From the NCBI GenBank assembly GCA_903831805.1, contig CAIKZD010000009.1, positions 145,192 to 209,191 of the forward strand: a stretch of DNA of 64,000 nucleotides. Reading direction: 5' to 3'. The translations under genes and the position numbers were made by a program. The notes below the pieces were generated by a model. That model was not told the origin of the DNA, searched no databases, and was given only the letters and a program-made list of their open reading frames with translations. The stretch comes from an uncultured bacterium. Its GTDB lineage: Bacteria; Patescibacteriota; Minisyncoccia; Moranbacterales; UBA2206. Shown one piece after another: positions 1-64,000 of this stretch; the first letter of the stretch is position 1, and the number at the start of each line of letters is the position of its first letter.

Positions 1-983
1 ATCTCGGACCAAGTTTTTTTGACCTGCTGGTATTTATAATGAAAAATTTTTCTAGCCGCTATTCCGTAGGAAAAAAGACAACTGTTTGATCCGAAGGATG
101 ACAAGATATAGGCGTTATTCTCCATGTGGCAATTCAGATCCAGCCCGATCTTTTGCGCCAAGTTCGACTGGTCATTGCCTGACGCACCGTTATGCGTGAT
201 TGAGTAGGCAAAAATCTTCGAATTGGAAAAGCCAGTGTGCAGCTCGCTATAGAGCTGAGGAAAATTCAAAACAAACACCACCGCAAAAACCAAAATAATT
301 TTTTTCCACACTCGCCAATTTTTCTTCAAGAGATAAACAGATACCAAGAAAGAAACTGTTCCAAAAAGCAGCGCCGTGATGATGTGCAACTGCAGCCCGA
401 CTCCGCTGGCCACGCCCAATGCAGCCACCCAACCCCAGGCAGTTTTTTCTCGGTGAAGTAAAAATTCATACAGCGCCAATAAAAATAGTAAAGAAAAGAA
501 TGGCAATGAATTGGGATTCCAAGCAAAACGGGAATATTCGACGGCAAAAAATGAAACGGAAAAAAGACCGGTCAACGCCAATGACAGATTGACACTGAAA
601 ATTCTTTTCATAAAAATATAGAACAGCGGAATGGTCAGGATGGAAAAAAGCAAGTCCGGATAGGCTAGCTTATCCGGATAGTTTCCGAAAATTTTGCCGG
701 AAATGATTTGGAAATAATAGTAAATCGGCCCAAGATGAAACAGGCTATCCATGGCATCCTGCGAGCCGCGCATGGTCGGGCCAAGGAGCGGCCAAGCGGT
801 TTTTCCGGTCAAAACATCACTCGCGAGAATTGCGTCCCGCGATTGATCATTTTCAAAATCCAACCAGGCGTGAAAATTGTAGGTGCGTAGAAAAACCCCG
901 ACAAGCATTATTGCTAAAAAAATCCAAAAGCTTTTTGGCGTGTTCTTCAATCTCTCCTTGATTATGACCGCATAATTTTTCAT
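1..983 (-). CDS. GT-C polytopic membrane glycosyltransferase (ArnT/PMT-like), N-terminal ~327 codons; gene continues beyond window start
   Basis: Minus-strand ATG at 981-983 and a frame that stays open to nt 1. It is absent from the ORF track because there is no in-window stop. Hand translation MKNYAVIIKERLK...DQSRD...EYSRFAWNPNSLPFF is clearly paralogous to CDS 2186..3943. Confidence 0.6.
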   Translation of the reverse strand, partial: MKNYAVIIKERLKNTPKSFWIFLAIMLVGVFLRTYNFHAWLDFENDQSRDAILASDVLTGKTAWPLLGPTMRGSQDAMDSLFHLGPIYYYFQIISGKIFGNYPDKLAYPDLLFSILTIPLFYIFMKRIFSVNLSLALTGLFSVSFFAVEYSRFAWNPNSLPFFSLLFLLALYEFLLHREKTAWGWVAALGVASGVGLQLHIITALLFGTVSFLVSVYLLKKNWRVWKKIILVFAVVFVLNFPQLYSELHTGFSNSKIFAYSITHNGASGNDQSNLAQKIGLDLNCHMENNAYILSSFGSNSCLFSYGIAARKIFHYKYQQVKKTWSE

Positions 984-992
984 CTGTTGTTT

Positions 993-2189
993 TTAAAAAA
1001 ATATTCCAGAATGCAGAAGCATATACACCAAGCCGGACGAGAGTAATAGAAAATAGGTCACTAATACCGCTTCAACTTTAAAACTAAATTCTTTTCGTAA
1101 TAACAAAATTAGGACCAATGGCACAATTGCATAGCGCTGTTCCACGAGCCATGACGGCGCAAGTGCAGCCAGCGCAAACGGAAAAATCATCAGCGCACTT
1201 TTTTCCAGTTTCATGAGAGCTAAAGTTACGCAACCCAAAAAAATCGTGAGCGCATAAGCCCAGGCATATTGATGATAGGCAAAAAATAAAATAATATTTC
1301 GCAAAAATTTCATCTTCATATTATATTCATGCACCGCCGGCGGAAAAAGCAAGAAGGCCGCCGCCAGAATGAGACCGAGGCCCACTCCCCAGCGGATATT
1401 TTTTTCGAGTTTAATTTTTCTGACACTAGCGATAAAAACTGGCAAAAATAACACTCCGACCAAGGCCAAGAAAAAATAAATATTGCCCAAATAGAAACCG
1501 ACTTGCTGGTGGGCTCTGTCCCCGACCGCGACGCCCTTGTTCACAAAAACAAAACCAAGAAACAGAAATGCCACTAGCGCATAGCCGGCGACGCGACGCA
1601 AATGCGCCAGAATTTTTTCCGAAGAAATGACATAGCCGTTTTCTAAAACATAAGTATAGATCCACAGAAAAGCGCCCCAGACGATGTTATTCTGCCGCAC
1701 CAAAAGCGAAATGAACAAAAAAACCGCCGACCAGACATATTTTTTCCGAATGGCGAAATAGAAAGCCAACAGCACCCAGAGCAGTGAAAAAATGTCCGTA
1801 TACATCAACGGGAAATAAAAAAAAGTCACCGGCAGAAAAATATATTGCAGCGTTTTCAATCCTGGATTTTCCGCCTGAAGTTTTCGGGCGGTCAGATAGA
1901 AGATGGGAATGGAAAAAAGCGCCAGGACCAGACTGATAAGACGCAAGTGGGTCGTGCGTAAATTAGGGAAAAAATCAGCGATAGTCGCCACGGTCAAATG
2001 ATAGCCGGGCAGTGTGGTCATTTGAGAGAGCAATTCATAGTTACCTTTCATAAACCGATGAATCTGACGTAAATGATCACTTTCATCCGCATACGAACCA
2101 TCTCCCCAGAAAATCACGCCGACCCAAATGGCGATAGCCACCAGCAAAAAGAAAGCAAATCCCCAGCGTTTTTTATCCATATCTTTCAT
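993..2189 (-). CDS. polytopic membrane protein, putative GT-C glycosyltransferase with DIE2/ALG10-like N-terminal motif
   Basis: The track ORF 993..2216 begins with TTG. The first ATG (2187-2189) overlaps the upstream gene's stop as ATGA. About 10 TM helices are predicted. The motif Y-A-DE-S-D-H-L-RQI near the N-terminus resembles the Y-x-DE-x-F-H-x-PQ motif of the ALG10/DIE2 family. Family assignment is by eye only. Confidence 0.45.
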   Translation of the reverse strand: MKDMDKKRWGFAFFLLVAIAIWVGVIFWGDGSYADESDHLRQIHRFMKGNYELLSQMTTLPGYHLTVATIADFFPNLRTTHLRLISLVLALFSIPIFYLTARKLQAENPGLKTLQYIFLPVTFFYFPLMYTDIFSLLWVLLAFYFAIRKKYVWSAVFLFISLLVRQNNIVWGAFLWIYTYVLENGYVISSEKILAHLRRVAGYALVAFLFLGFVFVNKGVAVGDRAHQQVGFYLGNIYFFLALVGVLFLPVFIASVRKIKLEKNIRWGVGLGLILAAAFLLFPPAVHEYNMKMKFLRNIILFFAYHQYAWAYALTIFLGCVTLALMKLEKSALMIFPFALAALAPSWLVEQRYAIVPLVLILLLRKEFSFKVEAVLVTYFLLLSSGLVYMLLHSGIFF

Positions 2190-3943
2190 TTCTTTACCCC
2201 AAAAATATTTTTCCAATATAACCTATCCGATTCTCCCAGGCTGGAACTTTTTTTCACGTTGAAATCCGGCAGAATAGTTCGGCCTGGAAAAACCAATTCC
2301 CACACTGCAATCTGGCCGAATTGTTTTTCCGACATAACTTGGAAAGGGGCATTGATACCAATTTTATTACCCAAAGAACTGGCTTTGTAATCACTTGGCA
2401 CCACTGCGAAATATTGGGCCTCCGGATCGCCGCTGTCTAATCTAAGCGAGGAATAATAATTCAAGCTCGCATCATGCTTCCCAGAAAATAAATATTCCAA
2501 CGGCCGCACGTGTTCCGGTTTGACATAGAAATAAATTCGACTGCCAGATTGTCTTCGGGCATACATATAATCCGTTGCTCCTTGTAACTGCCCCAGCGTT
2601 ACACCATCTTTTACTTTAAGAATGAGGGTGCGCTTCACAATAGAATGCTTGATTTGAGAAGAGGCTTGTTCTTGGAACCAGGCTCGCGTCCCAACAACAT
2701 TACCGCCAATGACCGCCGCCGCCAAAATGAAAATGGCCATCGGATAGAATTTATGGCGACTCTCTTCCAAGGCTTCAAAAATAAAACCCAGTAGGATAAA
2801 AGGCACGGCGAAAGTGAAGATGAAAAAGCGCGGCCGGATATTATATGACAGCGGAATACACAGCACGAAAAAAACGCTCACCCATAAGAAAATAACCATC
2901 AAAAAATCTTTCTTTTCTTGACTGAGATTACCTCGAATAAATTTTTTAGCAATACAATAAAGACCGCCCAAAAAAATAGCGAGCGTGAACAAGATTGGCA
3001 CATAACTGGTAGACGTAAGATTCTGCGGATAGAGATAGCTAGTAGTAATCATGGTGTAATTACTAAGTTGTTCGTTGAGATTCATCGTAAATTTATCCAA
3101 GAAAGGTTTTTTGACCGGCTTGGAACTGAGGGCCTCGATGAAATCTTTAGTGTTAGCGCCATGCTTGATGGTGTCGCTAATAATGACGGGCGTATAAAAA
3201 ACTAGGAATACTGCCAGGGCCGTGGCGACTGAAAGTAGAATTTTTTTGAGAATATCTTTTTGAAAAATTTTGGCAATATTATTTTTTTGCCAAAGGACAT
3301 AATGATAAATGATTAAAAGACCTGAGACGCCGATGAGACAGAAGAAACCGACAAAATGCAATTGTGATCCGATAGTGAGACCAAGCGACCAGAGAGCCAC
3401 CCACACAACGCGCCATTTTTCCTCTTTGGCATTCAGCAACTTAAGCAGGGCCAAAAAACTCAGAATCGTGAAAAAAGGCAATGAGTTCGGATTCCAAGCG
3501 AAACGAGAATACTCGATAATGATATAGGCGAAGGCATACATCGCAATAATCAGCAGCGACACATAACGCTTGAAATAGTAACGCGCAAAAACATAGAGCA
3601 ATGGCAGGACCATCACCCCGAAGAATAGATCCGGATAGGCAAATACCTCTGGCGAAGTGGAATGGAAAATGACGCCGGACAGATATTGGAAATAGTAGAA
3701 CACTGGCCCAAGATGCAAAAAACCATATTTCACTTTGGTCGCACCGGCGCGCGCCCCGAGGAGCGGCAAATTGCCCGGACCGTTGGTGACCGCACTGGAA
3801 ATGGTGAAGGCATCGCGCGACTGATCCATCTTGAAATAGAGCCAGTCATGAAAATGGTAGAACCGCACCGCAAAAGCCCCTAGCATAATAGCGAGGACAA
3901 TGGCGGGAATGACATATTTTTTCCGGAGGAAATTTTCAAGCAT
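2186..3943 (-). CDS. GT-C polytopic membrane glycosyltransferase (ArnT/PMT-like) with C-terminal extracytoplasmic domain
   Basis: 585 aa. A multi-TM N-terminal ~400 aa region carries an acidic DQSRD loop motif. The C-terminal ~180 aa is soluble. Paralog of the truncated CDS 1..983. Confidence 0.6.
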   Translation of the reverse strand: MLENFLRKKYVIPAIVLAIMLGAFAVRFYHFHDWLYFKMDQSRDAFTISSAVTNGPGNLPLLGARAGATKVKYGFLHLGPVFYYFQYLSGVIFHSTSPEVFAYPDLFFGVMVLPLLYVFARYYFKRYVSLLIIAMYAFAYIIIEYSRFAWNPNSLPFFTILSFLALLKLLNAKEEKWRVVWVALWSLGLTIGSQLHFVGFFCLIGVSGLLIIYHYVLWQKNNIAKIFQKDILKKILLSVATALAVFLVFYTPVIISDTIKHGANTKDFIEALSSKPVKKPFLDKFTMNLNEQLSNYTMITTSYLYPQNLTSTSYVPILFTLAIFLGGLYCIAKKFIRGNLSQEKKDFLMVIFLWVSVFFVLCIPLSYNIRPRFFIFTFAVPFILLGFIFEALEESRHKFYPMAIFILAAAVIGGNVVGTRAWFQEQASSQIKHSIVKRTLILKVKDGVTLGQLQGATDYMYARRQSGSRIYFYVKPEHVRPLEYLFSGKHDASLNYYSSLRLDSGDPEAQYFAVVPSDYKASSLGNKIGINAPFQVMSEKQFGQIAVWELVFPGRTILPDFNVKKSSSLGESDRLYWKNIFGVKK

Positions 3944-4053
3944 ATTCCAATATTATTATAGAAACAAAAAAGACGCAATGCCTGTTTTTCTTTACTGAAA
4001 CTTGAATTATGATATACTTAATCTATCTACATTTAGTCATCTAAACCAATCAT

Positions 4054-4992
4054 ATGAAATCAATTTCCATCATAATTCCGGCTTATAACGAGGAGAAAAA
4101 CATTCCCTTAGTATACCAGGAACTGAAAAAGGTTTTTGTCAAATGCCCAGACTATACTTTTGACATCTTGTTTGTCAACGATGGCAGTGCTGACGGCACC
4201 CTGGCCGCCATTGAAAAATTGGCGGCAGCTGATCAGGCTGTGCACTACCTCGACTTTACACGTAATTTCGGCAAAGAAGTCGCCACCACCGCGGCCTTGA
4301 ACAATTGCCAGGGCGACGCCTGCATATTAGTCGACGCCGATCTGCAGCACCCTGTCGAACTTATCCCAACATTCATCAAAAGTTGGGAAGCTGGTTTTGA
4401 AGTGGTCGTGGGCGTCAGGAATAAAAATAAAAGCGTGGGCATACTGAAAAAAATCGGCTCAGCCATATTCTATAAAATAATTAACCAGATCGCGGAAGTC
4501 AAAGTGGTCCCCAACGCCACGGATTTCCGCTTGCTCGACCGCGCCGTCATCCACGAATTCAATCACTTCACCGAAACCAATCGCATGACACGCGCCCTCA
4601 TTGATTGGCTGGGCTTCCGCAGGGACTATATTCATTTCGACGCCAACGAAAGACTGCACGGTGATGCCAGCTATAGCTTTTGGAAACTTTTCCGCCTAGC
4701 GCTCAACAGCTTCGTATCATTAAGCCTCTTACCCCTGAAACTGGCGGGCAATTTAGGCATCGTCATCACTCTTGTCGCAGGCGTTTCCGGCTTCTACATC
4801 CTGCTGGGGAAATATTTCTTCCATTGGCACTTCGCCGCGACGTTTTCCGATTCAGAAAATTTGGCCATCTTGATCTTATTCCTAGTAGGAATTATCTTGA
4901 TGTCCATCGGGCTCCTAGCGCTCTACATCGCCAATATCCACAGTGAGGTCATCCGTCGACCGATGTATGTGATCCGGAAGAAAAAAGCATAA
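4054..4992 (+). CDS. GT2 polyprenyl-phosphate sugar synthase (GtrB/ArnC/Dpm1-like)
   Basis: 312 aa. IIIPAYNEE...VNDGSAD...VDADLQHP GT-A signature, followed by two C-terminal TM helices typical of GtrB/ArnC. Confidence 0.8.
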   Translation: MKSISIIIPAYNEEKNIPLVYQELKKVFVKCPDYTFDILFVNDGSADGTLAAIEKLAAADQAVHYLDFTRNFGKEVATTAALNNCQGDACILVDADLQHPVELIPTFIKSWEAGFEVVVGVRNKNKSVGILKKIGSAIFYKIINQIAEVKVVPNATDFRLLDRAVIHEFNHFTETNRMTRALIDWLGFRRDYIHFDANERLHGDASYSFWKLFRLALNSFVSLSLLPLKLAGNLGIVITLVAGVSGFYILLGKYFFHWHFAATFSDSENLAILILFLVGIILMSIGLLALYIANIHSEVIRRPMYVIRKKKA

Positions 4993-5017
4993 TCATATTA
5001 AAAATTTTTCAAGTTTT

Positions 5018-6940
5018 ATGTTCCATAAGAAAAACACCCTTGTTTTTGCAGTTATTTCAATCGTCCTGGCTGCCAATCTGTCCTTTGCCTTGCCACGCAT
5101 CGCTAAATATTCCTCTGTGGACGAGCCCTATTGGACTTATGGCCGTATTGCCAAATTCTGGACCGCCGTCTCCCAACAAAACTGGAGAGGCACTAACATC
5201 AATGACAAGCCCGGCATCACCACTGCCATCCTGGCCGGCCCGGGCCTTTTGGCCATTGACCCGATGCCCTACAAATCACTCCGCGAACAAGTCAAAAGTC
5301 CAGCCACCATCGCCGCCATTCGAAAAATAAACTTTTCTTTCCGCCTGCCGATCTATCTCATGAGTTTGATCTTTTTCCTCTTGTTTTATGTTTTTTTGAA
5401 AAAACTTTTCGGCACCGCCATAGCGCTCTTGTCGCTCATCTTCATCGGACTTTCCCCCATCCTCATTGGCATTTCCCTCATTATCAACCCCGACTCACTC
5501 CTTTGGGGCTTTCTGCCGCTCGCCATCCTTGCCTATTTGATCCACCAGAAAGAATCGGCTGAAAACGAAAAAAGCGAAAAGATAAATTTTGCGGACACCC
5601 CGCCAGGAAAAATAATTTGGCGCATCATAAAAGAAAAGAAATATTTACTGATGGCCGGACTATTTTTAGGTCTGTCTATCCTGACCAAATATGTCGCTAA
5701 CATTTTATATGTCTATCTGCTCGGCCTACTTTTCCTGGAATATATCTACAATTTTCACGCTAAAAAAAATCCAGCCGCCTATCTCAAAAAGGCCATATTT
5801 GAATATCTAGCCGTCATAGTCGTGTCCATGCTCGTCTTCTTCCTGCTTTTTCCGGCTTGTTGGCATACGCCCAGCATGGTCCTGGGTGGCACCTTCCTCA
5901 GTCTGGCTTTCAAATCCACCTGGCCGCTTTTTGCCGGATTTCTCGGTTTGATTTTGGCCGATTTGCTACTTCTAAAAAGTTTTTTCGCAGAAGCCGTTCT
6001 GAATTTTTTAGCCAAACACAAAAATCTATTCAAAAAATTATTCAGCACCCTACTTCTCCTTGGCACGATTTTTGTTTTTGTAAATGTCTACAGAGGCATG
6101 CGATTCATAGATTTTGAAGCGACCGTGGCATCGCCCAAAGGTGGCAGCGGACTGGACCCGCTCAGATTTATCTCAGAACTTTCGGCCAATCTCTATGTCC
6201 TCATCTTCAGTCTCACGCCTTTGGTCTTTCTTTTTTTCCTTTGGGCCATTTTCGTCAACGCCTTCCGAAAAGCAGAACTTGCCACCAGAGAATCTACCGT
6301 CGTCTTGTATTTCTCTATTTTCATCGTGCTCTACTATATCGCTTCGGAAGTTAATCATGTCGTGGCCACCACGCGCTACCAGATTGTTATCTTCCCGATG
6401 GCAGGAATCATGGCCGCCATCGGCTTAAAACAATTCCTCTCGCAGTTTCCCTGGGGAAGCCTGACCTTGCCTACGCACCGTTACTGGACTTATGCGACGA
6501 CCATCCTGCTCTCCGTATTCAGCTTGTATCTCATCTCGCCCTTCTTCTTCAACTATGCCAGCCTACTCCTGCCGCAAAAATACGTCCTTAATCTTAAAGA
6601 CATGGGCGACGGCAGTTATGAAGCGGCGCAATTTCTCAACACTTTGCCGGATGCCAAAAACATCACCATTTGGTCAGATAAAGGCGCGGTATGTGAAACT
6701 TTTGCCGGCACTTGCAAAGTCAGTTTCAGCCGGAAAGACACGGAGGGCATTGCTTTTAAATATTTTGTCGTGTCCACCGGCCGAAAAAGTCGTTCCCTCA
6801 AAATGTCCTCCCCCTTCAACAGTTCAGTGGATTTCAAAAAATTATATTCCTCGGAAGAATCGGGAATTTTCCGCATCAACATTGGCGGACGAGCCAACGA
6901 CTTCGTCAAGGTGGTCCCGATTGAACACATAGCAAAATAA
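5018..6940 (+). CDS. GT-C polytopic membrane glycosyltransferase (GT39/PMT-like)
   Basis: 640 aa. Many TM helices. SVDEPYW acidic motif in the first external loop. Large C-terminal soluble domain. Confidence 0.5.
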   Translation: MFHKKNTLVFAVISIVLAANLSFALPRIAKYSSVDEPYWTYGRIAKFWTAVSQQNWRGTNINDKPGITTAILAGPGLLAIDPMPYKSLREQVKSPATIAAIRKINFSFRLPIYLMSLIFFLLFYVFLKKLFGTAIALLSLIFIGLSPILIGISLIINPDSLLWGFLPLAILAYLIHQKESAENEKSEKINFADTPPGKIIWRIIKEKKYLLMAGLFLGLSILTKYVANILYVYLLGLLFLEYIYNFHAKKNPAAYLKKAIFEYLAVIVVSMLVFFLLFPACWHTPSMVLGGTFLSLAFKSTWPLFAGFLGLILADLLLLKSFFAEAVLNFLAKHKNLFKKLFSTLLLLGTIFVFVNVYRGMRFIDFEATVASPKGGSGLDPLRFISELSANLYVLIFSLTPLVFLFFLWAIFVNAFRKAELATRESTVVLYFSIFIVLYYIASEVNHVVATTRYQIVIFPMAGIMAAIGLKQFLSQFPWGSLTLPTHRYWTYATTILLSVFSLYLISPFFFNYASLLLPQKYVLNLKDMGDGSYEAAQFLNTLPDAKNITIWSDKGAVCETFAGTCKVSFSRKDTEGIAFKYFVVSTGRKSRSLKMSSPFNSSVDFKKLYSSEESGIFRINIGGRANDFVKVVPIEHIAK

Positions 6941-6954
6941 CCAATCTGCGGCTT

Positions 6955-8568
6955 ATGGTGCCCTTACGTCATTACAAAAAAATCATCTTCTTCTCGGCCA
7001 TAACTTTAGTCGTGCTGGGTAATTTATTCTTAGTCACAAGAAGTAATCGTGCCATCAGCGTCCCCCAAAAATATCTCTCGCAGGAAGATGGCATCATTCT
7101 TCCGAAAACACTCGTGCCCACGCCTTTCGCTGATTCTTTGAATATAATCGAGACACACTTCCCCGATCGAACCTGCAACATCGCCGATTATGGCGCGGTA
7201 CCGGGAGGGCAAGTTAAAAATACGCAAAGTTTCGCTAAAGCAATTTCCGCTTGCTCGGAGCAGGGCGGAGGAAAAGTCGTGGTTGGCCCAGGCGTTTGGC
7301 TCAGCGGCCCGATAAGGCTTGAAAGTAATATTGATTTAGAAATTCAAAAAGATGCCACACTATTATTCAGCACCGACTTCTCCGATTATTTACCCCCGGT
7401 TTTTTCCCGCTTTGAAGGCGTCGAATATTACAACTATGCCCCACCAATTTACGCCAACAATGCCGAAAATATCGCTATCACCGGAGAGGGAACCTTGAAT
7501 GGCCAAGGCGAGGCGTGGTGGAATTTTTCCGGCAACACTTCCATTGTTAAATTATATGCGATGGGAGAAAGTAATCTACCTGTCGATCATCGCATTTTTG
7601 CGACCGCCAAAGACGGCTTGCGTCCAAGCTTCATCGAATTTGTCAATTGCAACCGGATTTTTCTTTCCGATGTGTCAATCCTAAGAGGTCCGATGTGGAC
7701 TATCCACCCCCTTTACAGCCAAAATATCATCATAAAAAATGTAACCGTCAACACCGCTCCCGGCCCCAGTACGGACGGCATCGTGATCGATTCTTCGCAA
7801 AACGTCCTGGTCGACAATGCCACCCTGTCCACCGGCGACGATGCTATCGTCATCAAATCCGGCCGCGACAATGACGGACGCCGGGTCAACTTGCCTTCAA
7901 AAAATATTGTTTTGCAAAATATCATCATTAATGATGCGCACGGCGCCATCGCCCTCGGCAGTGAAATGTCCGGCAACATAAGCAATGTTTTGGCACAAAA
8001 TTTCACCATTGCCAACGCTCAATATGCTTTTCGCGTCAAATCCAATCAACAACGCGGCGGCACTGCGGAAAATATTTGGATCAAGGATCTGAAAATAAAC
8101 TCCTTGAGTGAGGCGCTCATCCAGCTGGACACCTATTACGAAAGAAGAGTCACCGGCTACACTAATTTCCCACCTGTTTTTCGCAATATCAACATCGACG
8201 GCGTAACTTGCAAAAATACAATCGGTTCCATTAATATTTTCGGACTCTCAGAGAATACTGAGGCTATTAACAATCTTAGCCTAAGGAACATCGCCATTCA
8301 AAAGGCCAGAAGCGGCATGGATATCAATGATGTCCAAGGCATTAATTTTGAAAATGTGTCCATCAATTCTAAATATGGCCCGATTCTCGACGTGAAGGAT
8401 TCGCAAGACGTCACAGTTTCAAATTTCACCTGCCAGAACCCCCGCCTCACCTGTTTCCATATCGGAGGAATAAACACCAAGCACATTATCTTGGACCAAA
8501 AGAATAGCAGTCTGGCTATTGAGAAAGAAGTGTCCAAGAATGAAATAATTACGCCTGCTGCTAACTAG
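6955..8568 (+). CDS. membrane-anchored glycoside hydrolase family 28-like (polygalacturonase-type right-handed beta-helix)
   Basis: 537 aa with an N-terminal TM anchor. Motifs STDGI, TGDDAI, AHGAIALGSE and FRVKS match the GH28 NTD / GDD / G-HG / RIK pattern. Confidence 0.55.
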   Translation: MVPLRHYKKIIFFSAITLVVLGNLFLVTRSNRAISVPQKYLSQEDGIILPKTLVPTPFADSLNIIETHFPDRTCNIADYGAVPGGQVKNTQSFAKAISACSEQGGGKVVVGPGVWLSGPIRLESNIDLEIQKDATLLFSTDFSDYLPPVFSRFEGVEYYNYAPPIYANNAENIAITGEGTLNGQGEAWWNFSGNTSIVKLYAMGESNLPVDHRIFATAKDGLRPSFIEFVNCNRIFLSDVSILRGPMWTIHPLYSQNIIIKNVTVNTAPGPSTDGIVIDSSQNVLVDNATLSTGDDAIVIKSGRDNDGRRVNLPSKNIVLQNIIINDAHGAIALGSEMSGNISNVLAQNFTIANAQYAFRVKSNQQRGGTAENIWIKDLKINSLSEALIQLDTYYERRVTGYTNFPPVFRNINIDGVTCKNTIGSINIFGLSENTEAINNLSLRNIAIQKARSGMDINDVQGINFENVSINSKYGPILDVKDSQDVTVSNFTCQNPRLTCFHIGGINTKHIILDQKNSSLAIEKEVSKNEIITPAAN

Positions 8569-8581
8569 TTGACGCAGTAAA

Positions 8582-9514
8582 TTATTTACGCGCGCGCAGA
8601 TAGACTGGCAGAGCAAAAAAGCTGATAAGCATTTGAACAAAGCGACTGATAATGGCCACGGTCACAGCCGCCGAGGCACTCACCCCGAAAGCGCCAAAAA
8701 AAGCGATGTAGGTCCATTCTTTGATTCCAATATTGTTAATACTGATCGGAATGGAAGAGACAATGCTGATGAGAAAAATGGCTGACAGATAATCCGCCAG
8801 TCCGATTTTTATCCCCAGCGCCGCAAAAAGGATGTAATTAGCCAGAGCCACGCCGATAAAATAAAAAGCGAAAGACAAAACAGTTACTCGTCTCAAGATG
8901 TTGCTATCATTATTATACGTACCCAGATCAATCATAAACGCCACCACTTTGTCCGGGAAATATTTTTTGAAGCGCGCCCAAAAAGACTTTTTGCGCAGTT
9001 TCATAATGAGAATGTCGACCAAAAAAGAAAGGGCCACCAGGAGATTGGCAATGACCAATGTTCGGCTGCCGAGGACGTGGCTAAGATTAAGCACGGTGAA
9101 AAAAATCGTCAAAATAGTGGCCCCGAGAAGACCGGTGATGCGATCCATCATAACAGACGAGGCCGCTTCCAGATATCTATTTTGCGCCTTACCGGTCTCA
9201 TACGCTTTGAAAGTGTCGCCTCCGATAAAAGACGGCATGAAATTATTAATGAACGTCCCGGTCAAATAGTATTTGAAAAAATCGCCGAAAGATAGTTCGA
9301 TTTCTTTGTAGTTGGCCAAGACTTTCCATTTGTAAGCGCAAATAACCATACCCAGAAGAACCGCTAGAATATAGGCCAGCATAAACGGCCATTTGATCGA
9401 TTCAAAATTTTTGAGCACGTTCAACCAATCTACCTTAAAAATCACCCAAAACAAAAAAAAGGCACTGATAATCAGCTTTAGAATTATTTTGATATATTTT
9501 TTAAATATTTTCAT
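8582..9514 (-). CDS. flippase-like membrane protein (LPG-synthase TM / UPF0104-type)
   Basis: 310 aa, 8 TM helices. TFINNFMPSFIGGDTFKAY block typical of the LPG_synthase_TM family, which is commonly paired with GtrB-like GT2 enzymes. Confidence 0.55.
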   Translation of the reverse strand: MKIFKKYIKIILKLIISAFFLFWVIFKVDWLNVLKNFESIKWPFMLAYILAVLLGMVICAYKWKVLANYKEIELSFGDFFKYYLTGTFINNFMPSFIGGDTFKAYETGKAQNRYLEAASSVMMDRITGLLGATILTIFFTVLNLSHVLGSRTLVIANLLVALSFLVDILIMKLRKKSFWARFKKYFPDKVVAFMIDLGTYNNDSNILRRVTVLSFAFYFIGVALANYILFAALGIKIGLADYLSAIFLISIVSSIPISINNIGIKEWTYIAFFGAFGVSASAAVTVAIISRFVQMLISFFALPVYLRARK

Positions 9515-10667
9515 ATAAAGCGTAATATTCTTTCGCTACATTTTGCCAGCTCAACTTGAGAGCGCGCACTCGACTGGCCTCCCCCATTTTTTCCCGCTTT
9601 TCCGGGGAATTGAGCAGTTTTTCAATTTTCGAAGCGATGTCAGTCGCATCTTTCATCTTTATAATATACCCATTCTCGCCGTCCGTCACTAATTCTTTAG
9701 TTCCGCCAGTATCTGTCGCTAAAATAGGAAGTCCGGATGACATTGCCTCAAGAACAGTATTGCTCATACCTTCATTGAGAGACGGCAGAACAAATATCTG
9801 CATACCGCCATAGAAAGCTGGCATCTCGCTATGGCTAAACGATCCTAAAAATTCCACATTGTCGTTGATACCAGATTCTTCAACCTGTCTCTCAAATTTT
9901 AGCCTTGCATTGCCGTCACCAATAATTTTTAATCGCACCTGAGGATATCTTTGCAGTAAAATCGCCGTGGCATCAATCAGATAATTTATCCCTTTCCGGT
10001 CAGTCAGACGAGAAGTGGAAACTATATTAAATTCTCCTTGGGACTCATTATTCTCTTGCGCATCATTAGGTTTGAATTTATCAGTATCAACCCCATTGTA
10101 AATCACCCCGATTTTTTGTTTCGGATTTGTTTTTAAGGCTAGTTCTTTCAGGCCAAGAGAATTGGAAATTACCGCTGCCGCTTGCCGCCAAATTAGTGAG
10201 AAAAGCGGCTTTAGCAAAGCATAAATCAAGGGCCAACGATCGGAATAGCCCGGCACATCCGAACCGCGCAGCGATACGATATAAGGAATCCCAAATTCCC
10301 ACTTGAGCAATATTGAAATGAAGCCACTCGGCAGGGTGAAAAAAGAATGGGACAGGGCATAAGGATGTTTTTCTTTTTGAGCGGTCTTGATCAAACGGCG
10401 CGAAAACCAATAGGCGCGCCAAGTATACATCAGGAGATCTTTGGTTGATTGCAAATGCAGATTGTTGGCATTTTTGCCGATGGGCAAGCGATGAATTTTC
10501 ACGTTCTCGCCAATTTTTTCCAAATGATATTTTTGGTCGACAGAAGAGGTCACCAAATCAACTTGGATATTTTCCATTTTGGCATATTCGCCCAAAATAT
10601 TAGCGGTAGCATTGGCCGCGCCGCCGCCGAGGGGCGGATATTCATAATTTAAAAAAAGAATGCGCAT
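9501..10667 (-). CDS. GT4 family (GT-B) glycosyltransferase
   Basis: EGMSNTVLEAMSSGLPILATDTGG motif. The track ORF starts at TTG 10712. ATG at 10667 gives the classic MRILFLNYEYPPLGGG N-terminus, 4 nt after the upstream stop. Confidence 0.8.
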   Translation of the reverse strand: MRILFLNYEYPPLGGGAANATANILGEYAKMENIQVDLVTSSVDQKYHLEKIGENVKIHRLPIGKNANNLHLQSTKDLLMYTWRAYWFSRRLIKTAQKEKHPYALSHSFFTLPSGFISILLKWEFGIPYIVSLRGSDVPGYSDRWPLIYALLKPLFSLIWRQAAAVISNSLGLKELALKTNPKQKIGVIYNGVDTDKFKPNDAQENNESQGEFNIVSTSRLTDRKGINYLIDATAILLQRYPQVRLKIIGDGNARLKFERQVEESGINDNVEFLGSFSHSEMPAFYGGMQIFVLPSLNEGMSNTVLEAMSSGLPILATDTGGTKELVTDGENGYIIKMKDATDIASKIEKLLNSPEKREKMGEASRVRALKLSWQNVAKEYYALYENI

Positions 10668-10671
10668 AAGC

Positions 10672-12021
10672 CTATTCAAGTTTATCTCCCCTGCCGATGG
10701 CATAATATTCAAAACCAGCTTCCTTCACCACATCCAGATCAAAAAGATTTCTGCCATCGAAGATAATAGGGTTAAGCATTAAGCCTTTGATTTTCTCAAA
10801 ATTAGGCGAGCGGTATTCTTTTGTTTCAGTGGCAATAATGAGAGCTGCACAGCCCTTCAGCATTCCATATTTATCATGCTCCTCATATGATATCCCCTTT
10901 CTTCCTTCAAGATAGATCTCCTTAGCTTCATTAATGGCCAGTGGGTCATAAGCGATAATCTCAGCTCCTTTCTTCAAAAGCTCATCAATAATAACAATGG
11001 AAGCTGATTCTCTCATATCATTAGTATTGGCCTTGAAAGCCAACCCCCAGATGGCGAACTTTTTTCCAGACAGATCTTCTCCGAATCTAGAGATGACCTT
11101 ATTTGAAATAACCGTCTTTTGATAATTATTCACTCCCTCGATAGCTTCCAGTAGATCAAGATAAGGTTGCGGAAGATTTATTTTCTTAGAAGAACTTATT
11201 AAGGCTTTAACATCTTTTGGGAAACAACTGCCACCATAGCCGCAACTGGCATGCAAGAAACTATTGCCGATTCTCGGATCACTACCCATGCCTTCCGCAA
11301 TCTGTTCGACGTCTGAACCCAAAAGTTCTGCAATAGCCGCCACTGTGTTTATATACGATATCTTCATGGCTAAATTAGTATTGGAACTATATTTAGTCAA
11401 CTCAGCTGCCCGCACGCCCATTCTATGAAAACGATCTTCTCTCATCATGAACGGCTTATACAATTTGTGCATTTTAGCCGCCACCTCGTCACTGTCCGTG
11501 CCCAAGACTATTCGACTAGGTTCCATCATATCTTTGACCGCCCGCCCCTCCGCCATAAATTCCGGATTGCTTATGACATGAAATTCAATCTGCTCTCCAC
11601 GCATATCCAATTCACTTTGGATCAAGGCCCTAACTTTTTCAGCGGTCCCGACCGGCACAGTCGATTTATCAGCCACAATGAGAGGGTGTGTCATCCGTCT
11701 TCCAATTTCATGCGCCACACTTTCCACATACCGCATATCGGCACTGCCATCGTCTCCGGGAGGAGTGCCTACGGCTATAAAAACAATTTCCGCTGAAAGA
11801 AGCGTGTCATCATAATCGGATGTAAAATGCAACAGATTTTGATCCATGCCTCTTTTGACCAGCGCTGCTAGTCCTGGCTCTTCTATTGGAAGAATCCCCT
11901 TTTTCAAATTTTCAATTTTTTTCATATCTACGTCAAGGCACCAAATCTCATTTCCCATATCAGCAAAAGCCGCCGCCAGTGGCAACCCGACAAAACCGAT
12001 CCCAACAACTCCAATTTTCAT
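10672..12021 (-). CDS. UDP-glucose/GDP-mannose dehydrogenase family enzyme, most likely UDP-glucose 6-dehydrogenase
   Basis: 449 aa. MKIGVVGIGFVGLPLA Rossmann N-terminus, GYGGSCFPKDV catalytic Cys motif, C-terminal UDP-binding domain. Confidence 0.8.
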   Translation of the reverse strand: MKIGVVGIGFVGLPLAAAFADMGNEIWCLDVDMKKIENLKKGILPIEEPGLAALVKRGMDQNLLHFTSDYDDTLLSAEIVFIAVGTPPGDDGSADMRYVESVAHEIGRRMTHPLIVADKSTVPVGTAEKVRALIQSELDMRGEQIEFHVISNPEFMAEGRAVKDMMEPSRIVLGTDSDEVAAKMHKLYKPFMMREDRFHRMGVRAAELTKYSSNTNLAMKISYINTVAAIAELLGSDVEQIAEGMGSDPRIGNSFLHASCGYGGSCFPKDVKALISSSKKINLPQPYLDLLEAIEGVNNYQKTVISNKVISRFGEDLSGKKFAIWGLAFKANTNDMRESASIVIIDELLKKGAEIIAYDPLAINEAKEIYLEGRKGISYEEHDKYGMLKGCAALIIATETKEYRSPNFEKIKGLMLNPIIFDGRNLFDLDVVKEAGFEYYAIGRGDKLE

Positions 12022-12039
12022 ATTAATAAAAGTGAATTA

Positions 12040-12978
12040 TTAGTGTGTCTCTATTTCTTTGATTGCATAATTCATCCGCCCCTGCTCTTTGTAATAGCCC
12101 CGGATAATAATGTCTGCTAAAAGGCCGAAGATGAAAAGGATGACGCCAATCATAATGAAGAAAACGCCAATGAGCGGCCAAATCTTATCCGCCAGCGAGG
12201 CCTTAAAGAATATTTTTTCCACCGCCATCCAAATGATGATAGCCAAGCCAATGAGCGACAGAACTACGCCGCTGCCACCAAAAAGATGGAGCGGGCGCGA
12301 AGAATATTTCCGCCAGAACCAAATGGAAATCATATCCACCATCCCTTTCATCCCCCGTTTCCAATTATATTTAGTCACGCCGTGCACGCGCGGAAAATGA
12401 TTGACTTTCACTTCGGAAACTTTATAGCCGTCAAACTGCAAAATGGCCGGCATAAAACGATGCATCTCGCCGAACAAATCCACGTCGCGGAAACATTCGC
12501 GTCGATAGGCTTTCAAGGAGCAACCGGAGTCATGGATGTTATCTTCAATCAAGATTTGGCGCACGAGGTTAGCCAGCCGCGAAGACAGTTTTTTCATGAA
12601 CGGATCTTTCCTCTCGGCTCGCCAACCGGCCACCACGTCAAAGCCTTCCGCCATTTTGGCCAGCAGTTTCCCGATATCACTCGGGTCATTTTGCAAATCA
12701 CCGTCCATCGTCACCACCATTTCGCCCGTAGCATTTTTTATCCCCGCGTCAAAACTGGCCGTCTGGCCATAATTCTTGCGAAAACGAATGAGTTTCAACG
12801 GCGCGAGACCCTCGCAATTCTTCACGGTCGCGTCCGTCGACCCGTCATCGATAAAGATAATTTCATATTTTTTTCCCAAAGCTTCGCAAGCATCTTTGAT
12901 GCGGCGATGCAATTCTTTGACATTCCCTTCTTCATTATAAAGTGGCACCACCACCGACAAGTCCATTTTTCCTTCCAT
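12040..12978 (-). CDS. GT2 polyprenyl-phosphate sugar synthase (GtrB/ArnC/Dpm1-like), second copy
   Basis: VVVPLYNEEGN...FIDDGSTD...MDGDLQNDP signature plus two C-terminal TM helices. Confidence 0.8.
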   Translation of the reverse strand: MEGKMDLSVVVPLYNEEGNVKELHRRIKDACEALGKKYEIIFIDDGSTDATVKNCEGLAPLKLIRFRKNYGQTASFDAGIKNATGEMVVTMDGDLQNDPSDIGKLLAKMAEGFDVVAGWRAERKDPFMKKLSSRLANLVRQILIEDNIHDSGCSLKAYRRECFRDVDLFGEMHRFMPAILQFDGYKVSEVKVNHFPRVHGVTKYNWKRGMKGMVDMISIWFWRKYSSRPLHLFGGSGVVLSLIGLAIIIWMAVEKIFFKASLADKIWPLIGVFFIMIGVILFIFGLLADIIIRGYYKEQGRMNYAIKEIETH

Positions 12979-13116
12979 AAGTTTTAAATTTATCCCCCTT
13001 AACTCTTACCCTTCAATAATATTATAATTTAGGCATTATGGCAATTACAAAAAATAGCATATAAAAAAGGCAGCCTTGACGCGACATGACCGCCTTTTCG
13101 TTTCCCCTCCTTACTT

Positions 13117-14166
13117 TTACGAAATGGATCCGACTTTCCATTTCAGTTTTTTCCCTCCGAAGAAAATCCGCACACCATTCACTTCTTCCGGCGCAGTCCA
13201 TTCCTCCTTCACGAGAGTTACTGTGCCTGTGTTAAACGGCAATCCTACAGATCTGGCCCAAGATGCGGACATGAAATTATCCAACTCACGTAGAGCATCA
13301 TGTTCCTCAAAAAGCTCAGCCAAAAGGCAAATATCTGTGAGGCCAGTATACACCCCAGCTGGCGGACTCAGTGGATCTTTCCAGCGATGAGGTGCCTTAT
13401 CAGAACAGTAATGCACTTTATCACTTCCTCCAGTCGCCGCCAAGACCAGAGCCTCCCGGTCCTCTGGATATTTATAGATCGGCATACACCATTCATCGCC
13501 TTTCGGAATATGTGAGCCATCATAAATATCAAAGAAAGTCCGGAAAAGATGATGTGCGGTAATCCCTCCAAATACATTAGATGGAGCTTCATGAAGAACA
13601 TATCTTAAAACCCTCCTGGTTGAAATATGTTCGATACTGAAAACCAGACCAGGAAAAGCTCTGACCAGAACATCAAATTCCGAAAGTGGCAGAAACTCCC
13701 TCCACACGGGTGGAGTTGTGGGATTTCCAGTCACGTCAAACTCCGATTTTTCCAGATGGACTTTTACTGACATGCCCAACTTCTCAGCTTCGAGAAAACA
13801 CGGGTATTTTTCACGGATTTCTCCCCACCTCACTCCAATTCCGGAATTAGTGGAAAAGCAATCCGCTGGCATCCATTTGATTATTCTGGCGCCAGCCGCA
13901 TAAGCCTCTCTTATACTTTGTGCGGTAGTGTTTTTAGTCAGCATGATGCTCCAGACTATCTCAATCTTGCAGCCGAGCCGTTGGAATCTTTTTCGCTCCT
14001 TGTCGATTTGCCAAGCTGTTTCAATCGGAATTTTAAAGTTGAAGATCGGGACTGCCCGTGCAAATCCAGACACGAAAAGATGTTCCAATACCATTTCCGT
14101 AATTTCATCGTCATCCCGCGGATGAAAATGCGCATCGTCCATTCTTCGTAAAGTCAGTTTTTTCAT
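13117..14166 (-). CDS. pyrC: dihydroorotase (E. coli-type class II)
   Basis: DAHFHPRDDD metal-binding N-terminus. IIKWMPADCFSTNSGIGV matches E. coli PyrC AAKLYPANATTNSSHGV. AGGAGG SD 6 nt upstream of the ATG. Confidence 0.8.
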   Translation of the reverse strand: MKKLTLRRMDDAHFHPRDDDEITEMVLEHLFVSGFARAVPIFNFKIPIETAWQIDKERKRFQRLGCKIEIVWSIMLTKNTTAQSIREAYAAGARIIKWMPADCFSTNSGIGVRWGEIREKYPCFLEAEKLGMSVKVHLEKSEFDVTGNPTTPPVWREFLPLSEFDVLVRAFPGLVFSIEHISTRRVLRYVLHEAPSNVFGGITAHHLFRTFFDIYDGSHIPKGDEWCMPIYKYPEDREALVLAATGGSDKVHYCSDKAPHRWKDPLSPPAGVYTGLTDICLLAELFEEHDALRELDNFMSASWARSVGLPFNTGTVTLVKEEWTAPEEVNGVRIFFGGKKLKWKVGSIS

Positions 14167-14179
14167 TCTTCTCCTCCTA

Positions 14180-15934
14180 TTACTCTTTGATCATACACCC
14201 GACCAATTGTCTGGTTGCAGAAAAGCCATTATTAATAGCCACTTCCCCTAATTGTCCAATCGCTTTCTTGAAAATCCGACGATCAGCAAAGCCTGACGTG
14301 CCGAGAGCCGTAGCCGTTGCACCAGCCATCATAAACTCCGCCGCCGTGTACCCATTCTCATTTCCTCCCATACCGATTGTCGGGACACTGACGGTTTCAA
14401 AGACTTGGCGAACCATCCTCATAGCAACCGGTCTGATTGCCGGTCCGGATAACCCGCCAAAGATATTGGCCAGTTTTGGTCTGCAAGTTTTAATATCGAT
14501 AACCAATCCTATCAACGTATTTATCAGCGAAATAATATCCGCCCCAGCATCTTCCACGGCTCTAGCAATAACTCTAATGTCAGAGACATTCGGCGAAAGC
14601 TTTACGATAACGGGCACGTCTGCCACTCTTTTTACTCCAGCAGTAACCTCTCCCGCCATGAGTGGGTCTGTGCCAAAAGCAATACCGCCTTTCTTGACGT
14701 TCGGACAGGAAATATTAACCTCCAAGGCGGCGATGCCTGTGCCTGCTAATCTGACAGCCAGCTCTTGATACTCCGCCTGACTTTCTCCATTGATGTTCAC
14801 TATGATTGGAATGCCAAATTCGAGCAGTCTCGGCAACGCTTCTTTGAGAAAGCGATCAATACCAATATATTCCAATCCGATGGAGTTGAGCATTCCAGAA
14901 GGCGTTTCGCATACTCTCGGCGCTGCATTGCCTCGTCGCTCATAAAGCGAAAGTCCTTTCACAACTATAGCCCCGATGCCTTTGGTGTCCACACTGCCAT
15001 CTTCAAGAGCAGTAAGGTCTAGCGTGCCAGAAGCATTTAAGAATGGATACTTGAGAGTCAAAGGACCCAAGTGGCATGTAAAATCCACTTCAGCTGGTGC
15101 CTCTTTTTCCGTTACGCGAATTAAGCCTGGTAGTGGCGCAAACTTTTCCCAATCTATCCAGTATGCATCGAAAGTCGGCCCATCACTACAAACGTGTTTA
15201 ACCTCTTTCCCGTCTTCGCCGCCAAAAATTGCGCAACCTTTGCAAGCACCCATACCACACGCCATCATTTCTTCAACGATGACTAGGCATGCGTTCCCAT
15301 ACTTCTTACAAATCTCGCTCACTCTCCTTAACATAAACTTCGGACCGCAAGCGATGACCTGGGAAGCGCCTCCATCATTACGTAAAGTTTCCTCCAATAA
15401 GTCAGTAACGAAACCGATTTTCTCAGAATCAGTTTCAGTTATGGTTTTTACATCAACTCCCAATTTGGCAAAAAAACTCATACCTGCGAGCTGGCTCTTC
15501 TTCTTGGCTCCCAAATAAACCATCACTTCCCTGCCTTCACTCTTAGCTTTTTGTACCGGCGCAACTAGAGCAGCTCCGCCAATACCGCCGCCAATGAAGA
15601 TACATTTTTGAATCTTGGGATCGAAAGAAATTCCCATTCCTTGTGGACCGAATACCTGAATTCGATCACCCTCTTCCAATCGCGAATAAGCTTCAGTGTT
15701 TTTACCCGCTACGCGGAAAAGGATTGAGAGTTCAGAACCACTGGCCTCGACGATTGTGAATGGACGGGGCATTACGGAAGTAGCGCTACCCGGAGACAGG
15801 GCAATAAATTGACCCGCATCTGCCAAGAAATCATTCCTGCCCAAATCCAACCTCAAGAGGAACGCCTCTGAGTCACTGTTTTCCGGCCGACATTCCAAAA
15901 CTGCTGCGTCATAGATCTTATCTTGTTTTTTCAT
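14180..15934 (-). CDS. fused dihydroorotate dehydrogenase class 1B: electron-transfer subunit (PyrK) joined to catalytic subunit (PyrD)
   Basis: The N-terminal ~260 aa are an FAD/NAD-binding domain with a C-terminal CGxGxCxGC...C 2Fe-2S motif (PyrK). The remaining ~320 aa are a TIM-barrel DHODH (FLNASGTLD...NISCPN...GG). It is one uninterrupted ORF. The track start is TTG 15940. ATG 15932-15934 has an AGGAGGG SD. Confidence 0.8.
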   Translation of the reverse strand: MKKQDKIYDAAVLECRPENSDSEAFLLRLDLGRNDFLADAGQFIALSPGSATSVMPRPFTIVEASGSELSILFRVAGKNTEAYSRLEEGDRIQVFGPQGMGISFDPKIQKCIFIGGGIGGAALVAPVQKAKSEGREVMVYLGAKKKSQLAGMSFFAKLGVDVKTITETDSEKIGFVTDLLEETLRNDGGASQVIACGPKFMLRRVSEICKKYGNACLVIVEEMMACGMGACKGCAIFGGEDGKEVKHVCSDGPTFDAYWIDWEKFAPLPGLIRVTEKEAPAEVDFTCHLGPLTLKYPFLNASGTLDLTALEDGSVDTKGIGAIVVKGLSLYERRGNAAPRVCETPSGMLNSIGLEYIGIDRFLKEALPRLLEFGIPIIVNINGESQAEYQELAVRLAGTGIAALEVNISCPNVKKGGIAFGTDPLMAGEVTAGVKRVADVPVIVKLSPNVSDIRVIARAVEDAGADIISLINTLIGLVIDIKTCRPKLANIFGGLSGPAIRPVAMRMVRQVFETVSVPTIGMGGNENGYTAAEFMMAGATATALGTSGFADRRIFKKAIGQLGEVAINNGFSATRQLVGCMIKE

Positions 15935-16000
15935 GGCCAATTCCCTCCTGAAATATTTTTAGGCTAATACCTGCCTTTTCACACATTTTCCGTATTTTAA

Positions 16001-16030
16001 ATGAACAAAAAGACATATAAATTTATGTCT
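16001..16030 (-). terminator. hairpin plus U-tract (terminator/attenuator) in the pyr leader
   Basis: Perfect 7-bp inverted repeat agacata/tatgtct (16011-16030), followed on the minus strand by TTTTGTT. Lies about 70 nt upstream of the pyrK-D start codon. Confidence 0.45.
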
Positions 16031-16209
16031 CCTCCTTACCAGAAAACTTAGCGCAAAAGCCGCTAAAAAGCAAGTTTTCAGCGGAAAACAAAAAGCACGC
16101 ACCTGTAGAAGTGCGTACCGAAAATTTCACTATACTCTAAAAAGCTTAGCAAACTATGGTCATAAACAATTTTATTTGCGCAATGGAAGCCGGCTTTCCT
16201 TGCAATGAT

Positions 16210-16239
16210 ATTGTATCAGTGTACCGTCATCACTGTCAA
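16210..16239 (-). promoter_or_regulatory. sigma70-like promoter for the pyr operon (minus strand)
   Basis: Reverse complement reads TTGACA-N18-TACAAT. A near-palindrome centred on GCCGGC (16177-16209) sits just downstream of the -10. Confidence 0.4.
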
Positions 16240-16262
16240 GCACCGTCCTGTGGATAACTTTT

Positions 16263-16305
16263 CTTCCCTACACCCTCACCCTCTCCAAATCTTCCAACAG
16301 AATAT
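16263..16305 (-). repeat. orphan copy of the 3' end of a large LCAT-like protein gene (encodes ...ILLEDLERVRV*)
   Basis: About 42 nt nearly identical to 21353-21395, the true 3' end of CDS 21358..24597 (...ILVEDLERVKV*). It lies downstream of the 133-aa membrane protein gene. Confidence 0.5.
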
Positions 16306-16315
16306 CCATCACTGT

Positions 16316-16717
16316 CTACTCCCGCACACCCCGCCTGGCATCCCAAACAATTTTTACCAGACTCAAAATGACAAAGAGTGAAGCCATCCAGATGGAAATT
16401 TCTTCCTTGCTGGGCCCGCCGAAAGACAGGAGACCCTCATGATGTTCCGGGGTAACGACAATAACAAGTATAGACAACACTATCCAGACCCCGGCAAAGC
16501 GAAGCCATTTGAGGAATAATTTGTCGGTAATGAAGAAGAGGAAAATAGAAATTATCAAAATGGCAGCAAAAATATGAAATGTAGCCATAACCATTTCGTT
16601 ATTACCCCAAAAACATCTGGAAATCTTGTAATTGCACGGTAAAGAATATAGTACAAATAAGACAGAAGCATTAGTAATTGTTAACATAAACCTCCACCAC
16701 CATGTTTTTTTTCCCAT
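16316..16717 (-). CDS. small integral membrane protein (hypothetical)
   Basis: 133 aa, 3-4 TM helices, 10 nt downstream of the large gene. Confidence 0.4.
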   Translation of the reverse strand: MGKKTWWWRFMLTITNASVLFVLYSLPCNYKISRCFWGNNEMVMATFHIFAAILIISIFLFFITDKLFLKWLRFAGVWIVLSILVIVVTPEHHEGLLSFGGPSKEEISIWMASLFVILSLVKIVWDARRGVRE

Positions 16718-16727
16718 TTTTTTATTT

Positions 16728-19700
16728 TTATAAATTATCCTTAATAAACTTCAAATCCTCAATGAGAATATCTTTTATGGCTGGAGCATAATTTTTTTTA
16801 TCTTTTTGGACCAGCTTAATCATAACATCGAATTGATTTTCCAGCTGTCTTTCAATGGCCGCTATGAGAACTTTTTTCGCTCTCCAGTTGATAAAAGGAT
16901 TGGCCTCAATCATCTTCAAAAGTTTATCCGCCTCTTCAATAAGCTTCATGCCGGATAAGAGGACATTTTTTCCCGACTTGCCTTTGATCAGTCCATCTTG
17001 ATAGTATTTTTCCACACTATCGCGAAAAATGGAAGGCGTCATTGCATAGGCTTCTGGTAAAGTTGCTTCTCCATTGACAATCGGTGACACCGTATAGTCA
17101 ATTTTCTCATCTCCATCAAAATCAGCTCTGATTTCTGAAACATTGGAAAGACCATCCTCAGGAATATAGAAAGATACGTTCGTTTTTTCCGACACCGGCA
17201 GATTGGCAAAAGTAGTTTGCGAGAGAGCTTTCTCATTACCCCCGACCAAGGCAATTTCCTCCAGTTTGAGCGTGTAAGCCCCACTGCCATAACCTTCCAT
17301 TTCAATGCGAATATTTTGCCCTTCGGGGAAACCGACATATTTTCGCTCTCCGAATTGCTGATAGTAACTATTGGGAATGTTTTCTTCGAAAATAGTACGC
17401 TCATTTCCATTCTCATCGGTAATTATTTTTGGTCCTGTGTGGTTGTTTTTTTCGTCATACAGATGGATGTCCAGTGGAGAATGGAGAGACATACGAATGC
17501 GTGGCTTAGCATTGGCATAATCTTCAGGGCGAGAAGTTTTTATGTATTCCGGCAGAGAAGCTTGATTTTCGTTTTTAATAATGTCTGAAATAAAGCGATT
17601 AATTGAATCTGATTCAAGAATATTACTATGATCTACGTCAGGATTAACATCATTATATCTATATAAATCCATCCAATACTTTTCTGTGTTACTATTCCCC
17701 GACATCATCAATGCACTGGGGGTGGTGACTATCTCATCTCCATCCACTGTCCACTTCGGTTCATAAATCGGTTCATATTCTCCTATTCCTGTGCACGATG
17801 GGATTTTCGCTCCCGGAGCAGCATAACATTTCACCTTTTCTTTTTCGGCATAGCTTAAACCGCTGATTGTATCCAATCCCCAGCCGGCAATTTGAATTAA
17901 TTTTATGTTTTCCGGCAAATTCCAAGAGTCAAGATTTTGATGCGTCTGATCTGCCTGCTCCAAAAGATTCTTCTTAAGAATGTTTTCTGATTCTATTTCG
18001 TTTTCAGCCGGCTTTACTCGTCCGTCTTTCTCTCCCGTCAAAAAATCCTGAAACTCATCGAATTCGCCTTTTCCAATGGATTCTCCATAATCCTCTTTGA
18101 ATTTTTTGTAACGCGTGTTATGAGCAGGATTAACAGCGGAAAAATCAATCAGCGGTTCTTCCAGACGATTGAAATATTCTCTCGATGGCAGAAGGCCGTA
18201 CGCTCCCGGCATGTTCTCTGCCAATTTCCTGGCTTCCGCGCGGTTCATAAGTGATCCACCAATCATTTCTTCATCATAACCATACAGCAGTGAAAGGACA
18301 CCCTTCGGCGTTCCCATCTGCGGCGTGCCGACCAGAATAATTTTATCAACCATTTCAGTTTTCCCCATCTCTTCCAGTCTTTTCACAATAGCTTTAGCAA
18401 GAAGCCCGCCATTGGAATGCGCCACGATGGTCACTTTTTTGTTTTGAGAATCCTCAGCCAGCTTTTCAAGCTCGCCTACGGCTGATTTTGTTTCTTCTTC
18501 ATAAGGCGTTCCATATCCAGCTACATCCTCAACACTTTGTCGCCAATCATAAGCGAATAAATTATAATCATCGATGGTTAGATTTTCTTTTAAGGAGTTA
18601 AGATTCGCCCTAAATGTCTTGTATATATTGTTGCCAATTACCGGCGCTCCAACTTCTTCGATAATATCTCGCGTATAAACATCATTAATGCTTCCTCCAT
18701 CCTCATCCAAGGCAAGCTCCGACACATCATTGCCAAAATAGTTCGGCGGCCACAATTGATCCTCACTTCCCAATACCCCCTTTTTATACAATTTACTCGC
18801 CTTTATCCCAGGTAAAAACATCACGCTGGAATTTTCAGAGAACAGGTCCCATTTAGTATTATGATAGCCGTTAGTAAGGGCACCATTTATCACCCCTTCT
18901 CCACCAATTGACGAACTAAGATTGAATTTTGGACCGTCCGGACTGTCATACCAATTATTCTCCAACACCAACATATTGAGAAGATTGGAATTGGACGCCA
19001 ATCCCGGACCATAAATATTGGAAATGACCGCCATATCATCAACGTTGTTTTCAAAATTTGACCTTATGATTTTCAAACTATCATTTTGATTCCTACTCCT
19101 GACTCTCAAATCAACGTTGACATCCACCCCTGCGTTATCGGAAAATTGACAACTCTCAAGGCGCAACTTTCCACCATAGAAATCCAGCGCCGCTTGTCCG
19201 TAATCCGTAGCATAAGCAGAATTAATGAAAGAATGTAAGAAATTTTGAAAGACTTGGCAATTTTGGCACGTTCCGCCCCCGCTTTCCGGGCTTTCCCCTC
19301 CACCGGATATTTTCACATATTTCAAACGCGATTCAGGAGAAGATGTTTTACCAGAATTGTCATAATACAGATCATTCCTAAAATATATCAGGCTACCGCG
19401 ATGCTTTGTCTCTTTGCTTGAAATATAGATTGGGTCATCATGAGTTCCTTCGGCGAGGATGCGTCCTCCTAAAATAGAAATACTTGTGTTATCCCCCGAA
19501 CTATCCTTCATGAATTCAATTTTTGCACCAGGTTCAATGGTAAGCGTGGCTCCTCCATATACATGAATTGATTTGTTGAAAACGTATAGGCCTTTTTGCA
19601 ATGTGACATCTTTTTTTATATCACAACCGCTATCCTCGGCATTGGCGCATATGCCCCCATCCGCCACTTCAGCTGCCACAGTCGGATGAGAATAAAAAAT

Positions 19701-19781
19701 AGATACGACCACAAAAGACATGGCAAAAAATGCAATCGATAAAAAAATTATCAGTTTCCTATTTTTATTTTGTTTTCTCAT
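16728..19781 (-). CDS. large secreted protein: signal peptide, parallel beta-helix, LCAT/PGAP1-like alpha/beta-hydrolase (putative lipase/acyltransferase)
   Basis: 1017 aa. N-terminal signal/TM. Repetitive beta-helix region. AYDWRQS and VTIVAHSNGG (GHSxG nucleophile elbow) as in the lecithin:cholesterol acyltransferase family. Confidence 0.6.
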   Translation of the reverse strand: MRKQNKNRKLIIFLSIAFFAMSFVVVSIFYSHPTVAAEVADGGICANAEDSGCDIKKDVTLQKGLYVFNKSIHVYGGATLTIEPGAKIEFMKDSSGDNTSISILGGRILAEGTHDDPIYISSKETKHRGSLIYFRNDLYYDNSGKTSSPESRLKYVKISGGGESPESGGGTCQNCQVFQNFLHSFINSAYATDYGQAALDFYGGKLRLESCQFSDNAGVDVNVDLRVRSRNQNDSLKIIRSNFENNVDDMAVISNIYGPGLASNSNLLNMLVLENNWYDSPDGPKFNLSSSIGGEGVINGALTNGYHNTKWDLFSENSSVMFLPGIKASKLYKKGVLGSEDQLWPPNYFGNDVSELALDEDGGSINDVYTRDIIEEVGAPVIGNNIYKTFRANLNSLKENLTIDDYNLFAYDWRQSVEDVAGYGTPYEEETKSAVGELEKLAEDSQNKKVTIVAHSNGGLLAKAIVKRLEEMGKTEMVDKIILVGTPQMGTPKGVLSLLYGYDEEMIGGSLMNRAEARKLAENMPGAYGLLPSREYFNRLEEPLIDFSAVNPAHNTRYKKFKEDYGESIGKGEFDEFQDFLTGEKDGRVKPAENEIESENILKKNLLEQADQTHQNLDSWNLPENIKLIQIAGWGLDTISGLSYAEKEKVKCYAAPGAKIPSCTGIGEYEPIYEPKWTVDGDEIVTTPSALMMSGNSNTEKYWMDLYRYNDVNPDVDHSNILESDSINRFISDIIKNENQASLPEYIKTSRPEDYANAKPRIRMSLHSPLDIHLYDEKNNHTGPKIITDENGNERTIFEENIPNSYYQQFGERKYVGFPEGQNIRIEMEGYGSGAYTLKLEEIALVGGNEKALSQTTFANLPVSEKTNVSFYIPEDGLSNVSEIRADFDGDEKIDYTVSPIVNGEATLPEAYAMTPSIFRDSVEKYYQDGLIKGKSGKNVLLSGMKLIEEADKLLKMIEANPFINWRAKKVLIAAIERQLENQFDVMIKLVQKDKKNYAPAIKDILIEDLKFIKDNL

Positions 19782-19848
19782 TAGAGTTTATTTTAATTTT
19801 TACCCTAACCATATCATACCACATTCTCCAAAAACAGAAAGTGGTTGC

Positions 19849-19883
19849 GCTGTAGAGGCGCAGCAATGCTGCGCCTCTACAGC
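19849..19883. repeat. GC-rich perfect palindrome (17-bp arms, 1-nt spacer)
   Basis: gctgtagaggcgcagca a tgctgcgcctctacagc. Absent from the paralogous copy at ~25090-25130. Confidence 0.7.
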
Positions 19884-19923
19884 AAGGCTTGAGAAATTTG
19901 GGGATTAGGGTAAGATAGAGAAT

Positions 19924-19992
19924 ATGAGTGAAAGAGATTCAAAAATCTATATTGTCATTCCGACATATAACGAAGCGCTGGGGATAAGGTGA
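19924..19992 (+). pseudogene. truncated N-terminal fragment of a GT2 glycosyltransferase gene (paralog of 25162..25851)
   Basis: MSERDSKIYIVIPTYNEALGIR* versus MSETDPKIYIVIPAYNEGKVIEQ in the intact copy. Stop after 22 codons. Confidence 0.55.
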
Positions 19993-20082
19993 TTGGAGGC
20001 ATATTTCATAACGTCATACTTGACCTTTTGAATGTTTAAGGTATACTTGAAACATAATATAAAATATCATTACCTTTAAGCT

Positions 20083-21342
20083 ATGGATGAAACACTTAAA
20101 AAACTGGAGAAATACAACTATTGGCATAAACAAGCCATAAAAACCGGATTTATCCGAAAATTTTACTTGTCCAAAATAAAAAAATACACCGGCAATTCTT
20201 TGATTAAGGTGCTGCTTGGCCAGCGCCGAGTCGGCAAAAGCTATGTTTTGCGTCAAATTATAGATGCCCTGATCAAACAAGGAGTCAACCCAAAAAATAC
20301 TTTCTATTTCAATAAAGAGCTAGTGGAATTTGATGAGATAAAGACTCACAAACAGCTTTTTGATCTCATCGCTTTATACAAAAAAAATCTGAAAGTTAAA
20401 GGAAAAATATATCTATTGCTTGATGAAATTCAAGAAATCGACCAATGGGAAAAGACGGTAAACTCTCTCTCACAAAATCACAAAGAAGAATATGAGATTT
20501 TCATCACCGGTTCCAATTCCAAAATGCTTTCTTCTGAATTGGCCACTCACTTAAGCGGCCGCTATGTAACTTTTGAAATTTCCCCTTTTTCCTTTGATGA
20601 ATTTATATCTTCGCGAAATCTTCCAAAAAACAAAGCGAGTTTTTTGTCATACATGAAAACTGGCGGGTTGCCGGAACTCTTCAATCTGACCGACGCCGAA
20701 GCGCGCGTCCATTATGTCTCCGCCTTGAAGGATACTGTTATGCTGCATGATATCGTGGAACGGCACGGCGTCAAAGACATTCCTCTTTTGGAAAATGTCT
20801 TTAAATTCATCATGGACAATATCGGCAGTTTGTTTTCGGTCAACTCCGTCGTGAATTATCTTATAAGTCACAAAATCAAGACCAATCACGAAACGATTTC
20901 CAATTATGTAAACTATCTGGTGCAATCTTTCCTGATCCACTCCGCCCAGCGTTATGACATACGCGGCAAGGAAATTTTTTCCACCGGCCAAAAATATTAT
21001 CTGAACGATTTGGCATTCAGAAATTATTTGACATCCGGCTTCAGCTATGGACTAGGCAAGCAACTCGAAAATATTATCTATTTGCATTATAGAAGACTGG
21101 GCTATTCTGTTTGCGCTGGGTCGATTTCAAATGAAGAAGTTGATTTTGTATTGGAAAAAGAAGGCGAAAAAAAATATATCCAAGTCGCCTATACGCTTTC
21201 AGATAAAAAAACAGCCGATCGAGAATTTAGGAGTTTGGAAAAAATCAGAGATGCTTTTGAAAAGATAGTCATCAGCCTGGATGATGCGCCACTTGGAAAC
21301 AAGAATGGCATCCGCCATGTTTGCGCGTGGGAGTTGGAATAG
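20083..21342 (+). CDS. AAA+ ATPase of the COG1373 type (AAA domain plus DUF4143-like C-terminus)
   Basis: 419 aa. LLGQRRVGKSYVL Walker A, LLLDEIQ Walker B. Confidence 0.7.
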   Translation: MDETLKKLEKYNYWHKQAIKTGFIRKFYLSKIKKYTGNSLIKVLLGQRRVGKSYVLRQIIDALIKQGVNPKNTFYFNKELVEFDEIKTHKQLFDLIALYKKNLKVKGKIYLLLDEIQEIDQWEKTVNSLSQNHKEEYEIFITGSNSKMLSSELATHLSGRYVTFEISPFSFDEFISSRNLPKNKASFLSYMKTGGLPELFNLTDAEARVHYVSALKDTVMLHDIVERHGVKDIPLLENVFKFIMDNIGSLFSVNSVVNYLISHKIKTNHETISNYVNYLVQSFLIHSAQRYDIRGKEIFSTGQKYYLNDLAFRNYLTSGFSYGLGKQLENIIYLHYRRLGYSVCAGSISNEEVDFVLEKEGEKKYIQVAYTLSDKKTADREFRSLEKIRDAFEKIVISLDDAPLGNKNGIRHVCAWELE

Positions 21343-21357
21343 AAACCATACTCTTCC

Positions 21358-24300
21358 CTACACCTTCACCCTCTCCAAATCTTCCACCAAAATTGTTTGG
21401 ATTTTTGAATCAATGGTGCGAGCGAAATTTTTGTCTCGCTGAATTTGGTTTTCCAAGTCATTGATTTCGCGGTTGATGTTTTGTTTGAGATTTTCAATCA
21501 CCTTGTCCTTGGCCCACTGCGGTAGCCAGTGAGATTGAAAAGCGTTGAGTAAGACTATCATTTCTTGAATGTTTTTCAATTTAACTTCTAGGACAATTCT
21601 GGTGCTCAGTTTAGAAATGAGACCGAGGTTGAAATAGTGGGAAATGTTAGCGCTCATGGCGTTGAGATTGGTGGTGAGTGTAAACTTTGCTTCTGTTCGG
21701 GCTTGATTGCCCGCGGCGTCGGTCGCGGTGACGGCGACGGTGTGCGTGCCAAGTTTTTCCAGCGACAAATCGATTTGTTTTTTTTCTATGATATTTCCGT
21801 CATAGAAAACTTTTGTGACCAGTTTATCTGCCGCACTTTGATTGTCATTGGCAACATAGGTTATTGGCAACATGCCAGAGTTTTGGTAGTTTATATTTTT
21901 GGGTGAAGTGATTTGAACAGTGGGCACCGCCTGATCGAGCTTGATGGTTATTGTTTTTTCTATTTCAATGTTACCAGCTTTGTCAGTTGAATGATATTTA
22001 ATCTGATGCGTGCCGTCATTTGAAATTGTCAGTGTGTTTCCATTTTGCGCACTGCCACCATCCAGCGTATAGAAAGTTTGGTCTGCCCCGGACAAAGTTT
22101 CAGTGGCGGAAAAATTCAGTGTCACCGCCGATGTGTACCAATCATTCTCCCCTTTCGTGCCGGTGACTTCTGCCGTTGTGATGGGTGGGGTGGTGTCGAT
22201 GTTGATGTTTCCGACTGTCATGCTATTTTTATTGCCAGCATTATCCTCCGCCTCACCGGTCGCAACTTGATTTTGGCCTTCGCTACTCAGTGTCACGTTT
22301 GGCGTAACCGATCCAGCTTTTATACCAGAATCATCTGTGGCAGCAAAATGAATTTTAACATCGGTGTTGTTCCAACCATTCGCATTGGCCACCGGCGTGA
22401 CTGAGGCGGTGATGGTGGGCGGAGTGGTGTCGACAGATTTAATATCTTCAACCGGCGCTTCGTTTTTAGGATCATACGCGACCTCGTATTTTTTAACTTC
22501 CCCGAGTTTAATCTCTCCTTGAACCAAAGAAGAGCTATCATTTTTCATTCCCGTATAATCAGCATAATCCGACCCGATGTGATATTCCCCATTGCCATTG
22601 CCGGTTATTTTGACATCATATTTTCCTTTCTTTGGATTTGGGATAGAAAATATTTTAAACCCATCTGGATTTGATTGACCGGCATATTTGGCTAACGGAA
22701 TATTATTGATATTATCACTAGTAATAATATTCCCCTCAGGATCTTTTATCTCAACATTTACCGGAGATGCAAACCAAACAACCATCTCATCATTAATTTG
22801 TGGAGAATCAACAATATTATCCAGTGTTTCATCCAATCTTTGTGCGATTATTTTTTCTGATTGACTGACAACCTCCTTGTGCCCAAAGCTCAACGAATCG
22901 AAAAATTTACTTTGAATCTGAGCAGATGAAAGCATAACCTCACCGTCTCCGCTAGAATCATTTTTTTGCGGATCTATTGGATCCGGCTTACCATCTTTCC
23001 AAAGATCAGTATTTGAATCATCAGAAACGACAGTAGGAATTGTATTGACAGTTGGCTGATCTTTGCCGGCAATTATACTAACCTTGACTCTTTGATTTAG
23101 CAGGTCAATATTATTATTCAGTCCATCAAGAAAATCATTCTTTTCATTCATTGTCGCATAACCCATTAGACTGTCCGGCGTATTCTTGGGGTAAGTATAG
23201 TTATAACGCGGCATTAGTTCTCCGACAGAAGGCATAAAATCATGAATTGCTTTATAATCATTAGGTGCTTTATTTTTTATCTTCAAATGCGCCTTATATG
23301 CTTCCATCAACAATCTGTTGTCCCAATTTTTTGGTATATATCCGCCTTCCCATGCATCATAAACATCCGACGATCCCTTATTGGGCGTGGCCAACATAAT
23401 TAAATTATCGACATCGTTATTATAACCACTGCCTTCTATATAACTTCTTGCCACCAACCCTCCCATAGAGTGAGCCACAATATTCACTTCAGAAGTTCCA
23501 TTGAGAGAATTGGCTTTTTGAATTAGTGGCTTTAAATAATTTTTTGCAGAATCAGCATTGCTATTCCTCCAATCATAATAGGCGATGAAAAAATCTTTGT
23601 TTTCTACATAGCCCATATCTTTAAAAGATTGGATGATGCCATCATAAGTATGATCCATCATTGTCCAATTACCAGGAAGCGCGCCACCGATCATGATATC
23701 CGGATTGATTGCCGCGGCTATCCCTGGAACAAGGATGACTGGCTCTCTGGTTTTCGATGGATCACTGCCTAGCCATGGTTTGAAAATAACTCCGTCTCCA
23801 ACCTTATTTCCTTTCCCATCAAGATTTTTTTCTGCATTGACCCAAGTCGTATCATAATATGGCCCGCTCTTATCCCCCCACCAATTATTCTGTGCATTCA
23901 AGCTGTAGCTATGTCCGCCAGAAGATGCAGCGCCCATCATATTGCCTTCTATGATATTATTCGTCATAGTAGGACTCTTATATGTAGTGTTGTTATAAAC
24001 TACTACCCCAACTGAATTATTTGTAATGGCATTACCTTCTATAATAGGCAAGGAATCCATTAAATATAAAGCACAAAAACCACTATATTTTATTTCATTA
24101 TTTTTTATTATAGCATTGTCCGAATTGTTTATAGTAAGCGCTCCAGATACATTTCCACTTCTTGTTCCATATAAGAAAATTACATTTTCTATGTCAGCAT
24201 CTGATTTGTACAGATATAACCCTGGCCAATCCCCTGAAGCTGGACTAGTCGCATCGCCATCCCCATTGGTGTCTCCACCAAAAGAATCATCCTTCCAAGA

Positions 24301-24597
24301 AGTGAAAACAATCTTATCATCTTCTGAACCTTTAGCAATTAACTCGTGTGACATTATGCTGATACTAGCACCTGGCTTGACCTTAATGACTGTCCCAGCC
24401 TCTATTGTAAGTTTAGCATTTATTGTAAGATAGTCTGCAATCACATAAGGACTTTCTATTTTCTTCCATATCGTGGGTTCATTTATTGAATAGCCCTTGA
24501 TTATCGTCGGGCCAGCAGCATAAGTGCTTTTTGCACTAGCTAAGAAAGAAATTCCTGAAATAATTATTACTGCCAAACTAACTAATAATCTTTTCAT
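21358..24597 (-). CDS. large secreted protein: signal peptide, beta-helix, LCAT/PGAP1-like alpha/beta-hydrolase, three Ig-like domains, C-terminal coiled coil
   Basis: The track ORF extends to 24678, but the signal peptide MKRLLVSLAVIIISGISFLASA starts at ATG 24595-24597. YYDWRNS and VNIVAHSMGG lipase motifs. Repeated TTPP...T Ig-like modules. Paralog of CDS 16728..19781. Confidence 0.6.
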   Translation of the reverse strand: MKRLLVSLAVIIISGISFLASAKSTYAAGPTIIKGYSINEPTIWKKIESPYVIADYLTINAKLTIEAGTVIKVKPGASISIMSHELIAKGSEDDKIVFTSWKDDSFGGDTNGDGDATSPASGDWPGLYLYKSDADIENVIFLYGTRSGNVSGALTINNSDNAIIKNNEIKYSGFCALYLMDSLPIIEGNAITNNSVGVVVYNNTTYKSPTMTNNIIEGNMMGAASSGGHSYSLNAQNNWWGDKSGPYYDTTWVNAEKNLDGKGNKVGDGVIFKPWLGSDPSKTREPVILVPGIAAAINPDIMIGGALPGNWTMMDHTYDGIIQSFKDMGYVENKDFFIAYYDWRNSNADSAKNYLKPLIQKANSLNGTSEVNIVAHSMGGLVARSYIEGSGYNNDVDNLIMLATPNKGSSDVYDAWEGGYIPKNWDNRLLMEAYKAHLKIKNKAPNDYKAIHDFMPSVGELMPRYNYTYPKNTPDSLMGYATMNEKNDFLDGLNNNIDLLNQRVKVSIIAGKDQPTVNTIPTVVSDDSNTDLWKDGKPDPIDPQKNDSSGDGEVMLSSAQIQSKFFDSLSFGHKEVVSQSEKIIAQRLDETLDNIVDSPQINDEMVVWFASPVNVEIKDPEGNIITSDNINNIPLAKYAGQSNPDGFKIFSIPNPKKGKYDVKITGNGNGEYHIGSDYADYTGMKNDSSSLVQGEIKLGEVKKYEVAYDPKNEAPVEDIKSVDTTPPTITASVTPVANANGWNNTDVKIHFAATDDSGIKAGSVTPNVTLSSEGQNQVATGEAEDNAGNKNSMTVGNINIDTTPPITTAEVTGTKGENDWYTSAVTLNFSATETLSGADQTFYTLDGGSAQNGNTLTISNDGTHQIKYHSTDKAGNIEIEKTITIKLDQAVPTVQITSPKNINYQNSGMLPITYVANDNQSAADKLVTKVFYDGNIIEKKQIDLSLEKLGTHTVAVTATDAAGNQARTEAKFTLTTNLNAMSANISHYFNLGLISKLSTRIVLEVKLKNIQEMIVLLNAFQSHWLPQWAKDKVIENLKQNINREINDLENQIQRDKNFARTIDSKIQTILVEDLERVKV

Positions 24598-24610
24598 ATT
24601 TTGTATGCTA

Positions 24611-25039
24611 CTAATTAAGAGCCTTAAATATTCCCCCGACAGCCATTGGGAAAATGATATAAACAAAAATAAACGCATAGGTTACAATTATTGCAATAGA
24701 AATAATTAGCGAAATAAAAAATGATCTTATATTTATCTTATCATAAATTATTTTTGTGAAAATAAATGGGGATGTAATTATAAGCAATAGCACTATATAT
24801 ATACTCCCCATACTTATTCCATCGAAATAATCAAGCTGATTATAATGATGAATATATTTTAAAATAAAGTCATATATAACTGTTGTTGAAAAATAAAAAA
24901 ATATTAGCGTTAACAGTGAACTTAAACTCACATACCGCCATCTACTTTTTTCCTTCAAAAACCTCAACCAAAAAAACGGCGAGATTATGATGCCGGCAAT
25001 GAGAAATGAACAAATCCAGATAATTAAAGTTTTAATCAT
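24611..25039 (-). CDS. small integral membrane protein (hypothetical)
   Basis: 142 aa, 4 TM helices. Confidence 0.4.
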   Translation of the reverse strand: MIKTLIIWICSFLIAGIIISPFFWLRFLKEKSRWRYVSLSSLLTLIFFYFSTTVIYDFILKYIHHYNQLDYFDGISMGSIYIVLLLIITSPFIFTKIIYDKINIRSFFISLIISIAIIVTYAFIFVYIIFPMAVGGIFKALN

Positions 25040-25161
25040 TTTTAGTTTTTAATTTTTAAACCTAACCATATCATACCACATTCTAAAATAACTGAAAGTG
25101 GTCAGGGAGCTTGCGAAAGCCAAGGCTTGATAAATTTGAGGATTAGGGTAAGATAGAATAT

Positions 25162-25851
25162 ATGAGTGAAACAGACCCAAAAATCTACATCGTTATTCCG
25201 GCGTATAATGAGGGCAAGGTCATTGAGCAAACCATTCTATCGCTTAAGAACGAGAGGTATTCAAATATACTCGTAGTTAATGATGGCAGCTCTGACAAAA
25301 CGAAAGAGAACGCTCACCTCGCCGGTGCAGAGGTAATTGACCATATAATCAATCGCGGGCAAGGCGCGGCGCTGCGCACCGGGATAGAATATCTGCGGGA
25401 AAATTCCGATCCGGATATTATCGTCACCTTTGACGCCGACGGCCAACACCAGGCCAAGGATATACAAAAATTTGTCGAACTGATTTCTAAGGGTGAATGT
25501 GACATTGCCCTAGGCTCCCGTTTTTTAGCAAAAAAATCAAACATCCCAAGATTGAGAAAGATCATTCTCAAGCTCGGTGTGATTTTTACAAGATTCATTT
25601 CGGACATAGCTGTCACTGATACGCATAATGGCTTTAGGGCCCTTGGCAGGAAAGCCATCCAGTCGATAGAAATTACGCAAAGGGGCATGGAGCATGCTTC
25701 GGAGATAATTGATGAGATAAAAAAGAGAAAATTATCTTTCAAAGAAGTCCCCGTAGAAGTTATCTATACTGAATACTCAAAGATAAAGGGACAAAAAAAT
25801 TCTAACTTTGTTAAAATAGGGATCAAAATGATTCTTAAAAAACTTTTATGA
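25162..25851 (+). CDS. GT2 glycosyltransferase (Dpm1-like, soluble)
   Basis: IVIPAYNEG...VNDGSSD...FDADGQHQ. Confidence 0.75.
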   Translation: MSETDPKIYIVIPAYNEGKVIEQTILSLKNERYSNILVVNDGSSDKTKENAHLAGAEVIDHIINRGQGAALRTGIEYLRENSDPDIIVTFDADGQHQAKDIQKFVELISKGECDIALGSRFLAKKSNIPRLRKIILKLGVIFTRFISDIAVTDTHNGFRALGRKAIQSIEITQRGMEHASEIIDEIKKRKLSFKEVPVEVIYTEYSKIKGQKNSNFVKIGIKMILKKLL

Positions 25852-26192
25852 AAATAACCTTCCTAAATCTCATCGTCCTTGTCTTTGGAGCCTTTGCCAT
25901 ATCTAGGGTTTTTTTAAGGTTCCGCGGTAAGGAACTTTCCCTGGCCGGAGCAATTTTTTGGAGCTTTATTTGGTTTACTATTTTCATCGTAGCGATCTTC
26001 CCTAGCTCCAGCGTCGAACTGGCCAAAATCATCGGCATCGGAAGGGGCGCCGATTCAGCCTTTTTCATTTCTATCCTACTTCTTTTTTATCTGATATTCA
26101 GACTCTATATAAAATTAGATAAGATCGATAAAGATTTGACCAAGCTGTCCATAGAAATTTCCAAAAAACTGCATAAAAATAATATTCAATAA
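25848..26192 (+). CDS. small membrane protein (DUF2304-like, GT2-associated)
   Basis: 114 aa, 3 TM helices. ATGA overlap with the upstream GT2 gene. Confidence 0.45.
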   Translation: MKITFLNLIVLVFGAFAISRVFLRFRGKELSLAGAIFWSFIWFTIFIVAIFPSSSVELAKIIGIGRGADSAFFISILLLFYLIFRLYIKLDKIDKDLTKLSIEISKKLHKNNIQ

Positions 26193-26195
26193 GAG

Positions 26196-27308
26196 ATGAA
26201 AATTTGTTTTATCACTGAACACTTCCCGCCTCACATCGGCGGCGTGGAAATTGTTTTTGCGGAATATGCCAAAAGACTTGCGCAAAGAGGCCATCAGGTG
26301 CGAGTCGTCACCAGCAATTCCGGAGGGATAATCGGAGTAAAAAATGAAGGTGGCTTTGAAACGCATTATCTAGATTGCAAATCTTTTTTTGGCCATCCGC
26401 TCATTCCTCAGGACGAAGCAAATAGACACGCCGCCTGGGCAGATATCATCCATACCACCACCTATACGGCCGCCATGCCCGCACTCAAAGCAGCCAAAAA
26501 GTTCAAAAAGCCTTGCATCCTGATGGTGCATGAAATCCTGGAGAAGAAATGGTTTCAAGTAGAAAAAAACCCACTGAAAGCCCTGGGATTTCTTTTTTTT
26601 GAATGGTTCGTAGTGAAAAAAGATTACACCTTTTGGCAAGTCATTTCTCAAGCCACAAAAAAAGATTTATTGAAATACAACGTGCCAGAAAAAAAGATAC
26701 AATTGATCTATCATGGTATCGATTATTCCCTTTGGAATCCACAAGTCCAAGAAAAAAGTCTGACCAAATTATTCGACCTAGAAGATGCTTGCAAGATATT
26801 CTTGTATAACGGCCGCCCAGGACAAACCAAGGGGATTTTCCTTCTTTTGGAAGCCATAAAAAAAATCAGAAATGATTTACCAGAAAATTTCAAATTCGGA
26901 TTCATTCTAAGCCAAAAACCAGTGGCCGGGAAAAAAAGGTTTGAAAAATTGGTCAGCGAATATGGCCTGGAAAATTTAGTGCGAGCAGCCGCCATTCCGG
27001 CTTATTTAGATCTCCCTCCCTACCGCAAAAATGCTTTCGCCTTCATTGTCCCCTCGCTCACGGAAGGCTTTGGATTTTCTGCGGCTGAAACTTGTACACT
27101 TGGAGTTCCGATCATTTCCAGCAACGCCGGTTCTCTTCCTGAAGTTGTCAGTGGAAAAGTTCTATTTTTTGAAAACGGAAACGTAGATGATTTAGCAGAA
27201 AAAATTCTACTAGCGACGAAAAATCAATTCGACACCATTCCCCAGAAAAAATTTGATTGGGAAGAAGCCATCAATAAGGCAGAAGCAATATATAAAGAAC
27301 TTGCATGA
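26196..27308 (+). CDS. GT4 (GT-B) glycosyltransferase
   Basis: 370 aa. MKICFITEHFPPHIGGVE N-terminus. C-terminal EGFGFSAAETCTLGVPIIS motif. Confidence 0.75.
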   Translation: MKICFITEHFPPHIGGVEIVFAEYAKRLAQRGHQVRVVTSNSGGIIGVKNEGGFETHYLDCKSFFGHPLIPQDEANRHAAWADIIHTTTYTAAMPALKAAKKFKKPCILMVHEILEKKWFQVEKNPLKALGFLFFEWFVVKKDYTFWQVISQATKKDLLKYNVPEKKIQLIYHGIDYSLWNPQVQEKSLTKLFDLEDACKIFLYNGRPGQTKGIFLLLEAIKKIRNDLPENFKFGFILSQKPVAGKKRFEKLVSEYGLENLVRAAAIPAYLDLPPYRKNAFAFIVPSLTEGFGFSAAETCTLGVPIISSNAGSLPEVVSGKVLFFENGNVDDLAEKILLATKNQFDTIPQKKFDWEEAINKAEAIYKELA

Positions 27309-28228
27309 ATAAAATAATAATTTGCATTACAACATATAATAGGCCGGAGCAAATCTCGGCATTGCTTCAAGATCTTATCAATCAAGATAACCATAATTTT
27401 TCATTAGTTCTTCTTAATGATGGAGCAAATAAGAAAACTTGCGAGATATTCAATAATATAAACCTACCTTTCCCGCATTATTATTTCGAATCAAAACAAC
27501 CCAGTGGATTACCAGCGGCGCGAAATAAGATCATAGACTACATAGAAGCGCAAAAAATTGCTGATGAAAAAACTTATCTTGCATTTTTGGATGATGATCT
27601 TATTATTGATAAAAATTTTGTTTCCAATATTTCAAAGTATTCAGAAAAATATGATGGGTTCTGCTTTCGCATCATTCAAAAAGGCGCTTCAACAACTTTT
27701 GATTTCACAAAATGTCCAAAAATTCAAAAATTACTTTCTCCCCTTATAGGAAAGATGCTTCCCTTACTCGGCATGTTTTTTGGCGGATTTTACATACCAT
27801 CCAAAAAAATACAACGCGTTGACCATATCAACGGAGGCTGTCTAATTTACAATTTCTCGAAAAACAAAAGCCAACGTTTCGATATGAATCTCAATGAGGG
27901 GAATTTTGTGGCAGAAGACACATGCTTTTCTTATGGCCTTACACGAGTAGGCAATAAATTATACTATATTAGTAATTATAGTTATATTCATAATCCCCCA
28001 AGTCACGGCGGGTGCAAAATTGAAGAAAAGGATAATAGTTTTTTTTGGTATTGGAAGCATAAGTTGTATATTATTGAAAAATATCATGGAAAAACTGTAG
28101 GCAAATTCGCAAAAATATTTTCTTTTTTAGAATCTATTCTACTGTCATTATTTTTCAGAAAAAATTTGACCGCATATTATTTCAAGGCGCTTAGCAGCGA
28201 CTTCTACGACCAAAAACAATGCAAATAA
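27305..28228 (+). CDS. GT2 glycosyltransferase
   Basis: IICITTYNRPE...LLNDGA GT-A N-terminus. Confidence 0.65.
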   Translation: MNKIIICITTYNRPEQISALLQDLINQDNHNFSLVLLNDGANKKTCEIFNNINLPFPHYYFESKQPSGLPAARNKIIDYIEAQKIADEKTYLAFLDDDLIIDKNFVSNISKYSEKYDGFCFRIIQKGASTTFDFTKCPKIQKLLSPLIGKMLPLLGMFFGGFYIPSKKIQRVDHINGGCLIYNFSKNKSQRFDMNLNEGNFVAEDTCFSYGLTRVGNKLYYISNYSYIHNPPSHGGCKIEEKDNSFFWYWKHKLYIIEKYHGKTVGKFAKIFSFLESILLSLFFRKNLTAYYFKALSSDFYDQKQCK

Positions 28229-29820
28229 CAACAGACAAAATAAGAAGATTTTTATCAGAAAATAAATGGGTAATCCTTGCCTCTGTATTTTTTATCGTAT
28301 GGAAATTTTTTCTAATAGGGATACTTTGGCAAGGCCGCATTGCCCCTCCAGAACCAGATGATTCTTACATATACACTGGATATATAAATTCCGTAGTGCA
28401 ATGCCCCACCTTCCTTTGCAACTATCCCTATATTAATTTTAATTCATATGAGGGTTTTACCTATCTTTCATATCGCATTATTTTTGGAGGAATTGCAAAA
28501 ATCGCACATTTAAATCCGATCCAGATGTTCCACATTAGTTTTTATATGGGGACTATATTGCTTCTCCCTATCTTGATTTTTCTGTTAACAAAATTCACAA
28601 AAAATAAATCCCTTATCGCCCTATCCATTTTTTTTCTCGCGCTTTTTCATGGGAGTGGGTCCTATCATGGTTTTTATTGGGTTGTTCCAAGTTTTTTTGC
28701 TACAGCTCTTTTTTTCCTAATATTCTCTCTTATTTTTAGCAAGAATTATTATAGATATATATATCTCTTTATTCTTGTGCCCATCTACATCTTTATGCAC
28801 CCTATTTCAATATATACCATAGCAATATTCCCATTGTTTTTTATATTTTATAGCATATGCGAAAAAAATATAAACACAGCTATATTAAAAAATGTTTTTT
28901 TTATAATTTTTGTTTCTTTATTGACTTATATTCCTTTTTCGATATACGAAAGCCATGCCATCATTAGAAATCCACTCAGCATTGAGCAAACACTTTCCAC
29001 AACAACTACCACCATACAAAAAGAAGCAACAGGAGCCAATCAAAAAAAAATATCTCAACCAACTCTCTCCGCGCAAATTTTCCCTGGCATGGATGGCATC
29101 ATCACTAGCTATATCAAGTGGCTTTTCCCACATTGGATCGGAATGATACTTTTCATATTGTTTTTATCATTGATAATTTACCATAAAAACGTAAAGCTTC
29201 TTTCTCTATACTTTTCAACTTTACTTTTCGTATTTTTGTCTTCGCTAAATGAATTTGGCTATCGTTCGCTAGTATTGCTTTGGCCTATAACTTTTATCTT
29301 TTATGCATTCGGAACGTATTATTTATTCATATTTATTGATGATAAAATAAAAAATAGAAGATTAAGGGCGTTGATGTTCGTCCTCGTATCAATTGGAATT
29401 TTCCTCTTCGCAACTCTGAACATATTCTATTCCATTGCAATCAACAGAAATACTAATGCAAGAAACGATATCGCCTTAAATGAAACCTTTACCACATATT
29501 TATTTAATCACACTGACAAAACAAGCGAAATATCATATAGCGAAAAATTGCTGAGTTCATACAGTCTAAACACACAATTATTATCTAGAGGTTACGCCAA
29601 CACCATCCCAGACGCAACTTATTATGTTCAACTTAAAAATACAAATCCAGAAATTTATGAATCACAAGATTTGAGTAACTTTTTCAATTTTTTCTCTAAA
29701 TTACTTGGGGCATCAAGGACTAAACCTACAAACAAAACTCAGGAGCAAAACATCCCAAACTTCATTCTCGAAAAAACATTTAATAACATCTCTATATACA
29801 AAAATTCTAAATATTTATGA
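28219..29820 (+). CDS. polytopic membrane protein, possible Wzy-like polymerase
   Basis: 533 aa, more than 10 TM helices, no soluble catalytic motif. Sits in a Wzx-containing cluster. Confidence 0.35.
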   Translation: MQITTDKIRRFLSENKWVILASVFFIVWKFFLIGILWQGRIAPPEPDDSYIYTGYINSVVQCPTFLCNYPYINFNSYEGFTYLSYRIIFGGIAKIAHLNPIQMFHISFYMGTILLLPILIFLLTKFTKNKSLIALSIFFLALFHGSGSYHGFYWVVPSFFATALFFLIFSLIFSKNYYRYIYLFILVPIYIFMHPISIYTIAIFPLFFIFYSICEKNINTAILKNVFFIIFVSLLTYIPFSIYESHAIIRNPLSIEQTLSTTTTTIQKEATGANQKKISQPTLSAQIFPGMDGIITSYIKWLFPHWIGMILFILFLSLIIYHKNVKLLSLYFSTLLFVFLSSLNEFGYRSLVLLWPITFIFYAFGTYYLFIFIDDKIKNRRLRALMFVLVSIGIFLFATLNIFYSIAINRNTNARNDIALNETFTTYLFNHTDKTSEISYSEKLLSSYSLNTQLLSRGYANTIPDATYYVQLKNTNPEIYESQDLSNFFNFFSKLLGASRTKPTNKTQEQNIPNFILEKTFNNISIYKNSKYL

Positions 29821-30632
29821 CGACAAAGGCCAATAACAATCCCACCACCTCCGTCATCATGACCGTTTTCAATCAAGAAAAACGCTTATTGAAAGCCGCC
29901 ATTGATAGTATTTTAAACCAGCAAGAAAGTGATTTAGAATTATTGATTGTTGATGATGGTTCAACTGAAATCGATTGTCTTGAAATATTGGACGTATATA
30001 AAAAAAATGATTCCAGGGTCAAAATCATTAGGAATAATAAAAACGAAGGTATCACTCACTCGCTAAATAAGGCAATCCTGCTAACAAAGGGTGTGTACAT
30101 CGCCAGAATGGACAGCGATGATATTTCACTACCGGATAGATTTGCGAAACAGCTATCCTACCTAAAAAAATACAACCTTGATTTAATAGGTTCGAATTGT
30201 TTCTTCATTGATATAAATGATAATATGATTGGGGGAAAAAATGTTACCGCCCCAAAATCATTTCAAAGAAAATTAATGTACGGCAATTTTTTCACGCATA
30301 GTACTTTTTTTGGTACACGCAAAATTTTTCTAGAAATGTACAATAAAAAATTCACACGATCACAAGACTATGAATTTCTCCTGAGGGTTGCTAGTAAAAA
30401 ATATAAACTGGGATATCTTCAAGATCAAGTTTTAAAATACAGATTTTCCGCCAAAAGCATCTCTTCGAAAAAAGCAAAGAGCCAAGAATGGTTTGCCATA
30501 AAGGCTCGTTGGTATGCCATAAGGTACTATAATTACAATCCATTTTATCTGCTATATTTGTTAAGGGCCCTTCTTATTTTTCTCGTACCATACAAGATGA
30601 AGGTTTTCATTATCAATAATATAATCCAATGA
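29817..30632 (+). CDS. GT2 glycosyltransferase
   Basis: SVIMTVFNQEKRL...VDDGSTE. Confidence 0.75.
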   Translation: MTTKANNNPTTSVIMTVFNQEKRLLKAAIDSILNQQESDLELLIVDDGSTEIDCLEILDVYKKNDSRVKIIRNNKNEGITHSLNKAILLTKGVYIARMDSDDISLPDRFAKQLSYLKKYNLDLIGSNCFFIDINDNMIGGKNVTAPKSFQRKLMYGNFFTHSTFFGTRKIFLEMYNKKFTRSQDYEFLLRVASKKYKLGYLQDQVLKYRFSAKSISSKKAKSQEWFAIKARWYAIRYYNYNPFYLLYLLRALLIFLVPYKMKVFIINNIIQ

Positions 30633-31726
30633 AAATTTTAACCTTGTTTTTCACATATGGGACATCTCTTGAAGACTGGTCAAAAAACGGGAGTCTTGAC
30701 CGTGAGATAAACATTTACAAAAAATTTCTAAACTATTTTGACAAAATATATTTCATAACCTATGGAATGAATGATTTGAGATATGCAAGCAAACTACCTG
30801 AAAACATAATCATTCTGCCAAAAAAAATAGCTACCAATAATTTTCTCTATTCCCTATTGATCCCTATCCTATACAGAAAAGAGATCACTGAATCGACTTG
30901 GCTGAAAACAAATCAGATGCTCGGGAGTTGGACAGCTGTTTTAGCAAAATTATTTTTCCGAAAAAAATTTGCCCTCCGAACCGGCTACACTGAAAGCCTC
31001 TCCGTTGTAGGAAAGAATTTCTTCAGAAAAAAACTCATAGCTTTTATAGAATTATTAGCCTACAAGTCCGCTAATTTCTCAATCGTCACCAGCATTCATC
31101 AAAAAGATTATGTTGCTAAGAAATACAATATTACTAATATACACGTTATTCCAAATGGCATAGACACAGAAATATTTAAGCCGCTTGAAAAGAAAGATGC
31201 GTCAACAAAAACAAAACTTCTTTTTGTCGGCCGACTTCACCCAGAAAAAAATCTCCTCAACCTCATCGCGGCCATCAAGGATTTAAAGAATACAAAATTA
31301 ACGATTATCGGTAAAGGAGAATTGAAAAACGACATTTTAGCACTTAAAGGTAAATTCTCGCTAGATCTGGAAATAATCGAAAGCGTTCCGAACTCCGAAC
31401 TTCCTAAGATATATAATGACGCTGACATCTATATACAGCCATCATTATATGAAGGCAATCCCAAAACCATATTAGAAGCAATGAGTTGCGGACTCCCTGT
31501 TATTGCAACAGACGTGAGTGGCATAAATACCATAATCAACCACAAAAAAAATGGCTACTTATGCAAAATAGATACGCCTTCAATAATAAATGCGATATTA
31601 GAGGTTGTTAATAATATTGCATTAAGAAAATCCATTGGGATAGCGGCTAGGAAATATATAGAAAATAATTACGCCATTGACCAAATTATTAATAATGAAA
31701 TAAATTCATACAAAAAATATTTATGA
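30629..31726 (+). CDS. GT4 glycosyltransferase
   Basis: EGNPKTILEAMSCGLPVIATDVSG. Confidence 0.8.
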   Translation: MKILTLFFTYGTSLEDWSKNGSLDREINIYKKFLNYFDKIYFITYGMNDLRYASKLPENIIILPKKIATNNFLYSLLIPILYRKEITESTWLKTNQMLGSWTAVLAKLFFRKKFALRTGYTESLSVVGKNFFRKKLIAFIELLAYKSANFSIVTSIHQKDYVAKKYNITNIHVIPNGIDTEIFKPLEKKDASTKTKLLFVGRLHPEKNLLNLIAAIKDLKNTKLTIIGKGELKNDILALKGKFSLDLEIIESVPNSELPKIYNDADIYIQPSLYEGNPKTILEAMSCGLPVIATDVSGINTIINHKKNGYLCKIDTPSIINAILEVVNNIALRKSIGIAARKYIENNYAIDQIINNEINSYKKYL

Positions 31727-32526
31727 AATATTTTGATAAAAAAAATAACCGTCTAGTTTTTGAAAATGTCAAAGCCTCTGCTGAGTTTTGGGATGTTCAT
31801 TGGAACGTTGCTGATTTCAAAAATTCGATATTATCAGGAAAGAATGATCGATTCGTTTCGAAATATACAAAAAAATACATCCCACCAAATAGATCTAAAA
31901 AAATACTCGAGGGTGGCTGCGGGAAGGGAAATTTTGTTTATTCTCTTTATCACCAAGGGTACGACGCGTACGGAATAGATTATGCTGAGGAAACAATTAA
32001 AAAAATAAATGGAAGTCTTCCAGATCTTAAAATTTCATATGGGGACGTCCGGAATATTTCTTATCCGGATGATTTTTTTGACGGGTATTGGTCTCTAGGT
32101 GTAATAGAACATTTTTTTGAAGGGTATGATAAAATAATAGATGAAGCGTCCAGAATCATAAAAAAGGACGGTTTATTTTTTGTCACCTTCCCAAATCTAT
32201 CGCCCCTGAGAAAATTAAAAGCCTTTTTCAGTTGCTACCCAAAATTCAATGAAGAAACATTCAATCAAGAACTTTTTTACCAATTTGCGCTAGACAGCAA
32301 ATCCGTACAGCAAGCCATGGAAAAAAGAGGGTTTTCATTAGTATTCAGAAAACCATTCGATGGAACAAAGGGACTCAAGGATGAAATTTCCTTCCTAAAG
32401 CCCCTGCTTCAAAAAGTATATGGCAGCAAAAATATTATCTGCAGAATAATTTCGTACGCAATTTCTATGATTTCCTCATTTTTTGCAGGACATGCTATAT
32501 TACTAATTTTTAAAAAGAACGACTAA
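31723..32526 (+). CDS. class I SAM-dependent methyltransferase
   Basis: ILEGGCGKGNF glycine-rich motif I. Methyltransf_11-like layout. Confidence 0.65.
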   Translation: MKYFDKKNNRLVFENVKASAEFWDVHWNVADFKNSILSGKNDRFVSKYTKKYIPPNRSKKILEGGCGKGNFVYSLYHQGYDAYGIDYAEETIKKINGSLPDLKISYGDVRNISYPDDFFDGYWSLGVIEHFFEGYDKIIDEASRIIKKDGLFFVTFPNLSPLRKLKAFFSCYPKFNEETFNQELFYQFALDSKSVQQAMEKRGFSLVFRKPFDGTKGLKDEISFLKPLLQKVYGSKNIICRIISYAISMISSFFAGHAILLIFKKND

Positions 32527-32543
32527 ATTCTTCAATCAGTTTC

Positions 32544-32572
32544 TTGACCGAGGCTATTTTACCAAGTATTAT
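32544..32572 (+). promoter_or_regulatory. sigma70-like promoter TTGACC-N17-TATTAT
   Basis: Sits 94 nt upstream of the ATG at 32666, in the only sizeable gap of the glycan operon. Confidence 0.4.
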
Positions 32573-32665
32573 AAAGAAGTATTTGAAGAAAATACAGTGA
32601 AATAATCAAGAATGGATGGTATTCTTTCTTTAAACTTAGTAAACCATGTGCTGTTATAAAAAATT

Positions 32666-33727
32666 ATGAAAACTAAATTTATTTATCTCCTAGATATCAT
32701 CTTAAATGTTTTTTTTAGTAAAAAATACCAGCTTATATACATAGTTGAATCTGCTGATTGGTCAATCAGATGGGATGGAAAATATATAACTAAAAATATC
32801 AATGAATCGACCCCGATTAAGTCAAGAATTTCTACGACTAGCATAGGCCTAAGAAAAAAAATTATTCATTTTGGATCGGTAAACACATTCATATCTGAAA
32901 ATGGCATCAAGAATATACATAAATCAAATAAGATCGTATTGACATGGTTTCATGTTAGTCCTAATGACCCCAGGGTTAAATTTATTCCTGAGTTAAATAA
33001 AAAGATTGATATCGCCCACACTTCTTGCACAACAACAAAAGCCAAGTTAATTAACTTTGGATTGAGCGAAGAAAAAATAACAGTTGTACCACTGGGCGTA
33101 GATTTGGATCTTTTTAAGCCCGCTATTGATAATGATGCTAGGAAGAAAGTAAGAAAAGAACATAATATACCGGAAAATAAAATATTAATTGGGTCATTTC
33201 AAAAAGATGGTGTGGGATGGAGCGATGGGAATGTGCCGAAGTTGATAAAGGGACCAGATATCTTTTGTGATGTAATAGAAAAAATTGCAACCAAATTTCC
33301 ACTACATATTCTGTTAACTGGACCAGCGAGAGGATATGTTATCAATAGACTAGATAAAGCTAACATCGCATTTAATCATATATTTTTTAAAAAATACACT
33401 GATATTGTTCATTTTTATCAAATTTTAGATTATTATTTAATATGCTCCAGGGAAGAGGGTGGACCAAAAGCACTCTTAGAATCAATGGCTTGCGGAATTC
33501 CCGTGATATCAACGCCTGTCGGCATGGTTCCTGATGTGGTAATTAATGGCTTTAACGGATATGTGGTGGGAAATGATGATATTGAAAATAAAATAATAGA
33601 TATTATTGAAAATAACAATAATCAAAAAGTTATTGAAAATGCCTTTGGCGATATTAAGCAATATGACTGGAAAATTATCGCGAAACGCTATTATACCGAA
33701 TTGTATGAAAAAATATTATCATCATAA
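32666..33727 (+). CDS. GT4 glycosyltransferase
   Basis: EEGGPKALLESMACGIPVISTPVG. Confidence 0.75.
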   Translation: MKTKFIYLLDIILNVFFSKKYQLIYIVESADWSIRWDGKYITKNINESTPIKSRISTTSIGLRKKIIHFGSVNTFISENGIKNIHKSNKIVLTWFHVSPNDPRVKFIPELNKKIDIAHTSCTTTKAKLINFGLSEEKITVVPLGVDLDLFKPAIDNDARKKVRKEHNIPENKILIGSFQKDGVGWSDGNVPKLIKGPDIFCDVIEKIATKFPLHILLTGPARGYVINRLDKANIAFNHIFFKKYTDIVHFYQILDYYLICSREEGGPKALLESMACGIPVISTPVGMVPDVVINGFNGYVVGNDDIENKIIDIIENNNNQKVIENAFGDIKQYDWKIIAKRYYTELYEKILSS

Positions 33728-33741
33728 AAGCATTTAAAAAC

Positions 33742-34707
33742 ATGAATGAAAACAAATTAGTTTTACGCATAAATGAATTGTTCCATGATTTGGAGCAGAC
33801 AGATTATGACAAGAAGCATAAAGATATTTTTGTGGGAGAAGTAGGGCGATGGAAAAATGCAAGCGCCTTTCTCTTGGAAAATAACAGGAATCCAGTCACA
33901 ATCCTAGACATCGGATCTGGAACGGGGTTTGTGCCTATGCAAATATGCGGAAAGATGAGCGAGCGAGATACTTTCATCTGTTCTGACATATCCGAAAAAA
34001 TGTTAAGTGTTTGCAAGAAAAAAATTGCGGAACATAACTTCAACTGTAACTTCAGCTTTGTAAAATCGGATGGTTTTTCATTAAATTTACAAGATGGATC
34101 TGTAAATGTTATAACGATCAACTCAGTTCTTCATCATATTCCAGATTTCAATACATTCTTCAAAGAAATAAGCAGGATTTTGAAAGTAAACGGTCTTCTT
34201 ATCATTGGACACGAACCAAATTCCCTATTCTATAGGGATAAGTTCCTTTGGTATAATTATAGATTTTTTTTCTTTATGATGAATCCTGCTCAAATAATTC
34301 TAGCTATAACAAAAAAAATTGGGTTATTTGAGATAGCTAGTCATATTTTTCACAAGGTTCACAGAGATAAATCTGATAACCAAAAAATTATATCAAGAAT
34401 AAATGAACAGTTGATAAATGAGCGCCTCATTCAAAAACCACTTTCATATGGCAGGATTATGGAGCTGATTGATGTCCAATCCCCCACGGCTGGCAAGATA
34501 CGTAAAGATAAAAAAGGTATTGATATCTCATCTATATTAGCAAACCATTTGAGCAATTTTAAAATTGAAAAAATTGAAACTTACAATCACCTACCGAGAT
34601 TAAACACAAATGGATTTTTTATGAAAAAATATTCTGAATTATTAAGCAATACTTTTCCCCAAAAAGGTGCGACCTTTTTTGTTATTTTTAAAAAATATGA
34701 ACAGTGA
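33742..34707 (+). CDS. class I SAM-dependent methyltransferase
   Basis: ILDIGSGTGF motif I. Confidence 0.65.
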   Translation: MNENKLVLRINELFHDLEQTDYDKKHKDIFVGEVGRWKNASAFLLENNRNPVTILDIGSGTGFVPMQICGKMSERDTFICSDISEKMLSVCKKKIAEHNFNCNFSFVKSDGFSLNLQDGSVNVITINSVLHHIPDFNTFFKEISRILKVNGLLIIGHEPNSLFYRDKFLWYNYRFFFFMMNPAQIILAITKKIGLFEIASHIFHKVHRDKSDNQKIISRINEQLINERLIQKPLSYGRIMELIDVQSPTAGKIRKDKKGIDISSILANHLSNFKIEKIETYNHLPRLNTNGFFMKKYSELLSNTFPQKGATFFVIFKKYEQ

Positions 34708-35704
34708 GATGAAAATTAATATTTTGTTAGAACTCAAAGAGGGAGCTTGGGGAGGAGCAAACCAATATTTAAAATTGCTCAAAAAAGAATTATCCAATAG
34801 AGGCATATACGAAGAAAATGCCAATAGAGCAGATGTGATAATATTCAATAGCTACCACAATATCACAAAGGCAATCTTAATGAAAATCCTATTTCCCAAG
34901 AAAGTTTTAGTACACAGACTTGGTCCGTATTTTTATTTACACAGAAATCCAAAATGGAAAATTATTGACTCATTGATTATTGAAATTTCAAATTCGATTT
35001 CAGATTTAATAGTTTTTCAATCAGACTGGTCATACCGAAAAGCAATTTCTAAGTTTGATTTAAATAAAAGCAAAAAGTGTTCGATTATAGGAAACTCTTC
35101 GGATAGAAATATTTTTTATCCAAAAGATAATACTCACATGGAAGGAAAAATTAAATTAATCACAGCCAGCTGGTCTTCCAACATTAAAAAAGGCGCTAAA
35201 TATTATGAGTTTTTGGATAATAATTTAGATTTCTCTAAATATGATATGACTTTTGTAGGAAATTCGAAAATTAAATTCAAAAACATAAAGATAATCGATC
35301 CATTACCAAGCAACAAACTTGCTGATGAAATGAGAAAAAATGATATTTTTATATCAGCAGTGGAAGATGATGCCTGCTCAAATACCATAGTTGAAGCACT
35401 TTCTTGCGGCTTGCCACTGGTGGCATTGGCAAGTGGTGGAAATGCAGAAATCATTAAAAAGGGCGGAGAATTATTCAGCACTAACCATGAGATGCTTGAA
35501 AAAATTGAATTGGTAAAAAATAATTATTTACATTATAAGAATAATATTGAAGTAAATTCGATAGAAAATTCAGCTGATCAATATTTGAATTCAATCAAGG
35601 AAGTGCGCGTCCAGGGTAGAGGTGGCGTAATTAAAAAATTCAAGCTATGCTATTTATATGTAAAAACTTGTCTAATATTACTCCTATTCAAAATAATCAG
35701 ATGA
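34667..35704 (+). CDS. GT4-like (GT-B) glycosyltransferase
   Basis: EDDACSNTIVEALSCGLPLVALASGG. The true start may be an internal ATG (34697 or 34709), since the track ORF overlaps the upstream gene. Confidence 0.6.
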   Translation: MRPFLLFLKNMNSEMKINILLELKEGAWGGANQYLKLLKKELSNRGIYEENANRADVIIFNSYHNITKAILMKILFPKKVLVHRLGPYFYLHRNPKWKIIDSLIIEISNSISDLIVFQSDWSYRKAISKFDLNKSKKCSIIGNSSDRNIFYPKDNTHMEGKIKLITASWSSNIKKGAKYYEFLDNNLDFSKYDMTFVGNSKIKFKNIKIIDPLPSNKLADEMRKNDIFISAVEDDACSNTIVEALSCGLPLVALASGGNAEIIKKGGELFSTNHEMLEKIELVKNNYLHYKNNIEVNSIENSADQYLNSIKEVRVQGRGGVIKKFKLCYLYVKTCLILLLFKIIR

Positions 35705-36459
35705 TCATTCGAATTGATGACATAGGCGCATCAACAAAAAAATTCAATCAGCACGGAAAAAAACTCTTTAAATGGAAAGATTTTCCTGTATTTTACTTTC
35801 CATTAGCTAATTTTTGGTTTTTTAAAAGAATATGGCCATTTAAAGAGTGGGCACCTTATGGTGAACTCACAAAGGGAGAATGGGAAGTTTTATTAAAAAT
35901 ATTCAAAGAGAGCAATATGAAACCCATTATCGCCATAACCGCCTGCTGGGTTGATGAAAAAAATAATCTAATCCCCTTCCCTGAAAAATTTCCAGAAGAA
36001 GCTGACATCTTAAAAAGGGCTTTTAAGAATGATGAAATAATTATTGCTAATCATGGTCTAACTCACTGTGTCGTCGGTAAACATCTGCCAAATTTTTGGA
36101 AATCAAATAGACAATTCCATCGTGAATTCTGGCCATACCTTGACGAAAAAATTCATAATGAGCATATTATGAAATCACAAGAGATTTTAGAGAAATATTT
36201 CGAAAAGCCGATTGAAGTGTTTGTTCCACCTGGAAATGTTTGGAGCAAAAAAACTTATGAAGCCCTCAAAGAAACAAACATCAAGAAAGTTATGTCAAAA
36301 AATTATATGTTGGACTCAAATGAAAAAATGGAAACTATTGATTTTATTGATGATAAAAAGGATTTTTTCAATCTCCATGATATGGAGCTAAAAGTATATG
36401 GACCAAAGTGGCTCAAGGAAAAAATAGCTATATTAATTCAAAAAGACAATAATCAATAA
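35701..36459 (+). CDS. polysaccharide deacetylase-like protein (DUF2334/NodB-like), tentative
   Basis: MIIRIDDIGAS start (ATGA overlap with the upstream stop). Conserved His/Asp positions compatible with the CE4 fold. Weak call. Confidence 0.4.
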   Translation: MIIRIDDIGASTKKFNQHGKKLFKWKDFPVFYFPLANFWFFKRIWPFKEWAPYGELTKGEWEVLLKIFKESNMKPIIAITACWVDEKNNLIPFPEKFPEEADILKRAFKNDEIIIANHGLTHCVVGKHLPNFWKSNRQFHREFWPYLDEKIHNEHIMKSQEILEKYFEKPIEVFVPPGNVWSKKTYEALKETNIKKVMSKNYMLDSNEKMETIDFIDDKKDFFNLHDMELKVYGPKWLKEKIAILIQKDNNQ

Positions 36460-36464
36460 ACTGG

Positions 36465-37133
36465 ATGAAAATTATTAAGGACATACAATATTACTACTGG
36501 GCAAGCTTCAGAAGAAAGCTACTAGATGAATATCAAGAGACATACAAATCCACTTATAAAGGTGTCGTTTTGGATATAGGAGGCAGGGATCGTGGAAAAT
36601 TTGAAAAACCAAAAAATGCAGTGACCAAATGGATTTTTGCTGATATTTCGCCCGACAACAAACCCGACATCGTTTTAGATATAACAAAAATGAATATGAT
36701 AGAAAATAACAGTATTGATGTGATATCAGCTATGGAGGTTTTTGAATATGTAGAAAGAATTGGTGATGCGCTAGCAGAGTGTCATAGAGTTTTAAAAAAG
36801 AATGGAAAAATAATCCTCTCCATCCCCTTTTTGCATCCGATAGCCGACGATCCGTGCGATTTGCAAAGATGGACAAAGTCTATGTGGAAAAAACAACTAG
36901 TCAAAGCTGGTTTCGAAATAGAAATAATCCATGAAATGGGATATTTTTTCACAGTATTGGCTGAATTAATAAAGTTAGGAAATAAATCCTTTAAATATGG
37001 CAAGTATTTAGGCTATCCATTCTATCCAGTACTTTCGATTATGGCAAAATTAGATAAGCTAAATATAATTAAGAAAAATAAATCACTAAAATTATTTACG
37101 ACCGGATATTTTATGATAGCAAAGAATAGCTAA
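36465..37133 (+). CDS. class I SAM-dependent methyltransferase
   Basis: VVLDIGGRDRG motif I, LKKNGKIILSIPF. Confidence 0.65.
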   Translation: MKIIKDIQYYYWASFRRKLLDEYQETYKSTYKGVVLDIGGRDRGKFEKPKNAVTKWIFADISPDNKPDIVLDITKMNMIENNSIDVISAMEVFEYVERIGDALAECHRVLKKNGKIILSIPFLHPIADDPCDLQRWTKSMWKKQLVKAGFEIEIIHEMGYFFTVLAELIKLGNKSFKYGKYLGYPFYPVLSIMAKLDKLNIIKKNKSLKLFTTGYFMIAKNS

Positions 37134-37167
37134 ATCATTGATTCTAAATACTTAAACTATACGTAAA

Positions 37168-38322
37168 ATGAAAAAAATAATTAAAAAACAAGCCTCCATA
37201 AAACCATTCCCTAATCCAATCTATGTAACTAGGCCATTGATGCCAAACATTAATGATTTTTATAAAAAAATTAGTGATATTTTTGATGCAAAGTGGCTAA
37301 CAAACTCCGGAAATCAGCATGCAGAATTTAAGAAATGTTTATTGAAATTTTTAAACGCCAAAAATATTAATTTATTCTGCAACGGAACACTTGCACTAGA
37401 TATAGCAATAAAGGCGCTAGACATTAAAGGCGAAGTTATAACAACCCCATTCACGTTTGCAGCAACTCCGCATGTTTTATCTTTGAATAATATCAGACCT
37501 GTATTTTGTGATATAGATGAAAAAACATTAAACATCGACGTTGAAAAAATTGAAGCGCTCATAACGCCAAAAACATCTGCCATTTTAGCAGTTCATGTTT
37601 TTGGAAATCCGTGCGATATAGAAAAACTAGACAAAATATGTAAAAAATATAAGTTAAAATTAATTTTTGATGCTGCTCACGCTTTTGGGGTGAAAATCAA
37701 TGAAAAATCAATTGGTAGTTTTGGTGATATAAGCATGTTTAGCTTTCACGCAACTAAAGCCTTCAATTCTATTGAAGGAGGATGCTTGATGTACAATGAT
37801 TCCCAACTAAATGAAAAGATACAACTTTTAAAAAATTTCGGCATAAAAAATGAGAACGAAATTGCCATGATAGGCACTAATGCAAAACTAAACGAATTAC
37901 AGGCAGCATTTGGTATATTAAATTTAAAAATATTCCCGAAGGAAATAGAGAAAAGGCAAAAAATAGCTCGTCTGTACAGAAAAATATCAGAGAAAACAAA
38001 GGGAATAAAGGTTATGCAGGATATTAAAAATGTAAAACACAACTATTCGTATTTTCCAATTTTAATAAACAAAGAGGAGTTTGGCATATCAAGAGATGAT
38101 CTTTATTTGAAATTAAAAAAATATAATATTTTCTCTAGAAAATATTTCTATCCACTGTGTAGTAACTTTTCATGTTACGCAAAAAATAATAAGCCTGCTG
38201 ACCTGCCTATTGCAAATAAAATAGCAGATTCAGTACTGTGCCTGCCCATACATGGTGACTTAAAAACAAGCGACGTCGAAAAAATATGTAAAATAATAAC
38301 TATAATAAAAAATGAAAAATAG
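37168..38322 (+). CDS. DegT/DnrJ/EryC1/StrS-family PLP-dependent sugar aminotransferase
   Basis: 384 aa. SFHATKAF PLP-lysine motif. Whole-length architecture of PglE/WecE/ArnB-type enzymes. Confidence 0.8.
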   Translation: MKKIIKKQASIKPFPNPIYVTRPLMPNINDFYKKISDIFDAKWLTNSGNQHAEFKKCLLKFLNAKNINLFCNGTLALDIAIKALDIKGEVITTPFTFAATPHVLSLNNIRPVFCDIDEKTLNIDVEKIEALITPKTSAILAVHVFGNPCDIEKLDKICKKYKLKLIFDAAHAFGVKINEKSIGSFGDISMFSFHATKAFNSIEGGCLMYNDSQLNEKIQLLKNFGIKNENEIAMIGTNAKLNELQAAFGILNLKIFPKEIEKRQKIARLYRKISEKTKGIKVMQDIKNVKHNYSYFPILINKEEFGISRDDLYLKLKKYNIFSRKYFYPLCSNFSCYAKNNKPADLPIANKIADSVLCLPIHGDLKTSDVEKICKIITIIKNEK

Positions 38323-38977
38323 TTTTAAAAATATATACATTTTGGGCGCTGGAAGCATGGCAAGGGAAGTGCTGGAAATTTATCGAGATTTAAATAAAGC
38401 CTCTGCAGTCAGTGGATTTTTGGAGGAAAATTCAACGCGAGAGAACCAATACATCAAGGAAATTCCAATACTCAACACATCGAAAAAAGATGCGCTAATC
38501 AATGACAATATCTTCATAGGAGCAATAGGATCACCAAAAAGAAAAATTATAATAAAAAAAATAAAAGAGAATGGCGCTAAATTTGATACACTAATCCATC
38601 CCTCAGTTTTAATTGGAAATGATGCAAAAATTCACGAAGGGGTTATTATATGCGCTGGAAGCATATTGACGTGCAACATTGAAATAAATAGCCATTCAAT
38701 AATAAATATAGGGTGCACCATAAGTCACGATGTAAAAATAGGAGAATTTGCAACCATAGCCCCGGGGGTAAATATAGGTGGTAATGTAACCATTGGAAAT
38801 AATAGTTGGATAGGCATTGGAACTAAAATAATTCATGGCGTACGAATTGGCAATAATGTTTTCTTAGGAGCCGGATCGGTTGTTGTCAATGATATTCCGG
38901 ACAATTCGTTAGCCTATGGCGTTCCCGCTAAGGTAGTGAGAAAATTAACAAAAGATGATTGGGATAATTTAATATAA
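38312..38977 (+). CDS. hexapeptide-repeat sugar N-acetyltransferase (PglD/NeuD-like)
   Basis: YILGAGSMAREV N-terminus typical of NeuD/PglD, followed by left-handed beta-helix hexapeptide repeats. 11-nt overlap with the aminotransferase gene. Confidence 0.7.
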   Translation: MKNSFKNIYILGAGSMAREVLEIYRDLNKASAVSGFLEENSTRENQYIKEIPILNTSKKDALINDNIFIGAIGSPKRKIIIKKIKENGAKFDTLIHPSVLIGNDAKIHEGVIICAGSILTCNIEINSHSIINIGCTISHDVKIGEFATIAPGVNIGGNVTIGNNSWIGIGTKIIHGVRIGNNVFLGAGSVVVNDIPDNSLAYGVPAKVVRKLTKDDWDNLI

Positions 38978-38991
38978 ATAACATAAAAGCA

Positions 38992-39906
38992 ATGAAAATT
39001 GGGATAATTCTACCTATCGGAGACCTAAATAAATATGGCTACCAATATAATTCTGATCTAGTTATAAAAAACTTAGAAAATTTTGCCGACAAGCTTGTCA
39101 TAATTTCTTCATCACCGAATAATGATGCCAAATTATTCCAAGACAATAAAAAAATAATATACATATCAAATGACAAAACATGGTTTGATAAAGAAAATGA
39201 TACTGAAATTTTTTCCTATACAAAATTACTCCTCAATATAAATCTGGGGCTGGACATTCTAAAAAAAGAAGGTGTTGACGCAGTCGTTCAAATACATATC
39301 AATCAATTCATTCCATCACTATCATGGAAAAACATATTGGAGAAAATAACAAAAATGATAAATAAGGGAGAACATTATTCTTGGTTGCACAAAAAATACC
39401 AGTGTGGAGAAATGCTTTTCAACTCAGATGTTAAGGTCCCCTGGATAATAAACACTTCCATAAAAAACAACCCATATATTTATGGACCAGACGCCATAAT
39501 AAATACGCTAACACAAAAGGAAATAAGAATAGGAAATGGTAATTTTAAAAAATTCAATAATGAATCTATTGTTGATGTTTTTGGCGAATACACAAAAAAA
39601 GATGCAGAGGATCTTTATGAATTTACCCAGCTGCAAACAACTAAACTTGCAGACAAAGAGGTTACCGCAATACCACATTTTGATTATTCCAATTGGCTAA
39701 AATACTATATGCACAAATTCAACAATAAAACTTTATTAAAAGAAACAATGGATCAAACAAGTGAGCAGATATTATCCAGAAGAAAGGCTAATTTTGTATC
39801 ATTTGAAATTGAAAAAAAATACTCACCAAACAAAATAAGCCTCCCATCTAAAGTGCTGCGCTATATCAAATTTATGTTTATTCATAAATATTTAACCAAA
39901 AAATAA
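38992..39906 (+). CDS. hypothetical protein (no recognisable motif)
   Basis: 304 aa, soluble, embedded in the glycan operon. Confidence 0.4.
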   Translation: MKIGIILPIGDLNKYGYQYNSDLVIKNLENFADKLVIISSSPNNDAKLFQDNKKIIYISNDKTWFDKENDTEIFSYTKLLLNINLGLDILKKEGVDAVVQIHINQFIPSLSWKNILEKITKMINKGEHYSWLHKKYQCGEMLFNSDVKVPWIINTSIKNNPYIYGPDAIINTLTQKEIRIGNGNFKKFNNESIVDVFGEYTKKDAEDLYEFTQLQTTKLADKEVTAIPHFDYSNWLKYYMHKFNNKTLLKETMDQTSEQILSRRKANFVSFEIEKKYSPNKISLPSKVLRYIKFMFIHKYLTKK

Positions 39907-40710
39907 ATGTATTCAAAAGAGTTAACGGAAAAAATAAAAAAACACTACACCAAGTACTATAAAGATGAGTGCTGCCTAGCGGACTATGACTCCAGAGTGA
40001 AAAACAAGATAGCCAATGAAGAAGCTGTTGAATTGATGAAAATGAATAATCTTCAGCACATATTAGGATTGAATTTTAATGGGCAGAAGCATTTTATATT
40101 TGGAGCTGGTACTGGAGGTCTAGCCATTGCTTTAAATAAAAATTTCAATTGTGATGTATATGGCATAGAACCTGATGAGTGCGGGTTTGAAATTATTCAG
40201 AATAAATGTGAAGAAGCGGGAATAGACAAAAATAATTTTAAAATGGAGTACGGAGAAAAATTAAGCTTCGAGAGTGAAAAATTTGACTTTATTCATTGCT
40301 ATACAGTACTTGAACATGTTCAAAATATTGAAAAATGTATCGATGAAATGGTGCGACTAATTAAACCAGGAGGAAAAATATATATCAATACTCCAAATTA
40401 TTCTTTTCCCTACGATGGGCATTATAAAATATTTCTTCCAACATTTCTTCCTAAAATTTTTGGCTATCTATATTTAATTATTCTTAGAAAATCATATAAA
40501 TTCCTTAAAACTATTAACTACGTCACAGAGAAAGAACTAAATAAAATTTTAGTAAGAAAAAATAATATAACTTGGCTTAGAGTTTATAAACCAAAAAATG
40601 AGTCTTCTAATAATCTTGCTGGATTATTATGCAACTGGCTTATATTTAAAAATTTTATTTATAATGCACAGGAGATTATTATAATAAAAAATAACAACAT
40701 CCAGGAATAA
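39907..40710 (+). CDS. class I SAM-dependent methyltransferase
   Basis: FIFGAGTGGLA motif I, LIKPGGKIYINTPN. Confidence 0.6.
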   Translation: MYSKELTEKIKKHYTKYYKDECCLADYDSRVKNKIANEEAVELMKMNNLQHILGLNFNGQKHFIFGAGTGGLAIALNKNFNCDVYGIEPDECGFEIIQNKCEEAGIDKNNFKMEYGEKLSFESEKFDFIHCYTVLEHVQNIEKCIDEMVRLIKPGGKIYINTPNYSFPYDGHYKIFLPTFLPKIFGYLYLIILRKSYKFLKTINYVTEKELNKILVRKNNITWLRVYKPKNESSNNLAGLLCNWLIFKNFIYNAQEIIIIKNNNIQE

Positions 40711-40768
40711 GTCCCCTTACAATTTATTTCCTAAAATTTCACAAGAGACAATAAATAGAGTAGCCCAT

Positions 40769-42049
40769 TTAATGGATGGCCTTGAGATCTTTATTTGATG
40801 GATAGCAAAATGATCCCCTGTCCAACGAATAAAGTACGACAAAAATAATAAAGTATTGAAATCCAAATAAAAAAGCCAGCCCATTAATTCCAAATAAGGG
40901 CAACAATATAATCGTCAATATTATCTTTACAATAGGGCTAATTATTGATTCCCTGAAAAGAATATCTTTTTTATTCGAAAACAAAATTTGATTTTTGAAA
41001 ATCAATGCAAGAATAAAAAATGGATAAAATGCGATTGATATTTGCGATATATATATTGCAGAGATATATTTTTCTGAAAATAATAGGGGTAATATAAACT
41101 TGATTGCAACCAGACCAATAATAGCGATAGTAGCTCCTAAAAGAAATAAATATAAATAATGTTTTAGTGGCAAAGAGTTATATTTAACCTGTTTTGGAGC
41201 GAATATAGATAAGATTGATTTTGTATTATCCTGCAATTGCTTTGTCATAAGAATACCAATACTATATATCGCTAGAGATGTTGGGGATAATAAAATTCCG
41301 ATTAAAATTTTATCTATATTCCCCGAAATGAAACCTAGCACACTTAGTTTTGTCAAAAACCATCCGTATTTTATCGTATCCTTATCGCTTTTTTCATTTT
41401 CAACATATTGTAAACTCTTGTAGTAATAATACCCATTAAAAAAAGAAAATGATATTAAGTATATGGCAACAATTGCAACTAAATTATCCCTGTAAAAAAA
41501 TATAACCCCTATTGTAGCTATGGTGTTTATCAGTGATTGGATTGAGCTGTATTTTGCAGAAATATCAAATCTACTCTTGCCTTGTAAAAAGCTATCCCAA
41601 GTATTAGGCGCATAGAAAAAAGGAAAGAAAATTGAGGATAGCATAAACGCAATGCCCAGCGAATGATTCTGGAATGCATAATAATACATTCCAACGATTA
41701 AGAGTATTGGCACCCCCAGAAGACTCCATAAAAAACTAGCCCTGACCACTTTCTTATAATCACCGTCGTATCCCTTAGCCGCTGACTGAATGATGGACGT
41801 ATTCAGGCCTGGGATAGAAAGGATTGAAACAATCGAAAGAATGGACAGGATAAATTGATATTGCCCAAAAACTTCCTGCGTCGCAAGCCGCGCAAACGAC
41901 ACTGAAAGAGCCAGGCCACCCACTGTTCCAATTCCCTGACGAAACACCACCCAGAAGCCATTTTTGACGAAATACGGCAAATCTAGACCAATCTTATTGC
42001 CCCATTTTTTGGAAATTTGATAAATTTTTTCTTGGGTTCTTTTGATCAT
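40769..42049 (-). CDS. Wzx-type oligosaccharide flippase (MOP superfamily)
   Basis: 426 aa, 12-14 TM helices, polysaccharide-biosynthesis-protein layout. Confidence 0.65.
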   Translation of the reverse strand: MIKRTQEKIYQISKKWGNKIGLDLPYFVKNGFWVVFRQGIGTVGGLALSVSFARLATQEVFGQYQFILSILSIVSILSIPGLNTSIIQSAAKGYDGDYKKVVRASFLWSLLGVPILLIVGMYYYAFQNHSLGIAFMLSSIFFPFFYAPNTWDSFLQGKSRFDISAKYSSIQSLINTIATIGVIFFYRDNLVAIVAIYLISFSFFNGYYYYKSLQYVENEKSDKDTIKYGWFLTKLSVLGFISGNIDKILIGILLSPTSLAIYSIGILMTKQLQDNTKSILSIFAPKQVKYNSLPLKHYLYLFLLGATIAIIGLVAIKFILPLLFSEKYISAIYISQISIAFYPFFILALIFKNQILFSNKKDILFRESIISPIVKIILTIILLPLFGINGLAFLFGFQYFIIFVVLYSLDRGSFCYPSNKDLKAIH

Positions 42050-42065
42050 TTATAATGTCACTTTC

Positions 42066-42140
42066 TTATCGTTTATACCCCTCCGGCTTCCCATTATACC
42101 ACTTCCGGAGGCTTTCAATGCTGTCCCGCAAAGTTTTTTT
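42066..42140 (-). pseudogene. relic of a galE 3' end (encodes ...KKTLRDSIESLRKWYNGKPEGYKR*)
   Basis: Nucleotide and peptide match to the true galE C-terminus at 47665-47740 (...KKTLRDSIESLRKWYERRPEGYRK*). Confidence 0.65.
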
Positions 42141-42334
42141 GGATTTCTATGGGAGGATTTTTTCGTTTTTCGCGCTTTTAGCCATTCTTTGCAACTATCA
42201 ACCACCCCGTCATTCTACCATTTTTCAATCCTATGTTCAAATACTTATCTCCTACCACTCTCTGCGATTACCTCCAAGCAAAAAAGCAACTCCCGAAGGA
42301 GTCGCCTAATCTTTGTTATGAGCGAAGGATAAGA

Positions 42335-42715
42335 TTAACAATTTTTGCAGGCTATCAGGGAATTTATATCAACCATTTCCGGCTTAATCCTCACATCTTC
42401 TTTTTTCGGAAGAGCCCGGTTGGCAGCGACTATTCTAAGCATTTTTTCTATATCATCATTAGTATTGATAAAGGATATTTCTTTTTTATTTCTCGCTTTC
42501 CTTAGAAAATCTTCCTTCATAACTAGAAGTGCGTGAGCAGCCGAACGAGAAACGAATTCTACTTTTTTAAAATCCAAATCAACCAGATTAGTTTTGGCAG
42601 TTGAAATAATCTTCTCCAAAGAATAGACCAAATCCCTTGATCCAATAATCGGAGCGATTTCTTTATATAAATTTATTGTGGCTTTTTTGATGTTTTCCAT
42701 ATATTTTTCTAACAT
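42335..42715 (-). CDS. STAS-like / DUF4325-like small protein
   Basis: 126 aa. The LDFKKVEFVSRSAAHALL block resembles the DUF4325 STAS-like signature. Sits 33 nt downstream of the GHKL ATPase gene. Confidence 0.45.
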   Translation of the reverse strand: MLEKYMENIKKATINLYKEIAPIIGSRDLVYSLEKIISTAKTNLVDLDFKKVEFVSRSAAHALLVMKEDFLRKARNKKEISFINTNDDIEKMLRIVAANRALPKKEDVRIKPEMVDINSLIACKNC

Positions 42716-42748
42716 ATCACTATACTATATTATAACTGAGAAGTCAAT

Positions 42749-43603
42749 TTATTCCAAATATCCATTTTTATAGATATCCACAGGCCCTGTTGGTTTTGGT
42801 ATCCTGTAGGCGATGATGACACCTTGCCAATAAAAATCTGGAAGTGTGAATAATTTCTCGCTTTTCCCGGAAGAAACAAGAGCGGCAGAGCCGGATAAAA
42901 AGATAAATTCACCATTCATAGCATTGCAGACCACATTTCTAGAGGTTCTCACGCCATATCCCCTTTCTTTACTTGCCTTAGTAGAATTCCCCTTCATAGA
43001 TCGCAAGATTGCTTCACTATCCGTAAGCATTAAACCACCCTCTTCTTTGTAGGTTTCAGCAAGTCCCCTTCCACAATCCACGATACAAATATCGAGATAA
43101 TCTTTACTAGGATAAAATTGTCCGAATAAATATCCCTTGTCTTGCAAACTGTGTTCAAATATATTAGTGACCAATTCACTGATTGGGTAAAGGATAGCAC
43201 TGCGCGTCCCAGGAACAGAACCCACTACTTTTAAAATTAAATTTGCAAAAAGAGATTCTAACCGCTCTCTATCTGGATTTTTCTCTTTTCTGAGAATACT
43301 GATTGGGATATAATTCTTTTTTAATTGAATTTCTTTTTGAAAGGAAAGTACAGAATCAATGCCTTCGGGGAATTTTACCGCATCCAAATATGACTTGACC
43401 GATCCAGCCGCGGTATAAGAACTTTTTGTAGAATTTATATACGCGCTTAATGGTAATATCAAAAACGGATAAGCCCAATCAATTTTTGACAAGTTGAAAT
43501 TAAGTTTTTTGCTTTCTCCCTGATCCTTCAGCGCCAAATATAGAGAAACTAATTGTCCTTGTAAAAAGCTATTTTTTGGTTTTAAAACAGTAACCTCTTT
43601 CAT
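42749..43603 (-). CDS. GHKL-family ATPase (histidine-kinase-like ATPase domain) with an unknown N-terminal ~130-aa domain
   Basis: 284 aa. N-box ELVTNIFEHS, G1 box DCGRGL, G2-like GYGVRTS. No HisKA/DHp domain. Confidence 0.6.
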   Translation of the reverse strand: MKEVTVLKPKNSFLQGQLVSLYLALKDQGESKKLNFNLSKIDWAYPFLILPLSAYINSTKSSYTAAGSVKSYLDAVKFPEGIDSVLSFQKEIQLKKNYIPISILRKEKNPDRERLESLFANLILKVVGSVPGTRSAILYPISELVTNIFEHSLQDKGYLFGQFYPSKDYLDICIVDCGRGLAETYKEEGGLMLTDSEAILRSMKGNSTKASKERGYGVRTSRNVVCNAMNGEFIFLSGSAALVSSGKSEKLFTLPDFYWQGVIIAYRIPKPTGPVDIYKNGYLE

Positions 43604-43639
43604 TTTTTTGTATTCATTGTTTATAACTTAACAATATAA

Positions 43640-43720
43640 ATATCACTTTCTCACCAAATACCCCTCCCGGCCTTCTCTCATACCACTTTCGGAGACTTTC
43701 AATGCTTTTTGGATTTCCAT
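43640..43720 (-). pseudogene. second relic of a galE 3' end (...GNPKSIESLRKWYERRPGG...)
   Basis: Core 43661-43706 nearly identical to the galE 3' coding sequence. Frame is disrupted. Confidence 0.6.
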
Positions 43721-43764
43721 TGGATATTTTTTTCGCTTCTTCGATCCGTTGAAACTATCCCCGC

Positions 43765-45156
43765 TTATTTCTGAATTATTTTCCAATACCCGCCTTTATC
43801 TGGACCAACTCGTTCAATCAATCTTTTTTCTTTCAATTTTCGCAGATTGTTTTCAACATTTTTCTCAGCCATATCTATCTGATGAGCAATTTCAACAATT
43901 GATATTTTTTCATCCCCCCTTATTAAAGAAATGATTTTATTTTGATTCTCTGTCACCTTTTCACCCACCTTTTCACCCACCTTTTCACCCACCTTTTCAC
44001 CCACCTTTTCACCCACCTTTTCACCCACCTTTTCACCCACCTTTTCTTGTTCCCTTTTCTTAAAAGAAATCACAAAAGCGCCTGCTTTTTCAGAAAATTC
44101 AGGTAACTTATTGCCATTTTTTTTGCATTCCTCAACTATTCGCTGAAAACCAGTTCCCCAGCTTTCCACCAAGTTAACTTGATGGAAAATTTCCACCAGT
44201 TTTTTATTTCTCGGAATAGAACGGTTTTCTGAAAAAATACTTTTTATATCAATCTCTTTCGGCAAAACCCCCGGACTCCAAATCTCTAGAGAGTTATCGA
44301 ATATCCTGATTTGAATATTTCCCGAATCATTATAATCTCGGTGAATCAATGCGTTAATGACCGCCTCTCGCAGTGCCAAGAGAGGATAGTCCCAAATTTC
44401 ATCCCGCTCCGGCTTTCCTGTAATAACAAATTCCGTGTTGATATGCCTCTTGATAAAATTCATTGCTTGATCTACGCAATGAATAATACTTCCGTCGAAT
44501 TCTTTTTCATCCAAAAATTTAACCACACTTTGACCTTTAAATCTGGCTGCTTTTACGATAGCCTGGTAGATATCAGTATTGTTTTTCACAAAGCAAAGAT
44601 ATCCGGCGTTTGTAATTTTATTTTTAGATATCAACCCAAGCTTTTTTAAAAAATCGATTTCGGAGCTAATTCTAAATTTATAGTATTTATTGTTTATTTT
44701 TTTAATAAGATCAGCGTCAAATTCTATTTTTTTAATTTCTTTTTCTAGATACATTTTATCAAAATCAGACAAGGCATATCTCTTTATAAGCTCTCGCACT
44801 TCAGTTTGAGACATTTTTTGATTAGTTTTTCCAACTCTAATATACGCCCTTTCAAAGGCAAAGACCGGCTTATTATCTGATTCTGAAACTTCAATTTCCA
44901 CAATTTCGCCAAGGCCGAAGGTTTTCACGTTTATGGAAGGATATAATATTGGATCAGTATTGTTTTTTATTTTATTTGCAAAGTCTTCTATCGTACTTTT
45001 TCCAACTTGCAGCCCAGTTGCAACCCCGCCATCATCCATCCCAACAATAACCTTGCCGCCTTTTTTGTTGGCAAAAGCGCAAAGAGAAATTATCGCCTCT
45101 TTCCATTCGGAGAACGAAGATTTTAATTCGATTTTTTCAGATTCTTTTAATTGCAT
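43765..45156 (-). CDS. COG2865-type Schlafen-like ATPase / putative transcriptional regulator (AlbA_2-like N-domain, HATPase_c_4-like core, C-terminal wHTH)
   Basis: 463 aa. A C-terminal wHTH follows an (EKVG)x7 linker. Confidence 0.6.
   Translation of the reverse strand: MQLKESEKIELKSSFSEWKEAIISLCAFANKKGGKVIVGMDDGGVATGLQVGKSTIEDFANKIKNNTDPILYPSINVKTFGLGEIVEIEVSESDNKPVFAFERAYIRVGKTNQKMSQTEVRELIKRYALSDFDKMYLEKEIKKIEFDADLIKKINNKYYKFRISSEIDFLKKLGLISKNKITNAGYLCFVKNNTDIYQAIVKAARFKGQSVVKFLDEKEFDGSIIHCVDQAMNFIKRHINTEFVITGKPERDEIWDYPLLALREAVINALIHRDYNDSGNIQIRIFDNSLEIWSPGVLPKEIDIKSIFSENRSIPRNKKLVEIFHQVNLVESWGTGFQRIVEECKKNGNKLPEFSEKAGAFVISFKKREQEKVGEKVGEKVGEKVGEKVGEKVGEKVGEKVTENQNKIISLIRGDEKISIVEIAHQIDMAEKNVENNLRKLKEKRLIERVGPDKGGYWKIIQK
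43954..44046. repeat. in-frame 12-nt tandem repeat (ttttcacccacc x ~7.5) encoding (EKVG)n
   Basis: Perfect tandem copies seen directly. They lie inside CDS 43765..45156, between the ATPase core and the HTH. Confidence 0.85.
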
Positions 45157-45195
45157 ATTTGATATTGTTTTTTAACTATGGCAGATTCGCCATAA

Positions 45196-46074
45196 TTAAA
45201 TTTTGACATTTAATTTATTTAGTGCCACATTCACATTCGTCAATTTATTGAAATCCTTCCACTCAATCAAAGCAGTCCTTGAGATGATTTCTTCAATTTC
45301 CTCGTACTTCAAATGATAATTAGAGCCGATATCATACCTAGGAACAGTCAGTGAAGAAAATTCTTTGATAAAATAAAGCACGTTGTCACTTCCATACAAA
45401 AACAAATATGATTTTATTGGTTTTATGTTATTAATCACGCTAAAACCAAGAATAAATTTGGAATTTATTTCTCGCCCTCCTGATGATCCGCTGCCACCTT
45501 TTCGAAAAACTTTCTTGCCATTTTCCTCCCAAACAAAAATATTGTCATACGGATTTCTCCAATCCACATGATTTAACGACTGGGGCAAATTATAATATCT
45601 ATACCGCTTAACTTCTATCCGTGGCGCAAACAGCTTGTCGTGATTTTTATATTTTTTCAGTATTTTTTCTTTATACCGAGGTTCTAATTCATTTTTGATA
45701 ATATAATCATCAATTTCTTTTTTCATTTTTTCCTTCTTCCATACAAGTCTGTATTTATCAAGCCACTTTGCATATAATTCATTGCCGGCGCGATTATCAA
45801 ATTCGACAAAAAAATACTCATACAAAAGTTCTCTATAGAGAGCTTGCTTTGGCAATTGAGTTTTCTCTACATATTTTTTATTATTCCAAAATTTAGAATT
45901 AAGATTATCAATAATAATGGTTACGGTATAAGGATTTTTACTCTGTAATTTTTTGGCAATCTCCTTGTGAGTAGAAAAAGAATCGTGATAATAATCGTCC
46001 ACTGCCAAAATCTCAGCATCATATTCCTGAGTTAAATTAAATTTATCAATTTTAATAATTTCATTCGTTGACAT
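45196..46074 (-). CDS. hypothetical protein (defence-island resident, no motif recognised)
   Basis: The track ORF starts at TTG 46110. The first ATG, at 46072-46074, gives a 292-aa protein. It lies 39 nt downstream of the COG2865 gene. Confidence 0.4.
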   Translation of the reverse strand: MSTNEIIKIDKFNLTQEYDAEILAVDDYYHDSFSTHKEIAKKLQSKNPYTVTIIIDNLNSKFWNNKKYVEKTQLPKQALYRELLYEYFFVEFDNRAGNELYAKWLDKYRLVWKKEKMKKEIDDYIIKNELEPRYKEKILKKYKNHDKLFAPRIEVKRYRYYNLPQSLNHVDWRNPYDNIFVWEENGKKVFRKGGSGSSGGREINSKFILGFSVINNIKPIKSYLFLYGSDNVLYFIKEFSSLTVPRYDIGSNYHLKYEEIEEIISRTALIEWKDFNKLTNVNVALNKLNVKI

Positions 46075-46099
46075 ATAAGCATTATAGCTTATTTCTTGA

Positions 46100-46169
46100 C
46101 TATTTCCCAATATCCGCCTTTGTCGGGGGCCGACTTTTTTCAGATTCTTTTATCTGTATATTTGATATC
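46100..46169 (-). pseudogene. collapsed relic of a second COG2865 gene: 5' end (..IQIKESEK) fused directly to 3' end (..GPxxGGYWK..*)
   Basis: 46139-46166 matches 45138-45165 (the start of CDS 43765..45156). 46100-46134 matches 43768-43806 (its 3' end). Everything between has been deleted. Confidence 0.55.
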
Positions 46170-46173
46170 TTAC

Positions 46174-46965
46174 CTAGTTTTCAAAACTCTTCAAATACTC
46201 CGGTAATTTCAAGATCCACTCGGCCTGCTGCGGATAGAAAAGAAATCTTTCCACATCTTTGGCAGCTTGCTTCAAGTCACTTTTCCGGACTTGCGCCTGC
46301 AGGAAATCAATCAGCTCTTGCCGATTGATGATGGCAATTTTTTTCTCTTTAAAAATTTCATAATTCGGCTCAATATTTTTCTGACTCAGGAACCAAACCA
46401 AGTCGTAGAAGTCGCGGCCCTTTTGGTAGGGGCGAAAAATAATGGCCAAGATTTTCTGGGCGAAAAGTGTTTCCAGAGTATTGGAGATGATATTAAAACT
46501 CTTACCGTACGCAAAAATTTGCCTTGCTTCATAACGGATGCTCTTATATGGCGTCGGGTCAATTTCAAATTTAATTTTCAATTTTTGATTCGAAAAATCA
46601 GTCAATGCCATTTCTCTCATAACCTCCGAAAATTTTACATTGATAATGATAATATTTTCCGTTTTTTTAACAGTTGTGTCGGTTGGAAATCCCAATTCTC
46701 TCAGTTTCTTTCCGATAAATCCGGCTAATTCTTCGTAATCCAGCCCGTCTTGGATCAAATCGAAATCCAAATCTTCGGAAAATCTTTCGATTTTATGGAT
46801 AAAACGCAAGCAAGTTCCGCCTAAAAATGACACGTACGGCCCAAACTTAGAATTGAAAACCACGGCTAAAATTTCCGTTTGCAAATATTCGGTCAAAATG
46901 CGCCGCGGAATATTTGGAATACTATTTCTTTTGACGTAATCTTCCAAGAAAAACTTATCTAACAT
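46174..46965 (-). CDS. abiEii: AbiEii/AbiGii-family nucleotidyltransferase toxin (DUF1814)
   Basis: FLGGTCLRF...ERFSEDLDFDL signature of AbiEii nucleotidyltransferases. Confidence 0.65.
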   Translation of the reverse strand: MLDKFFLEDYVKRNSIPNIPRRILTEYLQTEILAVVFNSKFGPYVSFLGGTCLRFIHKIERFSEDLDFDLIQDGLDYEELAGFIGKKLRELGFPTDTTVKKTENIIIINVKFSEVMREMALTDFSNQKLKIKFEIDPTPYKSIRYEARQIFAYGKSFNIISNTLETLFAQKILAIIFRPYQKGRDFYDLVWFLSQKNIEPNYEIFKEKKIAIINRQELIDFLQAQVRKSDLKQAAKDVERFLFYPQQAEWILKLPEYLKSFEN

Positions 46966-47575
46966 TTTTTTGATAGTTTAAAACACTTTCGATTAATTTG
47001 TTGACTTTTCTATTGTTGAGCAGGTTTTTGTATAAGTCCAATTTTTTCTTTTTAAATTTAAACTCCTCATCAATTCTCATTTCTTTCCAAAAATCGATAT
47101 CATCTTTAATTTTGTTCTTATTCAGATAGATATAATCAATAAGTGCTTTTTCAGGAGTGGCAATATTAAAGGAAACATTTTTTTCCATCCGAGCTTCATA
47201 TCCGGTGAAAAATTCAGGCTTAATTTTTTGATATGTAAAATTTCCGAAGGGATTCTTGAAATACTTCGTAGTTTTTGAAGTCACTGAGGTATAAGTTCCG
47301 GGGATATCAGGGATAATCCCATAATAATTCAATGCGAATTCCAAGCTCAAATATGATGGCTCGTAAATTTTTTCTGCAAAAACTTTTGGATCAAGTTCAC
47401 TTTTTACTTTGGCAAGAATATACAAACCATCTTTTATCTTATTTAAGTAGCCTTTTTTCAACCAAAATGAAATCTGAACCATAATATTTTTTTGATCAAA
47501 AAAAATACTTTTTACCTCGGAAGCGGTAAAAACTGGATAATTTTTAACTTTTTCTTCAAAGTCGTAAAATTGCAT
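46955..47575 (-). CDS. abiEi: AbiEi-like antitoxin / transcriptional regulator (type IV TA)
   Basis: 206 aa. 11-nt overlap with the abiEii start. N-terminal wHTH-like region. Size and context fit AbiEi. Confidence 0.55.
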   Translation of the reverse strand: MQFYDFEEKVKNYPVFTASEVKSIFFDQKNIMVQISFWLKKGYLNKIKDGLYILAKVKSELDPKVFAEKIYEPSYLSLEFALNYYGIIPDIPGTYTSVTSKTTKYFKNPFGNFTYQKIKPEFFTGYEARMEKNVSFNIATPEKALIDYIYLNKNKIKDDIDFWKEMRIDEEFKFKKKKLDLYKNLLNNRKVNKLIESVLNYQKNVR

Positions 47576-47664
47576 ATATAAGCCTATTGTTAACTATGTA
47601 CGTTTATGTGTATTATTATATATCATAACTAAAAGAAACGCAAGCCATTTAATCTATGCCCGCT

Positions 47665-48678
47665 TCATTTCCTATATCCCTCCGGTCTCCTCTCATACCA
47701 CTTCCGAAGACTCTCAATGCTATCGCGCAAAGTTTTCTTAGCTTTCCATCGGAGAACTCTTTGGGCTTTTTTCGGATTGGCGAAAATCTCGGCGTATTCG
47801 CCTTTGCGGGCCGGAGCTTTTTGTTTTTTCATTTTTATCCCAAAAACTTTTTCCACTTCGCTCACGATCTCTTTCACCGAAAATCCGCGGCCGTTGCCCA
47901 AATTGAGAATCTGATTTTGACCGCCATGTTTCAAATAATCCAGAGCGAAAAAATGTGCTTCGACCAGATCTTCCACGTCGATGTAATCACGAATAGGCGT
48001 CTTGTCAGGCGTTTTGACGGTGGGACAAGTGTAGAAAAACGGTTCAATGTTCATGGCGCCACGCACGGCATTTTGCATAAGCAGCAAAGACGGTTTTTTG
48101 CTGTCGCCAATTGTGCCGTCGCTGGCCGCGCCGCAAACATTAAAATAGCGTAGGATGACATATTTAAAATTATGCAGTTCGCCATACCATTTGAGCATCC
48201 TTTCCACTAACATTTTTGATTCGCCGTAAGGATTGGCCGGATCTTGCGGATGCAATTCGTCCACCGGCAAATATTTGGTTTCGCCGTAAGTGGCGCAGGT
48301 GGAAGAAAAAATGATTTTTTTGACATTGGCTTTTCGCATCGCTTCCAAAAGGTTGAAACTGCCCAAAACATTATTTTCAAAATATAGTTCCGGTTGTTCC
48401 ATCGATTCATTAACGGAACACAAGGCGGCAAAATGCAAGACCGCCTCAATTTCATATTTGGCAAAAACTTTTTCAATGTCTGATTTTTTCCGCAAATCAC
48501 CTTTCACAAATTCCAGCGGCCCAAGTTTTTGCAAAATTTCCAAAACTTCGCGATAGCCATGCAAAAGATTATCAAAAACCACTACCTTAAATCCTCTTTC
48601 TAAAAAAAGTTTCACGGCGTGGCTGCCGATATAGCCCGCCCCACCGGTGACTAAAATCGTTGGCTTTTTATTTGGCAT
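47665..48678 (-). CDS. galE: UDP-glucose 4-epimerase
   Basis: 337 aa. ILVTGGAGYIGSH, YxxxK, full-length GalE architecture. Confidence 0.85.
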   Translation of the reverse strand: MPNKKPTILVTGGAGYIGSHAVKLFLERGFKVVVFDNLLHGYREVLEILQKLGPLEFVKGDLRKKSDIEKVFAKYEIEAVLHFAALCSVNESMEQPELYFENNVLGSFNLLEAMRKANVKKIIFSSTCATYGETKYLPVDELHPQDPANPYGESKMLVERMLKWYGELHNFKYVILRYFNVCGAASDGTIGDSKKPSLLLMQNAVRGAMNIEPFFYTCPTVKTPDKTPIRDYIDVEDLVEAHFFALDYLKHGGQNQILNLGNGRGFSVKEIVSEVEKVFGIKMKKQKAPARKGEYAEIFANPKKAQRVLRWKAKKTLRDSIESLRKWYERRPEGYRK

Positions 48679-48724
48679 AATTTTTATTCATCATTATTAC
48701 ATTCCCATTCTACCATCTACTCAA

Positions 48725-48753
48725 TTGACATTCAAGCGCTGTGGTTTTATAAT
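48725..48753 (+). promoter_or_regulatory. consensus sigma70 promoter TTGACA-N17-TATAAT giving a leaderless transcript
   Basis: The -10 ends 6 nt before the ATG at 48760. No SD is possible. Confidence 0.6.
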
Positions 48754-48759
48754 TGGGTT

Positions 48760-49035
48760 ATGAATAACAGTGAAAATACAAAAAAAGAAATAACCCTCGA
48801 TGATTTGGCGCTAATGGTAGCCAAGGGTTTTAACGAAATAAATGAAAAGATGGATAAGCGGTTTAGGGAAGTAGCTGTGAAGATTGAGGAAACGAATGAA
48901 AAGATGGACAGAGGTTTCCGTGAAGCAAAAACCGAAAGAGAAGACATCGGAGCTGATATTAATAAGAAAGTTGACAAAATAGAACATAACACACTCACCT
49001 ATCGCGTCGAAAAACTGGAAAAGAAGTTTGCTTAA
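48760..49035 (+). CDS. small coiled-coil protein (hypothetical) with internal duplication
   Basis: 91 aa. NEKMDKRFREVAVKIEE / NEKMDRGFREAKTERED repeat. Perfect promoter upstream and a terminator downstream. Confidence 0.5.
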   Translation: MNNSENTKKEITLDDLALMVAKGFNEINEKMDKRFREVAVKIEETNEKMDRGFREAKTEREDIGADINKKVDKIEHNTLTYRVEKLEKKFA

Positions 49036-49061
49036 GGTGAGAGTTGGATTATCCAAAATAT

Positions 49062-49090
49062 GAACAGGCACCCAGTCTGTTCTTTTTTTT
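49062..49090 (+). terminator. rho-independent terminator
   Basis: gaacag-N9-ctgttc stem followed by T8. Confidence 0.65.
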
Positions 49091-49204
49091 AAAAACTTCT
49101 TAGAATTCAAGTAATAATCCTTTACAAAATCAAAATATTGTGCTAGGATGAGGTCAAATTGAACGGTGCATTTTGCACAAAAAGCCACCCAGGAGGAAAT
49201 AGCC

Positions 49205-49522
49205 ATGCCGTTAGATATGTCTGTGCTAAAAAAACACTCGTTTCAAGTGCCAATGATTGAAACATTAGCTGAGGCGATTAATGCATTAACTTTCAGCGAT
49301 AATCTGCAAAAAATCGCCGAAGCAAAAGCATTTATCATCGGCCCAAAGGGGCTTGAGAGCAATAATAAAAATATACAACTCGACACCCTAGTGCAAATCA
49401 AGCGTCTCGATAGGCTGGGCGAACATCTTCGCCACGCCATTGCCGTTTTTGAAAATAATCCGGCAAATACAGAAGTCATAGCCGAAGCCAAAAAACACCC
49501 TCCCCTTCATGTCTGTACATGA
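49205..49522 (+). CDS. hypothetical small protein
   Basis: The track ORF starts at 49166. ATG 49205 has an AGGAGG SD 8 nt upstream (MPLDMSVLKK...). Confidence 0.4.
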   Translation: MPLDMSVLKKHSFQVPMIETLAEAINALTFSDNLQKIAEAKAFIIGPKGLESNNKNIQLDTLVQIKRLDRLGEHLRHAIAVFENNPANTEVIAEAKKHPPLHVCT

Positions 49523-49541
49523 CTTGCGAAGACACGCCGAA

Positions 49542-49579
49542 AGGTATCACCGAACAATCGGGATACCTTTCTTTTTTTA
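49542..49579 (+). terminator. rho-independent terminator (plus strand)
   Basis: aggtatc-N13-gatacct followed by TTCTTTTTTT. Confidence 0.6.
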
Positions 49580-49592
49580 TCTGAAATATTTT

Positions 49593-49630
49593 GAATAAAA
49601 AACAGGCAGATAAATCAAGAGCTGCCTGTC
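49593..49630 (-). terminator. rho-independent terminator (minus strand) for the epimerase gene
   Basis: acaggcag-N12-ctgcctgt stem with a T-run on the minus strand (plus-strand aataaaaaa). Confidence 0.6.
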
Positions 49631-49656
49631 GCACTGTCATTTGACATTTGAAATTC

Positions 49657-50613
49657 CTACTTTGACATTTTATAGTATTCCTTGTACCACTCCACCCAAT
49701 TCCCAATTCCCTTTTCAATTCTGGTAGTTGGCTTCCACCCAAGCTTGCGAAGTTTCTTGATGTCCGCCACGGTGGTTGGCACGTCGCCCGGTTGCATCGG
49801 GAGCATTTTCTTCTTGGCCTTTTTGCCCATATTCTCTTCCAGCACTTCGATGTAGCGCATGAGCGTCTCTTCTTTGTCGCCGCCGATGTTCATCACACCA
49901 TAACCCTTGCACTTATCGAGCACCGTGAGCGTACCTGAGACTATATCATCAATGTACGAGAAGTTGCGGCTCATTTTGCCACGATTGAAAACATTGATCG
50001 GTTTGTCATGCGCAATGGCATCAGTAAACAGGAACAGGGCCATATCCGGTCGGCCCCAAGGACCATAAACGGTAAAGAAACGCAGGGCGGTGATATTCAG
50101 GCCGTAGATGTGATGATAGACATGGGCGATGAGCTCATCAGCTTTCTTGGACGCGGCGTAGGGCGAAATTTGCGTGTCTACGGGGTCAGTTTCGGAGAAA
50201 GGCGTCTTAGTATTATTGCCATAGACCGAAGAAGAAGACGCAAACACAAAATTTTTGATCTTATATTTCACCGCCGCTTGGAGCAGATTAAGACTGCCCA
50301 TCACATTCACGTCGAAATATAATTTGGGATTGAGCAAAGAATTGCGGACGCCCGCCATGGCGGCCAGATGGATGACTTTATCAATTTTTTCATGCTTGAA
50401 AATCTTCTCGATCAATTTCTCATCCCGAATGTCTCCGCGGTAGAGTTTGAATTTGTAACCTTTCAAAAACTTTTTGATGCGTGCTTCTTTCAGGGTCGAA
50501 TCATAATAATCGTTGAAATTATCAATGATAACCACTCGATCCCCCCGGTCCATTAATTTTTTGGCGCAAGCGCTGCCGATAAACCCCGCCCCGCCGGTAA
50601 TGAGTACTTTCAT
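49657..50613 (-). CDS. NAD-dependent epimerase/dehydratase, UDP-glucuronate 4-epimerase-like
   Basis: 318 aa. MKVLITGGAGFIGS...DNFNDYYD...YAASK. Length and motifs resemble Cap1J/GAE-type UDP-GlcA epimerases. Confidence 0.65.
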   Translation of the reverse strand: MKVLITGGAGFIGSACAKKLMDRGDRVVIIDNFNDYYDSTLKEARIKKFLKGYKFKLYRGDIRDEKLIEKIFKHEKIDKVIHLAAMAGVRNSLLNPKLYFDVNVMGSLNLLQAAVKYKIKNFVFASSSSVYGNNTKTPFSETDPVDTQISPYAASKKADELIAHVYHHIYGLNITALRFFTVYGPWGRPDMALFLFTDAIAHDKPINVFNRGKMSRNFSYIDDIVSGTLTVLDKCKGYGVMNIGGDKEETLMRYIEVLEENMGKKAKKKMLPMQPGDVPTTVADIKKLRKLGWKPTTRIEKGIGNWVEWYKEYYKMSK

Positions 50614-50654
50614 ATTAGTTTCTTAGTTGATTAGTTTCTTCGTTAATTAGGTAA

Positions 50655-50782
50655 AAAGCCGAGCTTTAAGCGGTGGACTTTTTTATGTAATCGAAAAGCT
50701 TGGCTTTAAATGCTAACCGCCCCCAGTCCCAAAGTTGAACTTTTCACTCGCACTGAAACACACGTCGTCTAAAGTTCAACTT
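50655..50782. promoter_or_regulatory. array of four palindromic operator-like sites spaced ~40 nt apart
   Basis: AAAGC-N3-GCTTT at 50655-50667 and 50695-50707. AAGTT-N-AACTT at 50732-50742 and 50772-50782. An outer inverted repeat gccgagctt/aagctcgg also flanks the array. Confidence 0.5.
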
Positions 50783-50799
50783 TTTGAATAAGCTCGGAC

Positions 50800-50828
50800 T
50801 TGTTATACCTCAATTTTATTAGTATAAT
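50800..50828 (+). promoter_or_regulatory. sigma70-like promoter TTGTTA-N17-TATAAT, leaderless
   Basis: The -10 ends 6 nt before the ATG at 50835. Confidence 0.5.
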
Positions 50829-50834
50829 AGATTT

Positions 50835-52286
50835 ATGTCAAAGACCGTTTTTATGCAAAAATTGCGTACGAATCCGAGCCTGCTTTTGGGGCTGATTTTG
50901 GCTGCCTTCTTTTTGAAAGAAGTCTTTTTGGCTGACATTTTTCCAATGTTCACCGGGCAAGATGAAGCACGGCACTATAACACTGTTCAATATTTGGCCT
51001 ATCCTCACGTGATAATGGAAAAACCGACGGCGGAACAGAATAAAGATCTGCTGGAAACTTATAATTTTTCCACTGAGATAAAAAATACTATTGTGGCGGC
51101 GGGATTGGACGCCAATCGGGACAATGCTTTTGATAAGATGAATTTCGCCCCGGACAGTTTCATCGGCCAAAATGAAAATGAGATTAATGGGCGTATTTGG
51201 GCTCCCGTCAATCAAATCAATCCACCGGACATCGCCGGCACCACTTCGCTCTATCATAAACTGGCGGCTTTCATTGAAAAAGCTTTGGCCGGCCAAAGTA
51301 TCTTAATTAGATTCTACGCCGCGCGAATTTTTTCTATCCTGCTTGGCACCTTGGCCCTATTTTTTTTCTATCTGATTATCAAAAATTGCGGCTTTGTAGA
51401 TAAGACCGCCCTCGCTATGACCACTCTCATTTCTTTCCAACCGCGCTTTTCCATTTATTATGTTTCCGTCAACTATGACGCCCTACTCATTTTGGCCTTT
51501 GCTGTTTTTGCCTGGGCCGGCACGTTGCTCCTAAAAAACGGCGCTTCGTGGAAAAATCTCAGTCTCCTCGCCGCGTCCGCGCTGCTCGGATATTTTGATA
51601 AGGGCACCGGTATCGTCCTGATTGTGATTTTTATTTTTATCATGGCCTGGCTTTTCTGGCAACGCTTCAGCGCTAAGGGGAAAAATTTCCAATATTTATC
51701 TTTAGCGGTTTTTGCCTTGGCCGCCGCCCTCATTCTTTATGCCTTTGGCAGTTACTTGCCGCTCAATGGCGGCCAAGATCCATTGGGCATCCTTGGTTCA
51801 TTGTGGCAATATTTTTCCAAAACCCTAACCCTCGGAAGATTGTCTTTGACCTCACGAACATACTGGGGCTCACTCGGTTGGACGGACAGTGCCCTCTTGG
51901 ACTACGCCGTCAATTTCATCTGGCTCATTGAAGCGGCCGCGCTCGGCGGCTTGCTTTGGTTCCTATTCTCCAAAAACCCACCGAAGCATCTGCCTCAGAA
52001 AAAATACATTCTCTTCGCCCTCACCATGGTTGTCGCTCTGCAGCTCGGCATCCGCTTGGCTGATTGGAAATATGTCGCTGGGACTGGAAAAATTGCCCTA
52101 GGCGCGCCCGGCCGCTATTTCATTCCCAATCTCGTATCGCATATCATCCTAGTGTTCACCGGTCTCGGGATGCTGCTGCGCAAAAAAGAATATTTGGAAG
52201 ACGCCCTGGTGCTCGGGGCTGTGTTGATGTTTTCTTTCTCGGCCTATTTGATTTTTAACGTCATAATTTTCCGTTTCTATCTATAA
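50835..52286 (+). CDS. polytopic membrane protein (DUF2142-like / putative GT-C-fold)
   Basis: 483 aa, about 11 TM helices, large first external loop. Confidence 0.4.
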   Translation: MSKTVFMQKLRTNPSLLLGLILAAFFLKEVFLADIFPMFTGQDEARHYNTVQYLAYPHVIMEKPTAEQNKDLLETYNFSTEIKNTIVAAGLDANRDNAFDKMNFAPDSFIGQNENEINGRIWAPVNQINPPDIAGTTSLYHKLAAFIEKALAGQSILIRFYAARIFSILLGTLALFFFYLIIKNCGFVDKTALAMTTLISFQPRFSIYYVSVNYDALLILAFAVFAWAGTLLLKNGASWKNLSLLAASALLGYFDKGTGIVLIVIFIFIMAWLFWQRFSAKGKNFQYLSLAVFALAAALILYAFGSYLPLNGGQDPLGILGSLWQYFSKTLTLGRLSLTSRTYWGSLGWTDSALLDYAVNFIWLIEAAALGGLLWFLFSKNPPKHLPQKKYILFALTMVVALQLGIRLADWKYVAGTGKIALGAPGRYFIPNLVSHIILVFTGLGMLLRKKEYLEDALVLGAVLMFSFSAYLIFNVIIFRFYL

Positions 52287-52289
52287 CCT

Positions 52290-52958
52290 ATGCTGCCACA
52301 TTCCAAAAAAATTATTCTCGCCATCCTTGCCCTGTTTTTGTTAGGCCTCTTTTGGCGCTTCTCTACCCTGCTCTATTTCCCCGCTTCCGGCAGTTTCTTG
52401 GAGAAAGGCGATCTGGCCAAGCTTCATCCGAAAGAAACCCTGCAGCAAAATTTTACCGTCGAAAATAACGACTTAGCTAAGGTGGAAATCATTCTGCGCA
52501 GTCCAGGCATCGCGCCAGGTGACCGGGCTGAAGCTAAATTGCTGGACGGAAATTGTCAAAAAACTTTACGGACCGGCTTTTTGGAAAACTCTTTTTTGAG
52601 TTCCAATAATCTGTACGACTTCACTTTTCCTATCATTCCTAATTCTAAAAATCAAACTTACTGTCTGGCGTTAACCTTCCTGTCACAAAAATCCACCAGC
52701 CACAGTTTGCTCTTCTTTTCGCACCCGGAAGCGGGCAGCCAGTTTGAAAATACCACCACCAAAGAAGTTTTTCCTGACCAAACCCTGTCCTTCCGCTTGG
52801 TCTACAAAAATTCTTCTTTCTGGAAAAATCTGGACGAACTCAATCAGCGGATTTCCCAATATAAACCGCTCCTGCTGAAATCGATTTATCTCGATCTGAT
52901 TGCCGGCGGATTCTTGCTTCTTTCTCTGCTTTTGCTCATTGCTCTGCTTTTTTTGTAA
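52290..52958 (+). CDS. bitopic membrane protein (hypothetical)
   Basis: 222 aa. TM helices at both the N- and C-termini. Confidence 0.4.
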   Translation: MLPHSKKIILAILALFLLGLFWRFSTLLYFPASGSFLEKGDLAKLHPKETLQQNFTVENNDLAKVEIILRSPGIAPGDRAEAKLLDGNCQKTLRTGFLENSFLSSNNLYDFTFPIIPNSKNQTYCLALTFLSQKSTSHSLLFFSHPEAGSQFENTTTKEVFPDQTLSFRLVYKNSSFWKNLDELNQRISQYKPLLLKSIYLDLIAGGFLLLSLLLLIALLFL

Positions 52959-52982
52959 TTTCCCTAGTCGTTTTTTCACTCT

Positions 52983-53010
52983 TGCGAACAAAATACGAGT
53001 GATATATAAT
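52983..53010 (+). promoter_or_regulatory. sigma70-like promoter TTGCGA-N16-TATAAT
   Basis: Sits 35 nt upstream of the ATG at 53045. Confidence 0.5.
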
Positions 53011-53044
53011 GGCATAGATAAGTAATTTAATTAAACGAAAAAAT

Positions 53045-53611
53045 ATGGATCCAAAAACCATGAATCTTGAAGGAAAAGTCCTGGGCTATGAAAAGAAAAC
53101 CTTGGCGGTCATAGCTATCGCAGTTATCGGCGCCGCTGTATTCTTTTATGCCGGAGCTAAATATGAGAAGCATAAACTGTCCGCCTTAGGACTTTTAGCC
53201 AATTCCAAATCATCTTCCAGCGCTTCCAAAAAGGCTGCTGCAGCCAATTCTTTGAAAGGCACGGTGACTGCGAAAGATGACAAGAGCGTCACAATCAAAC
53301 TGGCAGACGACACCGAAAAAACTATCCAGTTCGGAAATGGAATGACCTTTGGAAAATCCGGCACACTCACTGCAGCCGAAATCAGCGTAGGTGGAATCGT
53401 GGTAATTACCGGAGAAAATAATGCTGACGGAACTTTTGTCGCGACCAACATCCGCGCTTCTAAAAAATCGCTCGCGGCTCCCGCAACAACCGCTCCCAAT
53501 GGCACAACCACTGTTCCCGGTGCTACAATCGCACCCGACAAGACTGCTACTCCCGGCACTGCGGCGCCCGTGGCCCCAAAATCCACTACTCCTGCTCCAA
53601 CCGCTTACTAG
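53045..53611 (+). CDS. membrane-anchored secreted protein with Ala/Thr/Pro-rich tail (DUF5666-like), hypothetical
   Basis: 188 aa. N-terminal TM, beta-rich middle, low-complexity C-terminus. Confidence 0.45.
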   Translation: MDPKTMNLEGKVLGYEKKTLAVIAIAVIGAAVFFYAGAKYEKHKLSALGLLANSKSSSSASKKAAAANSLKGTVTAKDDKSVTIKLADDTEKTIQFGNGMTFGKSGTLTAAEISVGGIVVITGENNADGTFVATNIRASKKSLAAPATTAPNGTTTVPGATIAPDKTATPGTAAPVAPKSTTPAPTAY

Positions 53612-53633
53612 AAAACTTCTCAGGATTGAAAAA

Positions 53634-53669
53634 ATCACCCCGACATAGCGTTGGGGTGATTTTTTATTT
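53634..53669. terminator. bidirectional rho-independent terminator
   Basis: atcacccc-N11-ggggtgat stem flanked by A6 upstream and T5ATTT downstream. Lies between convergent genes. Confidence 0.7.
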
Positions 53670-53716
53670 GCATTGTTCTTATTCGTATATTCGTACACAT
53701 TCGTAATTCGTAAAGA

Positions 53717-55138
53717 CTACTGGAATTCGAATTTCAAATCGTTATTCAAAGTTTGTATTTGCTGATAGGTCTTGCCATCCTTGGTTTTGAGGTTGACCGT
53801 CACCGGCACACCTTCCACACCGGATTGTTTCTGGATGAGTAGGCTATAATTATTCACATCAAAGCCTGGCGGCAATTGATAGACAACTGTCCCATCAGTC
53901 TCCCCGCCGATCAGAACATCGCATTTGAAACCGAAATAGGTCTTGCCAAATTCATCCCCTTCGGCGATCTTACTGACCATATGATTACTGACAAAAGTTG
54001 AGCCGAGCGGTGCGTAGACCCGCACATAAGAATGATAGTCACTAGTGCGCCAATCGCCCTGCGTGGCTGTGTTGGCATATTTAAGATTAAGTGTCACTGT
54101 CGGACGATCAGTCGTCAAATCGATGTTATATTCCACTGTCCGCTTCATATAATAGTCAGTTTTGAGTGCGCCCATATTGGCGTCCACCATCATCAGATAA
54201 TCCGCCTTCCAATCTTGACTGACTTTGCCATCCCAGTGCACACTTTCCACGGCCGCTTGCAGAGCAGTATCTTTAAAATTAACCATGACATTCCTATTTT
54301 GAAATTCTTTATGGGCCAGGTCGGCCAACTTGGAAATATTGCCTAGACTGAAAAGTTTATCAACGAGCGCCGGCGCTAAATCTTTCATAATGTTTTTCCG
54401 GTTCTGCGTATCCACGCCCGGATTGGCCAGATAATATTTTTCCACGTATTCTTCCAGCTTGAGTGCGCCGTCTGTTCCGGCAAAAGTAATGTTATACCCG
54501 GGCACCGTGATCGGACCGGTCAGATTCAAAATATCATTGAAAACATCCGTGTCCACCGCAATCACCCCGTCAAAATCGCCTCCTCGCCCTGAGAGGTGAT
54601 AAAAATATTGCGCCTTAGCCACGTTAGTCGGAAAGTCCGGCGAGAAATTGGAGTCGCGAAATTTCCAATTCTTGAGCCCGAGCATCCGCACTATCGGACC
54701 CGGCGGCGTAACTTTCGCCGTAATTCTTTGATCTAGCAGATTGGCGTCCTCCACAAAAGTAGACACTACTTTCCCGTTCTGGATTTTAATGATGGCATAT
54801 TGACCTAAAAATCCTCCGCCCGGCCTGAGCTCCATATTATTTTGCAACATGACCATAAAAGTTCTGGTCTGATTGTTATTCTCCGTGAAGGCTTGAACCA
54901 AAGTGTTCATGACATCCAATTCTTTTTTTTCATCCGCCGGAATCGGCAAGAATTTGGAAAGACCATTTAGGGCTGCGAGCGATTTTATACCGATAAGGGT
55001 TTTATTAGATTTAGCGAAGTTAAATAAATAAAAAGATCCCCCGAGAAAAATCATGACTAGGGTGGTAATGATGGTTTTCTTCCGGGTCCAATTATTGACC
55101 AGTGTGGAGAAAATGCTTTTTATTTTAGCTATATTCAT
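53717..55138 (-). CDS. DUF4012-family membrane-anchored extracytoplasmic protein
   Basis: 473 aa. N-terminal TM. ELRPGGGFLGQYAII signature. Confidence 0.55.
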   Translation of the reverse strand: MNIAKIKSIFSTLVNNWTRKKTIITTLVMIFLGGSFYLFNFAKSNKTLIGIKSLAALNGLSKFLPIPADEKKELDVMNTLVQAFTENNNQTRTFMVMLQNNMELRPGGGFLGQYAIIKIQNGKVVSTFVEDANLLDQRITAKVTPPGPIVRMLGLKNWKFRDSNFSPDFPTNVAKAQYFYHLSGRGGDFDGVIAVDTDVFNDILNLTGPITVPGYNITFAGTDGALKLEEYVEKYYLANPGVDTQNRKNIMKDLAPALVDKLFSLGNISKLADLAHKEFQNRNVMVNFKDTALQAAVESVHWDGKVSQDWKADYLMMVDANMGALKTDYYMKRTVEYNIDLTTDRPTVTLNLKYANTATQGDWRTSDYHSYVRVYAPLGSTFVSNHMVSKIAEGDEFGKTYFGFKCDVLIGGETDGTVVYQLPPGFDVNNYSLLIQKQSGVEGVPVTVNLKTKDGKTYQQIQTLNNDLKFEFQ

Positions 55139-55207
55139 AAAAAATAATTACTTTTTTAGATTAGATATTTATCCCATATCTTTATATTCTAGATTAAGAT
55201 TTCGATA

Positions 55208-55236
55208 TTGGCAAAGGGCCGTTTTGGGGTTATAAT
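55208..55236 (+). promoter_or_regulatory. sigma70-like promoter TTGGCA-N17-TATAAT, leaderless
   Basis: The track ORF start (TTG 55208) is the -35 box itself. The ATG at 55244 lies 7 nt after the -10. Confidence 0.5.
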
Positions 55237-55243
55237 GGCTATA

Positions 55244-57037
55244 ATGAAAAAGATGAGTGTTATGAAAAAAATCGACAATATTACGCCCTTTTCCTGCATG
55301 GGCATCGCTTTGGTGGCTTTTTCTTGGCTGGCTTTTTTCTTGGCTGTTTTTGGACTATTTCGAGCCTGGATTATTATCCTGTTGGCCATCGGCCTACTGG
55401 CCGCTTTTGGTTATGCCATCTTCCGCTGGCAGAAGAAAGCCCGTCTCAGTTGGGATTTTTCCCTGGTCCTTATCGCTTCACTCTTAGCCGTACTTATTTT
55501 TTCTCATTTCACAAGCCCCACAATTTTCACCGGACGCGATCAGGGTTCCCTCTCCAATGCCGCCATCAGCCTGGCGGAAAACCATAAACTCACCTCTAGT
55601 TTTCCAGCGGAAAAAGAATTCTTCAAAATCTACGGCGCGGGCGAGGCCCTCAATTTTCCCGGCTTCTACTATACGAGAAGCGGAGATTTAATTTCACAAT
55701 TTCCCATCGGCTACACTGCCTACTTGGCCGCCTTCTACGCCATGTTCGGACTCACCGGACTGATTGTCGCCAACGCTTGCGCTTTCTTTCTTTTCCTGCT
55801 CTCTTTCTATACTATAGCCAAAAAATATCTCGAGCCGAAACCGGCCTTAGTCGCCTTGGCCGCCATCGTCACCTCTTTCGTTTTTTCTTGGTTTTTCAAA
55901 TTCACCTTAAGCGAAAATTTGGCCCTCGCTCTTCTGTGGTTCGGACTTTCTCAATTCTTGATTTTCCTGGAAGAAGAGGATTGGAAAAACCTCCTCGTCT
56001 CCTTACTTTCTTTCGGACTACTGCTGTTCGTCCGAGTCGAAACAATTGCTTTTTTGGCAGTCATGGCTCTTATGCTCTTTTTGAAATACAAGAAGCATAA
56101 ACCAACATTTAAAAAAATTTTTTTGCGCCGAGAAATCCTAGCGGCGGCGTCTCTCATTGTTCTGGCTTTTTTGATCAGCCTCGTTGCCAGTAGCGCTTTC
56201 TACATCACCTTTTTCAAAGGCTTTCTTAATTCTTTCTTGGACAAAGGCGACCCATCCGGAGTGGCCCATCCCCTTATAACCAGCACGCTCTATATCCTGC
56301 GCGTTTTTGCTACGTATGCTATTTTGACATACCTCCTGCTCGCCCTCGCAGCGCTCTTCTATTTTTTAAAGAAAAAAGAATTCGAAAAACTCACTCCCTA
56401 TTTCATCCTATTGCCGGCGTTTGTCTACCTTATCCATCCGAGTGTTTCCCTGGATCATCCCTGGATGCTCAGACGTTTTGTTTTTGCCGTCATTCCGACC
56501 TGCATCCTCTATTCCATCATTTTCCTGAAAGACCTGCTGAAAAAAGATGTAATTTTTTATATCTTCTCATTTTTTCTACTGTTGACCAATCTAATGATCT
56601 TTTCGCCCCTTCTCGGCGTCCAAGAAAATCCCACTCTCCTGCCGCAACTTGGGGCTCTGAGCCGGAACTTCCAGGATAATGATCTAATCCTGGTGGATCG
56701 CGGTGCCACGGGCAATCCGTGGGCAATGATGGCCGGCCCCCTAAATCTAATCTTTAAAAAACAAGCCGTCTATTTTTTCAATCCGGAGGACTTGAAAAAA
56801 ATCGACCTGACCAAATTCAATAAAGTCTATCTTATTATTCCTGACGACAATCTTAACGCCTATGAAAAAAGCGGCCTTTTGGCCAATCTAATCACCACTA
56901 AAAGCTACTCCTTGGAAAATTTAGCCCTGAACGAAACCGATCGAACCAGGAAAGAAATCTATACCAGTCCCGTCATTGTGCCGTCTTATCTCAAAAATTA
57001 TATCTATGGTAAAATATATCTATTAAGACAGCCATAA
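55244..57037 (+). CDS. polytopic membrane protein (putative GT-C-like / DUF2142-like)
   Basis: About 597 aa, more than 12 TM helices. Start revised from the track ORF 55208. Confidence 0.45.
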   Translation: MKKMSVMKKIDNITPFSCMGIALVAFSWLAFFLAVFGLFRAWIIILLAIGLLAAFGYAIFRWQKKARLSWDFSLVLIASLLAVLIFSHFTSPTIFTGRDQGSLSNAAISLAENHKLTSSFPAEKEFFKIYGAGEALNFPGFYYTRSGDLISQFPIGYTAYLAAFYAMFGLTGLIVANACAFFLFLLSFYTIAKKYLEPKPALVALAAIVTSFVFSWFFKFTLSENLALALLWFGLSQFLIFLEEEDWKNLLVSLLSFGLLLFVRVETIAFLAVMALMLFLKYKKHKPTFKKIFLRREILAAASLIVLAFLISLVASSAFYITFFKGFLNSFLDKGDPSGVAHPLITSTLYILRVFATYAILTYLLLALAALFYFLKKKEFEKLTPYFILLPAFVYLIHPSVSLDHPWMLRRFVFAVIPTCILYSIIFLKDLLKKDVIFYIFSFFLLLTNLMIFSPLLGVQENPTLLPQLGALSRNFQDNDLILVDRGATGNPWAMMAGPLNLIFKKQAVYFFNPEDLKKIDLTKFNKVYLIIPDDNLNAYEKSGLLANLITTKSYSLENLALNETDRTRKEIYTSPVIVPSYLKNYIYGKIYLLRQP

Positions 57038-57050
57038 TCGATTCAGAGCT

Positions 57051-58391
57051 ATGTTTGACTTCACCCAAGAAATTCCGCTTGAAGCAACTGACAAAAAATT
57101 ATACCGAAAACTTCAAGCTTCCCTTTACCTAGTCGCTTTTCTTTTGGCGCTTTATTTGAGTTACTTAATCATCTTTCCGCATAAATATTTTGTTTTTTCT
57201 TTCCTCAATCCCGCTTCCGGACAAAATAACATCGCCCCGCCGCTCCTAACGGACGCTAGCAATGTTCAAAATGGAAAATTATCCGGCGGCACTGGTTTAT
57301 TTTTTGACACCGACATCAGCGGTGATTATTCAAAAGCACTCATCACGCTCAATTTGAACAATACCTCTGCCAAACCCGACGCGGCCACTGTCTCAATCCG
57401 CAGATCTTATCAAGCTTTTATGTATAAACTAGGCGATCCTGTCGGGTTTCGCAATGGCTCGCTGCTCAAAAGCGACGGAGCCTATTACATTATTTCCGAT
57501 TCCAATTTACGAAAATTTTCCACGCCGGACGTGCCCTTTTCCCTAGGTTATACCGCAGAAAATTTCCAGGCTGTCTCGCCAGTCGAATTGACCTACAACT
57601 CACGCGGGGCGGAAATTACGCTCAAGGATGGCTACCCCAATGGTGCGCTTTTTCACATCGCCGACAACTATTACATTTTGACTGACCAGAAGCTCCAAAA
57701 ATTCGTGAGCGACCAGGCCTATTTGTCGAAATACACACCGCTGCAAGCCCTTACTAAAGACTCCAGTTTTCTCAATAACTATTCCGTGGCGGACGATCTG
57801 GCGGGCTTTTCTGATGGTACGCTAATCGCCAATGGCGGTTCCGTTTTTGCAATCAGCGACGGAAAAATTCTACCTATCGACAATGTCCAAACTTTCGCCA
57901 GTAAGGGATATGATTGGAACGATGTTCTGAATGTCGGCGAAGACGAAATAGCCATCTACCAAAAAGATAAGTTATTTAATATAAAAACTCCGCACCCGGA
58001 CGGCACGATTTTTAAAACTGCCGAAGATGAGAAATATTACATCGTAGAAAACAATCAAAAACATCTACTGCCCAGTGCTAGCATTGCCGCTTCTTGGCTC
58101 AAAAAGACCCCCGTGGCGGTTTCAGAAAAAGCGCTCACCATTTATGCAGAGTGCACTCCCAAAAAGACTTTTTGGAACAGCGGAAACTATGCCTGTGAAA
58201 TTCCGCTTGATCAGTTCTCTGGTTTTGTCGGTTTCAATTATGAATTCAATCTCGTCTCCAACTCCAACATCCAGTTGAACACACTGAGTGTCGATTATAA
58301 AAAGAATATCAATAAAACAAATTTGAAAGCTTTCATCGTCGGTTTATATAATTCAATCATCGGAACTTATGCGCCAACTAGCACTAGCTAA
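57051..58391 (+). CDS. membrane-anchored extracytoplasmic protein (hypothetical)
   Basis: 446 aa, single N-terminal TM. Confidence 0.4.
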   Translation: MFDFTQEIPLEATDKKLYRKLQASLYLVAFLLALYLSYLIIFPHKYFVFSFLNPASGQNNIAPPLLTDASNVQNGKLSGGTGLFFDTDISGDYSKALITLNLNNTSAKPDAATVSIRRSYQAFMYKLGDPVGFRNGSLLKSDGAYYIISDSNLRKFSTPDVPFSLGYTAENFQAVSPVELTYNSRGAEITLKDGYPNGALFHIADNYYILTDQKLQKFVSDQAYLSKYTPLQALTKDSSFLNNYSVADDLAGFSDGTLIANGGSVFAISDGKILPIDNVQTFASKGYDWNDVLNVGEDEIAIYQKDKLFNIKTPHPDGTIFKTAEDEKYYIVENNQKHLLPSASIAASWLKKTPVAVSEKALTIYAECTPKKTFWNSGNYACEIPLDQFSGFVGFNYEFNLVSNSNIQLNTLSVDYKKNINKTNLKAFIVGLYNSIIGTYAPTSTS

Positions 58392-58755
58392 AAATAAATT
58401 GCTCATCCTGTATAAATTGCTGGGAGACTTGCTCTTTTTGCTCCTGGCTTTTTTCAGCCTTGCCCTTATCGCGGACGGCCTTCTCTCCGGCCTCGTGTCT
58501 TCACACATCAGTTTCTTAAAAATAATCTGCCTAATCACACTTAATCTGATCGCGCTTTATGCTGTCGGACGTGCGGCCGACGTCAAAATCACGGAAGACC
58601 GCGGAAACAGAAAAACCACCATCTTTCTGGTGCTGTTGGCGGCGCTCTTAATTGGAAACAGTCTTTTCCAACTCAACCATTATCTGGCCCTTTTCATCTT
58701 GGCCATCACTTTGCTTTGCAGCTTCTTTCTTTACCGACTTTTTTTCGAGAAGTAA
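58369..58755 (+). CDS. small membrane protein (hypothetical)
   Basis: 128 aa, 4 TM helices. Confidence 0.35.
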   Translation: MRQLALAKNKLLILYKLLGDLLFLLLAFFSLALIADGLLSGLVSSHISFLKIICLITLNLIALYAVGRAADVKITEDRGNRKTTIFLVLLAALLIGNSLFQLNHYLALFILAITLLCSFFLYRLFFEK

Positions 58756-58757
58756 CC

Positions 58758-59879
58758 CTACGCATTCTTCAGGCATTCCAAGGTTTCACGCGCGCACTTT
58801 TCCCAAGAAAATTTAGCGGCTTGTTGTTTGCCCTTGGCAATCAAACTATTTCGCAAATCCTGGTCTACTAATATATTTTTTAAATTTTTCGTCAATTGGG
58901 TCACGTCTTCTCCGGAAAAATATAGCGCGGCCTCCCCGGCCACTTCCGGCAAAGAGGAATTGTCAGTACACACCACCGGCACGCCGGCTGCAAATGCTTC
59001 CAGCACCGGAATACCAAAACCTTCATAGAGCGACGGGAAGCAAAAAATTTCCGCGCCGCGCATCAGATGCCCGATGCTCTCAAACTTTATCCGCCCCGGC
59101 GTCAGGATATCTTTTCGGTACGGACTTTTTTCTATTTGTTTAAAAACATCTTTCCATAGCCAAGCTTTTTCGCCAGCCAAGACCAATTTTAAATCAGCCG
59201 CTTTCTCATCCGCTTTTATCTTTTCAAAAGCCGAAATAAGCACAGCTAAATTCTTCCTCGGCTGAATGGCGCCCAAATACAAGATATACTTCCCGAATAT
59301 TTTTAAATCTTTTTTAAGCTTCTTTTCTTCTAGCAAGCTCCGTTCACAAGCAAACATTTCCTGATCAAAACCGTGATAGATAACTGCAATCTTATCCTCA
59401 GAAACATCGGGATAAAATTTTAAGATGTCTTTCTTGGAAGACTGTGAAATAGTAATGATCTTATCGCAGCGGCTAATGGCCATCCTCGCCAAAAAATTCA
59501 GCTTCCAGAGCTCCACCTTAGTAAACATTTCCGGAAAATATTTGAATGCCAGGTCATGGATGGTCACTACCGTTTTCAATTTTCCCGACCGTAAAAGCGG
59601 GATGTTGTGCATCGGCATCCATAAGACATCCGGTTTTTCGCGCCAGAGGGCGGAAGACAAACGGATCTGCGTCCAAAAAAGCGGCCAGGATTTTTTGATG
59701 GTTTTATAGTTGGGAAAATTCGGCGGCGCCAATTCCGGATTGAATTCATTTTTGTGATAAATCAAAAAATCATCCGCAGGATCCAAGGCCCCGAAATGTT
59801 TCAACAAATTTTTGATATAAACGCGCGTACCGTCAATTCTGGCGTGATCCAGATCGGCTGCTTGAATAGCAATCTTCAT
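58758..59879 (-). CDS. GT4 glycosyltransferase
   Basis: FCFPSLYEGFGIPVLEAFAAGVPVV. Confidence 0.8.
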   Translation of the reverse strand: MKIAIQAADLDHARIDGTRVYIKNLLKHFGALDPADDFLIYHKNEFNPELAPPNFPNYKTIKKSWPLFWTQIRLSSALWREKPDVLWMPMHNIPLLRSGKLKTVVTIHDLAFKYFPEMFTKVELWKLNFLARMAISRCDKIITISQSSKKDILKFYPDVSEDKIAVIYHGFDQEMFACERSLLEEKKLKKDLKIFGKYILYLGAIQPRKNLAVLISAFEKIKADEKAADLKLVLAGEKAWLWKDVFKQIEKSPYRKDILTPGRIKFESIGHLMRGAEIFCFPSLYEGFGIPVLEAFAAGVPVVCTDNSSLPEVAGEAALYFSGEDVTQLTKNLKNILVDQDLRNSLIAKGKQQAAKFSWEKCARETLECLKNA

Positions 59880-59882
59880 GTT

Positions 59883-60740
59883 CTATTTTTGAGATTTAAT
59901 AAAGTCGCCCAGAACATCTTTCAAATCTTCTCTATCTGAAGCATAAGCTAGAATAGTTTTCAAATAATTGGCTGGATCGCCAGTTGTTAGCCATTGACCG
60001 TCCTTAATTTCTTTAGCCAGGAAAACTCCTCCTCTTCTTATATATTCCTTTATCGCATCAGTCACCCAAAGTTCATTGCCTTTTCCGAGACTGGTGTTTC
60101 TTAGAATATCAATTATTTCCTGGTTTAATATATATCTTCCAAATCCAGCTAAGCGAGAAGGGGCTTCTTCAATGGATGGTTTCTCAATAATGTCTTCCAT
60201 CTGATTGGTCCCCTCTTTCAATTTAACTATGCCATATCTAACCACATCCTTTTGCTCCACTTCCTGCACGCCCATAATCAAATTACCTGTTTTTTCATAA
60301 TCTTCCACCATTTGTTTAGTGAAAGAAGTTTTTGATTTCACCAGATCATCTCCAAAGCAAAAAATGAAAGGTTCATCATCGACGAGACTGGCCGCTGACA
60401 AGATAGGTACGCCGTTCCCATAGGGACCTTTTTGCCTAACGTGCACAAAATTAGCCATCTCGGCTATGCCCTCAATCATCTCAGCCAGATTATCTTTGCC
60501 ATTTTTTCGCAGATCAGCTTCCAATGCCACGCTATGATCGAAATGATCTTCCAGCGGTTTTTTATCCCACCGAGTGACAAAAATTATGTCCTCTATCCCC
60601 GCTTCGACCAATTCTTCCACTACTAATTGAATGATGGGTTTGTCCACAATGGGCAACATTTCTTTGGGCATTGATTTGGTGGCTGGCAGAAGCCGTGTGC
60701 CTGAACCCGCCACCGCGATAATCGCTTTTTTGATCTTCAT
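59883..60740 (-). CDS. galU: UTP--glucose-1-phosphate uridylyltransferase
   Basis: 285 aa. AIIAVAGSGTRLLPATKSMPKEMLPIVDKP. Confidence 0.85.
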   Translation of the reverse strand: MKIKKAIIAVAGSGTRLLPATKSMPKEMLPIVDKPIIQLVVEELVEAGIEDIIFVTRWDKKPLEDHFDHSVALEADLRKNGKDNLAEMIEGIAEMANFVHVRQKGPYGNGVPILSAASLVDDEPFIFCFGDDLVKSKTSFTKQMVEDYEKTGNLIMGVQEVEQKDVVRYGIVKLKEGTNQMEDIIEKPSIEEAPSRLAGFGRYILNQEIIDILRNTSLGKGNELWVTDAIKEYIRRGGVFLAKEIKDGQWLTTGDPANYLKTILAYASDREDLKDVLGDFIKSQK

Positions 60741-60796
60741 ATTTTTATAATTACATCTTATGATTAACTTGACCTTTATCCAAATTATACTCCAAA

Positions 60797-61642
60797 TCAG
60801 GCAAAAAACAACTTCCTGAGCACTTTCACCACGGCAAATTCCAAGCCGGAACGGTGTTTTTGGAAATAGTAAAGCAAGGAATCATAATAGTGCCTGTTTT
60901 GATTGTGCTTGTTTTTTTCACCGTAACTGCCGCCACACTTGTGCAGTACCCTGAATTCCGGAAAATACACGATCCGCTTACCGGCCATTCTTATGCGGGC
61001 GCATAAATCCACGTCCTCAAAATACATGAAAATATTTTCGTCAAACCCGCCTAACTCGAGAAAAAGTTTCCGCGGCACAAATAGCGCCGTCCCGGACACC
61101 CAAGCAGCCTCTGTCTTTTTTTCCTTTTCCCAAATCAAGCGGCTGGAAAGGATGCCCAAATTATTTTTTATCAGATCCCATAAGGAAACTTCGCTGCCGG
61201 CACTCCAAGGTTGCGCCTGCTGTTTTTCCGTAATGAGGCCACTGCCCACCACACCCGTTTCAGGATTAAGTTTAAATTCGGCAATCACTTTAGTCAGTGA
61301 GTCACTCAAAATTTCCGTATCCGGATTGAGCAAAAGCAACAGTTCTCCCGTGGCCACACGCGCCCCGATATTATTCCCGTGGCCGAAGCCGCCATTTTGA
61401 GCATTGACGATTATTCTTATCTCCGGAAAAGTTTTTTTTATTCCTTCCAGCGTCTCTAGCGGATAATTATTAACTATGATAACTTCCGCGGAAACTCGCC
61501 CTTCTGCCGCACGATAAAAAGAATCAAGACAACGCGAAAGATAATGTTCACTCTTATAATTAACGATTATGACCGACAGTTTTTTATTGTTTTCTTTTTG
61601 CGAAATCATAGTAAGCTTTTTGGACAACGCGCGCATTATCAT
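60797..61642 (-). CDS. GT2 glycosyltransferase
   Basis: LSVIIVNYKSEHYL. The start is uncertain (ATG at 61609 or 61642), since it overlaps the upstream gene. Confidence 0.7.
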   Translation of the reverse strand: MIMRALSKKLTMISQKENNKKLSVIIVNYKSEHYLSRCLDSFYRAAEGRVSAEVIIVNNYPLETLEGIKKTFPEIRIIVNAQNGGFGHGNNIGARVATGELLLLLNPDTEILSDSLTKVIAEFKLNPETGVVGSGLITEKQQAQPWSAGSEVSLWDLIKNNLGILSSRLIWEKEKKTEAAWVSGTALFVPRKLFLELGGFDENIFMYFEDVDLCARIRMAGKRIVYFPEFRVLHKCGGSYGEKNKHNQNRHYYDSLLYYFQKHRSGLEFAVVKVLRKLFFA

Positions 61643-62456
61643 TGGGGCGCAAAGTCATATCCATCCTATTTTTTAATTTTCTTAATGCATAATAAAAACT
61701 GATCCAGATTTTCACGCCCACGGAAGAGTTTTTTTCAAAAAATCGCAACCCGGAAAAAACCAGATGATATAATTTGTCTCCGACCGCCGGCCCACTGGTT
61801 TCAAAATGATAAATGTGACTGGAAGGCTCGACAACTGTGAGAAACCCGGCGCGCCGGACACGACAACTGAAATCAGCATCTTCATAATACAAAAAGAAAT
61901 TATCATCCAAGGGCCCTATTTTTTCCACAACAGTTCTTTTAATCAACATGGAACAACCGGTGATAAAACCACTGGCGTAATATTTTCCGCTTCTCATTTC
62001 ATTCTCATTTATCGCTTTCATAGTCAGCCATTTGATCTTTCCGCCGGAAAACCAAACTTGCTTGGTTTTTTTCCAAAAAATGAGCGGCGAGATAATGCCA
62101 ATTTTGGGATTATTCTCGGCTGTCTCTATCAGTTTTTCCAAAAAATCACTCTCCACCTCCGTATCCTGATTAAGCAGTAAGATATAATCGGCTTGGCGCG
62201 CCATGGCACAAGTTATCCCAACGTTATTGCCGCCGGCAAAACCCAAATTTTGCCGGTTGGCTATGGCTATTGCGTCAGGGAAATTTTTTTGTACTTGCCG
62301 GAAAGAATCATCCGTTGAAGCGTTGTCCACCACCACGACCGAAAAATTAGGATAAGTGATGCCAAAAACACTTGCCAGACAATTTCTGAGCCGTTCTCCT
62401 CCGTTATAGTTCAGAATGATAATAAAAACTTTTGGTTGGATTTTCTCGCTAGCCAT
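61584..62456 (-). CDS. GT2 glycosyltransferase
   Basis: VFIIILNYNGGERL...VVVDNASTD. Confidence 0.75.
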   Translation of the reverse strand: MASEKIQPKVFIIILNYNGGERLRNCLASVFGITYPNFSVVVVDNASTDDSFRQVQKNFPDAIAIANRQNLGFAGGNNVGITCAMARQADYILLLNQDTEVESDFLEKLIETAENNPKIGIISPLIFWKKTKQVWFSGGKIKWLTMKAINENEMRSGKYYASGFITGCSMLIKRTVVEKIGPLDDNFFLYYEDADFSCRVRRAGFLTVVEPSSHIYHFETSGPAVGDKLYHLVFSGLRFFEKNSSVGVKIWISFYYALRKLKNRMDMTLRPNDNARVVQKAYYDFAKRKQ

Positions 62457-62460
62457 GATT

Positions 62461-63654
62461 TTAATCCGTTATGATATGCCTTAAATAGCTGTAATAATCT
62501 TCCGTATGACTATTTTTATTCGTGTAGTCATATAGCACCTTTTCCCTGGCTTTTTCTCCCATGGCCCGGCGCAAATCAGCGTCTTCAATGAGTCGGCCGA
62601 TTTTTTCCGCCCATTCAGCCATATCGCCAGCCAAAAATCCGTCCACGCCATCCGCGATTGCTTCGGAAAAAGTTTGATTTTTGACGGCCACGGTCGGAAT
62701 TTTCAGTAAGCCCGCCTCGGTGAATTTGATGGCTGATTTAGATTCACAAAACTGATCGCCCGTGATCAAAGGCGCCAAAGCGACATCTACCTGCCAAATA
62801 TTTTCGTAATACTTATCACGCGGCACAAATGGCAGCACGACAATTCGCTCTTTAAATCGGTTTAATTTATTTTCAGTGTCCAATGGACCGGCCAGAAAAA
62901 GTTTTACATTAACATATTTTTCCATCACTTGCATAAGGGCATCAGCAATAGAGGCGAAATCTTGATTGTGACTAGCGGTACCACTGAAATAGCCGAGGCG
63001 CACCGCCGCATCTTTTGCTTTGGGAATATTGTCCAAAATATTTTGCGTCACCTCCAAATCATGATTGGAAAATTTATTCGTCACAATAAAAACTTTCTTG
63101 CCATAACTTCCCAAAATTTTCGCGAGATATGTCGTCGTAGTGGTGCAGACTTTCACATACGGATCTTGCATCAGTTCTGCGCCCACCCCTTTTTGATATT
63201 GCAATTTTTCTGCCGCGTTCATTTTGTTCCGGTATAAATCCGTGGCCCGGATGAACTTGGCGTCAAAAACTAAATCATCCGTTTCAAAAATGATTTCCTT
63301 GTTCTGAGCCTTGATATTTTCAATTAATTTCGCCACTATTGGCGTCACCAAGGTCCGCTGAAAAATAAAAACTTTACATTTATTGGCATATCTCGACAAA
63401 AATGGATTGCCGGCCATCATCACAGAAGTTTTGATGCCGTGCAGATTCAATTCTTCAGCCTGATTGAAAGCTCGGTAATGCGCACTGTCGCCCACTCCGC
63501 CGGTAATGATCAGTACGTCCCCGGTGACGGGAGAAAAAATAGTTTTGAGATACAAAAACAAATAACGGGAAAAAATAGTTTTCATGCCCGCCCAAAAACC
63601 GTCCCGCCGCAAAACGCCGCTGATTTTCCCGAATTTAATGAGAATGTTTTTCAT
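62461..63654 (-). CDS. GT-B fold glycosyltransferase (GT1/GT4-like)
   Basis: The track ORF extends to 63732. ATG 63654 (MKNILIKF) avoids overlap with the upstream gene. C-terminal E-x7-E-like region. Confidence 0.5.
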   Translation of the reverse strand: MKNILIKFGKISGVLRRDGFWAGMKTIFSRYLFLYLKTIFSPVTGDVLIITGGVGDSAHYRAFNQAEELNLHGIKTSVMMAGNPFLSRYANKCKVFIFQRTLVTPIVAKLIENIKAQNKEIIFETDDLVFDAKFIRATDLYRNKMNAAEKLQYQKGVGAELMQDPYVKVCTTTTTYLAKILGSYGKKVFIVTNKFSNHDLEVTQNILDNIPKAKDAAVRLGYFSGTASHNQDFASIADALMQVMEKYVNVKLFLAGPLDTENKLNRFKERIVVLPFVPRDKYYENIWQVDVALAPLITGDQFCESKSAIKFTEAGLLKIPTVAVKNQTFSEAIADGVDGFLAGDMAEWAEKIGRLIEDADLRRAMGEKAREKVLYDYTNKNSHTEDYYSYLRHIITD

Positions 63655-64000
63655 AATATTTTTTTCTAGGATCGGGCGAAAAAAGATGTTTGAGATTATA
63701 TCGGAGAGAATCTTTGACGTGTTGTCTGACAAAGCGACTCTTGAAAAACATCCTGAATCCGCCCGCGCTTAATCTTTTGCCGTCCGCATACACGCGCACT
63801 TCCGGATAATACACTACCCGGTAGCCCATTTCCCAAGCTCGGAGACACATTTCCGTATCGGCCATAAAAAGAAAATATGACTCGTTGTAACCGCCGACTT
63901 TTTCCCAAAAATCGCGCCGCACGATCACACAAGATGACTGCAGCCAATCAACATCTTGAATTTTGGAATAATCCAAATGATTCATTTCGTCATATAAGAC
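63635..64000 (-). CDS. GT2 glycosyltransferase, C-terminal part; gene continues beyond window end
   Basis: GGYNESYFLFMADTEMCLRAWEMGY is typical of the GT2 C-terminal region. The frame is open to the window edge. Confidence 0.5.
   Translation of the reverse strand, partial: VLYDEMNHLDYSKIQDVDWLQSSCVIVRRDFWEKVGGYNESYFLFMADTEMCLRAWEMGYRVVYYPEVRVYADGKRLSAGGFRMFFKSRFVRQHVKDSLRYNLKHLFSPDPRKKYYEKHSH

Follow-up and report, generated by a model that had tools for sequence, protein, structure and literature searches.

Several bacteria encode a glycan hydrolase or lyase together with the machinery that synthesizes the very glycan on which it acts. BcsZ, PslG, PelA and AlgL are such biosynthesis-associated enzymes, as are the endogenous D-arabinanases of mycobacteria, found alongside the Emb/Aft GT-C arrays, which use polyprenyl-phosphate sugars. 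All of these hydrolases and lyases act outside the membrane, as we propose below for a GH28 enzyme from the candidate phyla radiation (CPR, Patescibacteria), and the Emb/Aft arrays are likewise comparable to the GT-C genes that surround it. To our knowledge, none of them belongs to GH28 and none has been described in CPR, and the GH28 enzymes of the exo-acting BT4155/TM0437 subgroup are otherwise all catabolic.

The second relevant body of work concerns multi-component transmembrane glycosylation (CsbB/GtcA/YfhO, GtlA/GtlB, ArnC/ArnEF/ArnT), where a GT-A polyprenyl-phosphate sugar synthase, a flippase and a GT-C work together; these three-component GT2/GT-C systems are also the basis for the two-inversion stereochemistry used in our model (PMC8035078). 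For galacturonate, the precedent for transfer from a lipid carrier is the Rgt system of Rhizobium/Mesorhizobium (rgtE/rgtD/rgtF), which comprises the bactoprenyl-P-GalA synthase RgtE and the ArnT-like GalA transferases RgtA-D/F (PMC7663294, its ref. 11). Its GT-Cs take GalA from a lipid-phosphate carrier, so that an envelope glycoconjugate comes to bear alpha-GalA, and it also needs Ugd and a UDP-GlcA 4-epimerase (PMC7663294).

The locus studied here lies in a 64-kb stretch of DNA, hereafter the window (Table 1). Like the multi-component systems, it clusters ArnC/GtrB-like GT2s, PMT_2-type GT-Cs and a candidate flippase. It differs from them in several respects. First, the candidate flippase is LPG_synthase_TM/MprF-like rather than of the GtrA or Wzx type. 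Second, there are 5–8 GT-C paralogues per locus, and Ugd is encoded within the cluster. Third, a glycoside hydrolase is integral to the CPR cassette, whereas none appears in the descriptions of the known systems consulted here (PMC8035078). The likeness to Rgt is one of description, and Rgt, which has no associated GH28, acts in diderm bacteria on lipid A and the core of LPS.

Surveys take GH28 counts in Patescibacteria as a sign of plant polysaccharide degradation (e.g. PMC9868632). We found no precedent in the literature for a Moranbacteria polygalacturonase, nor for a glycan-processing role of GH28 in CPR, where PMC9868632 names the family in passing only; judged by title or abstract, no relevant paper turned up on GH28 in EPS biosynthesis clusters. 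Against this background, we propose that the GH28 might provide the hydrolytic function of a cassette conserved in CPR, whose products would use lipid-carrier-bound uronic acid to decorate or build an envelope glycoconjugate on the outer face of the membrane, a reading whose chances we regard as evenly balanced.

Table 1. Predicted features of the locus, with nucleotide positions in the window and residue positions in the GH28 protein.
Feature	Position	Strand	Basis or remark
PMT_2-type GT-C glycosyltransferase, 3' part	1..983	-	truncated by window edge; array continues upstream
GT-C glycosyltransferase, DIE2/ALG10 family	993..2216	-	Pfam PF04922, E=6.5e-35
GT-C-like membrane protein	2186..3943	-	weak PMT_2 and Agl23-like matches
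GT2 polyprenyl-phosphate sugar synthase, PgfS/ArnC-like	4054..4992	+	NCBIfam PgfS 228.8 bits, ArnC 130.6 bits
PMT-type GT-C glycosyltransferase, conserved upstream partner of GH28	5018..6940	+	PMT_2/PMT in orthologues
GH28 exo-alpha-galacturonidase-like hydrolase	6955..8568	+	537 aa; Pfam, NCBIfam, PDB, AF2, alignment
GH28, TM anchor	residues 3-30, nt 6961-7044	+	AlphaFold helix
GH28, beta-helix	residues 51-522	+	right-handed parallel beta-helix in AF2 model
GH28, catalytic D274	nt 7774-7776	+	S-T-D274, D of NTD motif
GH28, catalytic D295/D296	nt 7837-7842	+	G-D295-D296, DD of G/QDD motif
GH28, H329	nt 7939-7941	+	G/S-H-G His
GH28, R360/K362	nt 8032-8040	+	R360-V-K362, R-I-K motif
GH28, Y395	nt 8137-8139	+	conserved Tyr
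Flippase-like membrane protein, LPG_synthase_TM / TIGR00374	8582..9514	-	Pfam PF03706, E=1.1e-39
Cytoplasmic GT4 glycosyltransferase	9501..10667	-	Pfam Glycos_transf_1, E=8e-45
UDP-glucose 6-dehydrogenase (Ugd)	10672..12021	-	three Pfam UDPG_MGDP_dh domains
ArnC/GtrB-like GT2 polyprenyl-phosphate sugar synthase	12040..12978	-	PDB ArnC 1.8e-48, GtrB 4e-32
UDP-glucose 4-epimerase GalE, bona fide	47665..48678	-	TIGR01179 360.9 bits, above cutoff of 262.3
UDP-glucuronate 4-epimerase-type SDR	49657..50613	-	PDB 5U4Q 1.5e-98, BcUGAepi 6ZL6 5.5e-54
UTP--glucose-1-phosphate uridylyltransferase (GalU)	59883..60740	-	TIGR01099; Pfam NTP_transferase

The preliminary description of this DNA had reported a membrane-anchored GH28-type beta-helix hydrolase at 6955..8568. 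The ORF is exact, and Pfam assigns it to PF00295 (Glyco_hydro_28, E=9.6e-29; 100.9 bits, cutoff 22.9). The top NCBIfam model is the alpha-D-galacturonidase of the BT4155 type, yet its 318.7 bits fall short of the 800-bit equivalog cutoff, and the protein is therefore not a BT4155 equivalog. In a PDB sequence search the nearest solved structures were the Thermotoga maritima exo-polygalacturonase (3JUR, E=3.6e-87) and Bacteroides thetaiotaomicron BT4155 (5OLP, E=6.2e-82), each ~37–38% identical over ~410 residues. The AlphaFold model is a confident beta-helix (pLDDT 88.2) with a fold common to both (Foldseek TMt 0.89 for 5OLP and 0.83 for 3JUR); these two exo-acting enzymes and 2UVF were the best matches, and the top 11 were all GH28 structure chains. 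Compared with 3JUR and 5OLP, the CPR enzyme is longer by ~65 residues at its C-terminus, and its N-terminus is extended by a linker and a membrane anchor. The anchor corresponds to the single hydrophobic segment of the protein (~residues 9–28), preceded by a basic n-region, and leads into a disordered linker (~residues 29–46). A strongly hydrophobic N-terminal segment is present in all CPR GH28 homologues, whereas some non-CPR relatives carry no signal sequence at all.

The catalytic Asp triad, singled out for checking in the preliminary description, is in place: D274, D295 and D296 are invariant across 21 homologues, and 3JUR and 5OLP have the same triad together with the same His, Lys and Tyr. 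Among 11 aligned members of the CPR clade, the triad, H329 and K362 are present in every one, Y395 in ten and R360 in nine. From sequence and model, we assign 6955..8568 as an intact, exo-galacturonidase-like GH28 that is predicted to face outward. A mannuronan C5-epimerase or lyase, also considered for the beta-helix, was rejected on its far weaker fold match (AlgE4, E ~3e-8, against 9e-28 for 5OLP) and on the full GH28 catalytic set. At least 18 public contigs, originating from several samples, carry an identical protein in identical synteny, and the arrangement is therefore no assembly artefact. The named homologues come from Moraniibacteriota and Pacebacteria MAGs, which places the organism in the Patescibacteria, and the CPR enzymes form one clade in a neighbor-joining tree, albeit a crude one drawn without support values.

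These features could also suit an enzyme that scavenges or attacks. The anchored GH28 would then free GalA from an external polymer, be it plant or algal pectin or a uronic-acid glycan of the host, which we consider rather improbable; the same low standing goes to the fuller version, in which the released GalA feeds the CPR cell, or the host surface is breached or remodelled, and the nearby GT-Cs merely reflect a gene island of surface functions. The closest characterised relatives, 3JUR and BT4155, are catabolic exo-galacturonidases, and BT4155 sits in a pectin PUL (PMC8002723); Patescibacteria GH28s are treated in the literature as polysaccharide-degradation genes (PMC9868632); the enzyme is predicted to be exported; and R360 of the RIK motif is kept as in the homogalacturonan-active 3JUR, BT4155 having Phe there. 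The gene neighborhood, however, speaks against such a role. We compared 18 CPR-clade loci, which come from different species-level MAGs and whose GH28s share 37–65% identity, with ~145 non-CPR loci; a metagenome scan had contributed three of the CPR-type loci (L087–L089), its other 77 being non-CPR. The GH28 lies among PMT-type GT-C genes in all 18 CPR-clade loci, and in 16 of these divergent loci a PMT_2- or ALG10-type GT-C immediately precedes it on the same strand, the spacing ranging from about −120 nt (an overlap) to +77 nt, a pattern that would be difficult to account for if the two genes were functionally unrelated. None of the ~145 non-CPR loci has GT-C-cassette neighbors beside its GH28. 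Four non-CPR flanks that were sampled are catabolic (SusC/SusD, an esterase, DUF4861, MFS/SSF transporters, LacI, GH43 and a second GH28), and the place taken by a pectin-utilisation locus around enzymes such as 3JUR and BT4155 is occupied in CPR by the glycosyltransferase cassette. Unlike the sampled non-CPR contexts, the annotated CPR flanks contain no transporter, regulator or uronate-catabolic gene; in the seven loci annotated for this, the previously unlabelled ORFs comprised no transporter or catabolic gene but included additional PMT_2 genes, AsnB-type amidotransferases and metallophosphoesterases. Finally, the glycan genes of the window are all biosynthetic.

The cassette itself is recurrent. 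In 10 of the 18 CPR loci the flippase-like gene is no more than 5 kb from GH28, and in 8 Ugd is no more than 10 kb away, many of the contigs being short; the ArnC-like GT2 is present in at least five of the eight loci with Ugd, and the GT4 is a further frequent companion. The preliminary description had missed the conserved partners, namely the PMT-type GT-Cs, the flippase-like protein and the ArnC-like polyprenyl-phosphate sugar synthase. At the left edge of the window, the truncated GT-C belongs to a longer array, with three further PMT_2 genes upstream in L001 and one to five paralogues in most mapped CPR loci. Orthologues of the ALG10-family gene adjoin GH28 in L010, L011, L044 and L086, and those of the GT-C-like gene next to it are found at 46–59% identity in L004, L005, L007, L009, L010, L011 and L084 and at 64–81% in L087–L089. 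For the GT4 we adopted the 388-aa call, as in L001, since an extended gene beginning at the TTG at 10712 would run into ugd; its orthologues (44–77% identity) adjoin ugd in L005, L011, L017, L027, L084, L087 and L088.

On the plus strand, the PgfS/ArnC-like GT2 leads a putative operon and is followed, after 25 nt, by the partner GT-C and then GH28, which is presumably co-transcribed with the GT-C because it is encoded directly downstream on the same strand. Promoter and terminator scans gave nothing informative except a promoter-like site at 3991–4018, ahead of this GT2. Pfam finds PMT_2 in ten of ten orthologues of the partner GT-C and PMT in nine. Searches of the PDB with its single sequence and with a 10-sequence profile returned nothing usable (best match a PMT, E=0.09). 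Near its N-terminus is an invariant D35-E36 pair, which would be the acidic motif of the first outer loop.

This arrangement brings to mind protein O-glycosylation. The pgf genes of S. mutans flank cnm, which encodes their substrate adhesin. By analogy, the PgfS-like GT2 and the PMT-type GT-C may O-glycosylate the secreted GH28, whose target would then be unrelated to the cassette sugar. PgfS is indeed the best NCBIfam match of this GT2, the D-E pair of the PMT-type partner GT-C is one that protein O-mannosyltransferases typically have, and a disordered linker separates anchor and catalytic domain. That linker, however, is not Ser/Thr-rich, and with PgfS the GT2 scores far less than the 500 bits of the cutoff. 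Furthermore, the frequent company of Ugd, the flippase-like gene and the ArnC-like GT2 suggests a uronic acid, the class of sugar that GH28 enzymes recognise, which would have to be a coincidence. We therefore find glycosylation of the GH28 as a client quite unlikely.

Convergent with GH28, and only 13 nt from its stop codon, is the flippase-like gene. The cassette has no GtrA-type gene; it is the LPG_synthase_TM / TIGR00374 'flippase-like' protein that is conserved there. The GT2 paired with ugd at the far end of the cassette is its best-conserved gene (66–73% identity) and has two C-terminal TM helices; besides ArnC and GtrB, its PDB matches include DPMS. By homology, both GT2s are of the membrane-bound polyprenyl-phosphate sugar synthase type (GT-A), and together the GT-C, the flippase-like protein and the ArnC-like GT2 are predicted to form an extracytoplasmic lipid-carrier glycosylation system.

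What sugar might this system handle? The preliminary description had pointed to a UDP-glucose dehydrogenase near GH28 and, in the same window, to a UDP-glucuronate 4-epimerase-like gene and galU as a full route from Glc-1-P through UDP-Glc and UDP-GlcA to UDP-GalA; all three genes are real. Ugd scores 425 bits with the TuaD model of NCBIfam, and its best PDB matches are UDP-glucose dehydrogenases (2Y0E, 5.4e-129, against 7e-48 for GDP-mannose dehydrogenase). GalU has TIGR01099 as its clear top match (285.8 bits), yet stays under the 326.8 cutoff. The question raised earlier of whether the epimerase is of the GAE or the GalE-like kind is answered by its grouping with UDP-GlcA 4-epimerases: its UGAepi-type matches are far stronger than those to E. 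coli GalE (~1e-36) and UXS (~3e-32). The best of them, 5U4Q, is deposited as a 'dTDP-glucose 4,6-dehydratase', which we take to be a uronate epimerase homologue. The N-terminus carries GGAGFIGS, i.e. the extended-SDR GxxGxxG motif, and S127, Y152 and K156 align with the S/T-Y-K catalytic triad of BcUGAepi (T126, Y149, K153). In BcUGAepi the carboxylate is bound by T126/S127/S128/T178 and Arg185, and residue 128 is Ser where decarboxylases have Glu (PMC7984243, PMC12338863); mapped onto it, the SDR has S127, S128, S129, T181 and R188. A GalE identity was rejected on its UGAepi-type best relatives, on these carboxylate-binding residues and on the separate true GalE next door, and that of a UDP-GlcA decarboxylase (UXS/ArnA) on the Ser, not Glu, at the Ser128 equivalent (PMC7984243). 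With these assignments, the window is predicted to encode the entire route to UDP-GalA. The annotations of the preliminary description thus all hold, and neither of the findings that would have refuted it, loss of the Asp triad or a grouping of the epimerase with UDP-GlcNAc/UDP-Glc epimerases, was obtained.

That GH28 trims a self-made GalA glycan, as the preliminary description had suggested, is only partly borne out. Conserved synteny favors it; the epimerase and galU, however, lie 41–51 kb from GH28, and within 10 kb of GH28 in the other CPR loci there is no UGAepi or GalU, only unrelated or partial SDRs (L005 and L027). Because the enzyme is invariably encoded among membrane glycosyltransferases, and in many loci also near genes for uronic-acid sugars, its probable role is to trim a galacturonate-bearing glycan on the surface of its own cell and not to break down pectin from plants. 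Under this model, GalU would produce UDP-Glc, Ugd would convert it to UDP-GlcA, and the UGAepi-type SDR would yield UDP-GalA. The ArnC-like GT2 beside ugd would place the uronic acid on polyprenyl phosphate with inversion, giving a beta-linked lipid donor, which the LPG_synthase_TM flippase-like protein would carry outward. The PMT-type GT-C paralogues would then transfer the sugar with a second inversion, so that the acceptor, be it a protein, a lipid or a polymer, would end up with alpha-D-GalA. Starting from UDP-alpha-D-GalA, two inverting transfers would therefore give alpha-GalA, the linkage that GH28 enzymes cut. Tethered by its N-terminal helix to the same membrane face, GH28 would remove terminal alpha-GalA in exo fashion, by inverting hydrolysis through D274, D295 and D296, and this trimming might control how long or how extensive the anionic decoration becomes, or serve to turn it over. 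The uronic acid nature of the transferred sugar is suggested by the adjacency of Ugd and the specificity of GH28; we infer likewise the acceptor and the action of GH28 on the cassette product. Several points weigh against the model. Besides the distance of the epimerase, Ugd is within reach in only 8 of the 18 loci, and GH28s of this subgroup are otherwise known as catabolic. GlcA or some other sugar would be just as possible a load for the ArnC-like GT2, and the PgfS-like GT2 may carry a neutral one; moreover, the adjacency could mirror shared surface localisation, or glycosylation of GH28.

A further role to consider is carrier rescue. By analogy with the purpose of B. subtilis UshA and UpsH, GH28 might hydrolyse stalled lipid-linked GalA on the outer leaflet and so free polyprenyl phosphate. 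UshA and UpsH are dedicated hydrolases that release UndP from UndP-sugars and UndPP-polymers (PMC11898649), and in L007 two metallophosphoesterase genes, the enzyme class of UpsH, directly follow GH28 on the same strand. That association is confined to this one locus, however, and GH28 enzymes cut alpha-glycosidic bonds to sugars, whereas the expected donor is a beta-linked glycosyl phosphate, no known substrate of the family. We thus consider carrier rescue very unlikely.

If the envelope-glycan assembly and editing cassette is real, the plant-polysaccharide inference from GH28 would be wrong for this CPR clade. No other GH28 would so far have been given a role in the processing of endogenous glycans, and the enzyme would exemplify a hydrolase that forms part of a lipid-carrier/GT-C glycosylation system. 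The cassette would also offer a concrete and testable way into the scarcely explored surface chemistry of CPR, the interface for host attachment.

A more specific scheme, which we hold to be doubtful, is an 'add-and-trim' line on the outer membrane face of CPR cells, where GT-C arrays would build an alpha-galacturonate glycan that the tethered GH28 edits. Just as tentatively, the PMT- and ALG10-type GT-Cs would be fed by polyprenyl-phosphate uronic acid, and the glycan would sit on protein or lipid. Should this hold, these bacteria would have recruited a canonical pectinase family to process glycans of their own, and the number of GH28 genes in a Patescibacteria genome would not denote pectin degradation. 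The logic of such a line would be comparable to that of glycan processing in the eukaryotic ER.

The 537-aa ORF that ends a plus-strand run of three genes had been put forward in the preliminary description as a membrane-anchored GH28-type beta-helix hydrolase, and this identification stands. Pfam Glyco_hydro_28 matches it with E=9.6e-29 (100.9 bits, cutoff 22.9), as does the related RHGA/epimerase beta-helix model. The top NCBIfam model is the BT4155-type alpha-D-galacturonidase; since the score of 318.7 bits falls well under the 800-bit equivalog cutoff, the protein is a relative of this type and not an equivalog. By sequence, its nearest solved structures are two enzymes, each ~37-38% identical across ~410 residues: 3JUR (E=3.6e-87), an exo-polygalacturonase of Thermotoga maritima, and 5OLP (E=6.2e-82), the B. 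thetaiotaomicron enzyme BT4155, which removes GalA remnants from RG-I oligosaccharides (PMC8002723). An AlphaFold2 model, for which 21 homologues served as input, is confident (pLDDT 88.2, pTM 0.86). Its top Foldseek matches are 5OLP (TMt 0.89), 3JUR (0.83) and the Yersinia exo-polygalacturonase 2UVF, with endo-polygalacturonases, AlgE epimerases and phage tailspikes scoring far lower.

The catalytic Asp triad, on which the GH28 reading hinged, is present (S-T-D274, G-D295-D296), together with H329-G, R360-V-K362 and Y395. D274, D295, D296 and K362 are invariant across 21 homologues and, with H329, conserved in 11/11 aligned sequences of the candidate phyla radiation (CPR, Patescibacteria) clade and in 3JUR and 5OLP. 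Because the sole strongly hydrophobic segment (residues ~9-28) follows a basic n-region, the catalytic domain should be tethered at the outer face of the membrane. As read from its sequence, the protein is an intact, exported, exo-type GH28. In the alignment, position 360 is Arg in both the query and the homogalacturonan-active 3JUR but Phe in BT4155. We take this position to be tied to the +1 subsite, and retention of the Arg suggests, as a lead only, that the +1 sugar may carry a carboxylate too.

The genes around the GH28 are closely packed (see table). Gaps of 25 and 14 nt separate the three genes of the plus-strand run, and only 13 nt separate the GH28 stop codon from the end of the flippase-like gene in the convergent minus-strand run. 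More GT-C genes, of ALG10/DIE2 and PMT_2 type, are found upstream, in an array that extends past the window edge. In eukaryotes, DIE2/ALG10 serves N-glycan assembly as the Dol-P-Glc alpha-1,2-glucosyltransferase; orthologues of the bacterial member seen here adjoin GH28 in four other loci (L010, L011, L044, L086). The identical GH28 protein, in identical synteny, recurs in at least 18 contigs from several samples.

Features of the window (nt, window positions) and of the GH28 protein (residues, AlphaFold2 model)
Feature	Position	Strand	Remarks
DIE2/ALG10 family, bacterial member	993-2216	minus	E=6.5e-35
PgfS/ArnC-like GT2	4054-4992	plus	
PMT-type GT-C	5018-6940	plus	
GH28	6955-8568	plus	last of run
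GH28 N-terminal helix	residues 3-30		
GH28 disordered linker	residues ~29-46		
GH28 beta-helix	residues 51-522		
LPG_synthase_TM flippase-like protein	8582-9514	minus	convergent run
GT4		minus	convergent run
Ugd	10672-12021	minus	convergent run
ArnC-like GT2	12040-12978	minus	convergent run
586-aa single ORF	14180-15940	minus	DHOD-B Fe-S electron-transfer subunit domain fused to dihydroorotate dehydrogenase catalytic domain
Very large protein, 1017 aa	16728-19781	minus	LCAT/PGAP1-like lipase with beta-helix, Ig-like, HYR domains
AAA_14/DUF4143 ATPase	20083-21342	plus	separates the two large lipase-like genes
Very large protein, 1106 aa	21358-24678	minus	domains as for 1017-aa protein
Low-GC island	24000-48000		31-36% GC; flanks 42-47%
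Second glycan cluster	25162-42049		several GT2 and GT4, at least four methyltransferases, polysaccharide deacetylase-like, DegT aminotransferase, PglD-like acetyltransferase, Wzx-type flippase
Defence-like block	42749-47575		includes a weak HATPase protein
Schlafen/AlbA_2 + HATPase_c_4 protein	43765-45156		
AbiEii toxin	46174-46965		
206-aa ORF, unannotated	46955-47575		follows AbiEii toxin
GalE-type protein	47665-48678		
UDP-GlcA 4-epimerase-type SDR	49657-50613	minus	
GalU	59883-60740	minus	

We compared the window proteins with 80 genome and 80 metagenome loci of GH28 relatives, plus three contigs found by exact look-up. The nearest named homologues of the GH28 come from MAGs of Candidatus Moraniibacteriota, Moranbacteria and Pacebacteria, and on this basis the window is assigned to Patescibacteria (CPR). 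Eighteen loci are of CPR type (the window, L004-L007, L009-L011, L017, L025, L027, L044 and L084-L089, including the same-contig copy pairs L004/L009 and L025/L044); their GH28s share 37-65% identity with the query and form a single clade in a rough NJ tree. GT-C genes adjoin GH28 in all 18. A same-strand PMT_2- or ALG10-type GT-C lies immediately upstream in 16/18, with gaps from overlap to 77 nt; L006 and L017 are the exceptions, their neighbouring GT-C being encoded on the opposite strand. Ten of the 18 have the flippase-like gene no more than 5 kb away, and eight have Ugd no more than 10 kb away, accompanied in at least five of these eight by GT4 and the ArnC-like GT2, the most conserved cassette member (66-73% identity). 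GH28 sits, with tight and conserved same-strand linkage to GT-C, in what its gene content marks as a lipid-carrier/GT-C glycosylation cassette. None of these neighbours occurs in ~145 non-CPR loci, which span Bacteroidota, Verrucomicrobiota, Planctomycetota, Actinomycetota, Chloroflexota and others. All CPR homologues have a strongly hydrophobic N-terminus; several non-CPR relatives lack one and are presumably cytoplasmic.

The characterised close GH28 relatives are all catabolic, and CPR GH28s are treated as such in the literature (PMC9868632); a role in nutrient scavenging or host attack would follow. Four sampled non-CPR flanks are catabolic (SusC/SusD, BD-FAE esterase, DUF4861, MFS/SSF transporters, LacI regulator, GH43, a second GH28). 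However, the previously unlabelled GH28-flanking ORFs annotated in seven CPR loci include further PMT_2 proteins and no transporter or catabolic gene. Neither scavenging nor host attack accounts for these missing neighbours or for the GT-C linkage; we find this reading doubtful, though a serious contender. The same annotation placed AsnB-type glutamine amidotransferases beside the flippase-like gene in L010 (13632-15554) and L086 (12475-14358), two tandem metallophosphoesterases directly after GH28 in L007 (11449-13121), and a NUDIX protein and a transposase in L004. Amidation of uronic acids by AsnB-type enzymes is known from other glycan pathways and, by analogy, may take place here; this too is a lead only.

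The route Glc-1-P -> UDP-Glc -> UDP-GlcA -> UDP-GalA, claimed in full beforehand, is encoded within the window at annotation level, because the identities of its three enzymes hold. GalU matches TIGR01099 with 285.8 bits. Ugd is closest to UDP-glucose dehydrogenases (2Y0E, 5.4e-129), GDP-mannose dehydrogenase reaching only 7e-48. The SDR lies nearer UDP-GlcA 4-epimerase than GalE: it matches 5U4Q (1.5e-98) and the biochemically characterised Bacillus cereus enzyme BcUGAepi (6ZL6 and related entries, 5.5e-54), and more weakly E. coli GalE (~1e-36) and UXS (~3e-32). Its S127, S128, S129, Y152, K156, T181 and R188 align with BcUGAepi T126, S127, S128, Y149, K153, T178 and R185, which form the carboxylate-binding network and the Arg gripping the UDP-GalA carboxylate; Glu occupies the Ser128-equivalent position in decarboxylases (PMC7984243, PMC12338863). 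A distinct protein exceeds the curated GalE threshold (360.9 vs 262.3 bits).

The GT-C directly upstream of GH28 matches Pfam PMT_2 in 10/10 orthologues and PMT in 9/10. Close to its N-terminus the residue pair D35-E36 is invariant, and the soluble region at its C-terminus is conserved; sequence search detected no matching solved structure. The convergent GT2 is nearest ArnC (1.8e-48), then GtrB and Dol-P-Man synthase, matches that mark it as a predicted polyprenyl-phosphate sugar synthase. The architecture (GT2, GT-C, candidate flippase) resembles three-/multi-component transmembrane glycosylation, in which a GT-A makes a C55-P sugar, a flippase follows and a GT-C transfers the sugar outside the membrane (PMC8035078). 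Rhizobial rgtE, a bactoprenyl-P-GalA transferase, with the GalA transferases rgtD and rgtF, is a direct precedent for lipid-carrier transport of GalA (PMC7663294).

We propose, on genomic grounds and with about an even chance of being right, that the tethered GH28 trims alpha-GalA installed by the cassette's own lipid-carrier/GT-C system. The ArnC-like GT2 beside Ugd would place GalA (or GlcA) on polyprenyl phosphate, the donor would be flipped outward, and GT-C paralogues would hand the sugar to an acceptor (protein, lipid or polymer). With both transfers inverting, UDP-alpha-D-GalA would yield an alpha-D-GalA product, the linkage that GH28 enzymes hydrolyse; removal of the terminal residue would limit or turn over an anionic decoration. 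Inverting transfer and GH28 cleavage of alpha-GalA are established, and their application to this cassette is ours. With a PgfS-like GT2 and a PMT-like GT-C next door, GH28 might instead itself be modified by a Pgf-like O-glycosylation system, but its linker shows no enrichment in Ser/Thr and the link to Ugd would have to be a coincidence, making this improbable. Rescue of the carrier lipid, by analogy to UshA and UpsH (PMC11898649), would be unlikely chemistry for a GH28, and we give it very little credence.

All cassette components fall in known families, and there is precedent for hydrolases being encoded together with the genes of polysaccharide synthesis (BcsZ, PslG, PelA). In the searchable literature we found no description of a CPR-specific membrane-anchored GH28 clade, or of its invariable placement in GT-C arrays alongside a flippase-like gene, Ugd and ArnC-like GT2. 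A gene that CPR surveys commonly count as 'pectin degradation' may be re-read, by genomic inference, and the cassette offers a testable way into CPR surface chemistry.

Several further observations were made. In L027, a Moranbacteria MAG, GH28 is split into ORFs 9800-10297 and 10581-11453 with the rest of the cassette intact, by frameshift/pseudogenization or assembly error. A single GT-C array on contig CAYQPQ010000003.1 (L004/L009) has a GH28 paralogue on either side, sharing 44% and 40% identity with the query; because the gene content is CPR-like, this MAG is probably mislabelled as 'Bdellovibrionales'. The two very large lipase-like proteins of the window could act at the surface of an episymbiont, as lipases or acyltransferases. 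The low-GC island, which holds the second glycan cluster and the defence-like block, has the look of a surface-glycan locus that is hypervariable or was acquired horizontally. Within that block the 206-aa ORF could be the partner of the AbiEii toxin, and a Schlafen AlbA_2 protein also lies within the GT-C array of L084.

Follow-up and report, generated by a model that had tools for sequence, protein, structure and literature searches.

The envelope chemistry of the Patescibacteria (CPR) and of DPANN lineages is essentially unknown, yet it must mediate attachment to a host. What, then, might a compact operon that encodes an ArnC-like glycosyltransferase, a UDP-glucose dehydrogenase, a GT4 enzyme and a flippase-like protein contribute to the surface of a Moranbacteria-type bacterium? 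The operon lies in a 64,000-nucleotide stretch of DNA from an uncultured member of the Moranbacterales (the window; Table 1). An initial annotation proposed that such genes serve the extracytoplasmic addition of uronic acids from a lipid-linked donor. That proposal is supported by the synteny of dehydrogenase (Ugd) and epimerase genes, and by the recurrent flippase-like and GT-C partners described below.

The operon, its synthase and its neighbours

The four open reading frames, all on the minus strand, occupy positions 12978 to 8582, just as initially annotated. (The order given there, flippase-like protein, GT4, Ugd and GT2, follows the plus-strand coordinates; transcription runs the opposite way.) Because successive genes are separated by gaps of 18 nt and 4 nt and then by a 14-nt overlap, GT2_2, Ugd, GT4 and the flippase-like gene look like one tightly packed operon. 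Upstream of GT2_2, a gap of 138 nt separates it from pyrC and contains promoter-like sites, so that the operon has its own candidate promoter. The upstream flank varies: pyrC in the window, and an LCAT-like lipase gene in the related locus L087.

Table 1. Features of the operon and of functionally related genes, in window coordinates
Feature	Coordinates	Strand	Evidence
GT2_2, ArnC-like polyprenyl-phosphate GT2	12978..12040	-	312 aa; PF00535 E 8e-33
Ugd, UDP-glucose 6-dehydrogenase	12021..10672	-	449 aa; three UDPG_MGDP_dh domains, E 6e-57, 2e-30, 1e-28
GT4 (GT-B, retaining)	9501..10667	-	PF00534 E 8e-45; PF13439
MprF-type flippase-like membrane protein, LPG_synthase_TM	8582..9514	-	310 aa; PF03706 E 1e-39
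Promoter-like sites	13016..13050	-	TTGTAA-18-TATAAT (10/12); TTGCCA-17-TATTAT
PMT/PMT_2 GT-C, N-terminal part, runs off window	1..983	-	PF13231 E 8e-10; PF02366 E 4e-6
DIE2/ALG10-family GT-C, 407 aa	993..2216	-	PF04922 E 6.5e-35
Putative GT-C, 585 aa, weak evidence	2186..3943	-	TIGR03663 (Agl23) E 6e-5 only
GT2_1, GtrB/PgfS-like polyprenyl-phosphate hexose synthase	4054..4992	+	213 bits to GtrB 5ekp, 110 to ArnC
GT-C, PMT_2-like, 640 aa	5018..6940	+	PF13231 E 1e-6; PF02366 E 3e-4
GH28 exo-alpha-galacturonosidase-like, membrane-anchored	6955..8568	+	296 bits to T. maritima exo-poly-alpha-D-galacturonosidase 3jur
UDP-glucuronate 4-epimerase-like SDR	50613..49657	-	333 bits to 5u4q; 187 bits to 6zl6
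GalU-like UTP-glucose-1-phosphate uridylyltransferase	59883..60740	-	TIGR01099 286 bits, just under cutoff 327

GT2_2 comprises a GT-A domain and two C-terminal transmembrane helices, and it aligns with the ArnC structures (9bhc) at 168 bits over residues 7-309, both hydrophobic helices included. The motif D92-G-D94-L-Q96-N97 is intact, and residues R120, K129, S133 and R197 align with R128, R137, S141 and R205, the catalytic and acceptor-phosphate residues of ArnC (PMC12690121). By its DxDLQ motif, its acceptor-phosphate residues and its membrane helices, GT2_2 is a polyprenyl-phosphate glycosyltransferase of the Dpm1/GtrB/ArnC type.

Within this group the protein had been called GtrB-like; it is rather ArnC-like. 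Its score against GtrB 5ekp is 114 bits, below that against ArnC, and the tree (whose references include E. coli ArnC, E. coli GtrB and Synechocystis GtrB, with RgtE absent) places it in a separate ArnC-like clade with E. coli ArnC as outgroup to the whole clade. Scores and tree position together place it outside the clade of GtrB, the Und-P-glucose synthase. Phylogeny had been named at the outset as a check of the uronic acid proposal, which tight clustering of both GT2 proteins with GtrB, and no tie to uronic acid metabolism, would have refuted. The outcome is different: only GT2_1 falls with the GtrB proteins of E. coli and Synechocystis (the two GT2s are 25% identical), and the clade of GT2_2 has the uronate gene links described below. 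The top curated NCBIfam models for GT2_2 are PgfS and the ArnC equivalog NF007986, the latter with 181 of the 529 bits that its cutoff requires. Its nearest non-CPR relatives are DPANN archaeal proteins (49-51% identity).

The last two genes of the operon are always paired in CPR loci. The GT4 frame extends over 10712..9501, and ATG 10667 is its likely start, giving 388 aa in agreement with the called ortholog in L087; its matches in NCBIfam and PDB are to generic GT4 enzymes only. The flippase-like protein (a family also named PF03706, UPF0104 or PplT) scores 137 bits against PF03706 (cutoff 33.4), spanning profile positions 1-297 of 302, and 72 bits against TIGR00374. It is proposed, as a candidate flippase, to move a lipid-linked sugar. 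UPF0104 proteins have been predicted as archaeal glycosylation flippases, encoded near AglD-like GT2 and PMT/STT3-like GT-C genes (PMC5898192).

A second operon, GT2_1-GTC-GH28, converges on the first across a 13-nt gap. GT2_1, at its head, scores 229 bits against the PgfS model (cutoff 500). The 640-aa GT-C that follows, a candidate extracytoplasmic transferase, has orthologs in CPR clusters, as does the 585-aa putative GT-C, which was recruited by an iterative GT-C profile; in locus L084 an ortholog of the ALG10-family protein comes after the GT-C genes. The upstream GT-C cluster of the initial annotation is thus real. The GH28 protein belongs to its family by PF00295 (101 bits) and by its STDG, GDD, HG and RVK motifs, has a hydrophobic anchor at its N-terminus, and reaches 318 bits against the BT4155 model, under the 800-bit equivalog cutoff. 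GH28 genes with intact motifs occur in the cluster in four lineages (including L087/L089, L006 and L098); in L098 and L006, GT2_2 is the sole polyprenyl-P synthase near GH28. The window as a whole is rich in glycan genes, with a Wzx-type glycan island at 25-42 kb.

Predicted uronate supply and synteny

Ugd scores 418 bits against TIGR03026 (cutoff 190) and 434 bits against the Burkholderia UDP-glucose dehydrogenase 2y0e, and its predicted product is UDP-GlcA. The GalU-like protein would supply the UDP-Glc. An SDR encoded 37 kb from the operon resembles UDP-glucuronate 4-epimerases, among them 6zl6 from B. cereus. Three residues, S128, T178 and R185, are unique to this epimerase subclass (PMC10107529). 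The window SDR has equivalents of all three together with the Y-x3-K pair (motifs SSSSVYG, YAASK and FTVYGPWGRPD); judged from these residues, it can provide a route to UDP-GalA.

Gene neighbourhoods were compared across 165 related loci, with a close set of 22 CPR loci whose GT2_2 ortholog is at least 60% identical. Ugd lies within 3 kb of that ortholog in 18 of the 22, mostly directly downstream; many independently rearranged loci keep it there on the same strand. This linkage persists where GT4 and the flippase-like gene are missing (L002, L084-86 and L097). Four loci (L005, L009, L099 and L101) carry the GT2, GT4 and flippase-like genes without an adjoining Ugd. SDRs with the epimerase signatures SSSSVYG and FTVYGPxxRPD are adjacent or close to clade GT2s in about 10 loci (L013, L016, L019, L037, L106, L107, L110, L147, L149 and L160), which are DPANN-archaeal and other loci more distant than the close set. 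For example, a Micrarchaeota contig (L037) has a GT-C-Ugd-epimerase-GT2 operon, with zero GT4 genes within 20 kb. Co-occurrence, which had been suggested as a check, therefore ties the GT2_2 clade to uronic acid nucleotide-sugar genes far beyond chance: the genomic link to UDP-GlcA/UDP-GalA supply that characterizes an RgtE-type enzyme is seen in the Ugd linkage, in the epimerase loci, and in the window epimerase.

PMT_2/ALG10-type GT-C and flippase-like genes are also recurrent neighbours of the clade. Flippase-family genes abut clade GT2s in Nitrospira-, Aquificota- and Desulfobulbia-type, S. meliloti and Azospirillum loci. This adjacency occurs without any GT4 in over 20 loci, as in GTC-GT2-flippase triads and the S. 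meliloti arrangement (flippase, then GT2-GT39). GtrA replaces the flippase-like gene in L084 and L097. A polyprenyl-P-sugar synthase, a candidate flippase and a GT-C are thus encoded together in the window as well as in recurrent loci. A profile search that started from the Arn proteins of E. coli detected no arnA/B/D/T/EF-type operon in the window or the 165 loci: ArnA-profile matches are single-domain SDRs, and ArnB-profile matches are DegT-type aminotransferases, directly adjoining GT2 in one locus only (L134).

A proposed lipid-linked uronate and competing accounts

What the genes are, how the operon is organised, that the catalytic motif is conserved and how often the genes are linked are directly established. 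We infer the donor sugar from gene context, and flipping, the acceptor and what GH28 and GT4 do are inferences as well. The operon is proposed to be the cytoplasmic half of an extracytoplasmic glycosylation system specialised for uronic acid. GalU would form UDP-Glc, which the operon's Ugd would oxidise to UDP-GlcA; the SDR could turn this into UDP-GalA. GT2_2, an inverting enzyme of Dpm1/ArnC type, is the proposed polyprenyl-P-uronic acid synthase and would load the uronic acid on polyprenyl phosphate, GalA being favoured and GlcA possible. The MprF-type protein (in a relative, GtrA) would translocate the charged lipid to the outer leaflet. There, at least one of the four neighbouring PMT_2/ALG10-type GT-Cs would transfer the sugar onto an acceptor at the cell surface, whether a protein, a wall glycopolymer or a lipoglycan, to give an alpha-linked uronate, which the anchored GH28 enzyme may trim or remodel. 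The most likely task of GT4 is to make or lengthen the acceptor, or a primer, at the cytoplasmic face.

A three-component system of this kind, making polyprenyl-P-GalA or polyprenyl-P-GlcA and working like RgtE and RgtA-D on a non-LPS acceptor, has about an even chance of being the right account. Several observations weigh against it. No structural or biochemical determinant of donor specificity was identified for GT2_2; in four of the close loci no Ugd adjoins the cluster; and the window epimerase is distant. UDP-GlcA or UDP-GalA could instead feed GT4 or the Wzx-type island. GH28 is here co-transcribed with the GtrB-like GT2_1, not with GT2_2, and BLAST found no similarity between the window GT-Cs and E. 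coli ArnT.

The uronate might instead reside in a glycolipid. GT4 would use UDP-GlcA or UDP-GalA to make a uronosyl-diacylglycerol-type lipid flipped by the MprF-like protein, while GT2_2 would make a neutral polyprenyl-P-hexose for the GT-Cs; these might possibly build a lipoglycan on that glycolipid, as happens in actinobacterial lipomannan. GT4 and the flippase-like gene are adjacent in every CPR locus, even apart from GT2_2-Ugd (L003 and L008), GT4 weakly matches PimA/PimB' and an MGlcDAG synthase model, and in L013 and L016 the epimerase has GT2 as well as GT4 for a neighbour. The precedent is C. difficile HexSDF, with a glycolipid synthase (HexS) encoded next to an MprF-type, flippase-only protein (HexF) (PMC10128005); however, HexS is of the MGDG-synthase type and acts on glycolipid, and that system includes a deacetylase and has neither polyprenyl-P synthase nor GT-C. 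We regard the glycolipid as unlikely: the GT4 matches are generic, Ugd or epimerase stands beside GT2 in at least seven loci with no GT4 nearby (L002, L037, L084, L097, L106, L147 and L149), and the flippase-like gene so often abuts GT2 in the absence of GT4.

The lack of a GT4 in several GT2-Ugd-GT-C loci also counts against a stepwise assembly of archaeal Agl type, in which GT2_2 would prime polyprenyl phosphate, GT4 would add a second sugar (the uronic acid) in the cytoplasm, and the flippase-like protein would translocate a polyprenyl-P-disaccharide for transfer en bloc by a GT-C. GT2 and GT4 directly adjoin or overlap each other in many lineages, in L005, L009, L011, L012, L016 and L018 and in the Geobacter-type loci L028, L032, L033, L035, L046 and L048; at 63-85 bits, however, the GT4s of the Geobacter type are no orthologs of the one in the window. 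The AglJ, AglM and Agl16 models match weakly, and the closest non-CPR relatives of GT2_2 are archaeal. AglD itself contains a UPF0104 domain, and the archaeal neighbourhoods of AglD/arCOG00899 (UPF0104) with PMT/STT3-like GT-C offer the combination of Dpm1-like GT2, predicted flippase and GT-C (Makarova et al. 2015, PMC5898192); AglD is, however, a fusion that makes Dol-P-mannose, and the proteins here are separate and tied to Ugd or the epimerase. An STT3/AglB-type oligosaccharyltransferase is absent. PMT_2/ALG10-type GT-Cs typically transfer single sugars. This scheme, too, is improbable.

Could GT2_2 be an ordinary polyprenyl-P-hexose or -HexNAc synthase, with Ugd nearby simply as part of a shared envelope-glycan neighbourhood and UDP-GlcA destined for the cytoplasmic glycosyltransferases of other glycans? 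Another 11 GT2/GT4 genes do occur in the window, as does a Wzx flippase, not every close locus has an adjacent Ugd, and in L004, L092 and L098 the upstream side of GT2_2 carries, in divergent orientation, an SDR that is GalE-like and not of the uronate type. The consistent same-strand position of Ugd argues otherwise, and the epimerase-GT2 pairs recur in unrelated phyla, so a shared neighbourhood cannot account for the pairing. The probability of this account is comparably small.

Somewhat less probable again is a laterally exchanged CPR/DPANN module in which several GT-Cs use polyprenyl-P-GalA to polymerise an acidic, homogalacturonan-like surface polymer or lipoglycan outside the cell, or to decorate one, with UPF0104 flipping the donor, GT4 making the anchor and the anchored GH28 setting chain length. 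If true, the envelope would contain a pectin-like polymer made by an extracytoplasmic route in the style of mycobacterial arabinan. A true ArnC pathway, making Und-P-L-Ara4FN for lipid A modification, is highly improbable and effectively refuted by gene context: ArnC is the top PDB and NCBIfam match and Ugd the first enzyme of the Ara4N route, but the equivalog score falls short, E. coli ArnC lies outside the clade, the arn operon is missing around all loci, and Patescibacteria are not known to have LPS.

Relation to known systems and significance

The proposed polyprenyl-P-uronic acid system most likely represents a known mechanism in variant form. In the Rgt system of R. leguminosarum (RgtE with RgtA-D/F), an ArnC-like GT2 is the predicted enzyme for loading GalA onto polyprenyl phosphate (RgtE providing the precedent for bactoprenyl-P-GalA; PMC7663294), GalA is made via Ugd and a UDP-GlcA 4-epimerase, and GT-Cs add alpha-GalA outside the cytoplasm. 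(This likeness draws on gene context and on the description of RgtE, RL1470.) The parallel that had been drawn with Rgt holds for the working principle but not for membership, because the GT-Cs are PMT_2/ALG10-type instead of ArnT-like (GT83) or Rgt-type, and because LPS is presumed absent from this CPR bacterium, whereas the Rgt acceptors are lipid A and LPS core. The cluster here also adds a UPF0104 flippase-like gene, GT4 and GH28.

ArnC/ArnD/ArnEF/ArnT offers the nearest solved structure (ArnC), which shares fold, tetramer-type architecture and catalytic residues with GT2_2, and Ugd feeds both pathways; GT2_2, however, is about 33% identical to ArnC, lacks ArnA, ArnB, ArnD and ArnT as partners, and is accompanied by a different flippase family. 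GtrA/GtrB/Gtr* and the Gram-positive CsbB/GtcA/YfhO or PgfS-type systems share the sequence of synthase, flippase and GT-C; GT2_1 falls in their GtrB/PgfS-like group, and in L084 a GtrA gene takes the place of the UPF0104 gene. They move neutral hexoses or HexNAc, whereas GT2_2 is in another, uronate-linked clade.

Conservation of the module is high, with 70-91% identity between GT2_2 and many Moranbacteria/Parcubacteria proteins, and the module provides a concrete hypothesis: an anionic, uronic acid decoration that is added outside the cell and drawn from a lipid carrier. If confirmed, this would tie a GH28 hydrolase to glycan biosynthesis instead of pectin catabolism, and would give UPF0104/PplT proteins their first functional context as bacterial polyprenyl-P-sugar flippases. 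Moreover, lipid-linked uronic acid donors, hitherto described for Rhizobium-type LPS alone, would extend to organisms free of LPS.

The GT2_2 operon and its surroundings

The four open reading frames of the initial annotation lie exactly where it placed them, all on the minus strand (see table). They encode the ArnC-like polyprenyl-phosphate glycosyltransferase GT2_2; a UDP-glucose 6-dehydrogenase (Ugd); a GT4 glycosyltransferase; and a flippase-like protein of the UPF0104 family. Together they form a four-gene operon separate from the pyr genes, as judged by tight spacing (gaps of 18 and 4 nt, then an overlap of 14 nt); hexamers resembling a promoter in the 138-nt gap 5' of GT2_2; and the upstream gene in a 91%-identical relative (L087), which is a lipase gene instead of pyrC. 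The promoter-like site and this different flank likewise exclude pyrC and pyrK-pyrD from the unit. For GT4, the sequence favors an ATG at 10667, giving 388 aa and matching the called ortholog in L087. (A third giant lipase-like homolog, at 6538-9825 in L087, is directly upstream of the GT2_2 operon; these proteins may scavenge host lipids.)

A plus-strand operon, which begins with the GtrB/PgfS-like synthase GT2_1, converges tail to tail on the GT2_2 operon across a 13-nt gap. Three more GT-C-type (membrane glycosyltransferase) genes diverge from GT2_1. One of these, in a bacterium of the candidate phyla radiation (CPR), is of the ALG10 family, the GT-C family to which eukaryotic Dol-P-Glc alpha-1,2-glucosyltransferase belongs; the ortholog of this gene in relative L084 comes after the GT-C genes. 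The GH28 protein scores 296 bits to Thermotoga maritima exo-poly-alpha-D-galacturonosidase (3jur), and retains the family motifs (Asp, Asp-Asp, His, Arg-x-Lys) behind an N-terminal membrane anchor.

Features of the window
Feature	Position	Strand	Remarks
PMT/PMT_2 GT-C	983..1	-	Divergent from GT2_1
DIE2/ALG10 family GT-C, 407 aa	2216..993	-	PF04922, E 6.5e-35
GT-C-type gene	3943..2186	-	Weak Agl23 match only
GT2_1	4054-4992	+	First gene of plus-strand operon
PMT_2-type GT-C	5018-6940	+	Second gene of plus-strand operon
GH28	6955-8568	+	Third gene of plus-strand operon
LPG_synthase_TM protein (flippase-like)	9514..8582	-	PF03706, 137 bits (cutoff 33)
GT4	ORF 10712..9501	-	PF00534, E 8e-45
Ugd	12021..10672	-	Three Ugd domains; TIGR03026, 418 bits (cutoff 190); 434 bits to Burkholderia Ugd 2y0e
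GT2_2	12978..12040	-	PF00535, E 8e-33
PyrK-like/PyrD fusion, 586 aa	14180-15940	-	PyrK-like electron-transfer subunit (~35-260) and catalytic PyrD 1B-type domain (287-583) of dihydroorotate dehydrogenase; pyrC follows
Giant LCAT/PGAP1-type lipase-like protein, 1017 aa	16728-19781	-	Beta-helix and Big_13 parts
Giant LCAT/PGAP1-type lipase-like protein, 1106 aa	21358-24678	-	Beta-helix and Big_13 parts
Wzx-type glycan island	25162-42049		GC 31-34% (flanks 42-47%); several GT4 and GT2, five methyltransferases, DegT aminotransferase, PglD-like acetyltransferase, deacetylase, Wzx-like flippase; probably a variable surface-polysaccharide locus
Defence/addiction genes	43765-47575	-	Schlafen/AlbA_2-HATPase_c_4 protein; AbiEii toxin with upstream 206-aa partner
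SDR, UDP-glucuronate 4-epimerase-like	50613..49657	-	187 bits to Bacillus cereus UDP-glucuronate 4-epimerase; S128, T178, R185 equivalents present

Two distinct synthases

GT2_2 had been described as a second GtrB-like synthase. It is indeed a polyprenyl-phosphate GT2, but the GtrB likeness does not hold: it scores 168 bits to ArnC versus 114 bits to GtrB. GT2_1, only 25% identical, scores 213 bits to Synechocystis GtrB versus 110 bits to ArnC. A neighbor-joining tree was computed for 104 full-length proteins of the Dpm1 type, namely those of the window and of related loci together with E. coli ArnC and GtrB. It places GT2_1 and its CPR orthologs with GtrB. GT2_2 falls in a CPR clade, and closest to this clade are DPANN archaea and a small number of Clostridia/Bacteroidota-type sequences. 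That clade and these relatives are nested in a broad ArnC-like clade, with E. coli ArnC as outgroup. (Homologs from the plasmid collection comprise only uncharacterized ones of Sinorhizobium meliloti and Azospirillum.)

The DxDLQ motif is intact in GT2_2, as are four residues (Arg, Lys, Ser, and Arg) credited in ArnC with binding the acceptor and donor phosphates. Structural papers on ArnC and GtrB define catalytic and UndP-binding residues without a sugar-specificity code. Conservation of GT2_2 among CPR homologs is unusually high: at least 120 cluster representatives are listed at 71-100% identity, with names including Candidatus Moranbacteria, Parcubacteria, and Patescibacteria.

Uronate genes as partners of GT2_2 relatives

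The initial annotation proposed that this operon supplies a polyprenyl-phosphate-uronate donor. Phylogeny, which sets GT2_2 outside the GtrB group, and the Ugd and epimerase genes near its relatives together support this as the best current hypothesis. The outcome that the annotation named as refuting it, two GtrB-like enzymes lacking any tie to uronate genes, is not what the data show.

Loci were drawn from species-representative genomes (80), metagenomes (80), and five close-relative contigs, and their ORFs annotated by means of iterative profiles that covered Ugd, GT4, UPF0104, GT-C, GH28, GtrA, SDRs, and E. coli Arn proteins. Partners were counted within 3 kb of the GT2 at loci with flanks of at least 1.5 kb, with duplicates removed. 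Ugd or a signature epimerase (an SDR with UDP-glucuronate 4-epimerase residues) accompanies the GT2 at 18 of 22 loci with at least 60% identity to GT2_2; 6 of 15 at 46-59%; and 11 of 103 below 46%. All 18 in the closest class are Ugd, usually on the same strand and immediately 3' of the GT2. That the Ugd link is incidental seems unlikely to us.

NCBIfam models do not separate the SDR types (UXS, epimerase, GalE), and PDB matches left the type of the L018 SDR ambiguous; a signature-residue test settled most assignments, and rejected the SDRs of L018, L004, L007, L014, and L084 as UDP-GlcA epimerases. Signature epimerases, found at the more distant loci, directly adjoin clade GT2s in L013, L016, L019, L106, L107, and L110, and lie near them in L037, L147, L149, and L160. 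The Ugd or epimerase link persists at loci lacking GT4 (L002, L084-86, L097, L037, L106, L147, and L149), which points to the GT2, not GT4, as the conserved uronate consumer. In L037, from Micrarchaeota, the order is GT-C, Ugd, epimerase, GT2, methyltransferase, and AsnB-like amidotransferase, with no GT4 in 20 kb. A GH28 gene is again part of the cluster in L087/L089, L006, and L098; GT2_2 is the sole nearby polyprenyl-phosphate synthase in the latter two.

AsnB-type glutamine amidotransferases recur near clade GT2s: in L037 (12094-14013); an Azospirillum plasmid (L082, 12012-13922); and the close CPR relative L087 (1-1879). Amidation of the uronic acid carboxylate would fit. DPANN archaeal sequences (L013, L016, L017, L018, and L037; 48-51% identity) adjoin the CPR GT2_2 clade in the tree, and their loci have the partners known from CPR loci: GT4, UPF0104, GT-C, and Ugd or epimerase. 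Transfer of the module between the domains, from CPR to DPANN archaea or the reverse, is suggested by this pattern.

A candidate route and its predicted flippase

GalU and GalE are also encoded elsewhere in the window, as is an epimerase-like SDR whose S128, T178, and R185 equivalents are residues reported unique to the UDP-glucuronate 4-epimerase subclass (PMC10107529). Plausibly, then, the organism can make UDP-Glc, UDP-GlcA, and UDP-GalA. In the proposed route, Ugd would oxidize UDP-Glc to UDP-GlcA; epimerization would yield UDP-GalA; GT2_2 would make the polyprenyl-phosphate-uronate; the UPF0104 protein would flip it outward; PMT_2/ALG10-type GT-Cs would transfer the sugar to a surface acceptor; and anchored GH28 would trim the product. 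We give this entire sequence, in which GT4 has no assigned step, about an even chance of being correct. GalA is the favored sugar, because of GH28 and the epimerase adjacency in relatives; GlcA is possible, because CPR loci have Ugd, not the epimerase, beside the GT2.

Patescibacteria are generally accepted to lack LPS; if so, the acceptor cannot be LPS. The system resembles Rhizobium RgtE/RgtA-D, the parallel drawn in the initial annotation, functionally (PMC7663294); however, the RgtA-D partners are ArnT-like, whereas BLASTP finds no ArnT similarity in the window GT-Cs. It would fit best among three-component extracytoplasmic glycosylation systems, a paradigm reviewed in PMC11127046. It differs from known examples in its uronate-linked ArnC-like synthase; its predicted UPF0104 or GtrA flippase; its several PMT_2/ALG10 GT-Cs; and its additional GT4 and GH28. 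Searching the literature for uronic-acid or GT-C systems in CPR bacteria turned up nothing relevant, and no such CPR system described.

Two alternatives involve GT4. It might make an anchor, a uronosyl glycolipid, for flipping by the MprF-like protein, as in HexSDF; HexF of Clostridium difficile is a glycolipid precedent for the UPF0104 family (PMC10128005). Or it might lengthen the polyprenyl-phosphate-sugar before flipping, in Agl-like fashion. We consider each alternative improbable. A true ArnC pathway is hardly credible: no arnA/B/D/T-type operon surrounds any fetched locus, as searched with E. coli Arn profiles, and GT2_2 scores 181 bits against an ArnC equivalog cutoff of 529.

Polyprenyl-phosphate-sugar flipping is the most economical prediction for UPF0104 here, although a glycolipid substrate is possible. 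Archaeal UPF0104 proteins have been predicted to be glycosylation flippases and occur in neighborhoods with AglD-like GT2 and PMT/STT3-like GT-C proteins (PMC5898192); a preprint proposes the family as general lipid translocators. In the 81%-identical L084, a GtrA-family gene (9330-9776, minus strand) lies beside GT2_2-Ugd, with no UPF0104 gene within 10 kb; a GtrA-family gene also takes the UPF0104 position in L097. The flippase component seems to have undergone non-orthologous replacement in some Moranbacteria. At more than 20 loci a UPF0104 gene lies directly next to a clade GT2 with no GT4 present. Among them are GT-C-GT2-UPF0104 triads in Nitrospira-type and Aquificota contigs, an Azospirillum plasmid, and S. 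meliloti. The last (L083; CP090106.1, a 3.7-Mb record labeled pSymB) encodes a UPF0104 flippase-like protein, an ArnC-like GT2, and a GT39 GT-C at 6904-10458. Uncharacterized itself but found in a much-studied species, this triad would be a convenient system in which to examine the idea that UPF0104 proteins are flippases.

What the first reader, a model, noticed from the sequence alone, without database searches (positions are those of the whole stretch)
16728..24597. Two giant paralogous secreted LCAT-like lipase/acyltransferases with beta-helix and Ig-like domains
Both proteins (1017 and ~1080 aa) combine a signal peptide and a parallel beta-helix with a catalytic core carrying the YDWR and AHS(M/N)GG motifs of the lecithin:cholesterol acyltransferase / PGAP1-like alpha/beta-hydrolase family. 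One also has three Ig-like modules and a coiled-coil tail. Surface-displayed phospholipase/acyltransferases of this size would suit lipid scavenging or membrane remodelling of a host or partner cell. That is especially relevant if this is a reduced-genome organism that cannot make its own lipids.
Basis: partly seen in the sequence, partly recalled or inferred. Interest (0 to 1): 0.6.

Follow-up and report, generated by a model that had tools for sequence, protein, structure and literature searches.

The report
Exported lipases paired with membrane partners
Two large exported lipase genes of an ultra-small Moranbacteria (CPR) bacterium are real and look catalytically intact, and each sits beside a small membrane-protein gene, a pairing repeated across this bacterial group that may help explain how bacteria reported to lack lipid synthesis attack or harvest other cells' membranes.

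Summary
Both minus-strand ORFs exist: A at 16728..19781 (1017 aa) and B at 21358..24597 (1079 aa). Both carry YDWR and AHS(N/M)GG motifs, pass Pfam's LCAT threshold, and have a family-invariant Ser/Asp/His set (A S456/D682/H718; B S377/D551/H573). They share a layout: N-terminal export signal, beta-helix, hydrolase, beta-sandwich, C-terminal helical tail. B adds Ig-like modules. The source is a Candidatus Moranbacteria (Patescibacteria/CPR) genome.

Each lipase gene abuts a same-strand gene for a small 3-4-TM protein. This holds for 66/73 family-A loci and 28/36 family-B loci, against 3/169 (downstream) and 9/140 (either side) for other long ORFs. The partners fall into several families with no detectable homology, sometimes in tandem copies.

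My best reading is exported phospholipase-type enzymes acting on foreign membranes, each with an immunity-like membrane partner. No activity, substrate or partner role was tested. This is a new variant of a known kind, of moderately high interest.

The parts
16728..19781 (-). Gene A: 1017-aa exported multidomain LCAT/LPLA2-fold lipase (family A)
19671..19781 (-). A residues 1-37: N-terminal K/R-rich segment plus hydrophobic helix ending in VAA (Sec signal peptide or signal anchor)
   Evidence: Hydropathy segment 7-32. Model helix 6-30. 55 of 57 family members have the same feature.
18852..19634 (-). A residues about 50-310: right-handed beta-helix
17547..18839 (-). A residues 315-745: alpha/beta-hydrolase core with large cap insertion. 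YDWR 411-414 (18540..18551), AHSNGG 454-459, S456 (18414..18416), D682 (17736..17738), H718 (17628..17630), near-invariant C652/C663
17064..17510 (-). A residues 758-906: beta-sandwich domain, also present in B
   Evidence: Model strands 761-906. Conserved 'RIRMSL(Y/H)SPLD' motif, used as a search pattern.
16731..17042 (-). A residues 914-1017: C-terminal helical tail (about three helices), a module found almost only on lipases
   Evidence: Helices 916-928, 935-960, 966-993 and 1000-1016. Always at the extreme C-terminus in both families. Only 158 representatives among 1.84 billion proteins; 77 of the 140 newly found proteins checked carry a lipase core.
16316..16717 (-). Partner of A: 133-aa four-TM protein, 10 bp downstream of A on the same strand
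   Evidence: No Pfam family above threshold. Four hydrophobic segments. Homologues lie directly downstream of the family-A gene at nearly all of the fetched loci that extend far enough. Four reverse look-ups from distant members each landed 1 bp downstream of an LCAT-domain gene.
16094..16119 (-). Terminator-like hairpin (11 pairs plus T-run) after the partner gene; a possible end of the two-gene A unit
   Evidence: This is a consensus match only, and the number of such sites in the region was not above chance.
21358..24597 (-). Gene B: 1079-aa exported multidomain lipase (family B)
   Evidence: ORF. Pfam LCAT 54.9, PGAP1 35.7 and Lipase_2 33 bits. AF2 pLDDT 87.1. Foldseek top matches are bacterial lipases, PhaZ7 and LipA. 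345 homologues in Patescibacteria.
24517..24597 (-). B residues 1-27: signal peptide-like N-terminus ending in YAA
   Evidence: Hydropathy segment 1-24. Model helix 2-20. 44 of 55 family members have the feature.
23788..24510 (-). B residues 30-270: right-handed beta-helix
   Evidence: Pfam Beta_helix 39.1 bits at residues 126-233. Sub-threshold NosD family hit. Model strands.
22822..23751 (-). B residues 283-592: compact alpha/beta-hydrolase lipase core. YDWR 341-344, AHSMGG 375-380, S377 (23467..23469), D551 (22945..22947), H573 (22879..22881)
   Evidence: Invariant columns in the 58-sequence alignment A3. Coordinates checked. Foldseek matches.
22462..22800 (-). B residues 600-712: beta-sandwich domain, counterpart of the one in A
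   Evidence: Model strands 603-708. By-eye resemblance to A residues 758-906 (translations).
21670..22425 (-). B residues 725-976: three Ig-like / OmpL47-type beta modules (the middle one is modelled poorly)
   Evidence: NF047446, 77 bits, two stretches. Weaker Big_13, HYR and Big_3_3 matches. pLDDT below 50 for residues 804-889.
21361..21669 (-). B residues 977-1079: C-terminal helical tail, homologous to the tail of A
   Evidence: BLASTP E 3e-6 against the A tail. Model helices 978-1076. Profile A6.
24611..25039 (-). Partner of B: 142-aa multi-TM protein, 13 bp upstream of B on the same strand
   Evidence: No Pfam hit. 34-46% identical to small ORFs that overlap the stop codon of B homologues in L089 and L090, where there are two tandem copies. 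Counted as 4 TM by the peak-picking count.

Best explanation
A and B are Sec-exported, catalytically competent serine lipases of phospholipase type. They belong to two large families that, in these searches, were found almost only in Patescibacteria.

Both share one modular plan. An N-terminal beta-helix stalk probably binds a surface glycan. The hydrolase domain follows: A has the LCAT/LPLA2/Tle4 fold with a large cap, and B has a compact bacterial-lipase fold. After it come a beta-sandwich, Ig-like modules in B only, and a lipase-associated C-terminal helical tail.

Each enzyme is encoded as a tight two-gene unit with a small 3-4-TM protein.

Proposed mechanism (inferred): the enzyme is exported and held near the cell surface. 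There it hydrolyses ester bonds of glycerophospholipids in a neighbouring or host cell membrane (phospholipase A action). This damages that membrane and releases fatty acids and lysolipids that the cell, which by literature cannot make lipids, can take up. The cognate small membrane protein sits in the producer's own membrane and keeps the enzyme from attacking it, acting as an immunity-like partner.

Shown here: the gene models, the invariant Ser/Asp/His set, the predicted folds, the export signals, the gene pairing and its enrichment, and the taxonomic range of the relatives retrieved.

Inferred only: the substrate, the direction of attack, the role of the partner, and the roles of the beta-helix and the tail.
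For: Enzyme identity:
- Pfam LCAT and PGAP1 are above threshold for both proteins.
- Ser/Asp/His are invariant in alignments of 60 (A) and 58 (B) homologues.
- The AF2 models are confident: pLDDT 85.1 and 87.1.
- B: the best Foldseek matches are secreted bacterial lipases.

Export:
- A K/R-preceded N-terminal hydrophobic segment is present in 55/57 family-A and 44/55 family-B members.

Pairing with a small membrane protein:
- A small ORF with at least 3 TM segments lies directly downstream on the same strand in 66/73 family-A loci. For family B it is 28/46 downstream and 28/36 on either side. For other ORFs of at least 400 aa in the same loci it is 3/169 downstream and 9/140 on either side.
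- Gaps are typically -4 to +30 bp.
- Four of four reverse look-ups from distant partner proteins landed next to an LCAT-domain gene, while the other neighbouring genes differed.
- The partners fall into at least four families. The three largest show no detectable homology to one another.
- Partners occur as 2-3 tandem copies in several genomes.
- In this window each paralogue has its own partner.
- This combination is typical of cognate immunity proteins.

Precedents:
- S. aureus TslM has an N-terminal phospholipase, a C-terminal helical domain and membrane-anchored immunity proteins (PMC13560087).
- LCAT-family phospholipases serve as membrane-lytic effectors of apicomplexan parasites (PMC10325081, PMC5830472, from titles and abstracts only).

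Lineage context:
- CPR bacteria lack lipid synthesis and are enriched in lysolipids (PMC7242380).
- Their lipid uptake and breakdown mechanisms are stated to be unidentified (PMC11665869).
Against: - No activity, substrate or localisation was tested.
- The partner proteins have very short extracellular loops (about 17-20 aa). Known lipase immunity proteins (Tli, TilA, TilM) use globular domains to occlude the active site.
- Partner gene order varies: upstream of B in this window, downstream in L089 and L090.
- 7 of 73 family-A loci and 8 of 36 family-B loci lack a detectable partner.
- The genes sit in a surface-glycan biosynthesis locus, not near any uptake or lipid-handling genes.
- The absence of fatty-acid and phospholipid synthesis genes in this particular genome was not checked. 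It rests on literature for CPR in general.
- B also shows weak similarity to the PHB depolymerase PhaZ7.
Confidence: 0.5

Rival explanations
1. Acyl-chain piracy by transacylation. Enzyme A works as an LCAT/LPLA2/PDAT-type acyltransferase, not a plain hydrolase. It moves acyl chains from host phospholipids onto an acceptor (a lysolipid or a glycerol-based lipid) in the bacterium's own membrane. The four-TM partner presents the acceptor or inserts the product. On this reading the module is the missing lipid-acquisition machinery of Parcubacteria.
Against: A machinery component would be expected to be conserved, but the partners of the two families are several families with no detectable homology. 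B does not have the LCAT fold. Tandem non-identical partner copies fit immunity better. The second-best structural match of A is a toxin, Tle4.
Confidence: 0.15
2. Housekeeping envelope enzymes whose small membrane partner is an anchor, activator or folding helper and not an immunity protein. This would resemble the Lif foldase encoded beside family I.1/I.2 lipases, or a membrane dock for the C-terminal tail.
For: B's structural matches include Pseudomonas, Burkholderia and Acinetobacter lipases solved with their operon-encoded, membrane-anchored foldases (2es4, 9g8u). If the signal peptide is cleaved, the enzymes would need something to retain them at the surface. The tail is conserved and occurs almost only on lipases. 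The genes lie in a cell-envelope locus.
Against: The partners are 95-150 aa with 3-4 TM segments and short loops. That is unlike Lif (about 340 aa with one TM and a large helical domain, from established knowledge). Families A and B share the tail but have partners with no detectable homology, so the tail is unlikely to be the partner's binding site.
Confidence: 0.17
3. Esterases for non-membrane polymers: extracellular polyester (PHA) depolymerases, or esterases acting on acylated polysaccharides, with the beta-helix as a carbohydrate-binding or carbohydrate-active domain.
For: B gives weak hits to PhaZ7 (NCBIfam 32.6 bits; PDB E 0.02; Foldseek E about 1e-5). The beta-helix resembles pectate lyases and tailspike depolymerases. 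The neighbourhood is dominated by glycan genes, including a GH28.
Against: The PhaZ7 model score is far below its cut-off of 450. A's best matches by a wide margin are phospholipases. A polymer esterase acting outside the cell gives no obvious reason for a cognate integral-membrane partner at nearly every locus.
Confidence: 0.1

Closest known systems
Lysosomal phospholipase A2 (LPLA2/PLA2G15) and LCAT, Pfam PF02450
   Different: Sequence identity is about 15%. The bacterial proteins are about 1000 aa, with added beta-helix, beta-sandwich and helical-tail modules and a paired membrane-protein gene. B does not share the LCAT fold beyond the N-terminal half of the core. Acyltransferase activity is untested.
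Pseudomonas aeruginosa T6SS phospholipase effector Tle4 with immunity protein Tli4 (PDB 4r1d)
   Different: Here there are no T6SS genes. There is a Sec-type N-terminus, and CPR cells are reported to be monoderm (established knowledge). The partner is a four-TM membrane protein, whereas Tli4 is soluble and periplasmic (recalled from the literature, not checked here).
Staphylococcus aureus T7SS 'reverse' lipase toxins TslA/TslM with TilA/TilM immunity proteins (PMC13560087)
   Same: The domain order is lipase followed by a C-terminal helical domain. Both are phospholipases acting from outside the membrane. Protective proteins are membrane-anchored, encoded nearby and often present in several non-identical copies.
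   Different: Those toxins lack a signal peptide and need WXG100/Lap partners and a T7SS. None of these was seen here. TilM has one TM segment plus a globular DUF1433 domain, not four TM segments with short loops. No sequence relationship was detected.
Bacterial family I lipases (Proteus, Pseudomonas, Burkholderia), B. subtilis LipA, BlEst2 and PhaZ7
   Same: These are the best structural matches of B's catalytic domain (Foldseek E 2.5e-10 to about 1e-5). The AHSMG nucleophile motif is shared with LipA and PhaZ7. Family I.1/I.2 lipases are also encoded beside a membrane-anchored helper.
   Different: B is four times larger and has extra modules. Its partner is unlike the Lif foldase. The NCBIfam PhaZ7 model scores 32.6 bits against a cut-off of 450.
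Apicomplexan secreted LCAT-like phospholipases (P. falciparum LCAT, T. gondii LCAT)
   Same: In both cases an LCAT-family enzyme is used by a host-dependent organism on host-derived membranes (PMC10325081, PMC5830472, from titles and abstracts only).
   Different: Those enzymes are eukaryotic and have a different architecture. No paired membrane partner is known for them. The resemblance is one of logic only.

Membership tests
LCAT/LPLA2 family (Pfam PF02450) | Match to the family profile above the curated threshold | tested here: met
   A scores 56.2 bits (profile positions 90-327 of 392). B scores 54.9 bits (profile positions 68-176 only). The cut-off is 21.
LCAT/LPLA2 family (Pfam PF02450) | Ser-Asp-His triad with the Ser in an (A/G)HSxG elbow, conserved across relatives | tested here: met
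   A S456/D682/H718 and B S377/D551/H573 are invariant in alignments A1 (60 sequences) and A3 (58 sequences). Their geometry in the models could not be inspected because no coordinates were available.
LCAT/LPLA2 family (Pfam PF02450) | Characteristic fold: hydrolase core plus membrane-binding and cap subdomains | tested here: met
LCAT/LPLA2 family (Pfam PF02450), protein B | Characteristic fold: hydrolase core plus membrane-binding and cap subdomains | tested here: not met
   No LCAT or LPLA2 entry is among the top 50 Foldseek matches. The top matches are BlEst2, Proteus and Pseudomonas lipases, PhaZ7 and LipA.
LCAT/LPLA2 family (Pfam PF02450) | Phospholipase A and/or transacylase activity on phospholipids | not testable with these tools
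   This needs enzyme assays.
T6SS Tle4-type effector with Tli4 immunity | Delivery by a type VI secretion system (linkage to VgrG, PAAR or Hcp) | tested here: not met
   Pfam annotation of the main ORFs found no T6SS gene in the 64-kb window. The proteins have Sec-type N-termini.
T6SS Tle4-type effector with Tli4 immunity | Adjacent cognate protective protein | tested here: inconclusive
   An adjacent small gene is strongly enriched. However, it encodes an integral membrane protein of unknown function, and its protective role is untested.
T7SS reverse lipase toxins (Tsl1/Tsl2) | C-terminal LXG-like targeting domain with WXG100/Lap partner genes, and no signal peptide | tested here: not met
   An N-terminal signal-like segment is present. 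Neighbouring genes in the window and in L004, L005 and L086-L090 show no WXG100-like Pfam hit. Whether the tail is related to LXG domains was not tested.
Family I.1/I.2 lipase with Lif foldase | Operon partner is a single-TM foldase of about 340 aa with a large helical domain | tested here: not met
   The partners are 133 and 142 aa with four hydrophobic segments and short loops.
Extracellular nPHA(scl) depolymerase PhaZ7 (NCBIfam NF050060) | Equivalog model score above the cut-off | tested here: not met
   B scores 32.6 bits against a cut-off of 450. A gives no hit.
OmpL47-type beta-barrel domain (NCBIfam NF047446) | Domain model score above the cut-off | tested here: met
   B scores 77 bits against a cut-off of 40, in two stretches. 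The full-length OmpL47 equivalog is not met (55.7 against 250).

The most novel reading that the evidence does not exclude
The lipase-plus-small-membrane-protein pair is the long-sought lipid-acquisition device of Parcubacteria. A surface LCAT-fold transacylase strips acyl chains or lysolipids from a host cell's membrane, and its cognate four-TM partner receives or inserts them into the symbiont's own bilayer. This would explain how cells without fatty-acid or phospholipid synthesis build membranes rich in lysolipids.
Probability: 0.15. Interest if true: 0.85.

Novelty: new variant of a known kind. Interest (0 to 1): 0.6.

Why it matters
Patescibacteria (CPR) are reported to lack the pathways for membrane lipids. 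[quoted passage not shown]

This work defines two abundant families of exported lipases, found here almost only in Patescibacteria, with intact catalytic residues. It also shows a near-universal coupling to small membrane proteins and a tail module found almost only on lipases. In the sources searched, these genes are unnamed or carry only generic or misleading labels such as 'hypothetical' and 'pimeloyl-ACP methyl ester carboxylesterase'.

The result is a concrete, clonable pair of proteins. With it one can test whether these bacteria kill or tap their hosts through membrane lipolysis, and how they avoid digesting themselves. If the partners are immunity proteins, this would extend toxin-immunity logic for lipases to Sec-exported enzymes in CPR bacteria.

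Tried and rejected
- The AlphaFold-database fold search (afdb50) was unavailable.
- A phmmer search of PDB with full-length A gave only a marginal lipase hit.
- A 95-aa query spanning the Asp/His region found nothing relevant. The Asp and His assignment therefore rests on family invariance and whole-domain structural matches, not on a residue-level alignment to LPLA2.
- Model coordinates are not exposed, so triad geometry and the position of the C652/C663 pair could not be inspected.
- Pfam searches of the partner proteins gave nothing above threshold. There were only sub-threshold DUF202 matches in 9 of 35 members, probably due to hydrophobic composition.
- Profile-profile comparison of three partner families showed no homology, with probability at most 10.5%. 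I rejected the idea of one ancestral partner family.
- Promoter and terminator scans were not above chance. Only one hairpin after the A partner gene is worth noting.
- tRNA and Rfam scans of the window were empty.
- Literature searches for 'Patescibacteria' with 'LCAT', and for CPR lipases, found no prior description of these families.
- I considered B as a PHB depolymerase and rejected membership on score.
- I considered the AAA_14/DUF4143 gene between A and B as part of the system. I set it aside because it is on the opposite strand and is absent from most other loci.

Full report
**What is there**

The minus strand carries two long ORFs. A is at 16728..19781 (1017 aa). B is at 21358..24678, and its sensible start is at 24597 (1079 aa), because the longer form overlaps the upstream ORF 24611..25039.

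A has YDWR at 411-414 and AHSNGG at 454-459. B has YDWR at 341-344 and AHSMGG at 375-380.

Both proteins pass Pfam's curated thresholds for LCAT (56.2 and 54.9 bits against 21) and for PGAP1. B also matches Beta_helix, Lipase_2 and Palm_thioest, and carries two OmpL47-type barrel domains.

A and B are only distantly related. They share 27% identity over 182 residues of the core and 24% over the last 131 residues.

**Source organism and families**

A has 341 scored relatives and B has 345. Named entries are almost all Candidatus Moranbacteria or other Parcubacteria/Patescibacteria. Most are called 'hypothetical', and some are labelled 'pimeloyl-ACP methyl ester carboxylesterase'.

A scan of one genome per species (185,579 species) found 519 relatives of A. 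The best 80 are nearly all Moranbacteria or other Parcubacteria.

Pfam annotation of the main ORFs across the window shows a surface-glycan biosynthesis locus with no lipid-synthesis genes.

**Catalytic residues**

In a 60-sequence alignment of family A, S456, D682 and H718 are invariant, as is YDWR. C652 and C663 are near-invariant.

In a 58-sequence alignment of family B, S377, D551 and H573 are invariant.

I could not inspect the geometry of these residues in the models because coordinates are not exposed. A short sequence query over the Asp/His region found nothing in PDB.

**Folds**

The AF2 model of A (pLDDT 85.1) shows these elements in order:
- an N-terminal helix at 6-30
- a beta-helix at about 53-310
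- a hydrolase with a large cap at about 318-745
- a beta-sandwich at 761-906
- a helical tail at 916-1016

The model of B (pLDDT 87.1) has the same order of modules, with a compact hydrolase at 283-592 and three Ig-like modules. Its Foldseek matches are BlEst2, Proteus, Pseudomonas and Burkholderia lipases, PhaZ7 and LipA. No LCAT or LPLA2 entry is in the top 50.

'LCAT-like' is therefore well founded for A. For B it describes only the motif region.

**Export**

Both proteins begin with a K/R-rich segment and a hydrophobic helix ending in VAA (A) or YAA (B). The same feature occurs in 55/57 family-A and 44/55 family-B members. I could not tell whether this is a cleaved signal peptide or a membrane anchor.

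Ten base pairs downstream of A, on the same strand, lies a 133-aa ORF (16316..16717). It has four hydrophobic segments and no Pfam family above threshold.

Its homologues lie directly downstream of the family-A gene at nearly all of the fetched loci that extend far enough. Typical gaps are 1-30 bp. Several genomes have 2-3 tandem copies.

The protein family has 161 detected members. The named ones are Patescibacteria, and none has an informative name.

I started from four distant members of this family and looked at their surroundings. All four lie 1 bp downstream of an LCAT-domain gene of 835-1110 aa, while the rest of each neighbourhood differs.

The alignment suggests an N-in/C-in topology with a Cys pair in the first outer loop. 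This is my reading.

B has its own partner: the 142-aa multi-TM ORF 24611..25039, 13 bp upstream. It is 34-46% identical to small ORFs that overlap the stop codon of B homologues elsewhere. One of those loci has two tandem copies.

I then counted adjacent small ORFs across 80 genome loci and 80 metagenome loci. The criterion was an ORF of 80-220 aa with at least 3 TM segments, on the same strand and directly adjacent:

| Gene class | Partner directly downstream | Partner on either side |
|---|---|---|
| Family A | 66/73 | 57/62 |
| Family B | 28/46 | 28/36 |
| Other ORFs of at least 400 aa in the same loci | 3/169 | 9/140 |

B-family partners fall into at least four sequence clusters. The partner families of A and B show no detectable homology by profile-profile comparison, with probability at most 10.5%.

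**The tail**

The C-terminal helical module of about 100 aa is shared by many members of both families and is always terminal.

A profile search of 1.84 billion representative proteins found only 158 hits at E up to 0.001. Of the 140 newly found proteins among the 150 listed, 77 carry a lipase core and most of the rest look like fragments. One full-length exception carries a GDSL-type motif instead, which I identified by eye.

The tail is thus a rare module found almost only on lipases. Its role is unknown.

**Interpretation**

The shown facts fit exported, active lipases that work at a membrane surface and each need a cognate integral-membrane protein.

Four features of the partners are typical of immunity proteins:
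- there is one partner per paralogue
- the partner families show no detectable homology to one another
- tandem non-identical copies occur
- the partner gene is tightly coupled to the enzyme gene

The nearest structural relative of A after LPLA2 is an antibacterial toxin with an immunity partner. S. aureus TslM is a direct precedent for a phospholipase neutralised by membrane-anchored proteins (PMC13560087). LCAT-family enzymes also serve parasites as membrane-lytic effectors (from titles and abstracts only).

CPR bacteria lack lipid synthesis and are rich in lysolipids (PMC7242380). Their means of lipid acquisition is stated to be unknown (PMC11665869). A secreted phospholipase was proposed to serve this purpose in Vampirococcus (PMC8080830).

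I therefore favour this reading at confidence about 0.5: host-directed phospholipase action that both damages the target and yields usable lipids, with an immunity-like partner.

Caveats:
- The partners' short loops are unlike those of known lipase immunity proteins.
- Partner gene order varies.
- Nothing was assayed.
- This genome's own lipid pathways were not checked.

Rival readings, in order of my confidence:
- The partner is an anchor or foldase (about 0.17).
- A true acyltransferase pirates host acyl chains (about 0.15).
- The enzymes are polymer esterases (about 0.1).

**Novelty**

The enzymes belong to known superfamilies. The new elements are:
- the architecture, found here almost only in Patescibacteria
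- the near-universal pairing with small multi-TM proteins from several families with no detectable homology
- the lipase-associated tail

I found no prior description of these families. I rate this a new variant of a known kind, with interest 0.6.

Noticed in passing
window 1..64000, especially 25162..42049 and 58758..63732: Almost the whole window is a cell-surface glycan locus. It holds at least 15 glycosyltransferases, several methyltransferases, a DegT aminotransferase, a PglD-like acetyltransferase, a polysaccharide deacetylase, a Wzx-like flippase (40769..42049), sugar-nucleotide epimerases/dehydratases and UDP-glucose dehydrogenase. GT-C-like ALG10 (993..2216) and PMT_2 (5018..6940) proteins are also present.
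   Followed up: partly
window 28001..48000: This segment has distinctly lower G+C (0.31-0.36) than the flanks (0.42-0.47) and covers the central part of the glycan cluster. It resembles a variable or horizontally exchanged surface-glycan cassette.
   Followed up: no
window 20083..21342 (+): An AAA_14/DUF4143 ATPase gene sits between the two lipase modules on the opposite strand. A similar gene lies about 1.6 kb upstream of the family-A gene in the closed Moranbacteria genome CP175956.1 (L004 7102..8352). It is absent from most other loci, so it may be a mobile or defence-type gene.
   Followed up: partly
window 43765..47575 (-): Defence-like genes lie inside the low-GC segment. They are a Schlafen AlbA_2/HATPase_c_4 protein (43765..45156), an AbiEii nucleotidyltransferase toxin (46174..46965), and an overlapping upstream 206-aa ORF (46955..47575) that could be its antitoxin.
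   Followed up: no
window 13117..15940 (-): The 586-aa protein fuses the Fe-S domain of the dihydroorotate dehydrogenase B electron-transfer subunit to a DHO_dh catalytic domain. The adjacent 349-aa ORF (13117..14166) has no Pfam hit, yet it travels with that gene on other contigs of the same organism.
   Followed up: no
window 6955..8568 (+): A GH28/pectate-lyase-like beta-helix protein is encoded beside an LPG_synthase_TM-family membrane protein (8582..9514). This is a third beta-helix protein in the window.
   Followed up: no
P0448 (936 aa) and P0380 (403 aa): The lipase-type C-terminal tail also ends a protein with a signal peptide and a GDSL-like 'GDSYQSGEG' motif (P0448). It also ends a short protein with beta-helix, sandwich and Ig modules but no lipase core (P0380). 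So the tail travels with at least three kinds of lipolytic domain (the motif was read by eye).
   Followed up: partly
L024, L038, L044, L049, L056, L069, L078, L090: These genomes have two or three tandem, non-identical copies of the small membrane partner gene after a single lipase gene.
   Followed up: partly
L016, L018, L028, L031-L033, L047, L069-L071 and others: Many public MAG records that carry these Moranbacteria-type genes are titled 'uncultured Bdellovibrionales', 'Micavibrio' or 'Saccharibacteria'. Given the gene content, these labels look like mis-assigned taxonomy rather than real occurrence in those groups. This was not verified.
   Followed up: no
L109 5832..6281: One family-B lipase locus is followed by a small protein of the family-A partner type (hmmsearch E 7.5e-35). 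Partner families can therefore be exchanged between the two lipase families.
   Followed up: no
window 22030..22185 (B residues 804-855), extending to residue 889: The middle Ig-like module of B is modelled with pLDDT below 50, although it matches the OmpL47-type domain well by sequence. Most aligned homologues probably lack this module, so it may be a recent insertion or duplication.
   Followed up: no
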